From contig NC_092380.1 in the NCBI RefSeq assembly GCF_030028105.1, positions 63,051,717-63,115,716 on the forward strand: a DNA stretch of 64,000 bases, in the 5' to 3' direction. The notes beneath the pieces are model-generated. The model saw only the letters and a list, made by a program, of their open reading frames with translations. It had not been told where the DNA came from and made no database searches. Shown here in pieces: positions 1-64,000 of this stretch. The stretch is from Mobula birostris. Its lineage: Eukaryota. The stretch's first letter is position 1, and each line of letters starts with the position of its first letter. A program made the translations under genes and the position numbers.

Positions 1-1045
1 ACAGACAGTGTGATGTTTGCTTCCAGAATTTGCTGGTATTTAATTGAATTCATTCTTCCCTCTACCAGTGAAATGTTCCTCTTGCCACTGGCTGCAACAC
101 AAGCCCAAAGCATGATCGATCCACCCCTATGCTTAACAGTTGGAGAGGTGTTCTTTCCATGAAATTCTGCCCCTTTTTTCTCCAAACATACGCTCATTGC
201 GGCCAAAAAGTTCTATTTTAACTTCATCAGTCCACAGGACTTGTTTCCAAAATGCATCAGTCTTGTTTAGATGTTCCTTTGCAAATTTCTGACGCCGAAT
301 TTTGTGGTGAGGATGCAGGAAAGGCTTTCTTCTGACGACTCTTCCATGAAGGTCATATTTGTGCAGGTGTCGCTGCACGGTAGAACAGTGCACCACCATT
401 CCAGAGTCTGCTAAATCTTCCTGAAGGTCTTTTGCAGTTAAACGGGGGTTTTGATTTGCCTTTCTAGCAATCCTACAAGCAGTTCTCTCAGAAAGTTTTC
501 CTGGTCTTCCAGACCTCAGCTTGACCTCCACCATTCCTGTTAACTGCCATTTCTTAATTACATTACGAACTGAGAAACAGCTATCTGAAACTGCTTTGCT
601 ATCTGCTTATAGCCTTCTCCTGCTTTGTGGGCATCATTTATTTTAATTTTCAGGGTGCTAGGCAGCTGCTTAGAGGAACCCATGGCTGCTGATTGTTGGG
701 ACAAGGTTTGAGGAGTCAGGGTATTTATAAAGCTTTGAAATTTGCATCACCTGGCCTTTCCTAACGATGATTGTGAATAAGCCATACCCCTAACAAGCTA
801 ATTAAGGTCTGAGACCTTGGTAAAAGTTATCTGAGAGCTCAAATCTCACTTTTTCATGGTGCTCCTTTCCTTTTTTTCACTCTAAAATTGTACAAAACAA
901 AAATAATACACTAACCTTGCTTAAAATGTTGAAAAGAATGTTTCATCTTTAACTTCATGACTTTAGGAGATCAGTTCATAGTCTACTCAACTATTCACAG
1001 TAACAGAAATTTTGACCGGGGTGCCCAAACTTTTGCATGCCACTG
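1..1045 (-). mobile_element. Tc1/mariner DNA transposon (left part runs off the window), frameshifted transposase
   Basis: Minus-strand ORF 133..534 has Tc1 motifs (RSGRPGKLS, NPRLTAKDL, VLWTDEVKIELFG). Probable start ATG at 683 with a frameshift near 575. TIR end ...AAACTTTTGCATGCCACTG at 1045 is followed by TA. Confidence 0.93.
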
Positions 1046-1365
1046 TACCTCACCTATATTTTAGGTTACCTAATTTTGGTCATCTTCTGGTAACTGAATT
1101 AAGTGCCAGTATGGCGGGTGACAAGGCTGATCCCAATTCTCTTCTTGAACATTTCTCCATTAAGGATTAATAGATGGTGAAGAAGAGAAATACAAACCAA
1201 ACCAGTGTTCCTTTGCTATACAGTGTACTTTGTCACTTAATGGAGAAATGTGAAATGACCAATTAAGATAACTGAGCCTGCCACTAAGCAGAATAGGATA
1301 TAGGATTTTCTGGTCTGTGTGATCATATGCTACATTATATTGTACATGTTTCCTAAGATTGTTAT

Positions 1366-1870
1366 AGCTGCGGGAGGTAATGGGGATAAGCTCCACTACC
1401 TATTAAATGCTCTCAATGGCATGTGTCTCAGACAGCTTCTGATCTTTACATGTGGTTTAGTCAGAAACCATTTCTACCAATAGAAGAAGGGACAAAGGCA
1501 GGTTACTGCTGCCTTAAAACTTGCAGGCAAATGGGGCTCATCAGCTGTGGTTGGCCACTCACCTAGGAGAAGGAAAACTGATCTCAACCTCCATTGCCTT
1601 GTGGCTATACCTACTCATGTGGAAAGCTTCAGGAGTAAACCCTGAGGAAAAATCCAGGCAGTCCTATATAGAGTTCAATACTGACTGGCAACTCCTGCAA
1701 CACCGCTGGAGCCAAACTGTATCAGGCTCTGCCGTTCCTTTCGACTCATCAGCTACATGGAGAGGGGAGCCAGCTGAATGGGCAATAGCTTGCTCTCCAT
1801 ATCGTGCTGCCTGGCTTCCGTATCACGTAGACAGCCAGGAAGCAACATTCATGGTTAACCTCGACTAAGG
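1366..1870 (+). repeat. ~500-bp non-autonomous interspersed repeat, copy 1 (resembles an RTE-type LINE 5' region)
   Basis: Colinear similarity to 23081-23600 (shared blocks CCACTACCTATTAAAT, CCTTAAAAC, CCCTGAGGA-AAATCC, CATCAGCT-CATGGA). No coding capacity. Family assignment is tentative. Confidence 0.65.
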
Positions 1871-2736
1871 GAGGGCCTCATTATATTGGATATCCAGCTG
1901 TCAAGTAAGCTAGGCTTTTCATTAGTTAGAGAAAATCCAATAACAACAGGCTACAGTTCTATACAAAAAGAAATCAAGAAGGAAGTGTATGTCAAATAGT
2001 GATCAACACCATTATTTGGCATAGAGCACTTGCCTTTCTATAGCTAGTACATTATAAAGGAGTTAATGCATGTTATTATGAGTTCCTAAGCAGATTGAGA
2101 TGATGAGGGAATTTCAAAATGAAAATGCAAAGAAAAGGTAGAAAAGAAACTTAAGTAATTTTGATGTTTTAAAGAACTGTATGTAGTGTGTGTGAGAGAG
2201 AAAAATCATCTTTCGGCCGCACTGTTCCATTAGAATATGTAGCAGAGTAACAGTAAGAAAGTGTGATTACAGTGTGGGAATTGTACATCCACTAGAAAGA
2301 AAAAAGATCATCAGACTCATTAAGTTTGTGTATACATTGTACATTATTGCATTGTAAACACCTCTACTCCGCTGTTATGGCTATTTGAGTTACAGAAATT
2401 TGCCCTTGCATAATTCACAAATCACTACCTAACAGTTGAGATATGGAATATATTCATGCTGTCAGAATTTATGTGATTTAAATTTATAAATAATTCAACA
2501 CAATTTTTTTTCATCTTGCATTCCATGACATACGCATAATTGATGTGACTTTGCATTACAACCATGCCCACTCCCCTGCCTCAGCATGGGGTTGCCTGTA
2601 TTACCTAAAGTGAAAAAGCAAAAAACATAACATACCAATTCATGCTCAACTAGAAAATAGTCTGTTATTCAGTCAAGCAGGTTCCAGGATACGATAGCCC
2701 TCATGACTCACAATCCAAACAAAGTACTTACCTGTA

Positions 2737-2921
2737 AACATGAGGAATTCTGCAGATGCTGGAAATTCAAGCAATATACATCAAATTTGCTGGTGAACGC
2801 AGCAGGCCAGGCAGCATCTCTAGGAAGAGGTACAGTCGACGTTTCGGGCCGAGACTGTACCTCTTCCTAGAGATGCTGCCTGGCCTGCTGCGTTCACCAG
2901 CAAATTTGATGTGTGTTGCTT
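2737..2921. mobile_element. Penelope-like terminal fragment in fold-back (hairpin) form
   Basis: 69-bp inverted arms at 2769-2837 and 2853-2921. Flanking 17-bp TSD CAAAGTACTTAC(C/T)TGTA at 2720-2736 and 2922-2938. Same terminal sequence as 54000-54130. Confidence 0.88.
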
Positions 2922-3417
2922 CAAAGTACTTACTTGTATACCTTGATCCACAGAAGAGCCATGATCATACTTAATGATAGGATAAGCTTGAGGTGGCCAA
3001 CTCTTCTTATTTTCTTGTTTTCTTTTGTACTTGGGGAATTTTTTCCTCTTCTGGGCAATGACTGAGAATCTTATTTGTCTATGTGTTTATTAAGTTACTA
3101 CCTTAACGTACAATCAGTCAATGTTAAATATTAATTCCTGTTAATGAATAATGTACTTAAGTAATATTCCTAATATTTTACTTTATTTTCTTAGTGCAAT
3201 CATTGCCGATTGAAAATTTGAAGGGAACATTCTTTTGGATGATGGACATCTATGCCAGCCTACACATATTTGTAATACATTTTATAATATTTTTATAAGT
3301 AGATTTCTTAAGGATAATGTTTTCAATGTGCCATAGTTATATTTTTAATAATGTATTTTTACAAAAATTTGTGTAAATATCTTGCTTTTTATTTTGGTTC
3401 TCTTATCTCAATAGTAG

Positions 3418-4243
3418 TGTCACACCATGGGTTTTGGTGAGGGTCGCTTGCCCTTATGAAGGTGTGGATTTTAAAAATCAGACGCAGGTCACAAAAGCAC
3501 ATTCAGTGTAGATGTGTTTATGGTGTGCCAGAGGTGAAAAACTTACAGGAAAAAGTGCAAAAATATTTACAGTGCAAAAAATGACAAGATGACAAAAAAA
3601 GAAGATGCAGATATATATCATCGGATCTTTAGGACTAAGCTCCAAAACATCAGTCTGAAGTAATCCACTTCCCTTTGCCCCTCTCCCACCAAAATGAACT
3701 TCTAAGTAAGGATCTCCTTACTCTACAAGAAAAGGGATAGTCCATTCCTTGGAATGCAGAGTAAGTTGTTAACATGAGCCTGAACAATTATATAAAAGCA
3801 AACACAGGAATTCATGTTCTTCTTCACAATTACAGATGTCCACATATACATTCATCACAATAAGATCACAATGATATTGTGTAACACGATCTATCAATAA
3901 CTAACCATTTTCCAGGAGTCATCTCTTTCCTCATCCCCCAAAATGAACTCTTTCACTGAGCCAACACAGAGCATGTGCCACCACAGACAGGCACTTTTTT
4001 TTATGACACCCCCTATCAGTTGGGTCCCCTCCTTGAAACTGGAAGCAATGAAAAAACAGGACACGCTAAAGAATGCCACTGTCCTGGAGTGTGCAAGTAC
4101 AAAAAAGGTGTCCATGCTGCACCTTAGCCTAGTGTGTGAACCCAGTAAGCATAACTTCAGCACTGTCAGACAGGGATAATAAGAATTATTGGGTGGAGGG
4201 GGGGGGAGGAAGAAATTACTAGTGGCAGACGCGCTCTGTCACA
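3418..4243. mobile_element. Solo LTR, 826 bp
   Basis: Begins TGT and ends ACA (TGTCACA...TGTCACA). 5-bp TSD AGTAG at 3413-3417 and 4244-4248. TATA-like motifs inside. Confidence 0.8.
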
Positions 4244-5061
4244 AGTAGAAAGATGTTTTTATCTGAGAGGGGCATTCTTAAGCCAAATTTATTGGATGTA
4301 TGAGACATCTTTCACTCTGCTGGCTTCTTCCAGCTTGTACATTAATGTAATAATTACTTAAATAATTTTTAATTCTGGCTCAATGCTCATTTATTCTATT
4401 TTGTCTCATGCACCCTGAAAAATCCTGCATATATGGCCAAAAAATTTGACCTCTGTTATGAGCCTGATAGTGACAGTGAAATATACCAAGATGAAGATGT
4501 CAACTTCAGAAGGCATCAAAATCTAATCTGATTTGGTCCATGGCATGCACTCCATTCTGTGGTTTCTAAGATGGTACGGAAGGTGCTGCAACCCTGGATG
4601 ATTTTCACTTCAATCATCTGAGGCTGTTCTCTTCAACAAGGAGATCAGTGAAACCAGCTCACTCAGAGATCAACAGTTCTTGATATCTATAGTTAAGTTT
4701 CATTTCATGCAATGTATTCAATCAATTATATTTTATATACCACACATGGATCTTTCCTAACAATGTTTGTGAAGACTGGGAGGTTAGGATTTCCAATGGA
4801 ATGTACTGCTACATTGCGGTATTTCACTGCTAAAGGAGTATTTCTGCTCCTTTGTCTAGTCCTTTTGGAATAAGTAACTTTGCACCTTTCTGGGGCCTCT
4901 TTATTCTATTCTAAATTAGAACAAATAGTCTTTGAGTAATCTGTGCTACTGAATGTTGGTTAAGTCACTAAATTTGCACAGTGCTAATCCCACACTGGTT
5001 TGAATGAGTGTTGAAACTGTACCTTGGGTGTCAGTAATTACACACACAGTATATTTTAGCA

Positions 5062-5920
5062 ACAGAATCAGAATTGGGTTTACTAGCATTAGCAAATGTC
5101 ATGAAAGGTGTTGTTTTGTGGCAGCAGTACAGTGGGATACAAAATAAAATGACCAAGTTACAATAAGAGATAAAATAAATGAATAGTGCAAAAGGGGAAA
5201 AGTGATGTAGTGTTCATGGATTCTTAGTCCATTTAGATATCTGTTGGCAGAATGGAAGAAGCTGTACCTAAAACACTCAGTGTGCACCTTCAGGTTTGGT
5301 ATCTCTTTCTGATGGTAGTCATGAAAAAGAGGGCATGTCCTGGATGGACCCTAATGACAAATGCTGCCTAATTGAGGCATTGCCTTTTGAAGACATCCTT
5401 GATGATGGGGAGGTTTGTGCAGAGTCTACAACCACCTGCAGCCTCTTTCAATCTGTGCAATGGAACCTCCAAACCAGGCCAGTGGTGCAACCAGTCGGAG
5501 TACCCTCCAAAGTACATTGCTAGAAATCTGCTAGTTTTTGGTGACCTATCAAAGTGTAGCTGCTTGCGACCCTTCTTCATGATTGTATCAATATGTTTTG
5601 CCCACAATCCTCTGAGATGTGATGCTAAGACACTTGAAGCTGCTCACCTTTTCCACTGCTGACATCTGAATGAGGACTGGTGTGTGTTCTCCTGACTTCA
5701 CCTTCCTAAAGTCCACAATCAGTTCCTTGGTTTTGAAGTTGAGTGCACAGTTGTTGTTGTGATGCCATTTAACCAGCTGATCAATCACACTCCTGCACCT
5801 CCCTTCACCATCTAGCCAATGACAGTGGTGTCAATGGCAAATTTATTCTGTAGATGGTGTTTGAGCCGTGTCTAACCACGTATTCATGAGTGTAGAAGAG
5901 TAGAGCAGTAGGCTAGCATG
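5062..5920 (-). mobile_element. Rex1/Babar-type LINE 3' fragment
   Basis: Minus-strand RT C-terminal motifs (LNFKTKELIVDFRK, VEKVSSFKCL) and a short tandem 3' tail (TCTGATTCT). Confidence 0.8.
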
Positions 5921-7289
5921 CATTTTGTTTATTTTAACAATTATTTTAATTTTAACAATTAAGTATTAAACAACAATGTAATACCAGTAAAACTCTGTCT
6001 TGCTTTGCACCTATATGAGATAGCCCAATTACAGTTTTGAAAGTTGTGTGTCCTTTGCTTTCAAAGTACAATGAGCATTTTGAAAATGATCACCCGACAC
6101 AATCTAAACCACAGAGACTGTATAAACTAGAAAATAAAATACTTCTTCATAAGGAAAGTTACAGTAATACAGCATCAGTTCAAGAAAAGTAGCAAGAATC
6201 TGGATCAAAATCTTTAATTTTTCAATTTCAAACACTTGTTAAGATATGGAGATAGGATTCTAATCTGTGTTCTTCCATTGGTCTGATGTTATCAAGCTAC
6301 AAATATATAATAAGACTTTATTCAAATAAATTATTTAGTGCATACTTCTGACCATTATCAGTTGGATTGTCATCTATAGCTATTAAGGTACATTGAGCCG
6401 ACTGGAGCACATCCTAATGATGTTGCTCCTCTTCTTTCATTAGGTCCTTCTACTGATATTTTTTAACAATTCTTCATATATACAGTATGCTAATGACAGA
6501 TTCACCATCAAATCTGCATACAGCTCTGTATCTTACGCTGCCAGACTATTTGTTTCAAATTTGTGCCACTGTTAAATTGTCTTCTCAGACAATTTGAACA
6601 CCTTCCTTGCATTTTTCTAAACTTATGTACCACTTGTAACATGTTTCCCTATGAAGATTTAGTTTAATTTCCAATCTTATTGAAAATAAGAAGTGTTCTA
6701 GCAAGTTTTTGACAGGTTATTGTATCACAGACGCTTCAAAAAAAGTGAAAGATCATAGATTCAAGGGAGGATATCAAATTGGACTCGGAACTGGCTCAGT
6801 CGCAGGCAGCAAAGGTTAGTGGATATTAGGCTTGTTTTGTGACTGGAAGGCTGTTTTCAATGGACTCTGCTACTCTGTCCCTTGCTATTTAAATATTTAT
6901 AATTTTGTCCTAAATCTTAGGGGTATTATCAGAGTTTACAGACAATACAAAAATTGGCGTTATGGTTGACAGTGAGGAGAACAGTTTAAACTGAAGGAAG
7001 ACTCCAGTGACCTGATTAATCAGAAGTAGAAATGGAATTTTGCCCAGAGAAAAACTGTAAGGCTTTGCATTTGGGGAAGTTACTTTATCCAAGGATAGTT
7101 TTCAGATGGCAACTGGGGCAATTGTGTACTCCTTCTGAGGGAACTGTATGCTCCTGAGGAAGTAGTAGATCAGAGAAATGTCCGGTGTTCCTGGTGGCTA
7201 CTCCTGTGAGTAGTATGTCCAACTGTAGCTCCTGACTGACTACACTGAGCAGATGGAGCTGCAATTAGACTTGAACCAGTTTTCATTAG

Positions 7290-8000
7290 GGAATCAGAGA
7301 TAGAGAAGGTCAGTATTATATCAGAGAATCTGTTCTGAGGCCAGCACATAAGTGCATCACAAAGAAGGCATGACACACCACTACTTTCTGAGAAGTCTGT
7401 GTAGATTCAGCATGGCACTTAAAAATGACAAACTTCCATAGGTGCACAGTGGAGAGTATCCTAACTGGTTGCACCATGGCCTCGTATGGAAACACCAATG
7501 CCCAGGAACAGAAAGTGGTGGATACAGCCCAGTCCATCATAGGTAAAGCCCTCCTCAACACTGAACGTACAGTATTTATATGGAGTGCTACCACAAGAAT
7601 GCAGCATCCATCATCAACGATTCCCACCATCCAGGCCATCCTCTCTTCTCACTACTACCATCAGGCCAGGAGCCTTTGGTCCCACACCAACCGGTTCAGA
7701 ATCAGTTATAACCCTACAACCATCAGGCTCCTGAACCAGCATGGATAGCTTCACCCACCATAACTCTGAACTGATTTCACAACCTACAGACTCACTTTCA
7801 AGGACTCTACAACTCAGGTTCTCAGTATTATTTATTTTTCTTTTGCGCAATAACTGTTTATCAGTCTTTATGAATAGTTTTTTCATAAATTCTATTGTAT
7901 TTCTTTATTTTCCTGTAAATGCCTGCAAGAAAATGAATCTCAAGGTAGTATATTGTAACATATGTACTTTGATAATAAATTTATTTACTTTTGACTTTGA
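7290..8000 (+). mobile_element. Rex1/Babar-type LINE 3' fragment
   Basis: ORF 7425 (NFHRCTVESILTGCTMASYGN...KVVDTAQSIIG) and a tail AATAAA...TTTGACTTTGAC. Confidence 0.82.
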
Positions 8001-8374
8001 CTGTGATGTTGACAGCATCATAGAGAGGAGCCAGGTCTGCTGTATAGTGGCTCACACTAATGCACAGCATGGGAAGCTGGAGACAGCAGAATTGCAGTGA
8101 TAGAAAGCTCTAATTAGGGGACAGACAGGAGACTCTGTGACTGCAAGTAAGACTCCCAAGATGGTGCATTACTTCCCGGATGGCAGGGTCAAGAATGTTC
8201 TGAAGGCTTGCAGAACGTTCTCAAGGGAAGGTGAGCAACCACAGGTCATGATGCATAATGGTAGCAATGATGTAGGCTGGAAAGGTCCTGCAGAATGACT
8301 TCATCCCTCATGTTAGTGAGGGTAGAATCAGGAAAATGCTTCAGATGGAAGGGTGGCTGACGAACTAGTGCAGG

Positions 8375-8735
8375 ATATACCACACTCCTCAGTGTCCTAC
8401 TATTCACTGTGTAAGTTCTACCCTGGTTTGTCCTCGCAAACTGCAACACTCTCACACTTGCCTGCATTAAATTCCATCTGCGATTTTTCATCCCATTTTT
8501 CCAGCTGGTCCTGATCCCGCTGCAGGTTTTCATAGCCTTCCTCGCTGTCTAAGGTCCCCAATCTTGGTGTCATCTGCAAATTTTCTGATTCAGTTTACCA
8601 CATTATCATCCAGATCATTGATCATTGACAAACAGTAGCACTGATCCCTGAGGCACACGACTAGTCATAGACCTCCAGTCAGAGAGGCAACCATCTACTA
8701 CCACTCTCTGGCTTCTCCAGCAAAGTCAGTATTTT
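8375..8735 (-). mobile_element. CR1 LINE RT fragment
   Basis: Minus strand reads VPQGSV...KFADDTKIG; similar to 32880-33330. Confidence 0.75.
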
Positions 8736-10306
8736 ATCCAATCTAATGTGGTTGAATGATGATGGGCAGAATGACAATTTAATGCCCCAGGATACACGTG
8801 CATAGACATGAAAGAGGAAGAAGTAAGAGAGGAGGGAATTGCATGTTTGATTCGGGAGAATATCATGCCAGTACTTGGAAAGAATATTCCTTGAGCATCA
8901 TCCATTTGGGCTATATGGGTGAAACCTAAAAATAAGAAGTGGATGATCACTTTCATGGGATTGTACTGTAGACCCCCCCCCAACAATAGTTATTAAGAAT
9001 GATAGGGTTGTAACACCAGGTGATTGAGATCTCCCAAATATTGACAGGGACTGCCATATTGCCAAGACGTTGGATGCAGTTTCCTTTATTAGCTAACATA
9101 TGTAAAAACAAGGAGGTTATCCCAGAGCTCAATATAACACTAGAAAAACCACAGATTGAAGTTCTCATTACTACATTACATAAAAATAACTACACTTAAC
9201 TGGGTGCAGAGGAGATTTATTGGGATGTTATCGAGTGCTAAGAAGAATGATTGGATAAGAGGAAATTGAGAGGGAAGAGGTGTATGAAACTGAGTCCTAG
9301 ATCAAATAAATAGGATAGAGTTATTTCCCTTAGCAGAAAGGTCCAAAAAACAGGGCAGAACTTTAAAATAATTAGTAGGAACACTCGGAGAGGAAATAAG
9401 GTTTTTAAACCCAGAATTTTGAAGCTCACTTTGTGAAAAGATGGTCAAGGCAGAAACTATCACTTCATTTTAAAAAGCATTTGGATGTGTGCTTGAAGAC
9501 CCATGGCATGCAGCACTCCCACTGACCAGGTCCAGAAGGTACAATTGGGTTATGTTGCTCTATTACACTTGGCATAGAGCAAACAGATGAAATGACCAGT
9601 TGTTTTAATATAAATTTCCTATGATATTAAATCAAAACTGGCAGTACAAAAGTTTTGTAGTTTAAATGAAAAGTAGAAAACTGCTGGTGGTATAAATTTG
9701 AAATCAAAACAGATTAAAGGCCATCAGCATCAACATTTAACTCTCTTTTCACATTTGCAACCTGACCTGCTGAGCGTTTCTAATGGTTTGTTTTTATTCC
9801 CATTTCATTGTTATACAAGTGGAAATACCACACAGTACTTGCGATAGAGTGGAGTCCAAATATAGAAATCCTTGTCACATGTGTATACATTCAGTGGCCA
9901 CTTTATTAGGTACACCTGCAAATATACAATCAGCTAATCATGTGGCACCACAATATCTACCCTACAATCACCATCAACACAGATACACAGAACACAGAAT
10001 CTTACAGCACAGCACATGAACAGGCCTTTGGCCCACAATGTTGTGCCGAACCAGCTAAAAAGTAAATCAAAAACTCATCCCTCCTACCTACACAATGTCC
10101 ATATCTCTTCATCTTCCTGATATTCATGTGCCTATCTAATTATCTCTTAAAAGCCTGTAATGATTTTGTCTCTACCACCATACCAGACATCCTCCACTTT
10201 CTGAGTAAAAACATCCCCCTTGAACCTACCCCCTCTCCCCTTCAATGTATGCCCTCTGGTATTAGACATTTCTACCCTGGGTAAAAGGTACTCCTTGTCT
10301 GCTCTA

Positions 10307-12709
10307 CCTTGGTACTAGAAAGTTTGTGAACCCTGTAGAATTTTCTCTTATTTCTGGATAAATAATACCTAAAATGTGATCAGATCTTCACACAAGTCCT
10401 AAAACTAGATAAGGAGAACCCAATTAAATAAATAACACAAAAAACATAATACTTGTTCATTTATGTATTGAGAAAATAATCCAATATTACATGTATTTGT
10501 TGGAAAAAGTATGTGAACCTTTGCTTTCAGTAACTGGTGTGACCCCCTTGTATAGCAATAACTTCAGCCAAACATTTCTGTTAACTGCTGATCAGTCCTG
10601 CACATTGGCTTGGAGGAATTTTAGGCCATTCCTCCTTACAAAAGTACTTCATCACTGGAATGTTGGTGGGATTCCTTGCATGAACTGCTTGCTTCAGGTC
10701 CTTCCAGAACATTTCTATAGGATTTTTCTTAGAAAAATAGAGGGTTATGGGTAACCCTAGGTAATTTCTAAGGTAAGTACATGTTCAACACAGCATGGTG
10801 GGCCAAAGGGCCTGTACTATGCTGTAGGTTTTCTATGTTTCTATGACTAAGGACTTTGACTTCGCCATTCCAAAACATGAATTTTCTTCTTTTTAAACCA
10901 TTCTGTTGTTGATTTACTCTTGTCTTTCAGTTCATTGGCTTGATGCATTATCCAACTTCTATTAAGCTTCAGGTGGTGGATTGCTACCCTAACATTCTCC
11001 TGTAAAATGTCTTGATACAATTTTGAATTCATTGTTCCCTCAACTATTGCAAGCTGTCCAGGCCCTGAGGCAGCAAAACAGGCCCAAACTATGATGCTCC
11101 TTCCAACATACTTCACAGTTGGGATGAGGTTTTCGTGTGGGTGTGCAGTGCCCTTTTTCCTACAAACATAGCAATGTGCAGTTTTGCCAAAAAAATCAAC
11201 TTTTATCTTTCCACAGAACATTGTCCCAGAAGCACTGTAGAACATCCAGGTGGTCTTTTGCAAACTGGAAACGAGCAGCAATGTGTTTTTGGAGAGCAGT
11301 GGTTTCCTCCATGGTGTCTTTCTATGAACACCATTCTTGTTCAGTATTTTTCTTATAGTGGCCACATGAACGGAGACTTTAGTAAGTTCTAAAGATTTCT
11401 GCAGGTCTTTTGTTGTTACCCTTGGGTTCTTTTTCACCTCCTTCGGCATTGCATGTTGTGCTCTTGGTGTGATGTTTGCAGGACACCCACTCCTAGGGGG
11501 AGTAGCAACAGTACTGAGTTTTCTCCATTTGTAGACAATTACTGTGGACAGAAGAACACTCAGATCTTTAGAAATGCTTTTGTAGCCTTTTACAGCTTCA
11601 TGCATCTCTACAATTCTTCTAAAATCCTCTGAAAGTTGATCAAGGCATGGTGCATATAAACAGATCTTTCTTGAGAAGAACAGGCTCTGTCAGTTACACA
11701 ACTTTGTGTGTCTTTTTTACAGGGCAGGGCACCTCTACAACCCACACCTTCAATCTCATCTCATTGATTGGAACACCTGACTCCAAATAGCTTTTGTAGA
11801 AGGCATTATCCCAGAGGTTCACAAACTTTTTCCAATACATGTAATATTTAGTAATGTTTCTCAATAAATAAATAAACAAGTATAACTTTTTTGCATTATT
11901 ATTTAATTGGGTTTTCTTTATCTAGTTTTAGATTTAGATTTAGATTATGAGGACACACAGTCCTCTTTTATTGTCATTTAGTAATGCATGCATTAAGAAA
12001 TGATACAATTTGTCCCTCCAGAATGATATCACAGAAACACAAGACAAACCAAGACTAAAAAAACTGACAAAAACCATATAATTATAACATATAGTTACAA
12101 CAGTGCAAAGCAATACCATAATTTGATGAAGAACAGACCATGGGCACGTAAAAAAAAGTCTCAAAGTCTCTTGTAAGTCCCATCATCTCACGCAGATGGT
12201 TGATGGGAGAAACTCTCCCTGCCATGAGCTTCCAGCGCTGCAAACTTGCCGATGCAGCATCCTGGAAGCACCCCGAACACAGTCCAACTCTGAGTCCGTC
12301 CGAAAACTTCGAGCCTCCGACCAGCCCTCCGACACCGAGCACCGAGCACCATCTCTGCCAAGCGCTTCGACCCTGGCCCTGCCAACAGGCAACAGGCAAA
12401 GCCGAGGATCTGGGGCCTTTCCCTCCAGAGATTCTCGATCACACAGTAGCAGCAGCAGTGAAGCAGGCATTTCAGAAGTTCTCCAGGTGTTCCTCCGTGC
12501 TTCTTCACATCTGTCTCCATCAAATCAGGATTGTGCATGGCATCCTACTTCACAAATGCGATATCATTCGGAGCGGCCGCGCGCGCTGCGTCACGCCGCC
12601 ATCTTCTCCTCCCCTTAGAACTTACATGAAGATCAGATTATATTTTAGGACATATTTATGCAGAAATAGAGAAAATTCTGTATGGTTCACAAGCTCTCTA
12701 ATGCCACTG
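10307..12709 (-). mobile_element. Tc1 transposon with long TIRs and a disrupted transposase
   Basis: TA at 10305-06 and 12710-11. TIRs (GGTACTAGAAAGTTTGTGAACC / GGTTCACAAGCTCTCTAATGCCACTG). ORF 10847..11605 has PTVKYVGRSIIVWACF and LEWRSQSP; the NPIE half of the SPDLNPIE motif resumes near 10724 after a ~120-bp CR1 3' insert. Confidence 0.92.
11930..12614 (-). mobile_element. CpG-rich non-autonomous retroposon inserted in the Tc1 TIR
   Basis: Minus strand begins GGGGAGGAGAAGATGGCGGCG and ends GACAATAAAAG...(TCTAAA)n. It interrupts the right TIR, as seen by comparison with the intact left TIR, with a short TTAGA duplication. Confidence 0.75.
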
Positions 12710-14354
12710 TATCTATAATCTTATAAATGTCTATCAGATATCCTTAACCTCTGCCACGCCAAAGAAAAAAGCCCAAGTTTGTCCAGACTCTCATGATAGT
12801 GCATGCCCTCTAAACCAGACAGCATCCTGGAAAACCTCTTCTGCACCCTCTTTAAAGCCTCAATATCCTCCCAATAGGGGAATGATCAGAACTGGATGCA
12901 ATACTCCAGATGTGTTTTATAAAGTTGCAATATAACTTCTTGATTTTTGAACTCAATGCCTTGACTAATAAAAGTAATCATCCCAAAAGCCTTCTTTACT
13001 ACCTTATCAACCTGTGTAGCCACTTCATGGAGCTATGAACTTGGACCCCAAGATCTCTCTGCTCAGCAGCACTATTAAGGGTCTTGCCCTTAACAGTGTA
13101 CTGTCTCTTTGCATTTCCCCGACCAAGGTGCAACACATCACATTTATCTGGGTTAAACTCCATCTGCCATTTCTATGCCCAAATTTGTAACTGATCTATA
13201 TTGTGCTGTATTTTTTGCCAGTCTTCTCCACTATCCACAACTTCATCAATCTTTGTATCATTCACAAATTTACTCTAACCCATGCACCTGCATTTTCATC
13301 CAGGTCATTTATATACATCACAAACATCAGAGGTCCCAGCACAGATCCCTGCGGAACACCAGTAGTTACAGACCTCTAGCTCGAATAAGTCTCTTTAACC
13401 ACTACCCTCTGCCTCCTATGTGTAAGCCAGTTCTGAATCCAAACAGCTAATTCACCGCTGACCCCATGCATCCTAAACTTCTGGATTAGCCTTCCATGAA
13501 GGACTTCATCAAACACCATACTAAAGTCCATGTAGACAACATCCACTGCCCTATCTTTATCAATCTCCCTCAACACCTTGTCAAAAATCTCAATCAAGCT
13601 GGTAAGACACGACCTGCCCTGCACAAAGCTATGCTGGCTGTCCCTCATTAGGTCAAGGGTTTCCAAATCCTCATATATCCTATCACTAAGAATTTTCTCC
13701 AGCAATTTCCCCACAACTGACATGAGACTCATCGGTTTATAGTTCCTAGAATTTTCCCTTGTTCCTTTCTCAAATAGAGATACAACATTAGCCACTGGCC
13801 AGTCCTCTGGGACCTCGTCTATGCCTAGAGAGGACACGAAGATACTGGTCAAATCCCAAAAATCTTGTCTCTTGCCTCCTTCAATAATCTGGGGTAAATT
13901 CCATGAGGCCCTGGGGACTTATTCACCTTAATACTCCTTCGTAGGCCCAACACTTCCTCCTCCTTGACCCGTAAATTCCCTAACATATTTATGTATTCAG
14001 CACTGATCTCCTCCATGTCCTTTTCCTTGGTAAATACTGAAGCAAAGTACTCATTGAGTACATCACTCACATTATCTGCATCCAAGCAAATGTTTCCCTC
14101 TTTGTCCTTGAGTGCTCCTACCCTCTCCCTAGTTATCCTCCCGCTCAATGTATGTATAGAATGCCTTGAGATTCATCTTAATCCTACTTGCCAAGAAATT
14201 TCCATGGCCCTTCATGGCTTTCAAAATTTACTTGTTTAGTTCTTTCTGGTTTCTTTATTATCCTCATTTGCTTCATTTCATCTGAACTTCTTAAGCCTTA
14301 CATACTTTTTCTTTTTAACTATATTCATCTCCTCTCTGGACATCCAAGGTAAAC

Positions 14355-15110
14355 CACAAGGCTGTGTGCTTAGCCCTCTGCTCCCCTCACTTTCTACTTA
14401 AGATTGTGGTAAGGCTGAGCACAGCTCCAATGACATCTTTAAGTTTGCTGATGACGCCACTATCATTGGTTGAATCACGGGATGCTGATGAATCAGAACA
14501 TAGAAGGGAGATTAAAAATCTGACTGTGTGGTGCTACAACAACTTCTCACTAAATGTCAGCAAGATCAAAGCATTCATTATTGACTTCAGGAGGAGGATA
14601 CCAGAGTCCATGAGCCAGTCCTCATCGGGGGATCAAGGATGGGGAGGGTCAGCAACTTTAAATTCCTTGGTGTAGGTGCCATTATGAAGATTAGCAAGGC
14701 ATTGCCTCTACTTTCTTGGAAGTCTGTGAAGATTCAGCATCTCATCTAAAACTCTGACAAACTTCTATAGATGTATGACTGGTTGCATTGTGGCCTGGTT
14801 ATTATCCCTCAACAATCAGGCTCTTGAACTAGAGGGAATAACTTCACTCACCCCATTACTGAATATTCTCACAACTTAAGGACTCACTTTTCATTTCATA
14901 TTCTTGATATTTATTGCTCACTTATAATTATTACTTTTTTCTTTCTTTTTGTATTTGCAGTTTTTCTTTTGCATGTTGATTGTTTGTCCTGTTGGGTGTA
15001 GTTTCCATTGATTCTATTATTTACTGTGAATGCCCGCAAGAAGATGAATCTCAGGGTTGTACATGGCGACATATATTTGTAATTTGATAATAAATTTACT
15101 GTGAACTTTG
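14355..15110 (+). mobile_element. Rex1/Babar-type LINE 3' fragment
   Basis: PQGCVLSPLL, KFADD and LNVSKIKAFIIDFRR across frameshifts; 3' tail AATAAATTTACTGTGAACTTTG. Confidence 0.8.
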
Positions 15111-15730
15111 AAGAGGTTCAGTTGTTGCTCACTCCAAACATCAGGATGGCGAAGAAATGAGATCCTATTGACTTTGACCATGGAATGATTGTTGGTGCCA
15201 GACAGCATGGTTAGAGTATCTCAGAAGCTGCCAATCACATGGAATTTTTAAGCACAATAGTCTCTAGAGTTTACAGAGAATGGTGAGAAAAACAAAAATT
15301 CATCCAGTGAGCAACAGTTCTCTGGGTAAAAATGACTTGTTAAAATGAGAGAGGTCAAAGAAGGGCAGCCAGACTGACAGGAAGGCAACGGTAACTCAAA
15401 TAACCACATAATACAACAGTGGTGTGCAAAAGAACATCTTTGAACATACAACATGTCAAACCTTGAAGTAGATGGGCGATAGTAGCAGAAGACCACATTA
15501 GGTTTCACGCCTGTCAGCAAAGAAAGGAAACTGAGGCTACAGTGGGCAAAGGCTCACCAAAACTGTACAGTTGAAAATTGGAAAAACATCGCCTGATCTG
15601 ACAAGTCTCTATTTCTGCTGAGACATGCAGAGGGTAGGGTCAGAATTTGGCATAAACAACATGAATCTATGGATCCATCCTGTCTTGTGCCAACAGTTCA
15701 GTCTGGTGGTGGTAGTATAATGGTGTGGTA
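15111..15730 (+). mobile_element. Degenerate Tc1-family element (same family as 43336-44182)
   Basis: DFDHGMIVGARQ...SISE...SRVYREW and TVQSGGGSIMVW motifs. Its left TIR appears at ~9889-9947. Confidence 0.78.
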
Positions 15731-15734
15731 CTGC

Positions 15735-16870
15735 ATTCAGAATTCAAATATCACCGGCATATGTCATGAAATTTGTTGACTTTGCAGCAGCAGTACGATG
15801 CAAAACATAATCATTGAGATAAAAAGCTGAATTACTCTTAAATATACAGTATATTCAATTTAACTATTTAATATATATGTTGTGCAAAAATAGAAATAAA
15901 AAAGTGTTGAGGTAGTGTTTATGGGTTCAAGGTCCTTTCAGAAATTGGGTGGCACAGGGGAAGGAGCTGTTCCTGAATTATTGAGTGTGTGCCTTCACAC
16001 TTCTGTACCTCCTTTCTGATGGTAGCATTGAGAACAAGGCATGACCTGGGTGATGGGGGGTCCTTAATGATGGACCCCGCCTTTTTGTGGCATTGCTCCT
16101 TGAAGATGTCCTGGATACTATGGAGGCTAGTGCTCATGATGGAGCTAAGTTTACAACCCTCTGCAACTCACTTCAATCTTGTGCAGTGGTGACCACCCCC
16201 CCACCATACCAGATGGTGGTGCAACCGGTTAGAATGCCCTCCACCTTATGTCTGTAGAAATTTGAGTGTCTTTTGTGACATACCCAATCTTCTCGAACTC
16301 CTAATGAAATATAGTTGCTGTCATTCTTTCTTCGTAACTGCATCTATATATTGATGCCCAGGAACTTGAAATCACTCACTCTTTCTACTTCTGATCCCTC
16401 TATGAGGACTGGTGTGTGCTTCCTCCTCTTATCCTTTCTGAAGTCCACAATCTGTATTTTGATCATACTGATGTTGAGTGCAAGGTTGTTGCTGCGACAC
16501 CACCCAACTAGCTGACATAACTCGCTCCTGTACGCCCTCTTGTCACCATCTGACATTCTGTCCACAATAGTTGTATTGTCAGCAAATTTATAGATGGCAC
16601 TTGAGCTGTGCCTAGCCACATAACATGGGTGTAGAGCGTGGAGCAATGGGCTAAGCACACACCCCTGAGGTGCACCAGTTTTGATGTCAGCAAGGTGGAG
16701 ATGTTTCTGATCCACACAGATTGTGGTCTACCGGTGGGAAGCTGAGGATCCAGTTGCAGAGAGAGGTACAGAGGCCCAGATTATGGAGCTTTTTTGATTA
16801 GAACTCCAGGAATGATTGTGTTAAATGCTGAGCTATAGTCAATAAACAGCATCATGACATGGGTATTTGT
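15735..16870 (-). mobile_element. Rex1/Babar-type LINE fragment
   Basis: ORF 16344..16715: TGAPQGCVLSPLL, YKFADNTTIV, VERVSDFKFLGINI. Confidence 0.87.
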
Positions 16871-16874
16871 ATTT

Positions 16875-18697
16875 GAATTAATATTAAACTTAAACGTGGC
16901 GCTGGTTTTTCTCTCTAAGAGATAACATTATTTTGGTTCTTTCTTGTTTATCAGTCGATGGAATGTAAATACATTTTTTTCCTGAGACTTTATTGTCTTT
17001 TTCACAAGGTCACTCTACTTTTTTACTAACTGGGGGGAGGGAAAGAAAACACAGACAGACCAGTCAGCAGCTTTGAATTCTATCGTAGATCGCTTGCCTT
17101 TTTCGGGTTTCCGGGTGTGGGTGGGTGGGTTTAGAGTTAGTTTTTCCCCATTGGGTGGTTCCGGAGCATGCGTGTTTTTTGTTTGGTTGTATTCTTCATC
17201 ACCGCCATCTTTGATCATCCTGGATTGGTCTGTGCTTTGTGCATGTATAAAGTAGAATGAAATTATAGTATGCTGTTCAAATGGATAAATATAATAAGTT
17301 GGAATGTGCGTGGTTGGAATCATCCTATTAAACGAAAGAAGACTTTTAAAATTATTAACCGATTCCAACCTGATATAATTTTTGCTCAAGAGACACATAT
17401 CAGGGCGGGAGATCAAAATGGGTTTTTTAGATGGTGGAATGGTTTGCAATTCCACTCTACTTCTCAGGGTAAAACAAAAGATGTCTATTTTCATTAAACC
17501 TAATATATTTATTCAAGAAGATATTGAATCAGATTCTAATGGTAGATTTTTAATTGTTAAAGGAACAATCTGTAGAAAAGTTGTTTTGGTTAATTTGTAT
17601 GGTCCTAACTTAGATGATCCTTCTTTTTGTTAAAAAAGTATTTGCTTTACTGCCTGACTTAAATGAATATATGCTCATAATGGGTGGAGATTTTAATTGT
17701 TGTTTAAATCCTATGATTGATAAGAGCTCAACCAATCAGCGACTTCCAAATCGATCCGCGTCATTTATTAATTCCTTTTTGATTGATTTTGGGTTGATTG
17801 ATTTGTGGAGGTATCTTCATCCCGACAATAGAGAATATTCTTTCTTCTCACACGTTTATAAAAAATATTCAAAAATCGATTATATTATAATCGATCGCCG
17901 CTTCTTGCCTAGTGTTAAAACCTGCGAATATGACGCTATTGCTATATCTGATCATGCACCTCTGAGTTTGTCTTTTGAATTTGATGATATCACTCTTGCC
18001 CGCCCACCTTGGTGCATGTCTCAGACATTATTGCAAAACTCTGACTTTGTCACTTTCATTGAAACCCAGATAAAAGAACTTTTTCTTTTTAATGATACAG
18101 GGGGTATGTCTAAATTAGTTATATGGGATACATTTAAAGCATTTTTATGCGGTCAGATTATTTCTTATTCAGCTAAACTTAAAAAACAAACTAAAGCAGA
18201 ATTAGATAGAATTTCAAAACAAATTAAAGATTTAGATAATATTTATGCAATTTCCCCCAATACTGATTTATTTAAACAAAGGGTGGAACTTCAATCACAA
18301 TATAACCTGTTATTAACTCATCCCATTGAAGGTTATTTGCTTAAGTTAAAGAGCCAATTTTATATGTCTGGAGATAAAAATAATAAACTGCTTGCATCTC
18401 AATTAAAAATGGCTGCAGCCAAAAGGCAAATCATGAAAATTCATAGGAAAGATGGTACCTTAGCTCAGGAATATGAGGAAATTAATAAGATTTTTCAAGA
18501 CTTTAATGCTGAGCTATATAAATCTCAATGTCCATTAGATTCCTCTAAAATGAATGCTTTTTTATGAAAGATTGTTTTTCCTAAAATCTCGGCTGAGGAT
18601 CAAAAAATTCTCGATGCTCAAATTACTGAAGCCGAAATAAAGCTATTTCTTCAATGCAATCTGGTAAGTCCCCAGGACTTGATGGCTATCCCGTAGA
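16875..18697 (+). mobile_element. L1-clade LINE internal fragment (APE endonuclease half of ORF2)
   Basis: ORFs 17270, 17382 and 17614: IISWNVRG, DIIFAQETH, LVNLYGPN, MGGDFN, YSKIDY, ISDHAPL, WDTFKAFLCGQII, then GKSPGLDGYP just before the break. Confidence 0.92.
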
Positions 18698-19748
18698 TGG
18701 GTCATATTCTGCATAGAGGTCAGTCACCAGTGGGGTGCCTCAGGGATCTGTTCTGGGACCCCTACTCTTTGTGATTTTTATAAATGACTTAGATGAGGAA
18801 ATGGAGGGATGGGTTAGTAAGTTTGCTGATGACACAAAGGTTGGAGGTGTTGTGGATAGTGTGGAGGGCTGTCAGAGGTTACAGCAGGACATTGATAGGA
18901 TGCAAAACTGGGCTGAGAATTGGTAGATGGAGTTCAACCCAGATAAGTGTGAAGTGGTTCATTTTAGTAGGTCAAATATAATGGCAGAATACAGTATTAA
19001 TGGTCAGACTCTTGGCAGTGTGGAGGATCAGAGGGATCTTGGGGTCTGAGTCCATAGGACGCTCAAAGCAGCTGCGCAGGTTAAGAAGGCGTACGATGTA
19101 TTGGCCTTCATCAATCATGGAATTGAATTTAGGAGCCGAGAGGTAATGTTGCAGCTATATTGGACCCTGGTGAGACCCCACTTGGAGAACTGTGCTCAGT
19201 TCTGGTCGCCTCACTACAGGAAGGATGTGGAAGCCATAGAAAGGGTGCAGAGGAGATTTACAAGGATGTTGCCTGGGTTGGGGAGCATGTCTTATGAGAA
19301 TAGGTTGAGTGAACTCGGCCTTTTCTCCTTGGAGCGACGGAGGATGAGAGGTGACCTGATAGAGGTGTACAAGATGATGAGAGGTGACATGATAGAGGTG
19401 TATAAGATTATGAGAGGCATTGATCGTGTGAATAGTCAGAGGCTTTTTCCCAGGGCTGAAATGGTTGCCACAAGAGGACACAGGTTTAAGGTACTGGGAA
19501 GTAGGTACAGCGGAGATGTCAGGGGTAAGTTTTTTACTCAGAGAGTTGTGAGTGCGTGGAATGGGCTGCCAGCAACGGTGGTGGAGGCGGATACGATAGG
19601 GTCTTTTAAGAGACATTTAGATAGGTACATGGAGCTTAGTAAAATAGAGGGCTATATGTAAGCCTAGTAATTTCTAAGGTAGGGACATGTTCAGCACAAC
19701 TTTGTGGGCCAAAGGGCCTGTATTGTGCTGTAGGTTTTCTATTTCTAA
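18693..19748 (+). mobile_element. Young 5'-truncated CR1 LINE
   Basis: [42 protein letters not shown]; 3' tail TTTCTATTTCTA. Very similar to 56070-56592 and 10724-10846. Confidence 0.93.
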
Positions 19749-19967
19749 GATGGTGAATCTGTAAAATTCATAGCTAAAGACACCTGTGGAGGCCAAGTCA
19801 TTGGGTATATTTAAGGTGAAGTTTGATAAGTTCCTGATAACTAAGAGTGTCAAAGGTTATGGGGAGAAGGCAGGAGAATGGGGTTGAAAGGAAAAATAAA
19901 TCAGCTAAGATCAAATGGCGGAGCAGACTCGATGGGCCAAATGGCCAAATACTGCTCCTACGTTTTC

Positions 19968-20640
19968 CACTCAGTGGCCATCTTATTAGGTGACCTGTAT
20001 TCTTGCTCATTAATGCAAATATCTATTCAGCCAATCATGTGGCAGCAACTCAATGCATAAAAGCATGCATAGATGGTCAAGAGGTTCAGACCGAATATCA
20101 GAATGGGGAATAGATGTGATCAGTGTGACGCTGTTACAGCTCAGGGCGTCGGAGTTCAGAGTTCAATTCTGCCATCATCTGTAAGGAGTCTGTCCATCCT
20201 CCCCATAGTATCTGTGGGTTTTCTCCAGGTCCTCTGGTTTCCTCCCAAGGATGTACCAGTTAGTAAGTTCATTGGTCATGGTAAGTTGTCCTGTAATTAG
20301 GCTAGGGTTAATGTGGGGTTTGCAGGGCAGCACAACTCAAAGGGCCTATTCTGCAGTGTATCTCTAAACATTGACAATGGAATGATTGTTGGAGCCAGAA
20401 GAGGTCGTCTAAGTATCTCAGAAACTGATCTCCGGGGATTTTCATGTACAACAGTCCCTGGAATTTACAGGATGTGTGGAAAAACAAACATCCAGTGAGT
20501 GGCAATTCTGTGGGGAAAAATTGCCCTATTAATGAGAGAGGAGAGAGGAGAATGTCCAGACTGGTTCAAGCTGATAGGAAGGCAACAGTAACTCAAATAA
20601 CTACGTGTTAAAATAGTGGTATGTAGAAGAGCATCTTTGT
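19968..20640 (+). mobile_element. Tc1-derived non-autonomous element with a nested V-SINE (~20122-20370)
   Basis: TIR CACTCAGTGGCCA..TTATTAGG at 19968; body matches 43336-44182. The SINE has a B-box-like GAGTTCAATTC and a V-domain GTGGGTTTTCTCCAGG...GGTTTCCTCCCA. Confidence 0.75.
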
Positions 20641-20849
20641 TATCAGGAGGTGCGAAGGAAATGTACATTGTTTAATCTCTATACTTTTCTGACTGTATGA
20701 TGGAGGAAAAATTAAGTAGCTGAAAATATATAGATCTGGGACATTCCTCTGAGGAGCTCCAGCAGCAGTTTCTAGGTCAGAGATGAATGATCTTAAATAG
20801 CCATGAGCAGATTCATTTGTACTAGATTTGACATCAGCCAACGGAGACT

Positions 20850-21632
20850 CCTGGGCATTGGTGTTTCTATACCAGGTCGTGATCCAAAGATTCAAGATTC
20901 AAAAAACTTTATTGTCATTCTAACCGTACATCAGCTCTGCAGGGCAGAATGAGACAGTGTTTCTCAGGGGCAGTGCAATCATAACATAACAAACGCAACA
21001 CTAAATAATAAACATAACAATAAATAGTAAAACACAACAGCCACATGCCAGTTAAAATCAGTTATAAGTGTCCAATGCAAGTTAAAAGTGTCCAAAGCAG
21101 AGTCAGGTAGAGCAGCTATTTAGCAGTCTGACTGCCTGTGGGAGGAAGCTGTTTAGTAGCCTTGTGGTTTTAGTTTTGATGCTCCTGTAACATTTGCCTG
21201 ATGGCAGAAGAACAAACAGTTCATGGAGAGGGTGTGAGGGGCCTTTAATAATGTAACGTATCTTCTGGAGGCATCAACTCTGAAAGAGGTCTTGGACAGA
21301 AGGTAGGGAGACCCCAATAACCTTCTCTGCTCCCCTAACCACCTTCTGCAAGGCTTTTTTATCGACAGCACTGCAGCTGGAGTACCAGGTTGTGATGCAA
21401 AAGGTCAGCACACTCTCAACCATGCCTCTGTAGAATGTATTTAAGATGTTAGTGGGGAGTGATGCTTGTTTAAGCTTCCTCAGAAAGTGCAATCTCTGCT
21501 GGGCCCGTTTCACAATCCCAGTGGTGTTCCTGGACCAGGTGAGATTGTCCGAGATCTGCACCCCAAGGAACTTGATGTTTTCCATTCTCTCCACTGTGGA
21601 GCTGCCGATGCTGAGGGGTGTGTGCTCAGGCT
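20850..21632 (-). mobile_element. Young Rex1/Babar LINE 3' fragment
   Basis: ORF 21274..21594 (IKFLGVQISDNLTWS, AQQRLHFLRKLK, VESVLTFCITTWY); (TTGAATC)n tail at ~20887-20902; possible TSD GAGACT at both flanks. Confidence 0.88.
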
Positions 21633-23080
21633 GAGACTAGTTAGGATACTCTCCAATGCCCATTTGATGTTTGCAGCTGAATCTTGCCTAACAGTTGGTA
21701 GTCACAAAAATCTGCTTTATGAGATGGTTGACTGGTCCTTTCAGTTTGGGTTTTGAATTTTCAGACAATAAGGTTTGATTAGCAGAGACAGGAGACAGCA
21801 GAGGAATAGAACTACTTTGGAAACAGGAAGCTCTTGGCTGGAAAGTAGTTGAACCCTGGTTGCTCTTTTTCCTAAGGAATAGAAAAGAAAAGTCATTATT
21901 TTTATTGTTGATACAAATGGTGTGTGGCATTGGAAAACAGATTAGGTACAGAAAAGTGCTCCTGTAGAGACAGAAATTGTGATGAGTGGGTAGTAGAAAT
22001 TTCAAATATTGAGAAAAGGATGGAGGTCTAAAAATAAAAATATTAGTAATTTTAAAAGTTATGTTAGTGACAGTGGGGCAGCTATTATAAAAAAAATTGC
22101 TGTTTACAAAGACAGTGTTTGGTGCCCTGTATGCTGGGAAATTGTTCAAAGGTAATGCTGCAGAATGTTAACATCAGCTGCCTCACAGAATGGTTACAGG
22201 ACAAAAGCATGACATTTAGCCCACTGAATCCACACTAGCTCCATTTATGAGCTAACCAAGTGTCCAACTCTCCTGTCCTCTCCAAAGAGTACTTAAAATT
22301 CTCCTAATTTATATCCTTACACATATTTGCCTCCAGTACAACCTAACAGCCCTGATCCCGACTACTTATTGAATAAACAAAAAAAAATCCTTCAGTCTTT
22401 TGGTTCCTTTTGCCAGTCACTATCATTCCATGTTCTCTCATACTTAACTTATCCACTAATGGGAACTATTTCTTTCCATCTATTTTGTTCGTACCTTTAA
22501 TGATTTAACTATCTCTCACAATCCTCCAAGGAGAACAACCCAGCCTCTCCAATAAATTCACAACACTAAGGTCCATCATCCGTACTATTATTTTAAAAAA
22601 TCTGTTACTCATTTCCCTAAAATTTTATCTTTCATAACATGTGGTGTCAATTTGGGCACAATAAGCTAGTTCTGGCCAGAACTTTGTTTATAAATGTACA
22701 TTATACTTTCTTGGCTCTTAAAGCCCAGGAATCCCAAATGTTTTGACCACTTTCTAAATTTCCTTGCCACTTTGAATGGATCATGTGCTGTACATGCTGC
22801 ATATTCACATTCATCTCTCTGTTCTGGTACCCTTTTAGAATTATGCCCTCTAGTTTAGATTGTCTTTGTTCATCCTTCCTATGAAAATACAACACTTCAC
22901 ATTTCTCGATACTAAATTTCATCTGCCACCAGTCTATTTTTTTTATTTCCTCTTATTCTCCTCACAGCTCAATGCCTCCAAGCTTTAGAGGGTCTTCAGA
23001 AGTTAAAATTGTGTTCTGTCCATTCAAGTTCAAATCATTAGAAAACCATTGGTTCTAGTGCTAATCAAGTTCCTTATTAT

Positions 23081-23600
23081 AGCCCGGGTAGGGGGTGTAG
23101 TGGGGACAAACTCCCACTACCTATTAAATAATCCCAATGGCGTGTGTCTCAAATAGCCTCTGACAACCAAGTCCAGCTCCTGGCCTTCACCTGTGACTTA
23201 GCTACTAAGCCTGGAGGAGCAGTTTCTATTGTTAGAAGAAAGGACAAAGGTGGGTTACTGCCACCTTAAAACCAGTCACTTCAGGCAGACGGGGCTTGTC
23301 AGCCTTGGTTGGCAGCTCATTGAGTAGAAAATCTCTGATTTCAAACCTTGCGGCCTTGCAACTCTACCCAATCATGGGAATAGCTTTGCAAGCAAGCCCT
23401 GAGGATAAATCCCGAGCTGGAGTTCTTAAGGCAGCCCTACATTGAGTTCCACACGCCACTGCTGCCAAACTGTATTGGTCTCTACTGCTCCATTGTATTC
23501 ATCAGCTGCATGGAAAAGGGAGTCTGCTGCATGGGCAACAATTTTACTGTCCTGGCTTGCGTAGACAGCTAGGACACATCATCCACAGTTGACCACGATC
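23081..23600 (+). repeat. ~500-bp non-autonomous interspersed repeat, copy 2
   Basis: Homologous to 1366-1870. Confidence 0.65.
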
Positions 23601-24110
23601 AACACAAGAGATTCTGCAGCTGCTGGAAATCTACAGCAACACACACAAATTGCTGGAGGAGCTCTACAGGTCAGGCAACATCTACGGAGAAGAATAAACA
23701 CTTGACATTTTGGATGGAGACTCTTCAGCAGGACTGGAAAGGAAGGGGAAAGAAACCAGAATAAGCAGCTGGCGGGAGGGTAAGGTGTACAAGCTGGCAG
23801 GTGATAGATGAAATCAGGTGAGGGGTAAGGTATGTGGGTGGGGGAAGGGTCATGAAGTGAGATGCTGGGAGTGATAGGTGGAATACGTAAAGGGCTGAAG
23901 CAGGAATCTGATAGGAGAGGGGGGTGTTGGGCAGGTGAGGAGAAGGAGTAAAAAGGGAGCCAAAATGTGGAATGGAAAAAGAGAAAAGAGAGAGAGAAAG
24001 GAGGAGAAATTACCAGAAATTAGAGAAACGAATGTTTGTGCCATCAGGTTGGAAGCTACCTAGATGGAATGAGGTGTTGTTCCTCCAACCTGAGAGTGGC
24101 GTCATCAGGA
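23600..24110 (-). mobile_element. Old Penelope-like 3' fragment
   Basis: Same terminal block (TTCTGCAG-TGCTGGAAAT...CACACAAA-TGCTGGAGGA) and purine-rich tract as 36279 and 54000. GIY-YIG C-terminus on minus (RLEEQHL...LGSFQPDGTNI). Hammerhead motif at ~23700-23737 is degenerate. Confidence 0.78.
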
Positions 24111-24453
24111 ACCAACGCCGACCTCTTGGGAACTCAATTGTACAAATCCCTCAAGTCAGTAAACAACCTTCATATACATTTTATGGTTACCTAATATTCC
24201 ATCCATGCTACTTTTGTCACAGTGCAATTCAGTCTTGATGACAAAGTTGCAACTAGTAATAGTAGTTTTGGAAGTCCATATACATTAATCACTTTTCTGT
24301 CATGAACCCTCTCTGTTACTTTAACAAAAAATCTCTATGAATTTAGGTAGACCACCTGGATTTTTCCTCACGTTCCAAAGACATACGGTTGGGGTTAGTG
24401 AGTTGTGTGCATGCTGTGTTGGTGCTGAAAGTGTGGCAATATTAGTGGGTTGT

Positions 24454-25045
24454 TGTAATATGGAGGGTTAACTTATTTGCTGATTGAACATTGTTCTGAA
24501 AGTCACTTCCACCGTGCTGGTTAATGGTGGGCCCGCTCGAGGTATGTAGCTGCCTTCCAATTGGTTAGCTCCCATGCCATGCAGAAACTGATGCGGTTTC
24601 TCATCCCAGGTCACATGCTGTGATACCTGCAACTGGTTTCCGGTCCTCAGGTGTATAAAGGTGAATGCATGTGTGTGCTCACTCTCCTTCTGTTGACTCC
24701 AGGCCACTGCAGGCTGTGAGCAGCAAGCAGCAAGCAGTGCTGGAGAAACTCTTTGGAAGGTGTGTTGCAGTTAATAGGGGGAAGGGGCTTGTGTTTTGAT
24801 TGCACAGCTAATTAAGTAACTGCTTATCACTTGCTTAATGTTGTATAACTTAGATGAATTTAACAAGTATATTGAATGCTTGGTGTTATAATTTCCATAG
24901 TTTAGCTGAGTTGGATGCGTGCTTGTTCAACTTGTATGTGAGTAAAGTGTTTCATAGGTTGCTCGTGAATAATAGTTGCTGTAACACCCGCAATCAGTGC
25001 CTGCTGTTTTATTTACTGAACCCGTGAATCTGCTTTTGTACAACA
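24454..25045 (+). mobile_element. Solo LTR, 592 bp
   Basis: TGTAATA...TACAACA ends; 5-bp TSD GTTGT at 24449-24453 and 25046-25050; GTATAAAG TATA-like motif near 24652; interrupts a SINE-like repeat. Confidence 0.8.
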
Positions 25046-26450
25046 GTTGTCTGGCAAATCCTTGCTGGTTTAATTTTATACAAATGATGCATTTCGCTGT
25101 ATGTTTCAACATACCTATGACAAATAAAACTAATCATTATTGTTAGATAATATTTGCCTTATACAAAAAAGACTTTTCCTAATTCATTTAGGTTTATCCA
25201 GTGACTGTTAATTCTGTCCCTCATTATCATTTTCAAAATACTGGTGTTAAGCTGACTGGTCAGAAGTTACTGAGTTTATCCACACAGAATTTTTAGCAAG
25301 GGTGTAACATTTGCAATTTTACAAATCTCAGGCATCAACTCTAAATTTAAAGTTGTTTGGAAGGATAGAATACAGTATGACCAGGTTTATTATTGTCACA
25401 TACACTGAGAATTAGTGAAAACTTTTTGTTTGCATGAGGATGCATTTAGAGATGTATCCACTTTACATACAGCTAGTTTTTCTAGAACAATCTCTTTATT
25501 AATTTAAAACCCTTCCAGAATCTCAAAAGCAACTTGCTTTCATAAATCATCAAGTTGTTTATGTCTCCCATCTCGCTGTGAAGCCTGTGCTATGTTGAAC
25601 ACTGGGTGAATGAGTAGTCTTTGGGGTACTGAAGTCTGTGTCTTTATTTATGTTTTGCTGCACACTTGAGTGCTCGGTGGGGGGTGCTGATGCTTTTATT
25701 TTGCTGGTAGGGGCTTTGCTGCTGCTTATGCGTGGGAGGGGTTGCTGGGGGGACTTTGGGGTTCTAACATTTAACTATCATTCATTCTTTGGGGCACTCC
25801 TCTGTTTTTGTGGATGGTTGCAAAGAAAAAGTATTTCAGGATGTATATTGTATACATTTCTCTGATATTAAATGTACCTTTGAAACCTTTGAAACTCCAG
25901 CAACATTTCCTTTGATAACAACAGATGAATATCACTCACTATATCTCAGCTGTTTTCTTTGCCTTTTTTGGTTTCTAATTGGTCCCACATCTCCTGGTTC
26001 ACTACCCAGACCAGCAATGCTATATTTGGTTTTGCTGGATATGAACTGATGAAGAAAATTCTTTTGTCATTGCCATCCCTCTTGATATTTGCTTTGTCAC
26101 AGCTCCTATTACCATGATGAATTTTGCATATTTCTGCAATGTTCATGCAAATGTGTTCTTTGAAAGACTTCCTACTAATTGCTGCTCTATAAAACAGTCT
26201 CAGTTATATAGATAAACCTCTATTACATCCTAATTCTGAACAGATTTTATCCATAATCAGTCCAGGATATCATTTCTGTCTCCAGCACTGCAATATTCCT
26301 TCTCCTCCATTACTTCCACTTTATTGAACATTTCCTGATAGCTCTTTACACCTTCCTCGTGACTAGGACCCCACCGCTGTACATCATCCCGGACAGTCAC
26401 TGACCTTGTTTCCTCTTTCCTTCATTGGTACCATTCTCATGATTTCTCTC

Positions 26451-26586
26451 AGCCCTTACCAAATCTGCACAGCCAACTCCTCCCCAAGATCCACAAACAG
26501 GACTGTTCTGGGTGAATGAGTAGCCCTTACCAAATCTGCACAGCCAACTCCTCCCCAAGATCCACAAACAGGACTGTTCTGGGTGA
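26451..26586 (+). repeat. Perfect 65-bp tandem duplication with a 6-bp spacer
   Basis: 26451-26515 is identical to 26522-26586; spacer ATGAGT. Confidence 0.95.
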
Positions 26587-26676
26587 CCCATTGTTTCAGC
26601 CTGCTCTTGCCTTATGGAGCTGGTTTCTTCTGACCTTGACCATTCTCTCCCCCTTATTCAGTTACTTATGTCCTTT

Positions 26677-26870
26677 GCCAGCTGGTGGTGTAGTGGTATC
26701 CGCACCGGACTTCGTGGTCCGGGGTTCGCATCTCGCCGGCTCCATGCACGCTTTCCATGCGCGCTGGGCTGAGCGTCGAGCTAGTAACTTGGCTTCGTAA
26801 AAACAGACAAATGCTAAATAAGCGGCAAGGTTGCCGCCCGATGCGCCACAAGGCGCGGAAAGGACCAACA
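26677..26870 (+). mobile_element. tRNA-derived SINE, CpG-rich
   Basis: A box TGGTGTAGTGG and B box GGTTCGCATCT, followed by a non-tRNA body and a hairpin-like tail GCGCCACAAGGCGC. Confidence 0.75.
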
Positions 26871-27928
26871 GCTTGCATCCATGACACCTCTCCACTGCTT
26901 TGAAAATTTGCCGTTTCCTGGTCTCAAACAACATCTCTGGTTCGGCACTTATTCACCTGGCTGAATTCGTTGTCAAATGAGACAATATTTTCTTCAACAA
27001 GTAAAAGATGTCACCACAAAATTTGTACAGGCACGAGCTACGACCGTCCCTTTGTGGACTACATTAGAAGAGTTTTTAATTCTTTCCAGGCACATTCCCA
27101 CTACCCTTTCCATTAATTTGATGCCCTTATTAGTCTTGTACTGATCTTGAAAACTTCATTACCTTTTCTGCCAGATTCCATCCTTTTTTTCACTTTCAAG
27201 TGTTCCAGATCTGATTCTTGCCTTTCCTAGCAACTCTCTGTCCATCTCAAGGGATAGGTTATCAACCAATATCTGTCATAAGACTACAGATTTCCACAGC
27301 GATCTTGACAAACCTCTCACCACCCAAGCCTCTGAGGTTTCTGATGACAAAACATCCGTAATTTTTCCTTAACCATAGATTCCTCTTCACAACTGACAAA
27401 GTTCTCAACTGTATCTTCTCTTGTGCTTACTCCTTCCTCCCTGCCAAAACAAAGATAGAATTTCCTCTGACAGCGCAAAAACTCAAGATGCTAGAAATCT
27501 GAAATGAAAATACTCAGCAGATCTATGGAAAAAGAAACAAAACATTTTCTATTGGTAGCCAATTTGAGTAACAATGGACTGTCTCAGTACCATTATTTAA
27601 AATAAAATTTATTTTGATAAAATAGATCGTTTTGAAATGAGCTTCAGGTCTGCCGTTATTCTATGGAGAATGCACCACGTTACATTACAGAGCCAGGATT
27701 AAATCTCAATCATATTCTATACTTACTTAAAAACTCATCTTACTTATCACAATAGATAAACTGTTATTGGAATTAACGAATTTACTTGTATAAATTCTCG
27801 GAAGAAACGTTCTCCCTGTTGTTTCTGGATGAAAGATTTCATCCCTCCCCATCGCTACGGGCTCAGCGCTACGAACGTACCGTGCGGGGATTGATGGGAT
27901 ACTGGAGGACCATCGTCTGTTCGGGAAA

Positions 27929-27944
27929 ATGGTGTTGATGAAAG
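27929..27944 (+). CDS. TMEM80: Probable first coding exon of TMEM80 (MVLMK-G)
   Basis: AAAATGG start in the CpG-enriched patch upstream of the TMEM80 exons; donor AAG|GTGAGG (phase 1, would need a micro-exon I could not locate) or GAG|GTAGTA at 27949 (phase 0, joins 30957 directly). Confidence 0.5.
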
Positions 27945-27963
27945 GTGAGGTAGTAGGAGTCTT

Positions 27964-27977
27964 GTTGCTGTGGCAAC
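27964..27977. promoter_or_regulatory. RFX X-box in a CpG-enriched promoter-like patch (~27850-28095)
   Basis: GTTGCTGTGGCAAC, 2 mismatches from the GTTGCCATGGCAAC consensus; ~20 bp downstream of the candidate TMEM80 first exon. Confidence 0.75.
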
Positions 27978-30956
27978 CAACGTGATTTTCCTCTCCCTAA
28001 ATTAATTTTCAATGAGATTGAATTTAAATTAAGGTTTTGTAGGAGATCTTCACGTGATTCGCGGCGACAGAGTGTTTGCGAGAATAGAACCGTGTGTATA
28101 TCAATCACTGTGAAATTCAGTCTGTGAAAAACTTAGGGTTTGTTTTTTTTCTGAGAAACCTTAATTGTTTTTGAGACTTATTGTAAAGTAGACATTGTGC
28201 ATCTCTTCTTCACTTTCCAATCCTGTTCTGAAGCCATTAATTAAACCTTGGTTTTGTTTATGTAAATATCAGAACGGTTGGGAACTTTTACACTTACGTG
28301 GCCAAAAACCCTTCAGGTCACGAACTCCAGTCGTGTTATATCAACTAAAATCTGATACAAAGGAGATTAATTTTGGAATGTGGAGTCTTCAGTGTTACCC
28401 ATCTGAATTTAGAAAAGTGGGGAAGAGTCCTACCCTATGAGACTTGTGTACTGTCTTGCCTTCCTTTGTCTAGTTGGTGCTCTCAGAGATCAGCAGTATA
28501 AGTAGCACACAGTCTGTTTCAAATTATGAAGTCCTTTGGAATCCTTTCACCTGAACGGTATAGAATTCTGTCAGTTTTAATTAATGAACAAAAAACCCAG
28601 AGCAATGTCTCCCAGAAAATTTAATTTCCCAGCATAATTGATAATGTTTTGGTGATTCTGGAGCAAAGTAGAGAGTTGTTTGATTTTCTGTTCAACTAAA
28701 ATTTCTGACATTCTAATTTTTTTTTTGTTTTATTCTGTGGATTTGGAAACTTAATAAAGGAAAGATCATCCAAACCTGGACTCTGTTTTGGAATGTTAAA
28801 ATTTAAATTATAACTGGTGCAGGTTTGTACACATGAATCTGCATTATTGTTTACCTTAACTGGCTTTGCATTTTCAACATTTGAATTAGTAGTATCCTTA
28901 TTTGTAATATATAACCAAGTGTGGGATCCAACCAAAATATCAAATATGAAATTTGTTCCTTTTTATACCTTGTTCCTTACCAAAATGACTTTTATCCATG
29001 CAAGTCGTACGATGCTTTGGAAAGTTGGAGAGAAATTAGTTTTTGATTGCTAATGTCAAATAAATGCAAGAGCATTTGTCACTAGTTCTCTTCATCACTG
29101 CACGTTTTGAGTTCACATTGGAACTGAATGTGGTGTTCTTTCAATTAGTGTTTGGCCTCTTCATAGCAAATAACAGTTAAGCTATTATGGGAGTGGAGAG
29201 TTACACTCTGTGGTCTGTTTTATCTTCATGCCTGGGTTCAGTGGGTCAGCACAATTGGTCCAGATGGGTATCAAATCCTCCAGCAAACCAGACTCAGTAT
29301 TATCCAGTCCCTGATCCAATAGCTGAATAATCTTTCTACAGATTTACATCATTGTCAATATTTTGAGATTTCATACACATAACGATCCAGATTACCAAAG
29401 AAAAAACAAACAGGAGAAAATCTGCAGATGCTGGAAATCCGAGCAACACACACAAAAATGCTGGAGGAACTCAGCAGGCCAGGCAGCAACTACAGAAAAA
29501 AGTATGGCTGAAAGTCCAGATTCTATATAAAAAAGATGGAATGGATTGCGTCCTGCTTATCTTTTGAAGTGCTCATTCATTAGGCAAGAAATTGAAAGTC
29601 GAAATAAATCCTAATCTTTTTACAATTGGAAGAAGTTTTAGACAGGGATAAAATATACAATAAGGTAAATTGCTCATGTTCTTTACAAAGGGGCATCAAA
29701 AGAATTTATTTCAGCACCAACTTTGTTGAGGAAGCTAAGTGAAAAAGCTCAAGATAAAATAACAAAGAATTTAACATACATTTATATTATTGATTTCATT
29801 TGGAAACAAAACACAATGAAATCAATGAAGCCATATCTACCTTCTCATGGGTAAAATCCCTTCCTGGAGAAAGTAAAATGATGGTGAATTCTAATGATTA
29901 AAATTCTGCAACTACTGCCAATGGAGTGAATAATTTGAGGTGGTTAATTGAAAGCATTACTCAAGCATTGTAACTGGGTGTATTTATTTTAGTGAATTGG
30001 TACTATATTGTAATCCTTTGTACTAACACTTAATTATCTTTTCACTTACAGTGAATTATGCTTCTGTTGTATCCTTTGGAATAAAAGTTGCCATATCCAG
30101 GAGCTGTATTAGTGCTTTCTAGTTCTGTGTTCTTGTAGCTTGTAAATGAAATGCATCATTTATTCCAGAAAGCATAAAGAGTAATTAATATGTGGAAAGT
30201 AAACAAGAATGATATTCAATATGATTGTTGTATCTACTTGTGAAGGAGGATTCGCTCATAAGAGGATTCAAATATTCTGCATTTCAATATTGCAGTTTGT
30301 ACTTGATTCAAGACATTCTTGATTGTTTTTTGCTTTCTTAGACGTCTGACCTTTCTTGTTGCTGATTTGTGGATCCAAGGGTAATGGCAGTCATACAGCA
30401 TTGTGGAATATATTTGTGAGCGATTTTAGTTTTGAACTATATGAATTAAATAATCCAGTTTTTCTTCACCCTGGATGAGAAAAGGGGCATTATCTAAGTT
30501 AAGACCAGTTAACTTTGTACAGATCAAAAATTAAAACTAAACCTATCTTGATACTCAAACTATAAGTTGATTTATGCACTAAGCTATCAAAATAGGCCCA
30601 ACAATTTTGAAAACTCTGCAAGTTCAGAATATAAGTAAGATAGTGGGGAAGAGCCCAGAATGCATTTGATTTTATACCTTTGCTAATGGAAATTCTGCAT
30701 TAGCAAAGATATGAAATCACAAGGCAAGATTAATTTTCTACTCTCACATTTACATTTTCAGTGCACATATATGCAGAAGAAATATTTTCTTTTGCTTAAG
30801 GAAACAGAACTTGTTGAAGAAAGTGATCAATTTTGGTAATTATCTTTTTGGGAAGCAGCTTAATTCTTAATTTGAAGATACCTGCTGAGATAGAACTCAA
30901 GACATTGAGAATGTTGTTTTCATTGCAGTAACATACCTTAACCAGAAATTCAACAG

Positions 30957-31050
30957 CTTTCCTCCATCCCTCTACAGATGGTTTACTACTTAAATATATG
31001 TTATTATATATTTTATTTTCTTACCACTTTGCTAATGGTTATCTACAAAA
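30957..31050 (+). CDS. TMEM80: TMEM80 exon (LSSIPLQMVYYLNICYYIFYFLTTLLMVIYK-S)
   Basis: CAACAG acceptor and GTAAGT donor, 94 nt; matches recalled human TMEM80 LSSVPLQMLFYL...YFLATLLMITYKS. Confidence 0.9.
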
Positions 31051-31144
31051 GTAAGTTATGCACTTCCATCATATAATTACTCTCAAAACTTTCACATTTT
31101 AAACTTTGGGTTCAGGGAATTAATTATATTTTTTTATTTTTCAG

Positions 31145-31237
31145 GTCAGGTTTTTAGTTTCCCAGATGGTAATCTGGCTCTTGATTTGATTCTTCTGAAT
31201 CTTATGATAATTCTGGAAGTGATAAGGCTATACCATG
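31145..31237 (+). CDS. TMEM80: TMEM80 exon (QVFSFPDGNLALDLILLNLMIILEVIRLYH-G)
   Basis: TTTTCAG acceptor and GTAAGA donor, 93 nt; phases are compatible with both neighbours; SQVFS is TMEM80-type. Confidence 0.92.
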
Positions 31238-32289
31238 GTAAGATGTTGTATTAAATTGTAGGTATTGTACTGTGCTATTTGATCCTCAATACAGTTAGTG
31301 ATGTGAAATTTTTAGAGTTCCGACAGAGCATTTTGTTTGGAGCTATGCTAACCTGATATCTTTCAAATTCTGTGCTCTGCTTCTGTATGAAGGTAAGGAA
31401 GATGTATTCAAATTAATGTTATTGGGGACTAATTGTTTCAGCTCCAGAAACTTTCCCTGTTTCTATAGAGAAAAATTCAAGTTGTGGTACACAAATACTT
31501 ATGTAATTTGGAGTTATTATCCAAACAAGATATAACAGTAATTGACACAGTAGTAGGATTAAGCCATTTGGCCCATCGAGTCTGCTTCACCAATTAATCA
31601 TGGCTGATCCTTTCTTTTCCCACCCTCCTCAGCCTCACTCCCTGGCCTTCTCCCCATAACCTTTGATGCTGTGTCCAATCAAGAACCTATCAAGCTCTGC
31701 CTTAAATACATTCAACGACCTGCCCTCCACAGCTGCCTGCGGTAAAAAATTCCGCAAATTCACCAGCCCTGGTTAAAGAAATTTCTCCGCATCTCTGTTT
31801 TAAATAGGCGCCCCTCTATTTTTGTTTGTAAGTAGAAACTTGCATGGTCAGTGAACACATTTCAAGACACATTCATTGACATGAATTCTGTTGAAACATC
31901 CTAGGAGTGTTAAAAGGTTTTGCATAAATTAGGCTGTTAAATTAACTACATATATATCTTAAATTTTAATAATGCAATTGGTGAATAATTTTGTCTTCAA
32001 AATTTGTATCAACTTAAAACTTTGCACCTGACAGTTTATTCTATTAGTCTTTATTGGGTCCAGAATTGAGAAATGGAAGGACGCTAATTCTCCTAGGTAT
32101 ACTGTCAAAAGTCTGTCTTCTCTGAATATCTATTCATTCTGTTTAAACACTAGAAAATCTTAAACCAAAATTTAGATTGATGAACAGATTACAGGACTGG
32201 ATTTCCGCAAGCATTTTGTTTTGTTCAACGAGCAAACATTATTAAAACTAAGCTAACCTCATGCCAGCAGTTGGTATGCTGACTAGCTA

Positions 32290-35155
32290 GAATCATAGTC
32301 ATAGAAAACTACAGTAGAGAAACAGGCCTTTCAGCCCATCTACTCCATGCCAAACCATTTAAACTACCTAGTCCCATCAACCTGCACCCAGCCCTCCATA
32401 CCACTCCCATTTTATCCAAACTTCTGTTAAACTTTGAAATTGAAATCACATTCACCACTTGTGCTGGTAGCACATTCCACAGTCTCACCATCCTCTGAGT
32501 GAAGAAGTTTCTCCGAAGTTTCCCGTTAAACATTTCACCTTTCAACCTATGAACTCCAGTTGTATTTTTATCCAGCCTCAGTGGAAAAAGCCTGCTTGCA
32601 TTTACCCTTTGTATAATTCTATCAAATCTCCCCTCAATCTTCTGGATTCTAGGGAATAAAGTTCTAGCCTATTGAATCTTTCCTTATAACTAAAGTCCTC
32701 CAGTCCTGACAACATTCTTGTAAATTTTCTCTGTAGTCTTTCAATCTTATTTACATCTTTCCTGTAAGTAGGTGACCAAAACTGCACACAGTACTCCAAA
32801 TTAGGACTCATCAACATCTTATACAACTTCAACATAACATTCCATCTCCTGTGCTCAGTACTTTGATCTATAAAAGCCAATGTGACAAAAGCTTTCTTTA
32901 TGACCCTACCTACCTGTGACACCACTTTCAATGAATTATGGACCTGTATTCCCAGACCCCTTTGTTTTACTGCACTCTTTGTTCTATTGCTCACTATGCA
33001 AGACCTACCCTGGTTGGTCCTCCTAAAGTGCAACACCTCACATTTATCTGCAATAATTCCATTTGCCATTTTTCAGCTCATTTTTCCAACTGGTCCAGAT
33101 CCTGATACAAGCTCTGATAGTCTTCCTCACTGTCCACTACAGCCCCAATCTTGGTGTCACCTGCAAAATTTGCTGATCCAGTTAACCACATTATCATCCA
33201 GATCGTTGATATAGATGATAAACAACAACAAACCCAGCACCGATCTCTGAGGCACTCTACTAGTCACAGACCTTCAGTTATGAAAACTAGCATTGGCTGG
33301 CTTCTCCCGCAAAGCCTATGCCTAATCCAATTTACTACCTTATCTTGAATGACAAGCAATTGAACCTTCTTGACCGATCACCCATGCAAGACCTTGTCAA
33401 CTGCCTTCCGGAAGTTCATGTAGACAACATCCACTGCCTTGCCTTCATCAACTTTCCTGCTAATTTCCTTGAAAAATACCGAAAGATTGGTTAGGCATGA
33501 CCTACCATTAAAAAGCCATGTTGACTATCCCTAATCAGTTCCTCCCTATCCAAATGTTCACCTATCTGGTCCTTTAGAATACCCAACATTAATTTTCTCA
33601 CTACTGACGTCAGGCTCACTGGCCTACATACTGGTTTATTCATAGAGCTTTTCTTAAACAGCACAACGACATTAGCTATCCTCCAATCCACTGGTACCTC
33701 ACCTGTCACTGAGGATGATTTAAATATCTCTGCTTGGGCCCCTGCAATTTCTGCACTTGCCTCCCATAGGGTCTGAGGGAACATCTTTTCAGGCCCTGGG
33801 GATTCATCTACCCTAATTTGCCTCAGGACAGCAAGCACCTCCTCCTTTGTAATCTGTATGGGGTCTGTGACCTCGCTGCTACTTTGCCTCACTGCTATAG
33901 ACTCTGTGTCCATCTCCCAAGTAAATACAGATTCAAAAAAACCATTTAAGATCTCCCCGCCATCTCTTTTGGCTCCAAGGATAGATTGCCCTTCTGATCT
34001 TCCAGAGAACAATTTTGTCCCTTGCAATCGTTTTGCTCTTAACACATCTGTAGAAGCCATGAGGATTCTCTTTAACCTTGTCTACTAGGGTAACCTCATT
34101 CCTTCTTTTAGCCCTCCTAATTTCTTAAGTGTTCTCTTGCATTTCTTATACATAAGTGCCTCGTGTTCGCCTCATTTATTCTTACCCGCCTATATCTGCT
34201 ATGCACTTCTTTTTTTCCTTAATCGGGGCCTCAAAATCTCTTGAAAATCAGTTTGCTAAACCTGTTATCCTTGTCTTTATTCTGACAGGCACATACAAGC
34301 TTTGTTTTATCAAAATTTGCCATCCTCCAATTTAGAATTTCAACTGAGGACCAGACCTAGCCTTTTCCATAATTACCTTGAAACTAATGGCATTATGATC
34401 ACTCGGTGCAAAGTGTTCCCCTACACAAACCCCTGTCACCTGCCCTGTTTCATTCCCTAATTGTTGAATAAGTATGGCACACTGTCTCATTGGGACTTCT
34501 ACATACTGATTAAAGAAACTTTCCTGAACACATTTGACAAACTCTATCGCATCTAGTCCTTTTACAGTATGGGAGTCCCATATGTGAAAAATTAAAATTA
34601 ACTACTATAAAACTTTATGGTTTTTTTTGTAACAGTCTGCAATCTCTCTACAAATTTGTTCCTCTTAAATCCTGTGAACTATTAGGTGGTCTATAATATA
34701 GCCTCATTAATGTGGTCATACCTTTCTTACACCTCAGTTCCAACCATAAAGCCCCATTAAACAAATTCTCCAGTCTGTCCTGAGTGAGCACTGCTGTGAC
34801 ATTGTCCCTGACTAGTAATGCCACCTTTTCCCCTTCAATCCCTCCCGCTCTGTCAAACCTAAAACAACAGAACCCCAGAATTCTGAGCTGCCAATCCCGT
34901 GCCTCCTGCAAACAAGTCTCACTAATGGTTACAATATCATAATTCCATGTGTTGATCCACGCCTGAGCTCATTCACCTTTCCTACAATACTTCTTGCATT
35001 GAAATATACACAACTCAGAACATCAGTTTGACCTACTTAACTTTTTGATTCCTGACTTTGAGTTCTTAACAACTTCTATTTCCACAACCACTCCACTCTC
35101 TGTTCTGGCACTCTGGTTCCCATACCCCTGCAACTCTAGTGTAAAGCCTCCCTTG
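32290..35155 (-). mobile_element. CR1 LINE, ~2.9 kb, degenerate EN-RT, in a TMEM80 intron
   Basis: ORFs 34648 (LYYRPPNS), 33491 (ESPGPE, WRIANVVVLFKK, RPVSLTSVV, SQHGF), 32602 (LEYCVQFWSP) and 32309 (NFFTQRMVRLWNVLP). Confidence 0.92.
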
Positions 35156-36278
35156 CAGTACAAGCAAAGAATTTTTTAGGCCAGTATGATAAATACCGTA
35201 CACCGGAAATTATTCCTTTTGGAAACCTTTTGTTTTGACACAGGCCTTTTTCAGACACCAGCAACTCCTGTCACCATGTCAAAGCAGTCCTGATGAATCA
35301 TATCTTACTTTATTTTTCCCAAGTTTCAGAAATTCAGAAAGAGCAGCAAACATACAGTATCTCACAGAATGCATCAAAAAGACTGAAATGGCTCTGATAA
35401 AGCTTAGAGTGAAATGATCTCGTAAGTTATCAATAGATACTGAAAATCTTCACTTGTATTCTGGAATTATAAAGGGTAACAACCTGGATTTGCTTCTTGA
35501 GTACACCTGACAATTAAAGATGTCTAACAGGATTTTTACATCAGTTGAGCAGTCTGAGAATTCAACTTTAGAAAATCTGTTTAAAGAAAACTTGGCTGTA
35601 TTTTTTGCTTTGATTCAGTTACAAAGACATGAAAAATGAGAGTTGGAATAAACGGGTCTTTCTCTGATTCCTCAGATTATCAAAGGGATTGGTCCTTAGC
35701 CTCAGCCAGTCATGGTCGACTGTACATCAACAATTTGGCTGACTGGACCATATGTCATATTTATAAGTTTGCTAATATATAAAAAAAATTAGGTGGGATT
35801 ATGAATAGGAAAGAAGATGTAAGGAGGCTCATGAGAAAGTTGATGAGCTGAATGAGTAAGTAAGTACATGGAAGATGAAATGTGAAAAAAAAATTTTTTT
35901 GGTTGCATAAAACAGAGGAATGTATTTCAGGTGGTAAGAAATTGGTGATGCCAACATTTATTGGGATCTAGATGTTGCTGAAAGTCAACAGGCAGAGGTA
36001 GCAAGCAGTTAGGGAAAGCAAATGGTATTCAAGCCTTTATTGAGAGAATGTTTCCCCTGGAAAAGGAGGCTAAAACCCAGAGTCTCAATACCAGACAAAA
36101 TATTTTGCATCTCTCAATTTTTTTTAAATCTGCAAAAGATACAACTTTGGAATTCTCTGGCCCAGAAGCAGGGAAGGCTGAGTAATTTGAGTTCACCTGT
36201 AGACTTTTGAATATCAAGGAATATCATGACAGTGCAGGGAAGTGACATTGAAATAAAAGTGAGCAATGCTCTTGATTA

Positions 36279-36575
36279 ACACACACAAAATGCTGGTGGA
36301 ACGCAGCAGGCCAGGCAGCATCTATAGGAAGAAGTACAGTCAATGTTTCGGGTCGAGACCCTTCATCAGGACTAACGGAAAAAAGATTTGACGGGGAAGG
36401 GAGAGACCTGAAATGATAGGAGAAGACAGGAGGGGGAGGGATGAAGCAAAGAGGTGGGAAGTTGATTGGCAAAAGGGATACAAGGCTAGAGAAGGGGGAG
36501 TATCATAGGGTGGAAGGCCTTGGAAGAAAGAAAGGGGGAGGGGAGCACCAGCGGAAGATGGAGAACAGGCAAGGA
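36279..36575 (-). mobile_element. Penelope-like 3' fragment with a hammerhead motif
   Basis: 11-bp TSD GCTCTTGATTA at 36268-36278 and 36576-36586; homologous to 54040-54330. Confidence 0.88.
36337..36373 (-). ncRNA. Minimal type I hammerhead ribozyme motif
   Basis: Minus strand: AGTC-CTGATGA-A-GGGT CTCG ACCC-GAAA-C-ATT-GACT. Confidence 0.65.
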
Positions 36576-36925
36576 GCTCTTGATTATTGGCAAAGCAGGC
36601 ATGCAGGGCCAAATACCTACTTCTCTTAATATTTCTCAAGTTTATGAGAAGATGTTGACTATCTGTGAAGCCAATACTTGCAAAGTTATCCTTTCCAAAA
36701 TAAGTTATTAGACAGTGACTGAGAGTAGGAATTTTTCCTTTTCTCAGCTGAACAAAACTCAGCTGTAACTATGACATAGCTTGAATCTGAAAAAAATCTA
36801 GCTGATTAGTGTTACAGTAAATTTTAGAGCTGCTTCAGTTTTTGCACATCATTGTTTTTTCTGTGTATAACAAGAAAAATTCTGTAACATCATAAAAGCT
36901 GGATTGATTTCCCATCATTTTCCAG

Positions 36926-37131
36926 GTTTCAAAGGGAATCTGACTGAAGAAGCAATTCCAATAGTTATTAACATGGTTCTGACAATTGGAAGTATGTTGT
37001 TTTCCTTGTACTACTTGTTGTGGCAGACCTATGTGCTGAGAGCGGATGTAATAATCAATGCAATCCTGCTGGTAATTTATGGATTGGAGGAAGTACTGGA
37101 CATAATTGCTATTTCAGCTTTTGTAAGGTAA
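36926..37131 (+). CDS. TMEM80: TMEM80 last (or penultimate) coding exon (FKGNLTEEAIP...LLWQTYVLRAD...GLEEVLDIIAISAFVR*)
   Basis: TTTTCCAG acceptor; ORF 36904..37131; GNLTE, LLWQ, GLE and AI-AF-R* match TMEM80. An AG|GTAATT donor overlaps the stop codon. Confidence 0.92.
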
Positions 37132-38404
37132 TTTGATTGATTTGCCTTGTATCTAAGTGCATACAAATGATAACTATTACTTGTTTCCTCTTTGTTCCAT
37201 AGATACCATATTTGGAAGTTTTAAAAACCTGTTGAAACCTCTTAACTATTGTCTAATTTAGGAATACCCGAACCATTCAGACAAGTTTATTTCTTCTCAG
37301 TAAAGTGAATATCATTGGTGGTATGTGATTTATGATTGGCAGATTTCCTACTGCTGTTCATGATCAGATGATTGCAATTAGAAACTTTATGTAGTTAAAT
37401 AATTTGAAATGTTTTTAAAATTCAGTACAATTTTTGTGCACATGGATTACATTCTGGAAAAACTATATTTTTCTCATTTGAATTTGGTCAGAAATCTTAA
37501 TTTACCAGAAATACAGGTAAGATCTCTCTATTTATTTTAATGTATCATTTTTAATCACAACGTTTTTGTACACGTTTAAGTGCTAAGAGAAGAAATTTTT
37601 AAAAAATTCTGATTTAGCATGGCTGCCAAAACAGCAAAGTGGCAACTGCAACGCATGGGTTGGAATCAGCTTGATCTAGCTGATTAGATTCCAACAGTAG
37701 AAGGACAGAGTTAAATGAAATATGTTGTTTATTGTGTGCCTTGAGAATGCTACCAAGCACAATTCATAGCAATTAAAAAAAAATCTAAACAGAATGATTG
37801 TGCATATTAATATCAGGCTAGAAGAAATTGTTATTTGGTGTCTGCAACTAGATTCACTTTGATATTAGTAGTGCTTTGAAAACTCAGTGAATTATAGTTT
37901 CTTTATTTCGTCCAGGATCTACACGTGATGTAACTGAAATGATACAGCATTCATTTCGTTTATCCACCATTCCTATCTCCTGGATGACTTTGGAGTTTGT
38001 GTCATAGGATCAACATTTTTTAATTAAACTTTTGTGGGGATATTATGTAAATATTGGTTAATATTCCTATTATGTATTTTTGTATTTTCTAATTAATCTG
38101 ATAGCTGCCTCCAAGAGGATCCACAAACTTCTGAGGCTGCTGCTTTCCTCTTTTCATTCAGCATCACAAAGTGCCGCTGTTTATTCTGTATTAACTCTCA
38201 ATGCACTGCTCTGCTCAGAGGCAATGTCCTTTATTCAGTGTTCTGAGGGGAAGCCAAGTGAAAAAAGGAAGATGGACATACATCTTAAAGCAGTGTCCTC
38301 TGCACTGAATGACAAATTGTGTTGTCAATTGATTGTGAACAAAATTTTCAATTTTATTCTTTTGAGGGAAAGTATCTAATTTGTCATAATAAAATGAATT
38401 ATAA

Positions 38405-39250
38405 AGTTCGAAGTTTCAAAGTACACTTATTATCTAAGTATGTATGCAGTATAAAACCCTGAGATTTGTTTTCCCACAGACAGCCACTAAACAAAGAAAT
38501 GGAACCTGTTCAAAGAGAATCATCCAATCCCCCCCTACATGCAATGCACAAAAAAAAAGCAAAAAACACAATATAAAACACCAAAATCAAACGAGTGCAG
38601 GCATATTCAGTTTGGTTCAGTTCAATCTACCGAGGTGTCGTTCATTATCTGTTGGCTGGCCCAATACTATATATAAAAAAAAGGAGTGACCAGAACCAGA
38701 AAACTATCATAACGTGAACTACAGAGTCCAATCCACAATCCTTACCCAGGATCCAGGACTCTAGCACAATCCTCCAGCAGCATAGAGCTAGCAGCAGAGA
38801 GACAGACCACTCAAACACAGGGACCTTCCTTCAGGAGCAGCAGATGAGGTACAGCCGCATGCAGGCATCTTCCTCTGACAGCAGCAAGTGAGAGGCTGGT
38901 AGCCGGTGCTGAACACCTGCACACCTTCTGCTCTCGCCTCAATGATTTCAATCTTCCTCAACAGTTCAGTTGGCGAGATCAGTGAGAAATGGAGTTGGTC
39001 ATGGGGCCATGCCCCGTCTCCAGGGTTCTTGGTCTCAAGGCTGCGTGCTTCCTCACCGAACACCCTTGGAGACAGCAAAGTGCCATATTGCTCAATCGGC
39101 CCGGAAACACACCACCAAAACACAGATCACAGGCTCTGACAGCAGCAGAACCACATTTGAAAGAAAAAGACATAAAAGAAGTGAAAGTAGTAGTTTGTTA
39201 ACCGTCTGGAGGATGTCCCTCTTGGTCATGTTGTTTGCTGGCATCATCTT
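38405..39250 (-). mobile_element. Non-autonomous retroposon-like repeat
   Basis: Minus-strand 3' tail AATAAGTGTACTTTGAAACTTCGAACTT; similar ends in 62825-63600; no coding motifs. Confidence 0.6.
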
Positions 39251-40789
39251 CTGGCTGATGGATATTAAAATTAACTTTTATAGGTGTCAATTACTGAGAA
39301 ATGCAAGATATTCAATATCAAGCTTCTGTTTTATTTGGCTACAAAAAATCATTTACATTGAATTCTATCATACACAAGGACTAAAGATTGAAGTCTGACT
39401 GCTGTAGTGATGATGATCATTTTGCTTTTGCACAGCGCATAGAAGTTTGAGCAGTTTGGAATCAGTCAGGATTTTGAGAGCTGATGGCAGAAGGTCTGCT
39501 GTGCTGCATCTGTATCCAACAAACATTTAGTCAAATTATGGCCATCAACCTTCCAGGATACTTGCAGTATCTTTGATTGTATTGAACTATATTCATACCA
39601 AGCACAAAGTGTGCTTATTTATTGAACAACTAGACTAAACCAGAAATTACCAATGCAGAAAGATCCACTTAATGAGAAATTTGCAGATCTTGAACTTGCA
39701 GATGAAGGTACTGAAGCAATTCACATTGCCAGCTTAGGTATAATTAAGAAGCTCGTGATACAGCTTCAACTTTTATTTTATGAATTTGCTTGTCCTAGTC
39801 CAAATGAAAGTAATAGCAGTGGTGGACATACAGAAATCTTGAACATTGTACTTTAACAGTAAACAAACACAGCAATATAGTTCCATAACCTCAACGTTCA
39901 TACTTGTAATGGAATCTTGTGAGATTGGAAGGATTTGTTCTTACAGAAACATCTGTATGATTAAATAATTTTCTCTCACTGATACTGTTAACCTAAATTT
40001 AACAAAATACTGCTACTCCATTCAATTTTATTCTGGTTAACAAATAAGGCAAATGGCCAAAGCCAGTGTTGTCTTTCATGGATAAACAACTCATTTTCCT
40101 TTCTTTTTTACCCGTAGTTATGTGATTCTATTAATAACATTAGCTTTCAAGTACCCTGAACAGGTTCTTTCAATCTTCTGAATATCCTCCTTTTCCTAAA
40201 TTCTAGTCTTGGTCAGGGCAAGAGATCTGATCATGTAACTTTTTTCCCTCTCACCCTCATTAATTTTTCATGTGGGATTGAGGAGTAACTAGGTTTAAGG
40301 ATTTGCCAATTTCAATCATTCTTCTGCTAGGCTTAGCTAACCTAGGAAAGCTAATCATCTGTAACTTTGTATCACATTACCCAAATATCACACCTAACCA
40401 CTCAGCTAATGAACAATGTTCAAAGAAATATATTATACTATCTTTCCAAAGATAGTCTTATTTTCAAGAGATAAGCTTAACTTTCTTTTATACACAATCA
40501 TAAATTGATCTCATTCAATAATATTTATATAAATCAATTGTTTCCGACACAGAAATATCAAGGACTCAAACTTTGATGGGGGAGTATTTTAGCTGCATGG
40601 TTTACTGTTATGTATATAATGCAGTTCACACACCACAGAAAAAAGGCTCAGTGGTATGCAATTTTGCAAAATGCTAACAAAGTGAAATTTGAATTTAGGA
40701 ATTTCCGTGTGTTGCTGAGTATACCTGGTGTTTGCAAAAGTAAATTCATCTATTGTCAGTAGTTCATGTAGGGGCAATATAAACCCATT

Positions 40790-40920
40790 TTAATTTTTGT
40801 CTTCAAAGAGATAGTCGAGGGCAGGCTGCCCTGCTCGATGTTCCATATTACGATTTTTGGTAAATTCTTTCAGCAAAGTCATTACTTCATTATCAAATTC
40901 TGGAGGAGTCGGCTTGGTTT
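40790..40920 (-). CDS. SDHAF2: SDHAF2 exon 4 ([43 protein letters not shown])
   Basis: AACAG acceptor; 131 nt to the TAA; matches the SDHAF2/Sdh5 C-terminus. Confidence 0.95.
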
Positions 40921-41857
40921 CTGTTTCAGTAAAAGAAAACAACGTCACAAAAATCAATTATATGGAGTAACCAAGTTTCAGAATGACAAAGGGTGACTCA
41001 GACCCAATGCCTTTTTCAACCCACAAAGAAATCAGTTCCTATTAACTATATTCTGGAGGAAAGTTAACTTAGATGATGCTTACTATGGTTCAGACATTAT
41101 TGCTCCCTTTTTAAAAAAAAGTGCTATATTTGGGGTATTATTAGTAAATACCCCTGCAAAATTTTGATTCTTCATTACCTGAACAAATTACCCATGCCTG
41201 TTATTCAGTAAGTCTTGATGAAAAATGCAGATGACTATACTTTCTTGGCTTAACAGTAATGACCATAGTAGAAACTATCTCATATGAACTACTACAATTT
41301 CACATGGGCACTTAATTAATACCGCTCTCTAAAAAGTCATACATAATTTATTTTTGGAGGTGGAGGGGGGAAGCATTGTTCACAGAACCATCATCACTGA
41401 AACCAATGACCTGGACATCAAATACTACTCACCCACCCAAAATTCCCACCTTCCTCTCAAAGCCTTCACGTTCTCCCTCACCCCAGGGCAATGGACAGAT
41501 TGAGTAAGATCCACTTAATTCTGAGTCCAGGCTTTCCCAGAAAGGACACATCCAGGGCCAGGAGGATGCTTACTCTCTCTTGTTCACTTTCCACATGTCT
41601 GTTATTAGGAATAGAATGTGGGTCTAGGTAAATGTGGCCAGCAAACACTAGCATACTATACATTAATTTCTAATCAATCACAACGATATTTTTCATTGGT
41701 TCATTGTTTTTCTACAGAACTCCTGTGACAGCTGGTGGTTTGCAGCTTTAGAAGGGAAAGTAAGTTGTAAAGGGCATGAAGTCACTCAATAATTGTCCTC
41801 ATATCAGGCTAGAAGATGGGTGATGTGTGTAGAGTAAACAACTGTATCTGTACAAAC

Positions 41858-41967
41858 CTGTTATCCAGTAGTAAATATCCCAATCATTGGTTGGCTGATT
41901 GATCAGTTTATCATACAAACTTAGCTGCTTCTCAGTCATTTCATTCAGGTACTTTTTTGCAAAGAAA
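41858..41967 (-). CDS. SDHAF2: SDHAF2 exon 3 ([36 protein letters not shown])
   Basis: TTTCAG acceptor and GTTTGT donor, 110 nt; NDWDIYYW motif. Confidence 0.96.
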
Positions 41968-41988
41968 CTGAAATGTAAAATAATAAAT

Positions 41989-42024
41989 TTCCAATTTTAG
42001 TATATGTGCTGCCGAAGCGAGCAC
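41989..42024 (-). pseudogene. RNU6: 3'-truncated U6 snRNA retrocopy (U6 nt 1-36)
   Basis: GTGCTCGCTTCGGCAGCACATATACTAAAATTGGAA is the U6 5' end; 10-bp TSD (AATAAATTTC on +) at 41982-41991 and 42025-42034. Confidence 0.93.
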
Positions 42025-43057
42025 AATAAATTTCATTCTACATATAAACCTTTGGTGTTCAGTTTTAAAACACATTTCAACACTGGATGAGATTGTTAGC
42101 AACTGAGTTAAACTAACTGTAAAGTGCCAAATGTTTCTGACACCAATCAGATTAACATCTTCCCTAATAAGTAAAAGGTAGTAAAAATAGGATTCCTTGC
42201 AATTATCTGTATTTTCATTATTTTTTTCTTTTTCCAGTAGCATGAAATCATTTTTTGTTTAGTACTTACAAAATAATTCATGAATTCTTGGGTAACTGTT
42301 TTTATGTTAATATCAATTTATGTAGAACTTTATATTTCAAGCAATGAAGTTGTTCTATCACATAAATAGCTCTAAATGGTAAGTTATAGTAATCCAATTT
42401 ACACAACAGATTCATCTAGGGTTTAGTCTACTCCACAATGATGCTTCTAGTTGTAAATTTGTACTACAAATCTTTATTTTTGTTAACTGAATACAAAAAT
42501 ACAGGGGAAAATACATTGTACTTAAGGCAGTAGTACCAATAGAAAGTACTTTCAGGTGAATTCAAATGTAGAAATAAACAGACTCTGCAGTTTCTCAAAT
42601 GACACTCAGGTCAGAACAAGATGTGGAATGCAGTAAAATCCTGGGAATCTGCTATCAAACTATTAAGAATTCTTGATGGTTTGGCATCTGACTCACCAGG
42701 TAATACTTGCTGTACTACCTATCTGCTCACTGGACCTCAGTTCTAACACTCTTTTTTCACCTGCTGAGGCTCCAATTCTTACCTTTTCATATCTGGAAAA
42801 CTAATCATTCGGTGTAACATTTAAACACCGAATTAAAAGAGGAATGAGGTATTAAAATGAGTAACATCCACTAGTCCAAAATACCTGCTAGTCCTGCCAC
42901 ACCAAAGTTTAGAGCTTGCCAGATTTTTTTGAATGTTAGTTTATCAACTAACAAGACAGAATGGTACCAGGAAAAGAAACACAATTAGAGAACAATACCT
43001 TATCAAATCGTAACTCAATAGGGTTTATCTATCTTCAAATTTAAGGGCCACTTTTAC

Positions 43058-43275
43058 CTCAGTAAGATGCAATTCTCTAACATTCCACGCTTACGGCTCT
43101 CGTATAGCAGACGTGCTCGCTTTGTGTCCAGTGGCTCATTTGTTCGCTCTTCCCATGGAGGCAGTGGTATTTGTATGATATCTGTTAAATGATCATCAGT
43201 ATCACCATGATATGCTCTGATAGGGGAAGCACCAAGTATGGCCTGTGCAGCTCTTTGTCTGGTCAGGCACCAAAC
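43058..43275 (-). CDS. SDHAF2: SDHAF2 exon 2 (VWCLTRQR...[38 protein letters not shown])
   Basis: TATAG acceptor and GTAAAA donor, 218 nt; contains the Sdh5 signature [12 protein letters not shown]. Confidence 0.97.
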
Positions 43276-43335
43276 CTATAGAAAACAAGATGGAAAGTAT
43301 TTTAGCCTATACATATTTAATTACACTTTTAAATA

Positions 43336-44182
43336 CACTCAGTGGCCAATTTATTAGGTACACCTATACACCTGCTCAAAAATGCAAATATTTTAAAATT
43401 TATTTTTATTGAGATACAGCATGGAATAGGCCCTTCCAGTCCTTTGAACTGTGCCAACCAGTAATCCCGATTTAGTCCTAGCCCAATCACAGGACAATTT
43501 ACAATGACTAATTTAACTACCAGTCAATACATCTTTGGACTGTGGGAGGAAACCCACAGAGTCACGGGTAAAACATACTTACTGGCAGCAGCTGGAATTG
43601 AACCTGGGTTGTCAGTACTGTAAAGTGTTGCGCTAACCACTACGCCACCGTGCCACCCATCTTATCAATCACGTAGCAGCAACCCAATGCATTAAAACAT
43701 GCAGACATGGTCAAGTGGTTCAGTTGTCATTCAAACCAAACATCAGAATGGGGAAGAAATGTGATCCAAGCACCTTTGACTGTGGAATGATTGTTGGTGC
43801 CAGGTGAGGTGGTTTGAGTATCTCAGAAACTGCTGATCTCCGAGGATTTCTACACACAATAGTATCCAGAGTTTACAGGGAATGTTGAAAATAACAAAAA
43901 ACACCCAGTGAGCAGCAGTTCTGTGGGTGAAAATGCCTTTTTAATGAGAAAGGTCAGAGGAGAATGGCCAGATGGGTTCAAGCTGACAGGAAGGCGACTA
44001 ACTCAAGTAACCACATGTTACAATAGTGGTGAGCAGAAGAGCATCTCTGAACACACAACACATCCAACCATGAAATGAATGGGTTACAGCAGCAGAAGAC
44101 CACAAACATACACTCTTGATCAGTCTGCATGCTTCTCTTTGCATTAACACACAGGTGCATCTAATAAAGTGGCTACTGAGTG
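43336..44182 (+). mobile_element. Tc1-derived non-autonomous element with both TIRs; nested V-SINE at ~43395-43660 (-)
   Basis: TA-CACTCAGTGGCCAATTTATTAG...CTAATAAAGTGGCTACTGAGTG-TA. SINE head GGTGGCACGGTGGCGTAGTGGTTAGC...GGTTCAATTCC. Confidence 0.88.
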
Positions 44183-44279
44183 TAGTCAGGTGAGACATGG
44201 GGTGGGTTAGGATACAGCCAGAAGCTTGTAAGAAGCTTTAGCAGATCATGTCTAAAAGATTTGTTGGATTCCATGACAA

Positions 44280-44960
44280 GGATATGGTATTCGTGCAGAG
44301 GGACTTAGGAGTCCTTGTGCAAGACTTCCAGAAGACTTCCTTAATTTACAGGTTGAGTCCGTGGAAAAGAAGGCAAATGCAGTGCTGGCATTTATTTCAA
44401 GGGGAGTAGACCTAAAAGCAAGGAGACAATGCTGAGCCTTTATAAGACACTAGTCAGGCTGTACTTATAATACTGTATTGTCAACAGTTTTGGGCCCCAT
44501 ATCTCAGAAAGGAAGTGTTGTCATTGGATGGATATTTCTGGGCCTGTACTCACTGGAATTTAGAAGGACGGGGGTGGGGGGGGGGGTCTCATTGAAACCT
44601 ACTGAATGTTCAGGCCTAGACAGAGTAGATGCGGAAAGGATGTTTCCCATGGTGGGAGAGTCTAGGACAAGAGGGCACAGCCTCAGGATAGATGGGTGTG
44701 CATTTAAAACAGAGATGCAGAGAAATCTCCTTCGTTCGAGGGTGGTGAATTTGTGGAATTTGTTACCACATGCAGCTGTGGAGGCCAGGTCATTGGGTGT
44801 ATTTAGGGCAGAGATTGATAGGTTCTTGATTTACCAAGGCATCAAAGGTTACTAGGAGTAGGCCGGGAACTGGGGCTGAGGAGGGGTAAAAGGATCAGCC
44901 ATGATTGAATGGCGAAGCAGACTTGATGGGCCAAATGGCTTAATTCTGCTTCTATGTCTT
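44280..44960 (+). mobile_element. CR1 LINE 3' fragment
   Basis: GLYSLEFRR, SRTRGHSLRI, RVVNLWNLLP. Confidence 0.85.
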
Positions 44961-45804
44961 ATAGAATATTTATTCATTTTTCACTTGAAATGCAAAAAAA
45001 TCAAAACCAATATCTTCAGCAAAATTTTCCATTTTCAACTGATGATGTCACTAAAAAGTAGCCACTTTCTATTTTCTATCAAAATTTTACAAATTTACTA
45101 TCAAATAATCTTGGATAGGATCCGTGTATATTTTAAACCAAAGGAAATTTACATAGTTACAAATAGTACTTTGGAGTATAATTATTAATGTTGCATATAT
45201 AAAAAGATGAAATAATTTGATTTATTTGAAGGAAACTTTAGATATTTCATGTAGTTTAAGGACCTGAAATTCTTTTGAACCATGCATTTCAGATAATCAC
45301 TTTAAATTTCCAGGACTCTGATTAACAGTAAAGTTACATTTTTTGGCCAAACAAGCATAATCTTGCATCACCTTGTTATCTACTAAATTCATTGCAAATA
45401 GCTTTCATAAAAATGTAGAAAAAGGATCTTGAGACTCTGGTTCAAAACCCCAGGTTTGAATGTTGAGAAGAACTTAAATGAATATGGCTGGGAAATTTGA
45501 CACAGTATGAATACAGCAATGGATGAGGCACAGCCAAGTATGGAAGAAAAGTGAAGTGAGACTGTGAAAAGGAATACTAAGTAGGGATAGGGGTACAGTA
45601 AAGGTGAGGAACAGACTAATGTTGAATAAAAACTATAATGAGGAGAGAGTATACCTAGGAAGTTATTCAAATGAGATCACATTGACAAGGTTCAGAAAAA
45701 TAAAAGGATACAAATCACTTTTCTGGGGACAACTCCGGGCTTCCAAATAATCAGCAGCATATCGAGGAACAGATATGCAAGGAAAATCATAGTGAAAATA
45801 TAAT

Positions 45805-46405
45805 AGACCATAAGACACAGAAGCAAAATTAGTCTATTTAGCCCATCAAGTCTGTTGCACTATTCCATCATGGCTGATTTATTATTCCTCTCAACCCCAT
45901 TCTCCTGCCTTCTTATAACATTTGCCACCCTTACTAATCAAGAACCTATTAACCTCTACTTTAAATGTACCCAATGACTTGGCCTCCACAGCTGTCTGTG
46001 GCAATGAATCTCACAGATTCGCCATCCTCTGGCTAAAGAAATTTCCCTTTATTTCTAAAGGGATGTCTTTGTATTTTGAGGCTGTGCCTCACAGTCCTAG
46101 ATTGTCCCACTACAGGAAACATCCTCTCCATGTCCACTCTATCTAGGTCTTTCAGTATTCTATAGGTTTCAATGAGATCCCTTCTCATTCTTTTAAACTC
46201 CAGTAAGTATAGGCTCAGAGCCATCAAGCGTTCCTCACATGTTAACCCTTTCATTCCCAGGATAATTATAGTAGGCCTCTTCTGGACCGCTTCCAATTAC
46301 CAGCAAATCCTTTCCTCGACAAGGGGCCCAAAACGGCTCACAGTACTCCAGATGTGATCTGACCAATGTCTTATAAAGCCTCCACATTACATTCCTGCTT
46401 TTTTA
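45805..46405 (-). mobile_element. CR1 LINE 3' fragment
   Basis: ORF 46033..46296 (LEFKRMRRDLIETYRILK). Confidence 0.85.
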
Positions 46406-47079
46406 TTCAAGTCCTGTTAGGGATTTTAATCTTTACAAATTCTCTGCTATTAACTGCTTTAATGTAGTGGCAGGTAGGATTTTTTGAACGTGCATTCAGG
46501 AGGACTCTAAGAGCCAGTAGATAGGCCTGTGACCGAAGGGGCAAAACTGGATCTAATTTTTGGGACAATGAGAATATTTTTGAGATACTGAGTTTCAAGA
46601 TTGTTACAGAAAAAGGCAAGGGTAGATCAGAAATTAAGCTCCTGAACTGGGGCATGGCTAATATGAATATGATAGGGCACGACCTGGCAAAGGAGACTGT
46701 GGGCAGCTACTTGCAGTTAAGCTTACATGCCACCAGTGTGAGGCATTCAAAAATTAAACAGTGAGAACTCAAGGTCAATGTGTTTACTTGTGTTCCCCTA
46801 ATGGTGAAAGACAAGGGATCATGGATGTCAAATCAAGGGTTGAATAAAGAAAATAAAGGTACCTTGTGCAGGTTTAGAGAACTGAAAACAGGTTAGGACC
46901 TACCAACCACAGTATAGAACATTTAGGGGGAAACTTCAAAGTAATTATAAGGGAAACAGAAAATGCCACATGGCAATGACAGGCAAGGTTATGCAAATCC
47001 CTAAGCATTTTACAATTATACAAAAGGGCAAAAAGATAAACTGGGAAAGGGAATAGTCCATTAGGAACCAAAGTGATAA

Positions 47080-47450
47080 TCGGCGGTAGCAGAACACTAC
47101 AGGCCATACGATTGACTTCAACGGCACAAAACTACTGTGCCACGCCAATGGCTTTTGGGACCACCTGGTGAAGGAAGCCATTGAAATAAAACCAGAGAAA
47201 AAGAATTTTAACAAAGATGAAGGTCTTGCTCTGAGTAAAAACTGGAATTTGATTGTAAACAAGGTGGGACAACAAAAATCTGATTGGATGGGGACTAACC
47301 AATCAGGAGTGATGGACAACAGGGGTGTATATATCATCAGACTAGATATGCCTAGGCATTATCCCTGATAAAGATTGCAGAGTTTGTCATTGAAACATCG
47401 GTGAAACCAATATGTGCACCCAGCTGGAAGCCCTAGAAGAGTTTATTTGA
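47080..47450 (+). mobile_element. Penelope-like 3' fragment of a second family (GIY-YIG C-terminus plus degenerate hammerhead), inside an old CR1 (~46410-48400)
   Basis: LVKEAIEIK...NFNKDEGLALSKNW is a typical PLE endonuclease C-terminus; followed by CTGATAA...GAAACATC at 47365-47399. Confidence 0.8.
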
Positions 47451-49027
47451 TGAAGGTGAGATTTCACATGAATTCTTCCTATCTGTATTCACAGTGGAAA
47501 AAGACATTGTATTTGGGAATTCAGGGGTGGGGGGTGGCAGAGTTCTACAACAAATTGCAACTGAGATTACCATTTTATGTCTTAGCAGGTTTAACGGTGG
47601 ATAAATCCCTAGGGCCTGATCAGAGGGATCCAAAAACACTAAAAGACAAGATTGCTGGTGCTCTGACAAAAATTTCAAATCTTCTCTGGCCACACTGGAG
47701 CATTCTATGTGGTACCCTAATTTAGGAAGGGCAGCAAGTATGTAGCAAGTAATTAGAGGCAGGGTGCAGCACTGACTGTAGGGAAATAATTGTAGAAAAA
47801 TATTAAGGACAACTTCAATCTGCACTTGAGATGCAGTGATTGATCAAGCATAGTCAGCATAGCTGTATTAAACAGGTGTCTTGTCTGACTAATTTGATTT
47901 TCTCCCTGAGAAGGTGATTAAGGTAGTAGCGTTGATATGCTCTACATGGACTTCAAAATTATTTTTGAATGAGGTTCTACAGGGAGATTCATCTGAAAGA
48001 TTAAAAGCTCATGGGGTTGAGGGCAATTTGGCAAATTAAGCCTGAAATTGCTTTGGTGATAAGAAATATAAGGTGATGTTTGGGAGTTTTTTTTCTAAAA
48101 ACTTGTGGTGATTTAATGAAGTGATCAATGCTGGGCCACTTATTGTTTCCTCTTGACAATCTGGACGAGAATGCAGAGAAGTGACAGTATGTTTGCAGTT
48201 GACACAAAGATTGGAAGCTTTGTTGATAGTGAGGAGGGTAGTTTTCAGCTACAAACAATATTGAGGAGTTAGTAAAAATTAAACGGGTGAAATTAAACCC
48301 TATAGGGGTCTTGTATTTCAAAATGACTAAGTCAAAAATGCTGAAGTGGTGGAATTGAGTACAAAATTTGAGGGGCAATAAGAAACCTCTTTCATAATTA
48401 TGACATCATAGATTTAAGTTAAGAGATCTAGAGGGGAGACACACTGAAGAGAAGAAAATATCTAGAACTCTCTGCTGAGGCAGGGCAGATAGTGAACACT
48501 TAAATATTTGGATCACCACTTGAAATACTACAGCATAGAATGTTTCTATTCTGCATGACTGAGTACAAGACACAATTAAACTGAAACTAGGTGATTAAAA
48601 ATTAATTTTTACCCAGTATTCACTTGAGGGTATTCAGCCACCCAAACTTGTTCTTGCCATTCAGTTGTTTTAACCGAATCTTGCAATAATTTATTATTTT
48701 ATTTAAAAATAATAAACCTAGATTCGGCTTTTAAGGGACTGTTTTAGATTTTCTTGAGTCTCTGTGTGTTCTTGAATACTTTAGTTTAAATGTCTAGAAT
48801 CTGTTACGTACTCCCTCAGCTAATCGATCTGTTAAGTATATCTATCATTTGCTTAGATAACAAAAGCGGGGGGGGGGGGTGTGCAGGCCCGATATGTCAA
48901 AATATGAAATGTTAGTCCCCGGTGACATTCAGGTGAAATAACCCGTCAATCTCACCGTCGTTAGTGAACGGAAACTTGAATGCCAAGTCGCTTTCTGAGT
49001 ATTTTTGTTGTTGAAGGTTTTACTCAC

Positions 49028-49045
49028 ATTGCGCACAATCGACAT
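49028..49045 (-). CDS. SDHAF2: SDHAF2 exon 1 (MSIVRN)
   Basis: AAGATG start with an upstream in-frame TAA; GTGAGT donor, phase 0 as exon 2 requires. Total CDS 18+218+110+131 = 477 nt, or 158 aa. Confidence 0.8.
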
Positions 49046-49280
49046 CTTACACCTATGTAGTTACAAACGTGGCAGAGCCCAGAGCAATACGAAGCAGCAA
49101 GGCCGACCTGAGAACTGATAAAAGCCGAAACCCAGTTCACTGATTCAGGACCGGAAGTGCACTGTGTCACAGGCAATTGGGTCCGTATTGCCTCCGCAGT
49201 TTGGTTCGTCCCTGAAAGGCATCCGGTTGTTTAATTGTCCCTGTTCGCGCGGTACGGTACGGTGCGGCGCGGCTGGGGGA
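49046..49280. promoter_or_regulatory. Bidirectional SDHAF2/CPSF7 promoter with an ETS/GABP site
   Basis: 235 bp between the divergent ATGs; CpG-enriched; CCGGAAGTG at 49151-49159. Confidence 0.8.
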
Positions 49281-49334
49281 ATGGCCGAGGGAGCTGACTT
49301 AATCGATATTTACGCGGATGAAGAGTTTAATCAG
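49281..49334 (+). CDS. CPSF7: CPSF7 (CFIm59) first coding exon (MAEGADLIDIYADEEFNQ)
   Basis: 54 nt with a CAG|GTGGGT donor. DLIDIYADEEFNQ is CPSF7-type (CPSF6 has DHIDIYADVGEEFNQ). Adjacent to SDHAF2. The next exon was not found in the window. Confidence 0.92.
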
Positions 49335-51247
49335 GTGGGTGAGCACGAGTTCTGGAAGCAGGGGGAATAAAGAGTAGTGCAAGGTTTATGATAAGCGTGA
49401 GATTTAATGGAGTCTTGCTGGAAGAGAGTGGGCAGAAATTCAGAATCGCGGTCCAGGCCTTGGCTCGATTTCGAGAGCTTTGGATTGGAGGAGGGAAGGG
49501 GTTGTGAAGGTCCCTTGACTGGGCCGAATACTTGCATCTTAAAATCGTCTTGGAGTATAAAGATCTTTGAGGCGGAGAAATCTTTGCATGTTGAAATAAC
49601 TGGGGATTCGCTTTTAGCGATCACTTTGGGAAAATCGGAATTGGATCTGGATTTGTTGTTGATAATTTCTCATAAAGAAATTTTCTTATCGTTGGATTGT
49701 GAAGTTTAGACTTCCGGTGCTTTAAGGTTAGACATGACATATTGATACATACTGTCGTAAGAAGCAATTTCGGAAACGAATAAAATGACATAACAGAAAT
49801 CTGAAAGTAAGGTGTTGATAAAGAACACCATTTAAACCGGGATATTAAAAAGGGCAAGAGTGGCTCAACTTCAGATCGTCACCAATGAGATGTATTTGTT
49901 AGATGATTATACGATGTGTTAGTTTGTCTGTGTACTTGGCAGCAGGTTTGCATTGCAATAAACAGTTATTCTTGATTATTCCATACGTTGTTCAGTGTGT
50001 TCGGATGAGGCAAGGGTAGGATTTATGGCACTAAAAATGGGGGGGGGGGGGAATTAACATTTTCTTCTGAAATGAAACAAAAAGAAGCTGCAAAGTTTAT
50101 ATTTTGAATAATTATTTAAGAACATTATTGGTGGTTTAGATGAAGACTGTTTGTACTGAAGGCGAAGTCAAAGTCGCTGTAAACAAATTTAATACCTTTC
50201 TTTGAGGGGTGTTCTTAAGCTTGGTGCTGTCTCTGTAACTTTGGCCTTTGTGAGTTAGGGTTAGTAAATGGCAACATTCATAAAGTTTACCATAACACTA
50301 TTCCACATCAACACAAAAAAAAAGCAGTCCAGCCAAACTCACTTTCCACCACTCGGTCCTTGACTCTGCAAGTCATAGCTCTTCAAGTACACGCTACATA
50401 TATCAGAGAAATTTTAAAAAATGAAGAAGTCTGTTATCTAGTAGTGCCTTATTAGGCAGCATGAGGCTTGCTTATTGAATTGAGCTGGTTCATCCATGCT
50501 GGATGTCTGTCTGATGCAGCTGTAAGAAATATGGATGGAGGCAGGTCAGGGGAGATCTGGTTTGTGCCATAAAAGTAACTGCCCTGTGGCAATTTGAGTA
50601 AAAGTGCCTTGAATACTGATTTTCTTTAAAGTAAGATTATAGGCAGAACATAACACCATGAATAAAATGCTGATAATTAACCATGACTCTAACCCATTGA
50701 CAATATTTTTTGTTAATACTGGGTTGGGTTTTAGAATAGTACCTTTGCTTTCAAGCAAGTAATTTATCAGTAATGAAAAGAGTTGTACAATTCCATATGA
50801 AAGAAACAATTGTAGGTCACAGGAGAGAAGTTTGGTAACTTTAGTTTTCAGGGATCAGCCAAGTTGATTTTAGATTTTTCTCCAGTTCTCTGTTTTACTG
50901 TGTTCTTAAGACTTAATTAATTGAAATATAAATTGGGGTCTGTAGGCTGCCATCTGTTTTCTCAGAAGGAAATCTAAATAGGGGCAAGCAAACTGTGTAT
51001 AACCATGTTTATTTTAAATTGAAGACTGCCTTAAAAAATGTTTCAGATGTCCACAGCAGGGAGATCCTAGCTTAAAAATTCTTGAGCTACAGACAGAAGT
51101 GTCATGGAGATATGGGGGCATATAGAATGCTAAATTCATTTACCCAATAACATTTCTATATCTAAAGCTATTAGTACGAACATGCCTTGGTGTACAGATT
51201 TAAGATTTGTTTGTCAATTAACAACAGACTGTTCCAATTTTCTAGCC

Positions 51248-51715
51248 TAGACCATAAGACATAAGAGCAGAATTAGGCCATTTGGCCCATTGAGTCTGCT
51301 CCACCATTCAATCATGGCTGATTGTTTCTCCCCTCCTCCGTCTTCTCCCCATAATCTTTGATGCTATGTCCAGTCAATAGCCTGTGAAGCTCTGCCTTAA
51401 GTACATCCAATGACCTGGCCTCCACAGCTGCCTGTGGTAATCAATTCCACAAATTCACTACGCTCTGGGTAAAGAAATTTCTCTGCATCTCTGTTGTAAA
51501 TGGAGGCCCCCCCTATCCTGAGGCTGTGCCCACTTGTCCTAGACACCCCCCCCCACACCATGGGAAGCATCCTTTCCACATCTACACCGTCTAGGCCTTT
51601 CAACATTTGAAAAGTTTCAAGGAGATTCCCCCCCACCCCCATCCATCTGAATTCCAGTGAGTGCAGACCCAGAGCCATCATACATTCCTCATATGGTAAC
51701 CCTTTCATTCCTGGA
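51248..51715 (-). mobile_element. CR1 LINE 3' fragment
   Basis: ORF 51397..51708 (MKGLPYEE...LGLHSLEFR); same 3' end as the 45805 and ~31550-31820 copies. Confidence 0.85.
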
Positions 51716-52114
51716 ATGAAGCTTCTTAAAATTCAAATAGGACAAGTTATGTCAGAAATATAATCTCAGGATTCAGCTGGCTGGGCAGCAAAGGCAAATT
51801 TATCTGAATTCCCAATTCCACCCATTTCAAACCTGCAGTACTTTTACTGACTGTAATGCCTGTTGGATAAGCAGTGTTATGGACATGTGATGGCGATGAA
51901 GACTGTTTTGGGCTTGATAACTCTGTTACTTAAAGAGAGTCTTGTATTTATATAAAATCTTCTCATGTATTTTCATATGTCATGATCACCCAAACCTTGG
52001 ACCTCCGGAACTATTATAAACGGTGAAGTTTCTTTTTGTAATCTAGTTACTGGTAATAAGTAGGAAATGTGGTAGTTACTTGTACTCCCACAATCAACAA
52101 TGTAACAATCTCCT

Positions 52115-52287
52115 GCAATACAAGAGAATCTGCAGATGCTGGAAATCCAAGCAACACACCCAAAATGCTGGAGGAACTCAGCAGGCTGGGCAGCATTTGT
52201 GGAAATGAATAAACAGCCGACTTTTCGGACTGAGACCTTGATGAAGGGTCTCGGCTTGAAATGTCGACTGTTTACTCAATCTCCAGC
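52115..52287. mobile_element. Penelope-derived short fold-back element
   Basis: Terminal block followed by GAGACCTTGATGAAGGGTCTC and an inverted copy (GAAATGTCGACTGTTTA). Confidence 0.78.
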
Positions 52288-53853
52288 TAATCTGTTTTTG
52301 GTAAGTTGAGTGAGGTACAAATCATGGCTGTGAAAATGAGAATAACTATCTTCAAATTTTGAAGTGAATTTATTGTTAAAGTACATAATGACACCATATA
52401 CAACCCTGAGATTCATTTTCTTGCGAGCATTCACAGCAACTACAAGAGACACAATAGAATCAATGAACAACCACACCCAACAGAACAGACAAGCGAACAA
52501 AGTGCAAAAGACAATAAACTATGCAAATACAATAAGTAATAATAATGGCAGATGAGAAGAGGTAAGGTGCCAGAGTGAGGATTGGAAGCAGTGGGGAGGG
52601 AGAGGGGGAAGCAATTAATTTTACTGGAAAGAGAAACTGATGTTCCAGCCATCAGGCTGGAGGTTACTCAGATGGAATTTAAGATGTTGCTTCTCCACCC
52701 TGAGAACGGCCTCATAGTGGCACAAGAGGAGGCCATGGACTGACATGTCAGAACAAGAATGGGAATGAAAATTAAGATGTTTGGCTACTGGGAAGTTCCT
52801 CTTTTGGAGAGAATGGAGCAGAGATGCTTGATGGAGCGGTCCCCAGTTTACAATGGGTCTCAGCAATGTGGAGGAGGCCACATTGGTGGCACCGGACACC
52901 ATAGATGGCCCCAGCAGATTCACAGGTGCAGTGTTGCTTCACCTGGAACGACGTTTATGGGGCCCTTAACGGAGGCGAGGGAGGAGGTGAAGCACTTTGG
53001 CCACTTGCAGGGATAATTGCCGGGGTTGGGGGGATTGCATAGGGGTGGGGGGTTAGTGGGGAGGAACGAATAGACAAGAGAATTGGAGGGAGTAATCCTT
53101 GTGGAAAGTGGAGGGGGGGGGATGGTAAACTGTTTAGTGGTTGGATCCCTGTGAGGATGGCAGAAGTTGTGGAGGATGATGTGTTGGATGCGTAGGCTTA
53201 TGGTATGGTGGGTAAGGACAAGAGGAACTCATCACTGTTAAGGAGCGAGGAAGATGGGTTAAGTGAGGATGTCAGGGAGTGGAAGAGATGAGGGTGAGGC
53301 ATCAAGAGATGCGGCAACATCAGAGCGAGGAAAACCCCGTCCTTTGAAGAAAAGCATCTCTGGTGTCCTGGAAAGGAAAGCTGCATGCAGGGAACAAATG
53401 CTGTGGAGACCAAGGAACTGAGAAAAGGGAATAGCATTTTTACAGGAGACGGTACGAACAGGTATAGTCAAGATAACTGTAGGAATCAGTAGATTTATAA
53501 AAGATGTCTTTTGACAGTTCGTCTCTAGAGATGGAGACAGAGGGTCAGGAAAGGGGAGGAAGGTGTCAGAATTGGACCAAGTGAATTTAAGTGGAGGGTT
53601 AGAGACAAAGTTGATGAAATTGACGAGCTCAGCAAAGATGCATGAAGTGGAACAATGCAATCATCAATGTAGCAGAGGAAAAGTTAGTGAACATTACAGG
53701 GGAAGGCTTGGAACATGACCATTCTACGTAGCCAATGAAAAGGCAGGTATAGCTAGGGCCCATGTGGGTGTCCAAGGCTACCCCTCAAGTCTGGAGAAAG
53801 TATTTTAGAACCAAAGCAAAATTTGCTGAGGGTGAGGACCAGATTTGTCAGGC

Positions 53854-53934
53854 CAGAGATTCTCAACCTCTTTTTACGCCATAGAGCCTTGTCATTAGCC
53901 GAGGGGTCCATGGACCCCAGGTTGGGATCAGCTG
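53854..53934. mobile_element. Possible hAT-type MITE
   Basis: Imperfect TIRs CAGAGATTCTCAACCT / AGGTTGGGATCAGCTG interrupt the Penelope RT; TSD not clear. Confidence 0.5.
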
Positions 53935-54095
53935 TGCCTGGTGGTGGAGGGGAACTACTTGGTTCTTCTACTGAGAAAGAAGTGGAGAGCTTTAAGGCAA
54001 ACAACAGGAATTCTGCAGATGCTGGAAATTCAAGCAACTCACATCAAAGTTGCTGGTGAACGCAGCAGGCCAGGCAGCATCTCCAGGAAGAGGTG

Positions 54096-54132
54096 CAGTC
54101 GACGTTTCAGGCCGAGACCTTTCGTCAGGACT
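54096..54132 (-). ncRNA. Minimal type I hammerhead ribozyme motif (left arm)
   Basis: Minus strand: AGTC-CTGACGA-AAGGTCTCGGCCT-GAAA-C-GTC-GACT; stem II weakened by one substitution. Confidence 0.65.
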
Positions 54133-54768
54133 AACTGAAGGAAGAGTGAGTAAGAGATTTGAAAGTTGGAGGGGGAGGGGGAGATCCAAAATGATCCAAA
54201 AAGACAGGAGGAGGAGGGATGGAGCCAAGAGCTGGACAGGTGATTGGCAAAAGGGATACGAGAGGATCATGGGACAGGAGGTCCGGGAAGAAAGACGGGG
54301 GGGGGGGGAACCCAGAGGATGGGCAAGGGGTATATTCAGAGGGAGAAAAAGGAGAGTGAGAGAAAGAACGTGTGTATAAAAGTAAGTAACAGATGGGGTA
54401 CGAGGGGGAGGTGGGGCATTAGCGGAAGTTAGAGAAGTCGATGTTCATGTTCGACTTCTCTAACTTCTGCTAATGCCCCACCTCCCCCTCGTACCCCATC
54501 TGTTACTTACTTTTATACACACGTTCTTTCTCTCACTCTCCTTTTTCTCCCTCTGTCCCTCTGAATATACCCCTTGCCCATCCTCTGGGTTCCACACCCC
54601 CCCCCGTCTTTCTTCCTGGACCTCCTGTCCCATGATCCTCTCGTATCCCTTTTGCCAATCACCTGTCCAGCTGTTGGCTCCATCCCTCCCCCTCCTGTCT
54701 TCTCCTATCATTTTTGATCTCCCCCTCCCCCTCCAACTTTCAAATCTCTTACTCACTCTTCCTTCAGT

Positions 54769-54806
54769 TAGTCCTGACGAAGGGTCTCGGCCTGAAACGT
54801 CGACTG
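54769..54806 (+). ncRNA. Minimal type I hammerhead ribozyme motif (right arm), intact core
   Basis: Stem I AGTC(54770-73)/GACT(54802-05); CTGACGA at 54774-80; stem II AGG...CCT; GAAA at 54794-97; palindromic ACGT helix III; GTC cleavage triplet ending at 54801. Confidence 0.78.
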
Positions 54807-56069
54807 CACCTCTTCCTAGAGATGCTGCCTGGCCTGCTGCGTTCACTAGCAACTTTGATGTGTGAGCTTTAAGGCATCCTTGATGGAAGATAGAAGTGTA
54901 TAGGGACTGAACATCTATGGTGAAAATGAAGCAGTCAGGTCTAGGGAATTGAAAGTTAATGAGATTTGGGCGCATGAGAAGTGTATAAATATAAGATGAA
55001 GAGTCCTTGAAAGTGAGGCCATATGTTGTGGGAGCAGTTTCATGATGGGCAAGTGAAGTTGTCCCCTCTTTTTCAAGAGCCTATTGATTGAGGAAGTAAT
55101 AACTAACTGTTCTGAACTTGGTGGTGTGAGTCCTGAGGCAGTATACCTTCTTCCTGATGGCAGCAGCAAGAAGAGAACATGACCTGGATGGTGATGGTCC
55201 TTTATGATGGATGCTGTGCTTTCCTGCAATAGCACTCCTGTAGATGTGCTCAATGGTGGGGAGGGCTTTACCTGTGATGGACTGGGATGTATCCCCTACT
55301 TTTTTGTAGGCTTTTCCATATAAGGGCATTGGTGTTTCCATGCTGGGCCATCATACAACCAGTTGATATACGCTCCACAACATCTATAGAAGTTTGTCAA
55401 AGTTTTAGATGGCATGCTGATCGTCGCAAATTTCTTTGAAAGTAAAGGCCCCTTCTGTATTGGTTTTCAAAATAACGCTGTTGGATCTTTTATGTCTGTG
55501 TGGATCAGCAGACAAGGGATCATTGAGCACTTCATAAGTAAGACAACTCTGTCGCACTGCTTGGGTGATGCATTTGCATGTGAGCATGGGCTGGTCTTTG
55601 TAACAGATGAATTAATTTACAAAAATGTTGAGCGTGTGTCACACTTAATTTTCCAAGTGCAAGTGTCATTTTTTTTATTTTAGTAAAGGTATTTTCATTC
55701 TGATGTGTATTCTAGGTTGACAGAGGATGGAAATTCACAAGTTTTCTTCTTGAACAGCAATTAATTTTTAATTTTGGTTATACTTATTTGACCATGGCTT
55801 CTTTAAAAGGGATGAGCTAGATTAAAAACTTATACACCCCTCCCCAGGTACGCACTGATATAATTACAATGAATTTACAGCACAGGAAAAAGCCTTTTGC
55901 TTCAGTTTGTCAGTACTTACATTTTAAACAAACTTCTTCCAACCCTATTTCATCCAAAGTTATCATTATCACCCTTGTTTACAAATTTAACTTCCTTTAG
56001 TGCACTCTGCGTCTTAAGATTCTGAAACACACTTGGTTTCACCTGTTCATCATAAACTAAATTAGAAGG

Positions 56070-56592
56070 TCAGGTTCTGGTCACCTCACTACAGGAAGGA
56101 TGTGGAAACCATAGAGAGGGTGCAGAGGAGATTTACAAGGACGTTGCCTAGATTGGGGAGTATGCCTTATGAAAACAGGTTGAGTGAACTTAGCCTTTTC
56201 TCCTTGGAGTGACGGAGGATGAGAGGTGACCTGATAGAGGCGTATAAGATGATGAGAGGCATTGATCGTGTGGATAGTCAGAGACTTTTTCCCAGGGCTG
56301 AAATGGTTGCCACAAGAGGACACAGGTTTAAGGTGCTGGGGAGTTGGTACAGAGGAGATGTCAGGGATAAGATTTTTCGGCAGAGAGTGGTGAGTGCGTG
56401 GAATGGGCTGCGGGCAACGGTGGTGGAGGCGGATACGATGGGGTCTTTCAAGAGACTTTTGGATGGGTACATGGAGCTTAGAAAAATAGAGGGCTATGGG
56501 TAAGCCTAGTAATTGCTAAGGTAGGGACATGATTGGCACAACTTTGTGGGCCGAAGGGCCTGTATTGCGCTGTAGGTTTTCTATGTTTCTAA
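56070..56592 (+). mobile_element. Young CR1 LINE 3' fragment
   Basis: ORF 56219..56503, closely similar to the 19101..19661 copy; tail TTTCTATGTTTCTA. Confidence 0.92.
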
Positions 56593-57547
56593 GATAAATT
56601 CTAGTAAGTACATCTTCAAAAGACAGTGCCTCAAGAAGGTGGTATCCATCATTGAAGACCCTCATCATCAGGGAGATGTCTGCTTTGTGTTACTACTGTA
56701 AGGGAGGAGGTCAGGAGGCTGACGATCTACACTCAATGTTTTAGGAACAGCTTCCTCCCCTCTGCCATTGGATTTCTGAATAACCACCTCGTTATTAGTC
56801 TTCTACACCATTTATGTATTTTTGTAACTTAAAACTAATTTTTATTTCTTTTACTGTACTGCAGTAAAGCAACAAATTTAATGACGTGTCAGTGATGATA
56901 AATCAGAATCTGAAATTTATAATTATATCTCATTTATCTTAAATGGATTTTACATAATTATTTTGGATGTTTTAAAAATTATTTTAATCTGATATTCTTT
57001 ATTCACTTTTAACCAGAGCCCTAAATACGGTGGTGGTAATTTATTTAATTTATTTTTACATTCTTGGTGTTTGCTGTACAACCATAGATTTTCATAAACC
57101 TTTGTGGTTTGTGCAGGAAGCAGTGTTATTTAATACTGAACATTCTCAGTTATATTTTTATGTTTGTGGTATTTGGGATTTCCAAGCATCTCCACAGATG
57201 CTGTGTGAATTGCTGAATATCTGCAACAGTTTCTGTTTTTATTCAAATTCTTAGCTTCTACCATATTTTGCTGTTATGTAACTATATTCTGAAGTTAATT
57301 TCTAATGGTATTAATCTGGAGTTACGGATTTTTCTTGTAGCTGGATATTCCTCATCAGATTCAGAATCTAGAATCAGGTTTACTATCACCAGCATATGTT
57401 GTGAAATTTGTAATCTTTGCAGCAACAGTACAATGCGATACATGATTATTAAATAGTTAAATTATTCAATTAATGCAAAAAATAGGAAACTTAAAAAGTC
57501 ATGAGGCGGTTTATGGGTTCACTGTCCATTCAGAAATCGAATGGCAT

Positions 57548-57961
57548 GTTACCTGTTGTAACGTGGTTATTTGAGTTACCGTCAGCTTGAACCAGTCTAT
57601 CCATTCTCCTCTGAGCTCTCATGAATAAGGCATTTTCGCCCACAGATCTACCCCTCACTGGATGTTTTTTATTGTTTTTCACATTGTTATCTGTAAACTG
57701 TAGAGACTGTCATGTGTGAAATGCCCGTGAGATTGGCAGTTTCTGAAATACTCAAACCACCCCATCTGGCACCAACAATCATTCCACAGTCAAAGTCACT
57801 TAGATCACATTTCTTCCCCGTTCTCTTATTTGGTCTGTACAATAACTAAGTCTTGACCATGTCTGCATGCTTTTATGCATTGAGCTGCTGCCACATGATT
57901 GGCTGATTAGATATTTGCTTAAGGAGCAGGGTGTACCTAATAATAAAGTGGCCACTGAGTG
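57548..57961 (-). mobile_element. Tc1-derived element fragment
   Basis: Reverse complement of the 43336 family; TIR TAATAAAGTGGCCACTGAGTG followed by TA. Confidence 0.8.
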
Positions 57962-60819
57962 TATATTGAGATGTTTGCATCGCAGTCTATGAAGAGTTTA
58001 AAAAAAAAATTCCATCAGTACAATTGGTGATACCGCTTTGCTAATATCTGGGTTACAAGTCTATCACCTGATGAAGTGGTAGTATGTCTAATTTATTGGT
58101 GCTAGGATTAATTTGGACTAAAAAAATTACACCCACTGTAAAACAAAAACACTCACATTATAGCATAAAATCTGATTTAAAAAAAAAATATAATAGATTG
58201 ATAATGTCTCCTAGATGTAACATTGTGTAGGATGTTATGTAACATTTAATTTTGAATCTCAATTTTTTTTCATTAGAATGAGGTGGGAGAATGAATGAGG
58301 TATAAGGTAAATGGTGGAAGCTGGTGTTCTTGGATATGAAAGTAAAAAGTTCTTTTCAACTTTTGATGATCTTTATATCATCTCTTTGGTATTGCTCACC
58401 TAAATAACACATGTGCTTCTAGCTCTCCAAATACCCTAAGTAAAACACTGCAGATGTTGAAATTTTGAAATAAAGCAGAAAATCTTGTTTATGTCAAAGT
58501 TTGTCATGGCATGTGATCAGTAGCCATAGATATGAGCATGTAGATGCATGTAAATGCATTATTTCCCTTTTGATGTAAATATAATTGTATTACTTACAGA
58601 AAGTTGTAAACTTGGCCAGCTCCACCAGCACGAAGGACACATTTAAAAGGTGATGCCTCAAAAAGGAGGCATCCATCTTTAAGGAACCCCATCACCCAGA
58701 ACTTGCCCTCTTCTTACTACTACCAAGGAGAAGCTACAAGAGACCGAAAACACACTCAACATTTCAGGAACAGCTTCTTCCCCTCCACCAGCTGATTTCT
58801 GAATGGACATTGAACCCATGAACACTATCTCACTAAATTTTTCTTTTGCCCTCTTTTTGTACTAGTTTTTTTATATATACTTATTATAATTTATATTTTT
58901 TTATTATTATGTATTGCTGCCATAAAACAACAAATTTCATGACATATGCCAGTGATTTTAAACCTGATTCTGATTCTCATAAGATGGTCCAAGGTGCTAT
59001 AAAAATGCCTCTAGTCTTTAATGCTCTAAGTACGTGTGCAGTAAAACTTGCTTTGGGGAGTAAACTTTCTCTGCTAGTAAAACCAAGTGTGTTGTTCTGT
59101 GACCTCTTAAGTGCAAGCACAGCATTGTCTTTGAACATTAATCCTCCTTTCTATATTCCTTGGACAAGACACGAGGCTTCTCATTGTCTCATCAGGCCTT
59201 AACATCTGCATGTGCCAACTTCGGCCTTTGACTTTCGGTATCAACCCCAGGACTCACCTGTCACAGGAATTTCTACTCTGGACCTCAATCTTTGAACTCA
59301 CAAGCACCTTCAATCCTGGGGGTGGGGGGTGGTGGGTACACACACACCGACCTGGAGGTGTCACCAGTCCTCTCCATGGGACCTGTCAAGCTTGGTCATT
59401 GACCAGGGAACCACTGTCTATGAGAATCTTTTGCTGTAGAGCGCTCCTGCATCTCACTCTTTATTTACTGCCCCATCCTCTAACACCATTCATCCCTGTC
59501 TGCTGCCCCTAAAACCATCCTTATGAACAAAAAATGACCGGTTGAGCCACTAACTCGATGGACATTGCAGCTTGGTGCCATCTTGATCACATGTTCATTG
59601 TCATCTCAATATCAGCAAAACAAGAGCTGGTCATTGATTTCAGGAAGGGGGTGCTGCTCATGCTCCTGTCTACATCAGTGATGCTGAGGTTGAGAGCTTC
59701 AAGTTCCTAAAAGAGAAAATCACCATTGGCCCATTCAACCATATGTACGCCACAGTCAAGGAAGCTCACCAAAGCATCTACATTTAGCATGTCCCCATCA
59801 ATCCTTTCCAGTTTTTATTGATGCACCATATAAAGCATCATTGTCTTGGTGTGGTAACTCCATGGACTCTGTCTACACGTCACACTGTCAGCATAACCAG
59901 ACCCTACCCAGCCCGGACATTCTCCTCCCCATCTCACTGGGGAAGAAGCTTGAAAGCCGAGACCACCAGGCCTGTACGCCACTATTATAAGACTATTGAA
60001 TGGTTCCCTAGTGTGATGGATGGAATCTTGACCACACAATCTATCATATTGCACCTTGCTGTTCTCCTGTACTGCACTTTCTCTAGCTGTTGTACTTCAT
60101 TCTGCATTTTGTTATTGATTTATCTTGTAATACCTCAACATACCATGTCATGAATTGATCTGTATGAACAGTATGCAAGACAAGCTTATTACTGTACCTC
60201 GGTACAATAGTAACAATAAACCAATTACGGAGGGACAACCCTGATAATGGCAGTATTGAGGCATATCAGGAAGTAGAATTAGTTTGTAGAGAACTGAGAA
60301 GCAGAATGTGGTTGGAAACATGGTGGCAGTTGTCTATGGGGCCCCCAAGTGGGACACAGTGTATGTAAACTGGGCACTTAGAGATGCATCAGGGTACCAT
60401 AATAATCATGGGGAATGTTGATAATGGAAATACCAAATTAGTGTGGAGGATGAATTTGTAGACATGTTTTATAGGTTATGATTTTCTAGACATGTTGAAG
60501 AAACAGTGAAAAAAATAGCTATTTTAGATGTAGTTTTGTCCAATGAGAAAATATTAATTAAAAAGCCTGTTGTTAAGGGACCATATTGAAAGTCATTTAG
60601 TTCAGTTTGAAACTGAGATCCTCAGTTTAACCAAAGCAGATTATGAACGTATAAGATGCAAGTTGGTTTTGTAGATAGGAAAGCTAATATGACAGTAAGT
60701 GAACAGGGGCTAACATTTAAAGAATACATAAATGATAAGAAATCACTTTTTAAGCCACAGAAAAAATATGGAAAGTGATCTAGACGTAATAAAAGAAGCT
60801 AAAGATATTCCAACCCCAT

Positions 60820-62735
60820 TCCACATTGTGGACTTGGTCATTAACTCAAGCACACATCTGAGGATCTGAATGACTTCACCACGGTTGTAACAGACTTCAT
60901 TAAAACAGCTGTAGATGAGTGTGTACCCACAAAATCATCCAGGGTTTACCCCAATCAGAAGCCCTGGATGACCCATGAAATCCGGAATTTGCTAAGAGCC
61001 AGATCAGAGGCATTCAAGTCTGGAGATCAGGAGTACCACAAGAGGTGCAGGTATGATCTCCAGATAGCTATCTCACGGGCGAAGTGGAGATTCTGGACTA
61101 GACTAGTATCATCGAGGGATGCTCAACAGATGTGGTGGGGTTTGAATGCCCTAACCTCCTCCAAAGTTAATTCTATCAATATGGGGGACAGCAGAGCTTC
61201 GCTTCCAGATGAGCTCAATGCCTTCTATGCTTGCTTTGACCACCAGAACAGGGAAGAACCATCGCATATCCCCACGTCTCCTGATGATGCTTTGGTCTCG
61301 GTATCTGAAGATGAGGTGCGGGCCATTCTCAGGAGAGTGAATCCAAGGAAAGCATCTGGTCCGAATGGAGTACCTGGCTGAGTACTGTAGACCTGTGCTG
61401 ACATGTGGCTGGTGTATTCACGGATATCTTCAAATTCTTGCTCTGGCAGTGTGTGGTACCCACCTGCTTCAAGAAGGATTCAATCATACCAGTGCCCAAG
61501 AAGACCCTGACTCGATGACTATCACCCAGTGGCACTTACATCCACAGTGATGAACTGTTTTAAGAGGCTGGTGTTGAAACAATTAGTTCCTGTCTGAGTG
61601 GTGATTTGGATCTGCTCCAATTTGCCTACCAGAGCATCAGGTCCACATAGATGCCATCTCATTGGCTCTTTATCGATTACAACTCAGCATTTAATACCAT
61701 TATCCTGTCAAATCTAGTCAGTGCACGCCAAGACCTGGGCCTCAATACCCCCTTGTGCAGTTGGATCCTGGATTTCCTCACTTGCAGACCCCAGTTAGTT
61801 CAGATTGTCAAAAACATCTCCACAATCTCCATTAGCACAGGTGCACCACAGGGCTGGGTGCTTAATCCCCTGCTCTATGCTTTACACATATGACTGTGTG
61901 GCTAAGTACAGCTCCAACACCATATTCAAGTTCACTGTTGTGGGCTGTATCAAAGGTGGTGTTGAATCAGCATAAGAGGGATATTGAAAATTTGGCTGAG
62001 TGGTGTCTTTACAACAACCTCTCACTCAATATTAGCAAGACCAAGGAACTGACTGTAGACTTAAGGAGAGGGAAAACAGATGTCCTTGAGCCAGTACTTA
62101 TCGGAGGATCAGAGGTGGAGAGGGTCAGTAACTTTAAATTCCTCGGTGTCACTATCTCAGAGGACCTGTCCTGGACCCATCCAATAAATATTACTGCAAA
62201 GAAAGCATGATAATGACTCTACCTCTGCAGGAGTTTGTGGAGATTTGGCATGTCATTAAAAACCTTGACTAAACTTCTATAGCTGTGTGGTGGAAAGTGT
62301 GCCGACAGGCTGCATTACAGCCTGGTATGGGAACACCAATGCCTTTGAGCAGAAAATCCTACAAAAGGTAATGGATTTGGCCCAGTACATCACGATTAAA
62401 GCCCTCCCAACCATTGAACACATCTACATGAAACACTGTCATAGAAAGCAGCATTGAACAAAAAAGGATAACTACACTCATCTATTGAGACGTTCCCATA
62501 ACCAACGATCTCAATTTAAGGACTCTTTATCTTGTTATTTCATGCTCTTGGTATTTATTGTTATTTATTTATATTTGCATTTGCACAGTTGCCTTCTGTG
62601 ACCTTGCTCTTTCATTGATCCTGTTTACAGTTACCATTCTATAGATTTGCTGAGTATGCTCACAGGTTAAAAAAAAAACTCAGAGTTATATGTGGTGATA
62701 TATATGTACTCTGATAATAAATTTCACTCTGAAGT
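60820..62735 (+). mobile_element. Rex1/Babar LINE, ~1.9 kb, frameshifted RT
   Basis: [75 protein letters not shown]. Confidence 0.9.
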
Positions 62736-62824
62736 TCATGGCTGTAAACAAAAACTCACATCCAGACAGGTTTTAAATATCCTTCTACCATTCTTTCAGT
62801 GAGTTACAAATCACAACGATCCAA

Positions 62825-63600
62825 AGTTCAAAGTATATTTATTATCAAAGTATGAATACTACATAGAACCTTGAGATTTGTCCTCCTACAGGCAGCCACA
62901 AAACAAGGAAGCTAAGTCGAACCCATTTTTAAAAACAAGACCGTCAAATACCCAATGTGCAGGAAAAAACCTAAGTTGTGCAAATAACATTCAGAATTGA
63001 AGTTCATGAAAGTGAGTTCACAGCCAGTCCAGGAGCCCGTTGCTTGCAGGCCAGAGCCTCAGTTCAGTGCAGAGTGGAGTAATCCTTGTGAGCAGAGAGC
63101 GGAACACTGGCCTGTTCCTTTCCCTGACACCCTGACATTTTCAATCTGATCTGGCACTTAAATTGGCCAAACAGTGAGTTGTTCCTCACTCTTGGGCCCA
63201 GAACCCATCAGCTCGATTTGACCTGCACAGGACCTTCCCAATCTGGCCCAATGCTTAAATCAGTAAAACGCTGGCTTGTTCTTCGCTCTCAGGCCTGGGC
63301 CCTGCCACATCAACTCTTGCTTGCCTCGGTTCTGTCGTTCCGAATTGGCTCCAATGTGCAAACATTAGCCTGGGACCTGTTCCTCGATTCGGCCTATACA
63401 CGCCACACCACGACCATCCTGCACATTCGAGACTTCAGTTCATACTGCTATAATGCCAGGTCAATCAGGTGGTTCAAAAGCTCAACTCTGAAAGTTGCAG
63501 GCTATTGATTGCAGAGATAATTTTCCAGAAAAAGTGTGATTAATAAAGTAATTAGTAATTTCAGCAAGTCGTTGCTGTACTTCACCAGTGTCGTCTTACA
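62825..63600 (-). mobile_element. Non-autonomous retroposon-like repeat
   Basis: 3' tail (AATAAATATACTTTGAACTTTG) and architecture shared with 38405-39250. Confidence 0.55.
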
Positions 63601-64000
63601 CCTTCATCCTCTGACTGAAAATAAATGTCCTTATCTCCTTATTAACACTTTGCTGAAATCTCTGCCAATCTGTCAATCATAATTTCTCTCCTCTGGTGTT
63701 TGCCTGTATCTTGTCTTATTGCTTGTATTGCTGGTCTCACTACAATTTCCACCTTGCATCTTCTCATATTCTTTAGAAATTCTATTTTGCATGCTTGACC
63801 TAACTAATTGCCCCCTCACATGGTCTGCATCCCACCCCTCCCAAATACCCCCAAGCTAATTCTCCAAACCCATCAATTCTTAGCATAAGCAATGTTTTGG
63901 CTTAATGGTCAACACTGTTCTGATTCTTATCCCTCTTGATCTTCCACCAACATTTCCTTTCGTGTTTCCATCACTAATCGTCCTTTTAGCATTAACCTTG

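Follow-up and report, generated by a model that had tools for sequence, protein, structure and literature searches.

The branch zone of intron 2 of SDHAF2 in Mobula birostris contains a tailless copy of the first 36 nucleotides of U6 snRNA, which was put into this intact gene by target-primed reverse transcription. The copy lies in the same orientation as the gene, and its TACTAAA motif presents a candidate branch adenosine (position 41997, equivalent to U6 A28) 30 nt upstream of exon 3. As we see it, the chances are evenly balanced that the following account holds as a whole: an L1-type insertion displaced the ancestral branch sites and brought a U6-derived main branch point with it, and was tolerated by replacement. 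All positions below are those of the window, i.e., the whole stretch of 64,000 nucleotides that was analyzed; SDHAF2 is encoded on its minus strand, and distances with a minus sign are counted upstream from exon 3 unless another acceptor is named. The features are collected in Table 1.

Table 1. Features of SDHAF2 and of the U6 insertion in intron 2, in the order of transcription.
Feature	Position	Strand	Basis or remark
SDHAF2 exon 1, coding part	49028..49045	-	GT-AG and open frame; matches the N-terminus of P0002
SDHAF2 exon 2	43058..43275	-	5′ splice site of intron 2 at 43057
Displaced ancestral branch candidates, 42045 (-35 to -78) and 42033 (-23 to -66)	42032..42048	-	inferred from the reconstructed empty allele
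Target-site duplication, upstream copy	42025..42034	-	10 bp
U6 snRNA nt 1-36, 5′-complete, 3′-truncated, tailless	41989..42024	-	Rfam U6 match from model position 1
U6 5′ stem-loop, nt 1-19	42006..42024	-	predicted; -9.5 kcal/mol alone, kept in context
U6-borne CAG (-44..-42), cryptic acceptor, in the hairpin stem	42009..42011	-	predicted
U6-derived branch candidate TACTAAA, adenosine 41997 (U6 A28) at -30	41996..42002	-	U2 match; prediction
Target-site duplication, downstream copy	41982..41991	-	first 3 nt are U6 nt 34-36, priming microhomology
Retained ancestral branch candidate TTTAT, adenosine 41984 at -17, in the downstream duplication copy	41983..41987	-	reconstructed empty allele
Intron 2 polypyrimidine tract and CAG acceptor	41968..41987	-	acceptor yields intact frame
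SDHAF2 exon 3	41858..41967	-	Pfam Sdh5; 36/37 residues as in Hypanus sabinus
SDHAF2 exon 4, coding part	40790..40920	-	GT-AG and open frame

The U6 piece aligns with positions 1-34 of the 105 positions of the Rfam U6 model (E 0.0011, 22.4 bits), and, being a fragment, falls short of the Rfam gathering score of 44. The 36-mer recurs without any change in 61 papers, and it is identical to nt 1-36 of the human U6 sequence printed in PMC10045129. The match ends at nt 36, as the next base is C in that human reference and A in the window. A sequence-only reading of this DNA had proposed a perfect match to U6 nt 1-36 in the sense of SDHAF2, the lack of a poly(A) tail, and a 10-bp target-site duplication that overlaps the U6 3′ end by 3 nt, and each of these points is borne out. 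No A-tail follows the piece, and the duplication comes directly after it. The repeat GAAATTTATT is found at 42034-42025 and at 41991-41982, the two copies are identical, and the second begins 3 nt within the U6 end. A repeat of at least 10 bp so placed occurred in 18 of 200000 simulations under one null and in 51 of 200000 under another. The U6 match stops 21 nt upstream of exon 3, and the net insertion is 43 nt; the earlier placement of the U6 end at about 21 nt before exon 3 and of A41997 at -30 agrees with all coordinates.

Several other identities were considered for the piece and rejected. It is not a functional U6 gene, as it covers only model positions 1-34 of 105 and has no catalytic core. 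An interrupted full-length U6 copy is rejected, as the window holds no further U6 piece: downstream pieces were not found beyond chance (three matches at three mismatches, with a chance mean of 1.43). A SINE head or a U6-LINE chimera is rejected as well, given that the duplication begins within the last U6 bases and this part of the intron occurs only once in the window. An RsaD match at the same place (E 0.25) is attributed to chance in A/U-rich sequence. At the gathering score, Rfam models matched nothing anywhere in the 64-kb window, and no tRNA genes were detected in it. At E <=1 no other snRNA, 5S or tRNA fragment was found across the whole window, by a scan that also missed the known U6 piece and is therefore insensitive to short copies. 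With no mismatch over 46 sites, a divergence of up to about 6% is compatible, and perfect identity as such fits up to 6-8%, so it is uninformative on selection; the insert may be of recent origin or polymorphic.

The reading frame of SDHAF2 is uninterrupted over four exons, all with GT-AG boundaries, and encodes 158 amino acids. Among named proteins, the one from the stingray Hypanus sabinus is closest (152/158 residues identical; 93% in exon 2), and the identity is 138/158 to Narcine and 127-132/158 to sharks. Comparison with these relatives gave no sign of decay in the coding sequence. We gauged 3′ splice-site strength by pyrimidine fraction, with the two other SDHAF2 introns as the only comparison; for the intron 2 acceptor the fraction is 0.76 over -20..-4. 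That the frame is conserved suggests a functional normal acceptor (41968) with the insert present. The acceptor region of intron 1 (43276-43310, minus strand) has a CTAAA candidate at -27 from its own acceptor, with an AG at -33 just upstream.

We rebuilt the empty allele in silico by deleting U6 nt 1-33 together with one copy of the repeat. Within the AG-exclusion zone, a rule taken from Corvelo 2010, the candidates of the empty allele with U at -2 of the motif are at -35, -23, -17, and -14, and all are weak. In the filled allele, where the U6 AG sets the zone, U at -2 occurs only at -30, -17, and -14. The left edge of the duplication cuts the motif of the -23 candidate, so its proximal copy is without U at -2. 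The sequence-only reading had the ancestral branch region shifted by about 43 nt. This is correct for the -23 and -35 candidates and incorrect for the -17 candidate, which lies inside the duplication and is at the same distance from the acceptor in both alleles.

Pairing was counted against what we take to be the U2 motif. By this count A41997 has five of six pairs and is the only adenosine with five from -10 to -100. Its hexamer occurs 29 times in 128000 nt, or about 0.005 times per 22-nt zone. The context includes U at -2, A at 0, and a pyrimidine at -3, with A, not a pyrimidine, at +1, so that it departs from the full yUnAy; of human adenine branch points in catalogues, only 35.8% have that form (PMC9636908). 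The adenosine lies inside the 19-37 nt range that includes 90% of human branch points (median 25; PMC4315302), and the next AG upstream is at -43. Between A41997 and the pyrimidine tract there are 10 purine-rich nucleotides, whereas the -17 site abuts the tract. Folding with four context sizes predicted an unpaired probability of 0.77-0.78 for TACTAAA.

Every position of both alleles was scored with the frequency table of Gao 2008 (181 human clones) and a distance prior fitted to three quantiles of PMC4315302. Eight settings were used, combining two backgrounds (one of them assumed), two motif widths, and two priors. The model is human-derived and small and ignores structure, so its weights are a ranking rather than a measurement. 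A41997 is the top candidate in 8/8 settings, with 0.36-0.53 of the weight. The U6-only positions together account for 0.54-0.74, the retained positions (-24..-13) for 0.24-0.44, and the displaced sites for 0.01-0.03. In the empty allele, the sites that were later displaced have 0.58-0.84 of the weight and the -17 site has 0.06-0.35. The total weight is about unchanged by the insertion (filled/empty ratio 0.91-1.20). In intron 1 the model puts the CTAAA at -27 first, and this pentamer is also that of the U6-derived candidate. The earlier suggestion that U6 may supply the branch point holds as a prediction, with the best U2 match and the top model weight behind it, and is weakened by the -17 site, which has the higher score (4.2-4.3 vs 3.3-3.9 bits at -30) when a flat background is used and sequence is the only input. 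That A41997 or a neighboring U6-derived base acts as the main branch point has, in our estimate, a probability of about one half; that SDHAF2 splicing now depends on the U6-derived site is less probable.

The -17 site is central to the alternative that survives best, although we consider it rather unlikely. According to this, the U6 copy is a neutral passenger that is little used, and branching occurs, as before the insertion, at the retained adenosine 41984 or at several weak sites near the tract. The duplication kept the distance of this site, its sequence is a full yUnAy fit, and the score noted above is the highest on sequence alone; yet it falls outside the 19-37 nt range of PMC4315302, has only a minor share of the empty-allele weight, and pairs more weakly with U2 than A41997 does. 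Literature data bear on both sites. U-rich branch motifs accompany low-GC introns and multiple branch points occur in 32.4% of human exons (PMC4315302), and downstream branch points were preferred in 8/14 introns (Gao 2008), the first and the last of which fit branching at -17. On the other hand, the predicted accessibility of the -17 site is 0.43-0.45 after the insertion vs 0.87 before it. Against the U6-derived site, branch-point usage tracked accessibility more than U2 pairing in one study (PMC7969005); in its favor, SF1 is reported to favor branch sites that come right after a stem-loop (cited in Gao 2008).

Folding also predicted an 11-bp stem (41972-42042, minus strand) in which the upstream flank pairs with the pyrimidine tract. 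It forms in both alleles, with the insert in the loop of the filled one, and the helix flanks the insertion point. This stem could allow an ancestral site (42033, 42045, or the CTGAA at 42059) to branch still, if the insert folds out at the stem tip, shortening the effective distance and hiding the AGs. We regard such distal use as improbable. Stems of this type are documented in yeast introns (PMC12350175), PMC9636908 mentions stems that bring distal human branch points near, and 42059 has the second-best U2 energy. However, the stem of the empty site is borderline when compared with shuffled sequences (249/5000), and it pairs the tract that is needed by U2AF and buries adenosine 42033 (unpaired probability 0.08-0.10). 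The low weight of the displaced sites also argues against their use, with the caveat that the weighting model ignores structure. The predicted cost of opening the tract and AG is 8.0 kcal/mol in the filled and 9.1 in the empty allele, vs 2.7 and 5.0 at the other two SDHAF2 acceptors.

The U6 piece carries a CAG of its own. The sequence-only reading overlooked this CAG and the hairpin that contains it, as it did the retained -17 site. The CAG is 25 nt downstream of the displaced adenosine 42033, which is canonical spacing, and 65% of the tract of this cryptic acceptor is pyrimidine, the same fraction as in intron 3. Translation of the predicted product shows that exon 3 would be extended by 41 nt, with a frameshift and a stop 87 nt before the last junction. 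It is conceivable that 42033 and the U6 CAG act as a second acceptor unit, giving a longer, frameshifted, decay-targeted mRNA in some transcripts, with a slightly harmful or a regulatory effect. This would be compatible with a U6-derived main branch point, not exclusive of it, and we assign it a low probability. The U6 hairpin takes in the CAG, with an unpaired probability of 0.01 in four context sizes, and most of its tract; the predicted cost of opening the cryptic acceptor unit is 12.95 kcal/mol vs 9.77 for the U6-branch unit; and the SDHAF2 coding sequence is without decay.

Regarding the origin of the insert, its identification as a textbook tailless, internally primed U6 retropseudogene is well supported, which confirms what had been proposed from the letters of the sequence. 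Tailless snRNA retropseudogenes have been defined by a 5′ end within 5 nt, a length of at least 30 nt, a 3′ truncation of at least 10 nt, no oligo(A), and no attached repeat (PMC5322556). The class is further described as having a duplication of 8-35 nt, microhomology between the RNA break and the target, a break in single-stranded purine-rich RNA, and a TT/WAAAAWW target (PMC4476161, PMC5322556, PMC2912911). The SDHAF2 copy starts at U6 nt 1, is 36 nt long, is truncated by at least 10 nt, and has both the 10-bp duplication and the microhomology. The break is located after the 5′ hairpin in a single-stranded purine run, with nt 20-36 predicted to be unpaired. The insertion target agrees with TT/WAAAAWW at 6/9 positions, which is compatible and not diagnostic; similarly deviant target sites occur in the table of Doucet 2015 (PMC4476161). 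The length is also common among human copies. In Table S2 of Noll 2015 (PMC5322556), with coordinates assumed to be inclusive, up to 5 nt possibly missing at the 5′ end, and a few rows resembling segmental duplicates, 15/144 tailless U6 copies are 36 nt long. This is the second commonest length after 30 nt, the cut-off (26/144); 28/144 copies are 33-37 nt and 96/144 are 41 nt or shorter.

The surveys in PMC4476161 and PMC5322556, in their available text, include mammals, birds, anole, and Xenopus, and no cartilaginous fish. Outside mammals, the same text reports tailless copies only in anole (25), with none in birds, platypus, or Xenopus. The element itself is of a known class and comes from a lineage that the two surveys lack; with it, tailless U6 retrocopies, which mark relaxed L1 activity, are extended to the cartilaginous fish.

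We infer that L1 was the responsible enzyme and that the ancestral branch sites were displaced. The window includes a broken L1 ORF2 piece at 17614-18567 (plus strand; E 3.6e-30 to human ORF2p 124-423), covering the C-terminal half of the endonuclease and the linker. As judged from this piece, it shows that an L1 clade is present in this genome, not thereby that it was active at the time of insertion. A different origin (capture of a U6 cDNA at a double-strand break, another LINE clade, joining of U6 and intron by the spliceosome, or an assembly artefact) is very improbable: the target departs from the consensus at 3/9 positions, a reverse transcriptase remnant foreign to the L1 piece and other LINE-like ORFs occur in the window, and other LINE clades produce U6 chimeras in lizard and platypus (PMC4476161), but the 10-bp duplication, the 3′ microhomology, and the hotspot length are the signature of target-primed reverse transcription, stringent L2 elements in platypus gave no 3′-truncated copies in the available text of PMC4476161, and neither insert junction is a splice site or a branch site.

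In the preferred account, a presumably L1-type reverse transcriptase would have made a nick in A/T-rich sequence of the intron 2 branch zone, and priming would have occurred on U6 nt 34-36 via a match of 2-3 bp. Copying of U6 back to its 5′ end would have left the 10-bp duplication. The 43-nt insertion would then have pushed the two weak ancestral branch candidates out of range. The U6 5′ hairpin probably hides its own AG, and the single-stranded TACTAAA behind the hairpin would provide a strong U2 match at -30, before the unchanged pyrimidine tract. Based on sequence and folding, the main branch point would be chiefly A41997, perhaps shared with the retained -17 site. The gene may have stayed spliceable because the U6 fragment brought a complete cassette with it, which would amount to tolerance by replacement; nothing indicates positive selection.

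A broader proposal, which is tentative and in our view somewhat doubtful, is that the 5′ third of U6 is a self-contained branch cassette that replaced the branch point of a constitutive exon in SDHAF2, a conserved mitochondrial gene, made splicing dependent on this genomic copy of part of the catalytic RNA of the spliceosome, and is a recurrent source of such sites in vertebrates. If this is true, sense copies would be a recurrent and overlooked source of branch points or new exons, since tailless U6 breaks are mostly at nt 30-41, just behind the motif. Sense tailless U6 copies of at least 29 nt all carry the motif; thus the fit is built into U6, and only the landing place is luck.

Branch points supplied by transposons are already known from Alu. 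Tailless snRNA retropseudogenes (PMC4476161, PMC5322556, PMC2912911) have the same anatomy as the copy reported here, including the 36-nt length, but here the host is a batoid ray, and the available text of that literature reports no splicing role. Exonized inverted Alus have 154 mapped branch points, with CUAAU in 48% of left-arm cases (Mercer 2015, PMC4315302). These are likewise retroposed RNA copies with a strong U2 motif beside a pyrimidine tract. However, the Alu branch points are mapped, antisense, and serve new Alu exons, whereas the one in SDHAF2 is predicted, is in a sense snRNA piece, and would serve an ancient constitutive exon with the tract and AG of the host. Other repeats also donate all or part of a branch motif (Kralovicova 2021, PMC7969005; DBASS cases, PMC7951965), but in engineered minigenes or disease pseudoexons and from MIR, LINE, LTR, and Alu elements, not from spliceosomal RNA; the branch points of the transposon-derived pseudoexons in PMC7951965 are predicted.

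Hairpins near the 3′ end of yeast introns similarly occlude an AG, i.e., a cryptic 3′ splice site (PMC12350175). [quoted passage not shown] SINEU and U6-L1 chimeras (PMC4494074, PMC11838501) are also snRNA sequences spread by LINE machinery, but the ray copy is without a LINE or SINE body and the duplication begins inside its end. In titles and abstract openings, with few subscription papers covered, we found no report of an snRNA copy serving as the branch point of an old coding exon, or of tailless copies in cartilaginous fish. The available text of PMC4494074, PMC11838501, and PMC11727581 mentions neither sharks or rays nor a branch-point role for snRNA. If the predicted use is true, the insertion survived where an intron is most vulnerable, since it replaced the signal that it displaced, and an snRNA sequence has become a splicing element in cis. 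With and without the insert, the two alleles are a clean minigene pair for how branch-point choice is affected by the U2 match, by distance, by a hairpin upstream, and by an AG that is buried.

When examining the rest of the window we noted a first coding exon at 49281-49334 (plus strand), with 18 codons followed by GT. It and SDHAF2 are arranged head to head, with about 235 bp up to the SDHAF2 start at 49045, and the interval is likely a bidirectional promoter. The exon is presumably from a CPSF6/CPSF7-like gene, and a motif scan up to 64000 found no further exons of it. Downstream of this exon is a near-perfect palindrome (54040-54862), with arms of 266 nt (96%), 105 nt (99%), and 48 nt, a center near 54446, and a 9-nt spacer. 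It is apparently a head-to-head inverted duplication of a repeat. The Rfam search of the window at E <=1 gave 16 matches, all of them to microRNA models on the palindrome near 54446. If transcribed, the palindrome would form a double-stranded RNA of about 400 bp. Among other mobile elements, a different LINE-like fragment follows the L1 piece from about 18700, a Tc1/mariner transposase remnant at 133-606 (minus strand) was judged by eye, and another at 10847-11689 (minus strand) has matches to Pfam HTH_Tnp_Tc3_2 and the Sleeping Beauty HTH.

Follow-up and report, generated by a model that had tools for sequence, protein, structure and literature searches.

Minimal hammerheads and the insertions that carry them

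The closest described relatives of the motif treated here are the minimal hammerheads of Penelope-like elements (PLEs). For these, the account given in PMC4209133 reports no detectable cleavage by a single S. mansoni copy and low activity of dimers, and it already notes dual minimal hammerheads some 100-700 bp apart on opposite strands. A hammerhead from an Anolis PLE of the Poseidon type is described in PMC11167929 as cleaving only with the PLE protein and as not being needed for insertion in vitro, and no RNA-seq ends at its cleavage site are described there. Both accounts, as far as they bear on the point, leave open the activity of PLE minimal hammerheads in vivo (PMC4209133, PMC11167929). 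The published in vitro data on PLE hammerheads come from other families (Cercyon, Poseidon) and not from Neptune-type elements.

PLE insertions have a layout of their own, with an adjacent inverted and 5'-truncated copy and an optional one-sided tail of 30-40 bp (as described in PMC8557442 and PMC3846280), and head-to-head terminal repeats (pLTRs) with target duplications of 8-10 bp are described in Adineta (PMC3846280). A C-x(2-5)-C-x2-C motif upstream of the C-terminal GIY-YIG is given as the mark of the Neptune/Nematis clades (PMC8557442), and about 43% of the retrozyme-type monomers described in Xenopus are in introns (bioRxiv 10.64898/2026.07.22.740005). Both the motif and the insertion layout considered below have been described before, and the present copy, a further example of them, is of little consequence by itself. 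Literature titles gave no paper linking CPSF7 with a hammerhead among the matches listed.

The motif and its register

The window (the whole 64,000-nucleotide stretch of Mobula birostris DNA that was analysed) had been given a first-pass annotation claiming all the parts of a type I hammerhead, with helix III reduced to a self-complementary ACGU, in the sense strand of a CPSF7 intron. The parts are present at the places claimed for them. Stem I is formed by AGUC (54770-73) with GACU (54802-05) and closed by U54769-G54806, the letters having been checked; the conserved core comprises CUGACGA (54774-80, C3 to A9) and GAAA (54794-97, with G12 to A14 at 54794-96); and the palindromic ACGU, which is indeed all that is left of helix III, occupies 54797-800 and leads into the GUC cleavage site with C17 at 54801. 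All the invariant letters stand in type I order (C3-U4-G5-A6-N7-G8-A9, G12-A13-A14, A15.1-U16.1, H17), with an extra A (54781) between 9 and 10.1, a palindromic 15.2-16.2 and no helix III loop. Chance does not account for it: with up to 3 mismatches allowed, the window yields 4 matches and 100 shuffles yield 0.

The register used takes the motif as homologous to the published minimal hammerhead, the extra A being placed behind A9. Stem II then reads G-U, G-C, G-C, U-G around CUCG, and in fold prediction this register is the lower in energy (-7.0 vs -5.6 kcal/mol). Its pair 10.1-11.1 is a G54782-U54793 wobble, the highly conserved G-C of the published hammerheads being absent. Recognition by the Rfam hammerhead models, which had been put forward as a check, did not follow: a scan of 50000-60000 gave 38 matches at E<=10 with no hammerhead covariance model among them, the matches being of microRNA type, hairpin-driven and below gathering scores, together with other weak ones. 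Missing helix III would probably account for this.

Table 1. Coordinates in the window of the insertion, its target and the host exon
Feature	Position	Strand	Basis or remark
First coding exon of host CPSF6/7-family gene	49281..49334	+	intron from 49335 past window end
Older decayed PLE RT-endonuclease gene, the insertion target	52624..55000 (approximate limits)	-	interrupted by fold-back
13-bp target-site duplication, left copy	53987..53999	+	flank comparison
40-nt PLE 'tail' extension, left arm only	54000..54039	-	shared, after the same boundary, by many of the copies sampled
Left arm: inverted copy of same PLE end	54040..54441	-	arm-to-arm alignment
Antisense hammerhead copy in left arm	54096..54133	-	one stem II substitution, G10.1 -> A
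9-nt spacer at head-to-head junction	54442..54450	.	between arms
Right arm: 5'-truncated PLE 3' end	54451..54863	+	last GIY-YIG ORF codons, 3' UTR/pLTR, hammerhead; no tail
Minimal type I hammerhead motif of PLE terminal repeat	54769..54806	+	letters read directly
13-bp target-site duplication, right copy	54864..54876	+	flank comparison

The element family

Exact matches to a 34-nt hammerhead pattern with two degenerate places, counted on both strands, number 30,596 in the 4.0-Gb genome (15,047 + 15,549 by strand), which is one per 131 kb; the reversed control pattern has 0. The motif is not CPSF7-specific but one of these ~30,600 matches. At such a density a 75-kb gene has a chance of about 25% of holding an exact sense copy. 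The suggestion that residence in the gene for a 3'-end cleavage factor is noteworthy is not supported.

The hammerhead's place is the PLE terminal repeat, which follows the RT-GIY-YIG ORF. Longer copies (L031, L043, L046, L053, L055) have, further upstream, a GIY-YIG frame that includes a C-x4-C-x2-C linker, and these frames end in the same codons that begin both arms of the insertion; the GIY-YIG Pfam match has an E of 1.7e-4, just under the curated cut-off. Frame and linker together bear out the earlier identification of the motif as a Penelope-like minimal hammerhead. A Poseidon-type label for the element was dropped given the linker, and the sequence points instead to a PLE of the Neptune/Nematis type, 'Neptune-type' being taken from the linker and from Neptune's occurrence in vertebrates.

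The wobble at the base of stem II is widespread: G10.1-U11.1 is found in 24,435 of the 30,596 exact matches (80%) and C11.1 in the other 6,161. By contig depth, C11.1 makes up ~20% in organism A, 17% in B and 73% in D. It would seem that the subfamily with the most copies has lost the conserved G-C pair, and CpG decay of C11.1 may contribute to the majority of U11.1. G-U at this position is a subfamily variant, G-C there being a consensus trait and not an invariant core letter. Contigs of the family are abundant in one run guessed to be RNA, where 4,597 match the stretch; in organisms B and D each DNA run has between 33,600 and 74,243 contigs on the stretch, and other PLE copies swamp the insertion junction.

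The window has further PLE end fragments at 2743-2924, 23611-23693, 29415-29498, 36278-36484 and 52129-52270, the first and last of which fold back inside the hammerhead stem II region. Other mobile elements are present as well. Two minus-strand frames (133-606 and 10847-11689) have the appearance of transposase remnants, which we take to be of the Tc1/mariner kind, and elsewhere (locus L019:5240-9240) a region like an LTR-retrotransposon gag-pol lies between two exact minus-strand hammerheads 3.9 kb apart.

A head-to-head insertion in an older element

The hammerhead copy is part of an insertion of 864 bp (54000-54863) in which two 5'-truncated PLE ends stand head to head (Table 1), with the traits of the insertion unit of endonuclease-bearing PLEs: an inverted 5'-truncated copy at the 5' end, a tail at one end and a target duplication. 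Over ~413 nt, 16 of the 50 sampled loci (the first 50 distinct exact-match places listed, all within the opening 4.9 Mb of a single contig) match the right arm at 92-95% identity. Aligned to the right arm over 412 columns, the left arm shows 12 substitutions along with 10 gap columns, in two indels. An antisense copy of the motif had been placed ~650 nt upstream; it was found there in the left arm, 673 nt away start to start.

On either side of the insertion lie successive pieces of an older minus-strand PLE reverse-transcriptase gene. Of 11 related loci, 7 have these two pieces side by side, with an overlap of about the length of the duplication, and the other 4 have no match to the junction-side part of the left flank. 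It was through related loci that this decayed target was identified: a related 725-aa frame (locus L075) has a weak RVT_1 match, and Pfam matched none of the five frames of the target itself. A 31-nt pattern across the head-to-head junction occurs once in the genome, from which a single insertion event follows; spreading of the hairpin as a non-autonomous unit was rejected on the same count. One retrotransposition event would have written a short cDNA of the PLE 3' end twice, in opposite orientations, and would also have made the 13-bp target duplication. The antisense arm is a by-product of insertion.

How common is the antisense partner?

Ten of the sampled loci were taken with 1.5 kb on each side and 40 with 4 kb upstream. 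A complete antisense hammerhead (up to 4 mismatches) lies upstream of 16 of the 50 copies, in 6 of the 16 at 608-753 nt, like that of the CPSF7 copy, and an inverted arm of any kind accompanies 23 of the 50. At the 40 loci with 4 kb upstream, antisense partners outnumber sense partners by 12 to 2 at up to 4 mismatches (Fisher p=0.006) and by 14 to 5 at up to 6 (p=0.03). Pairs within 4 kb among the first 100 exact matches listed comprise 6 head-to-head, 1 tail-to-tail and 3 tandem. Long genes in genomes such as this may hold a PLE hammerhead, about one-third of the time with its own antisense copy.

CPSF7 itself has hammerheads at two more places. The next intron, 13.6 kb past the window end, has a second fold-back (locus L012:3444-3732), a 289-bp palindrome of 95% whose sense and antisense hammerheads are separated by 80 nt; in each of them the 15.2-16.2 palindrome or stem I is broken. 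In a later intron, 50 kb past the window end, there is a solo core-intact sense hammerhead (locus L016:46-83), which has its tail and, over the 1.5 kb upstream of it, is not accompanied by an inverted arm.

The host gene and its intron

Beyond the exon in Table 1 the next host exon starts 3,250 bases outside the window, and further ones follow up to ~60 kb from the window end. The first exon and this next one are joined in contigs from three of four runs guessed to be RNA (two studies); the contigs stop at the donor site and then run into the next exon, so that the motif lies inside a spliced 17.9-kb CPSF7 intron, in its sense strand, as the first-pass annotation had it.

Which of two paralogous genes the host is was less clear-cut. 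Its naming as CPSF7 is upheld by synteny and by the existence of a second paralog; going the other way, one host exon scores higher to human CPSF6 than to human CPSF7 in a PDB search (51.9 vs 41.1 bits). The second CPSF6/7 paralog, on C11, is 88% identical over 51 residues and is presumably CPSF6-like. An Sdh5/SDHAF2-like gene (Pfam E 6.7e-5, under cut-off) stands head to head with the host gene, the arrangement that SDHAF2 and CPSF7 have in human. With synteny and the second paralog as its grounds, the identification of the host as CPSF7 is likely. The SDHAF2-like gene occupies 41888-49161 on the minus strand, and its first exon (49026-49161) is some 70-90 bases from the CPSF7 transcript start seen in contigs, a proximity by which a shared two-way promoter is implied.

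Predicted folding

Taken alone, the 38-mer is predicted to form a rod, with G5-A6-C7-G8 paired to C15.2-G16.2-U16.1-C17 (p 0.98-0.99), this misfold being at -11.0 kcal/mol versus -7.0 for the open hammerhead form (shuffle z -1.2). The construct 54755-54830 is likewise predicted to fold into unrelated hairpins, and the 4-bp ACGU duplex by itself is put at -1.7 kcal/mol. With the left arm, the 38 nucleotides are predicted to form a duplex of -77.5 kcal/mol, and the insertion as a whole one of ~410 bp at -842 kcal/mol. In folds of the growing transcript the sampled motif bases pair with the left arm as they appear, in keeping with the idea that the antisense arm, transcribed first, would pair with the ribozyme. 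An active monomer fold in this context is not predicted, there being no helix III, a misfold of the core and full pairing to the arm.

The further idea of a built-in 'off switch' is not supported. A duplex of this predicted length and stability is without an evident 'on' state, and an inverted truncated end such as the one with the antisense copy is regularly brought along by PLE insertions, as counted above for the sampled copies and as described in PMC4209133, PMC8557442 and PMC3846280. By these predictions, the pairing would be a permanent lock rather than a switch.

What the motif does

We regard it as very probable that the motif is a standard PLE minimal hammerhead in an intronic head-to-head stub, locked in duplex and likely inert. 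The left arm would be transcribed first, the emerging right arm would zip onto it and the hammerhead is predicted never to fold. Left without that arm it would still be expected to misfold, and cutting would need a second copy and probably also the PLE protein. The intron is spliced out, and the stub would be a passenger in CPSF7, its only likely molecular footprint being a ~410-bp intronic double-stranded RNA, a probable substrate for A-to-I editing. The assays cited at the outset agree with this reading, though indirectly, as they concern other PLE families. Partners for a dimer in trans do exist in principle, the invariant core being intact and family contigs being abundant in the RNA-guessed run.

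A reading at the level of the family would have tens of thousands of core-intact PLE hammerheads, many of them intronic, cut in trans by PLE RNA/protein, fold-backs persisting in genes because the antisense arm neutralises the ribozyme, and G10.1-U11.1 attenuating harm to the host, with the CPSF7 copy as one locked example; we think it improbable. Were pre-mRNA cleavage to prove true, the ~30,000 near-identical copies would provide a good in vivo test of PLE minimal hammerheads.

Occasional collateral cleavage at this locus would not involve any selected role: PLE RNA or ribonucleoprotein would pair in trans via ACGU before the hairpin closes, and a small share of transcripts would be cut. The dimer mechanism with its low dimer activity (as reported in PMC4209133), the protein-assisted cleavage described in PMC11167929, the many family copies and the family contigs in the RNA-guessed run can all be cited for it, but the ACGU duplex is worth so little, and, by prediction, every emerging base is taken up at once by pairing with the cis arm. 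Besides, the unlocked L016 copy further down CPSF7 would be a better cleavage candidate than 54769-54806 and thus a better substrate. We consider such cleavage very unlikely.

An exapted ribozyme, with the antisense arm as the switch that tunes CPSF7 pre-mRNA, would act when arm pairing failed (through editing, helicases or protein binding), the intron then being cut and CPSF7 output lowered. The sense orientation in a transcribed intron and the intact invariant core are what one would look for, and functional intronic ribozymes have precedents in CPEB3 (as described in PMC10919898) and in the RECK/CTCL/DTNB hammerheads (as described in PMC6155905). These domesticated examples, however, show canonical tertiary contacts and conservation throughout the amniotes, whereas here there is no helix III, 10.1-11.1 is G-U and the monomer is predicted to misfold. 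The same pairing is present in about one-third of the sampled copies and has been described in print as a product of insertion, the arms have drifted apart, one of their 12 substitutions falling within the antisense hammerhead, and there is no evident mechanism to open a duplex of -842 kcal/mol. Exaptation of this kind is extremely unlikely. The chance that the hairpin arose in assembly, as a fold-back chimera and not as a genomic insertion, is next to nil, for though inverted PLE structures are described as troubling assemblies (PMC8557442), the target duplication, the flanks that abut in related loci, the tail on one arm only and the substitutions and two indels between the arms all speak against it.

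Comparison with known systems

Returning to the preferred reading, that of a locked and likely inert PLE hammerhead, the likeness to the minimal hammerheads described by Cervera and de la Pena (2014, PMC4209133) is extensive. The CUGANGA/GAAA/UH core, the extra nucleotide between 9 and 10.1, the palindromic 15.2-16.2 without loop 3 and the stem I of 4-5 bp are shared, as are the site in the PLE terminal repeat, the thousands of dispersed single copies and the pairs on opposite strands. The pair 10.1-11.1 sets the two apart, being G-U here and a highly conserved G-C there; helix II has 4 bp here versus 7-8 bp in S. mansoni; and the copy number here exceeds the 4,000-9,000 reported for coelacanth and Xenopus.

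With the insertion unit of endonuclease-bearing PLEs, as described in PMC3846280 and PMC8557442, the stub shares the head-to-head arms, the tail at one end, a target duplication (13 bp here, 8-10 bp in Adineta) and secondary insertion into another PLE. Unlike that unit, it has both arms trimmed to the last ORF codons, without coding capacity.

The RECK/CTCL/DTNB hammerheads (PMC6155905) and the HDV-like CPEB3 ribozyme (PMC10919898) have in common with it that a self-cleaving motif is found in the sense strand of a host intron. These ribozymes are described as conserved at one orthologous place (PMC6155905, PMC10919898), whereas 54769-54806 is 1 of ~30,000 copies, and for CPEB3 self-scission and an effect on its own mRNA have been measured (PMC10919898). 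Unlike ribozymes of the RECK/CPEB3 type, the CPSF7 copy keeps its retroelement flanks, is without helix III and gives no hint of being conserved, the junction being swamped by other copies in the contigs of two relatives.

Non-LTR retrozymes, as described in bioRxiv 10.64898/2026.07.22.740005, likewise carry a hammerhead of type I that stems from the pLTR of a PLE, and their monomers are dispersed in genomes. They are head-to-tail tandem units, however, whereas the CPSF7 stub is a head-to-head pair whose junction is found once in the genome, so that this hairpin does not spread as a unit.
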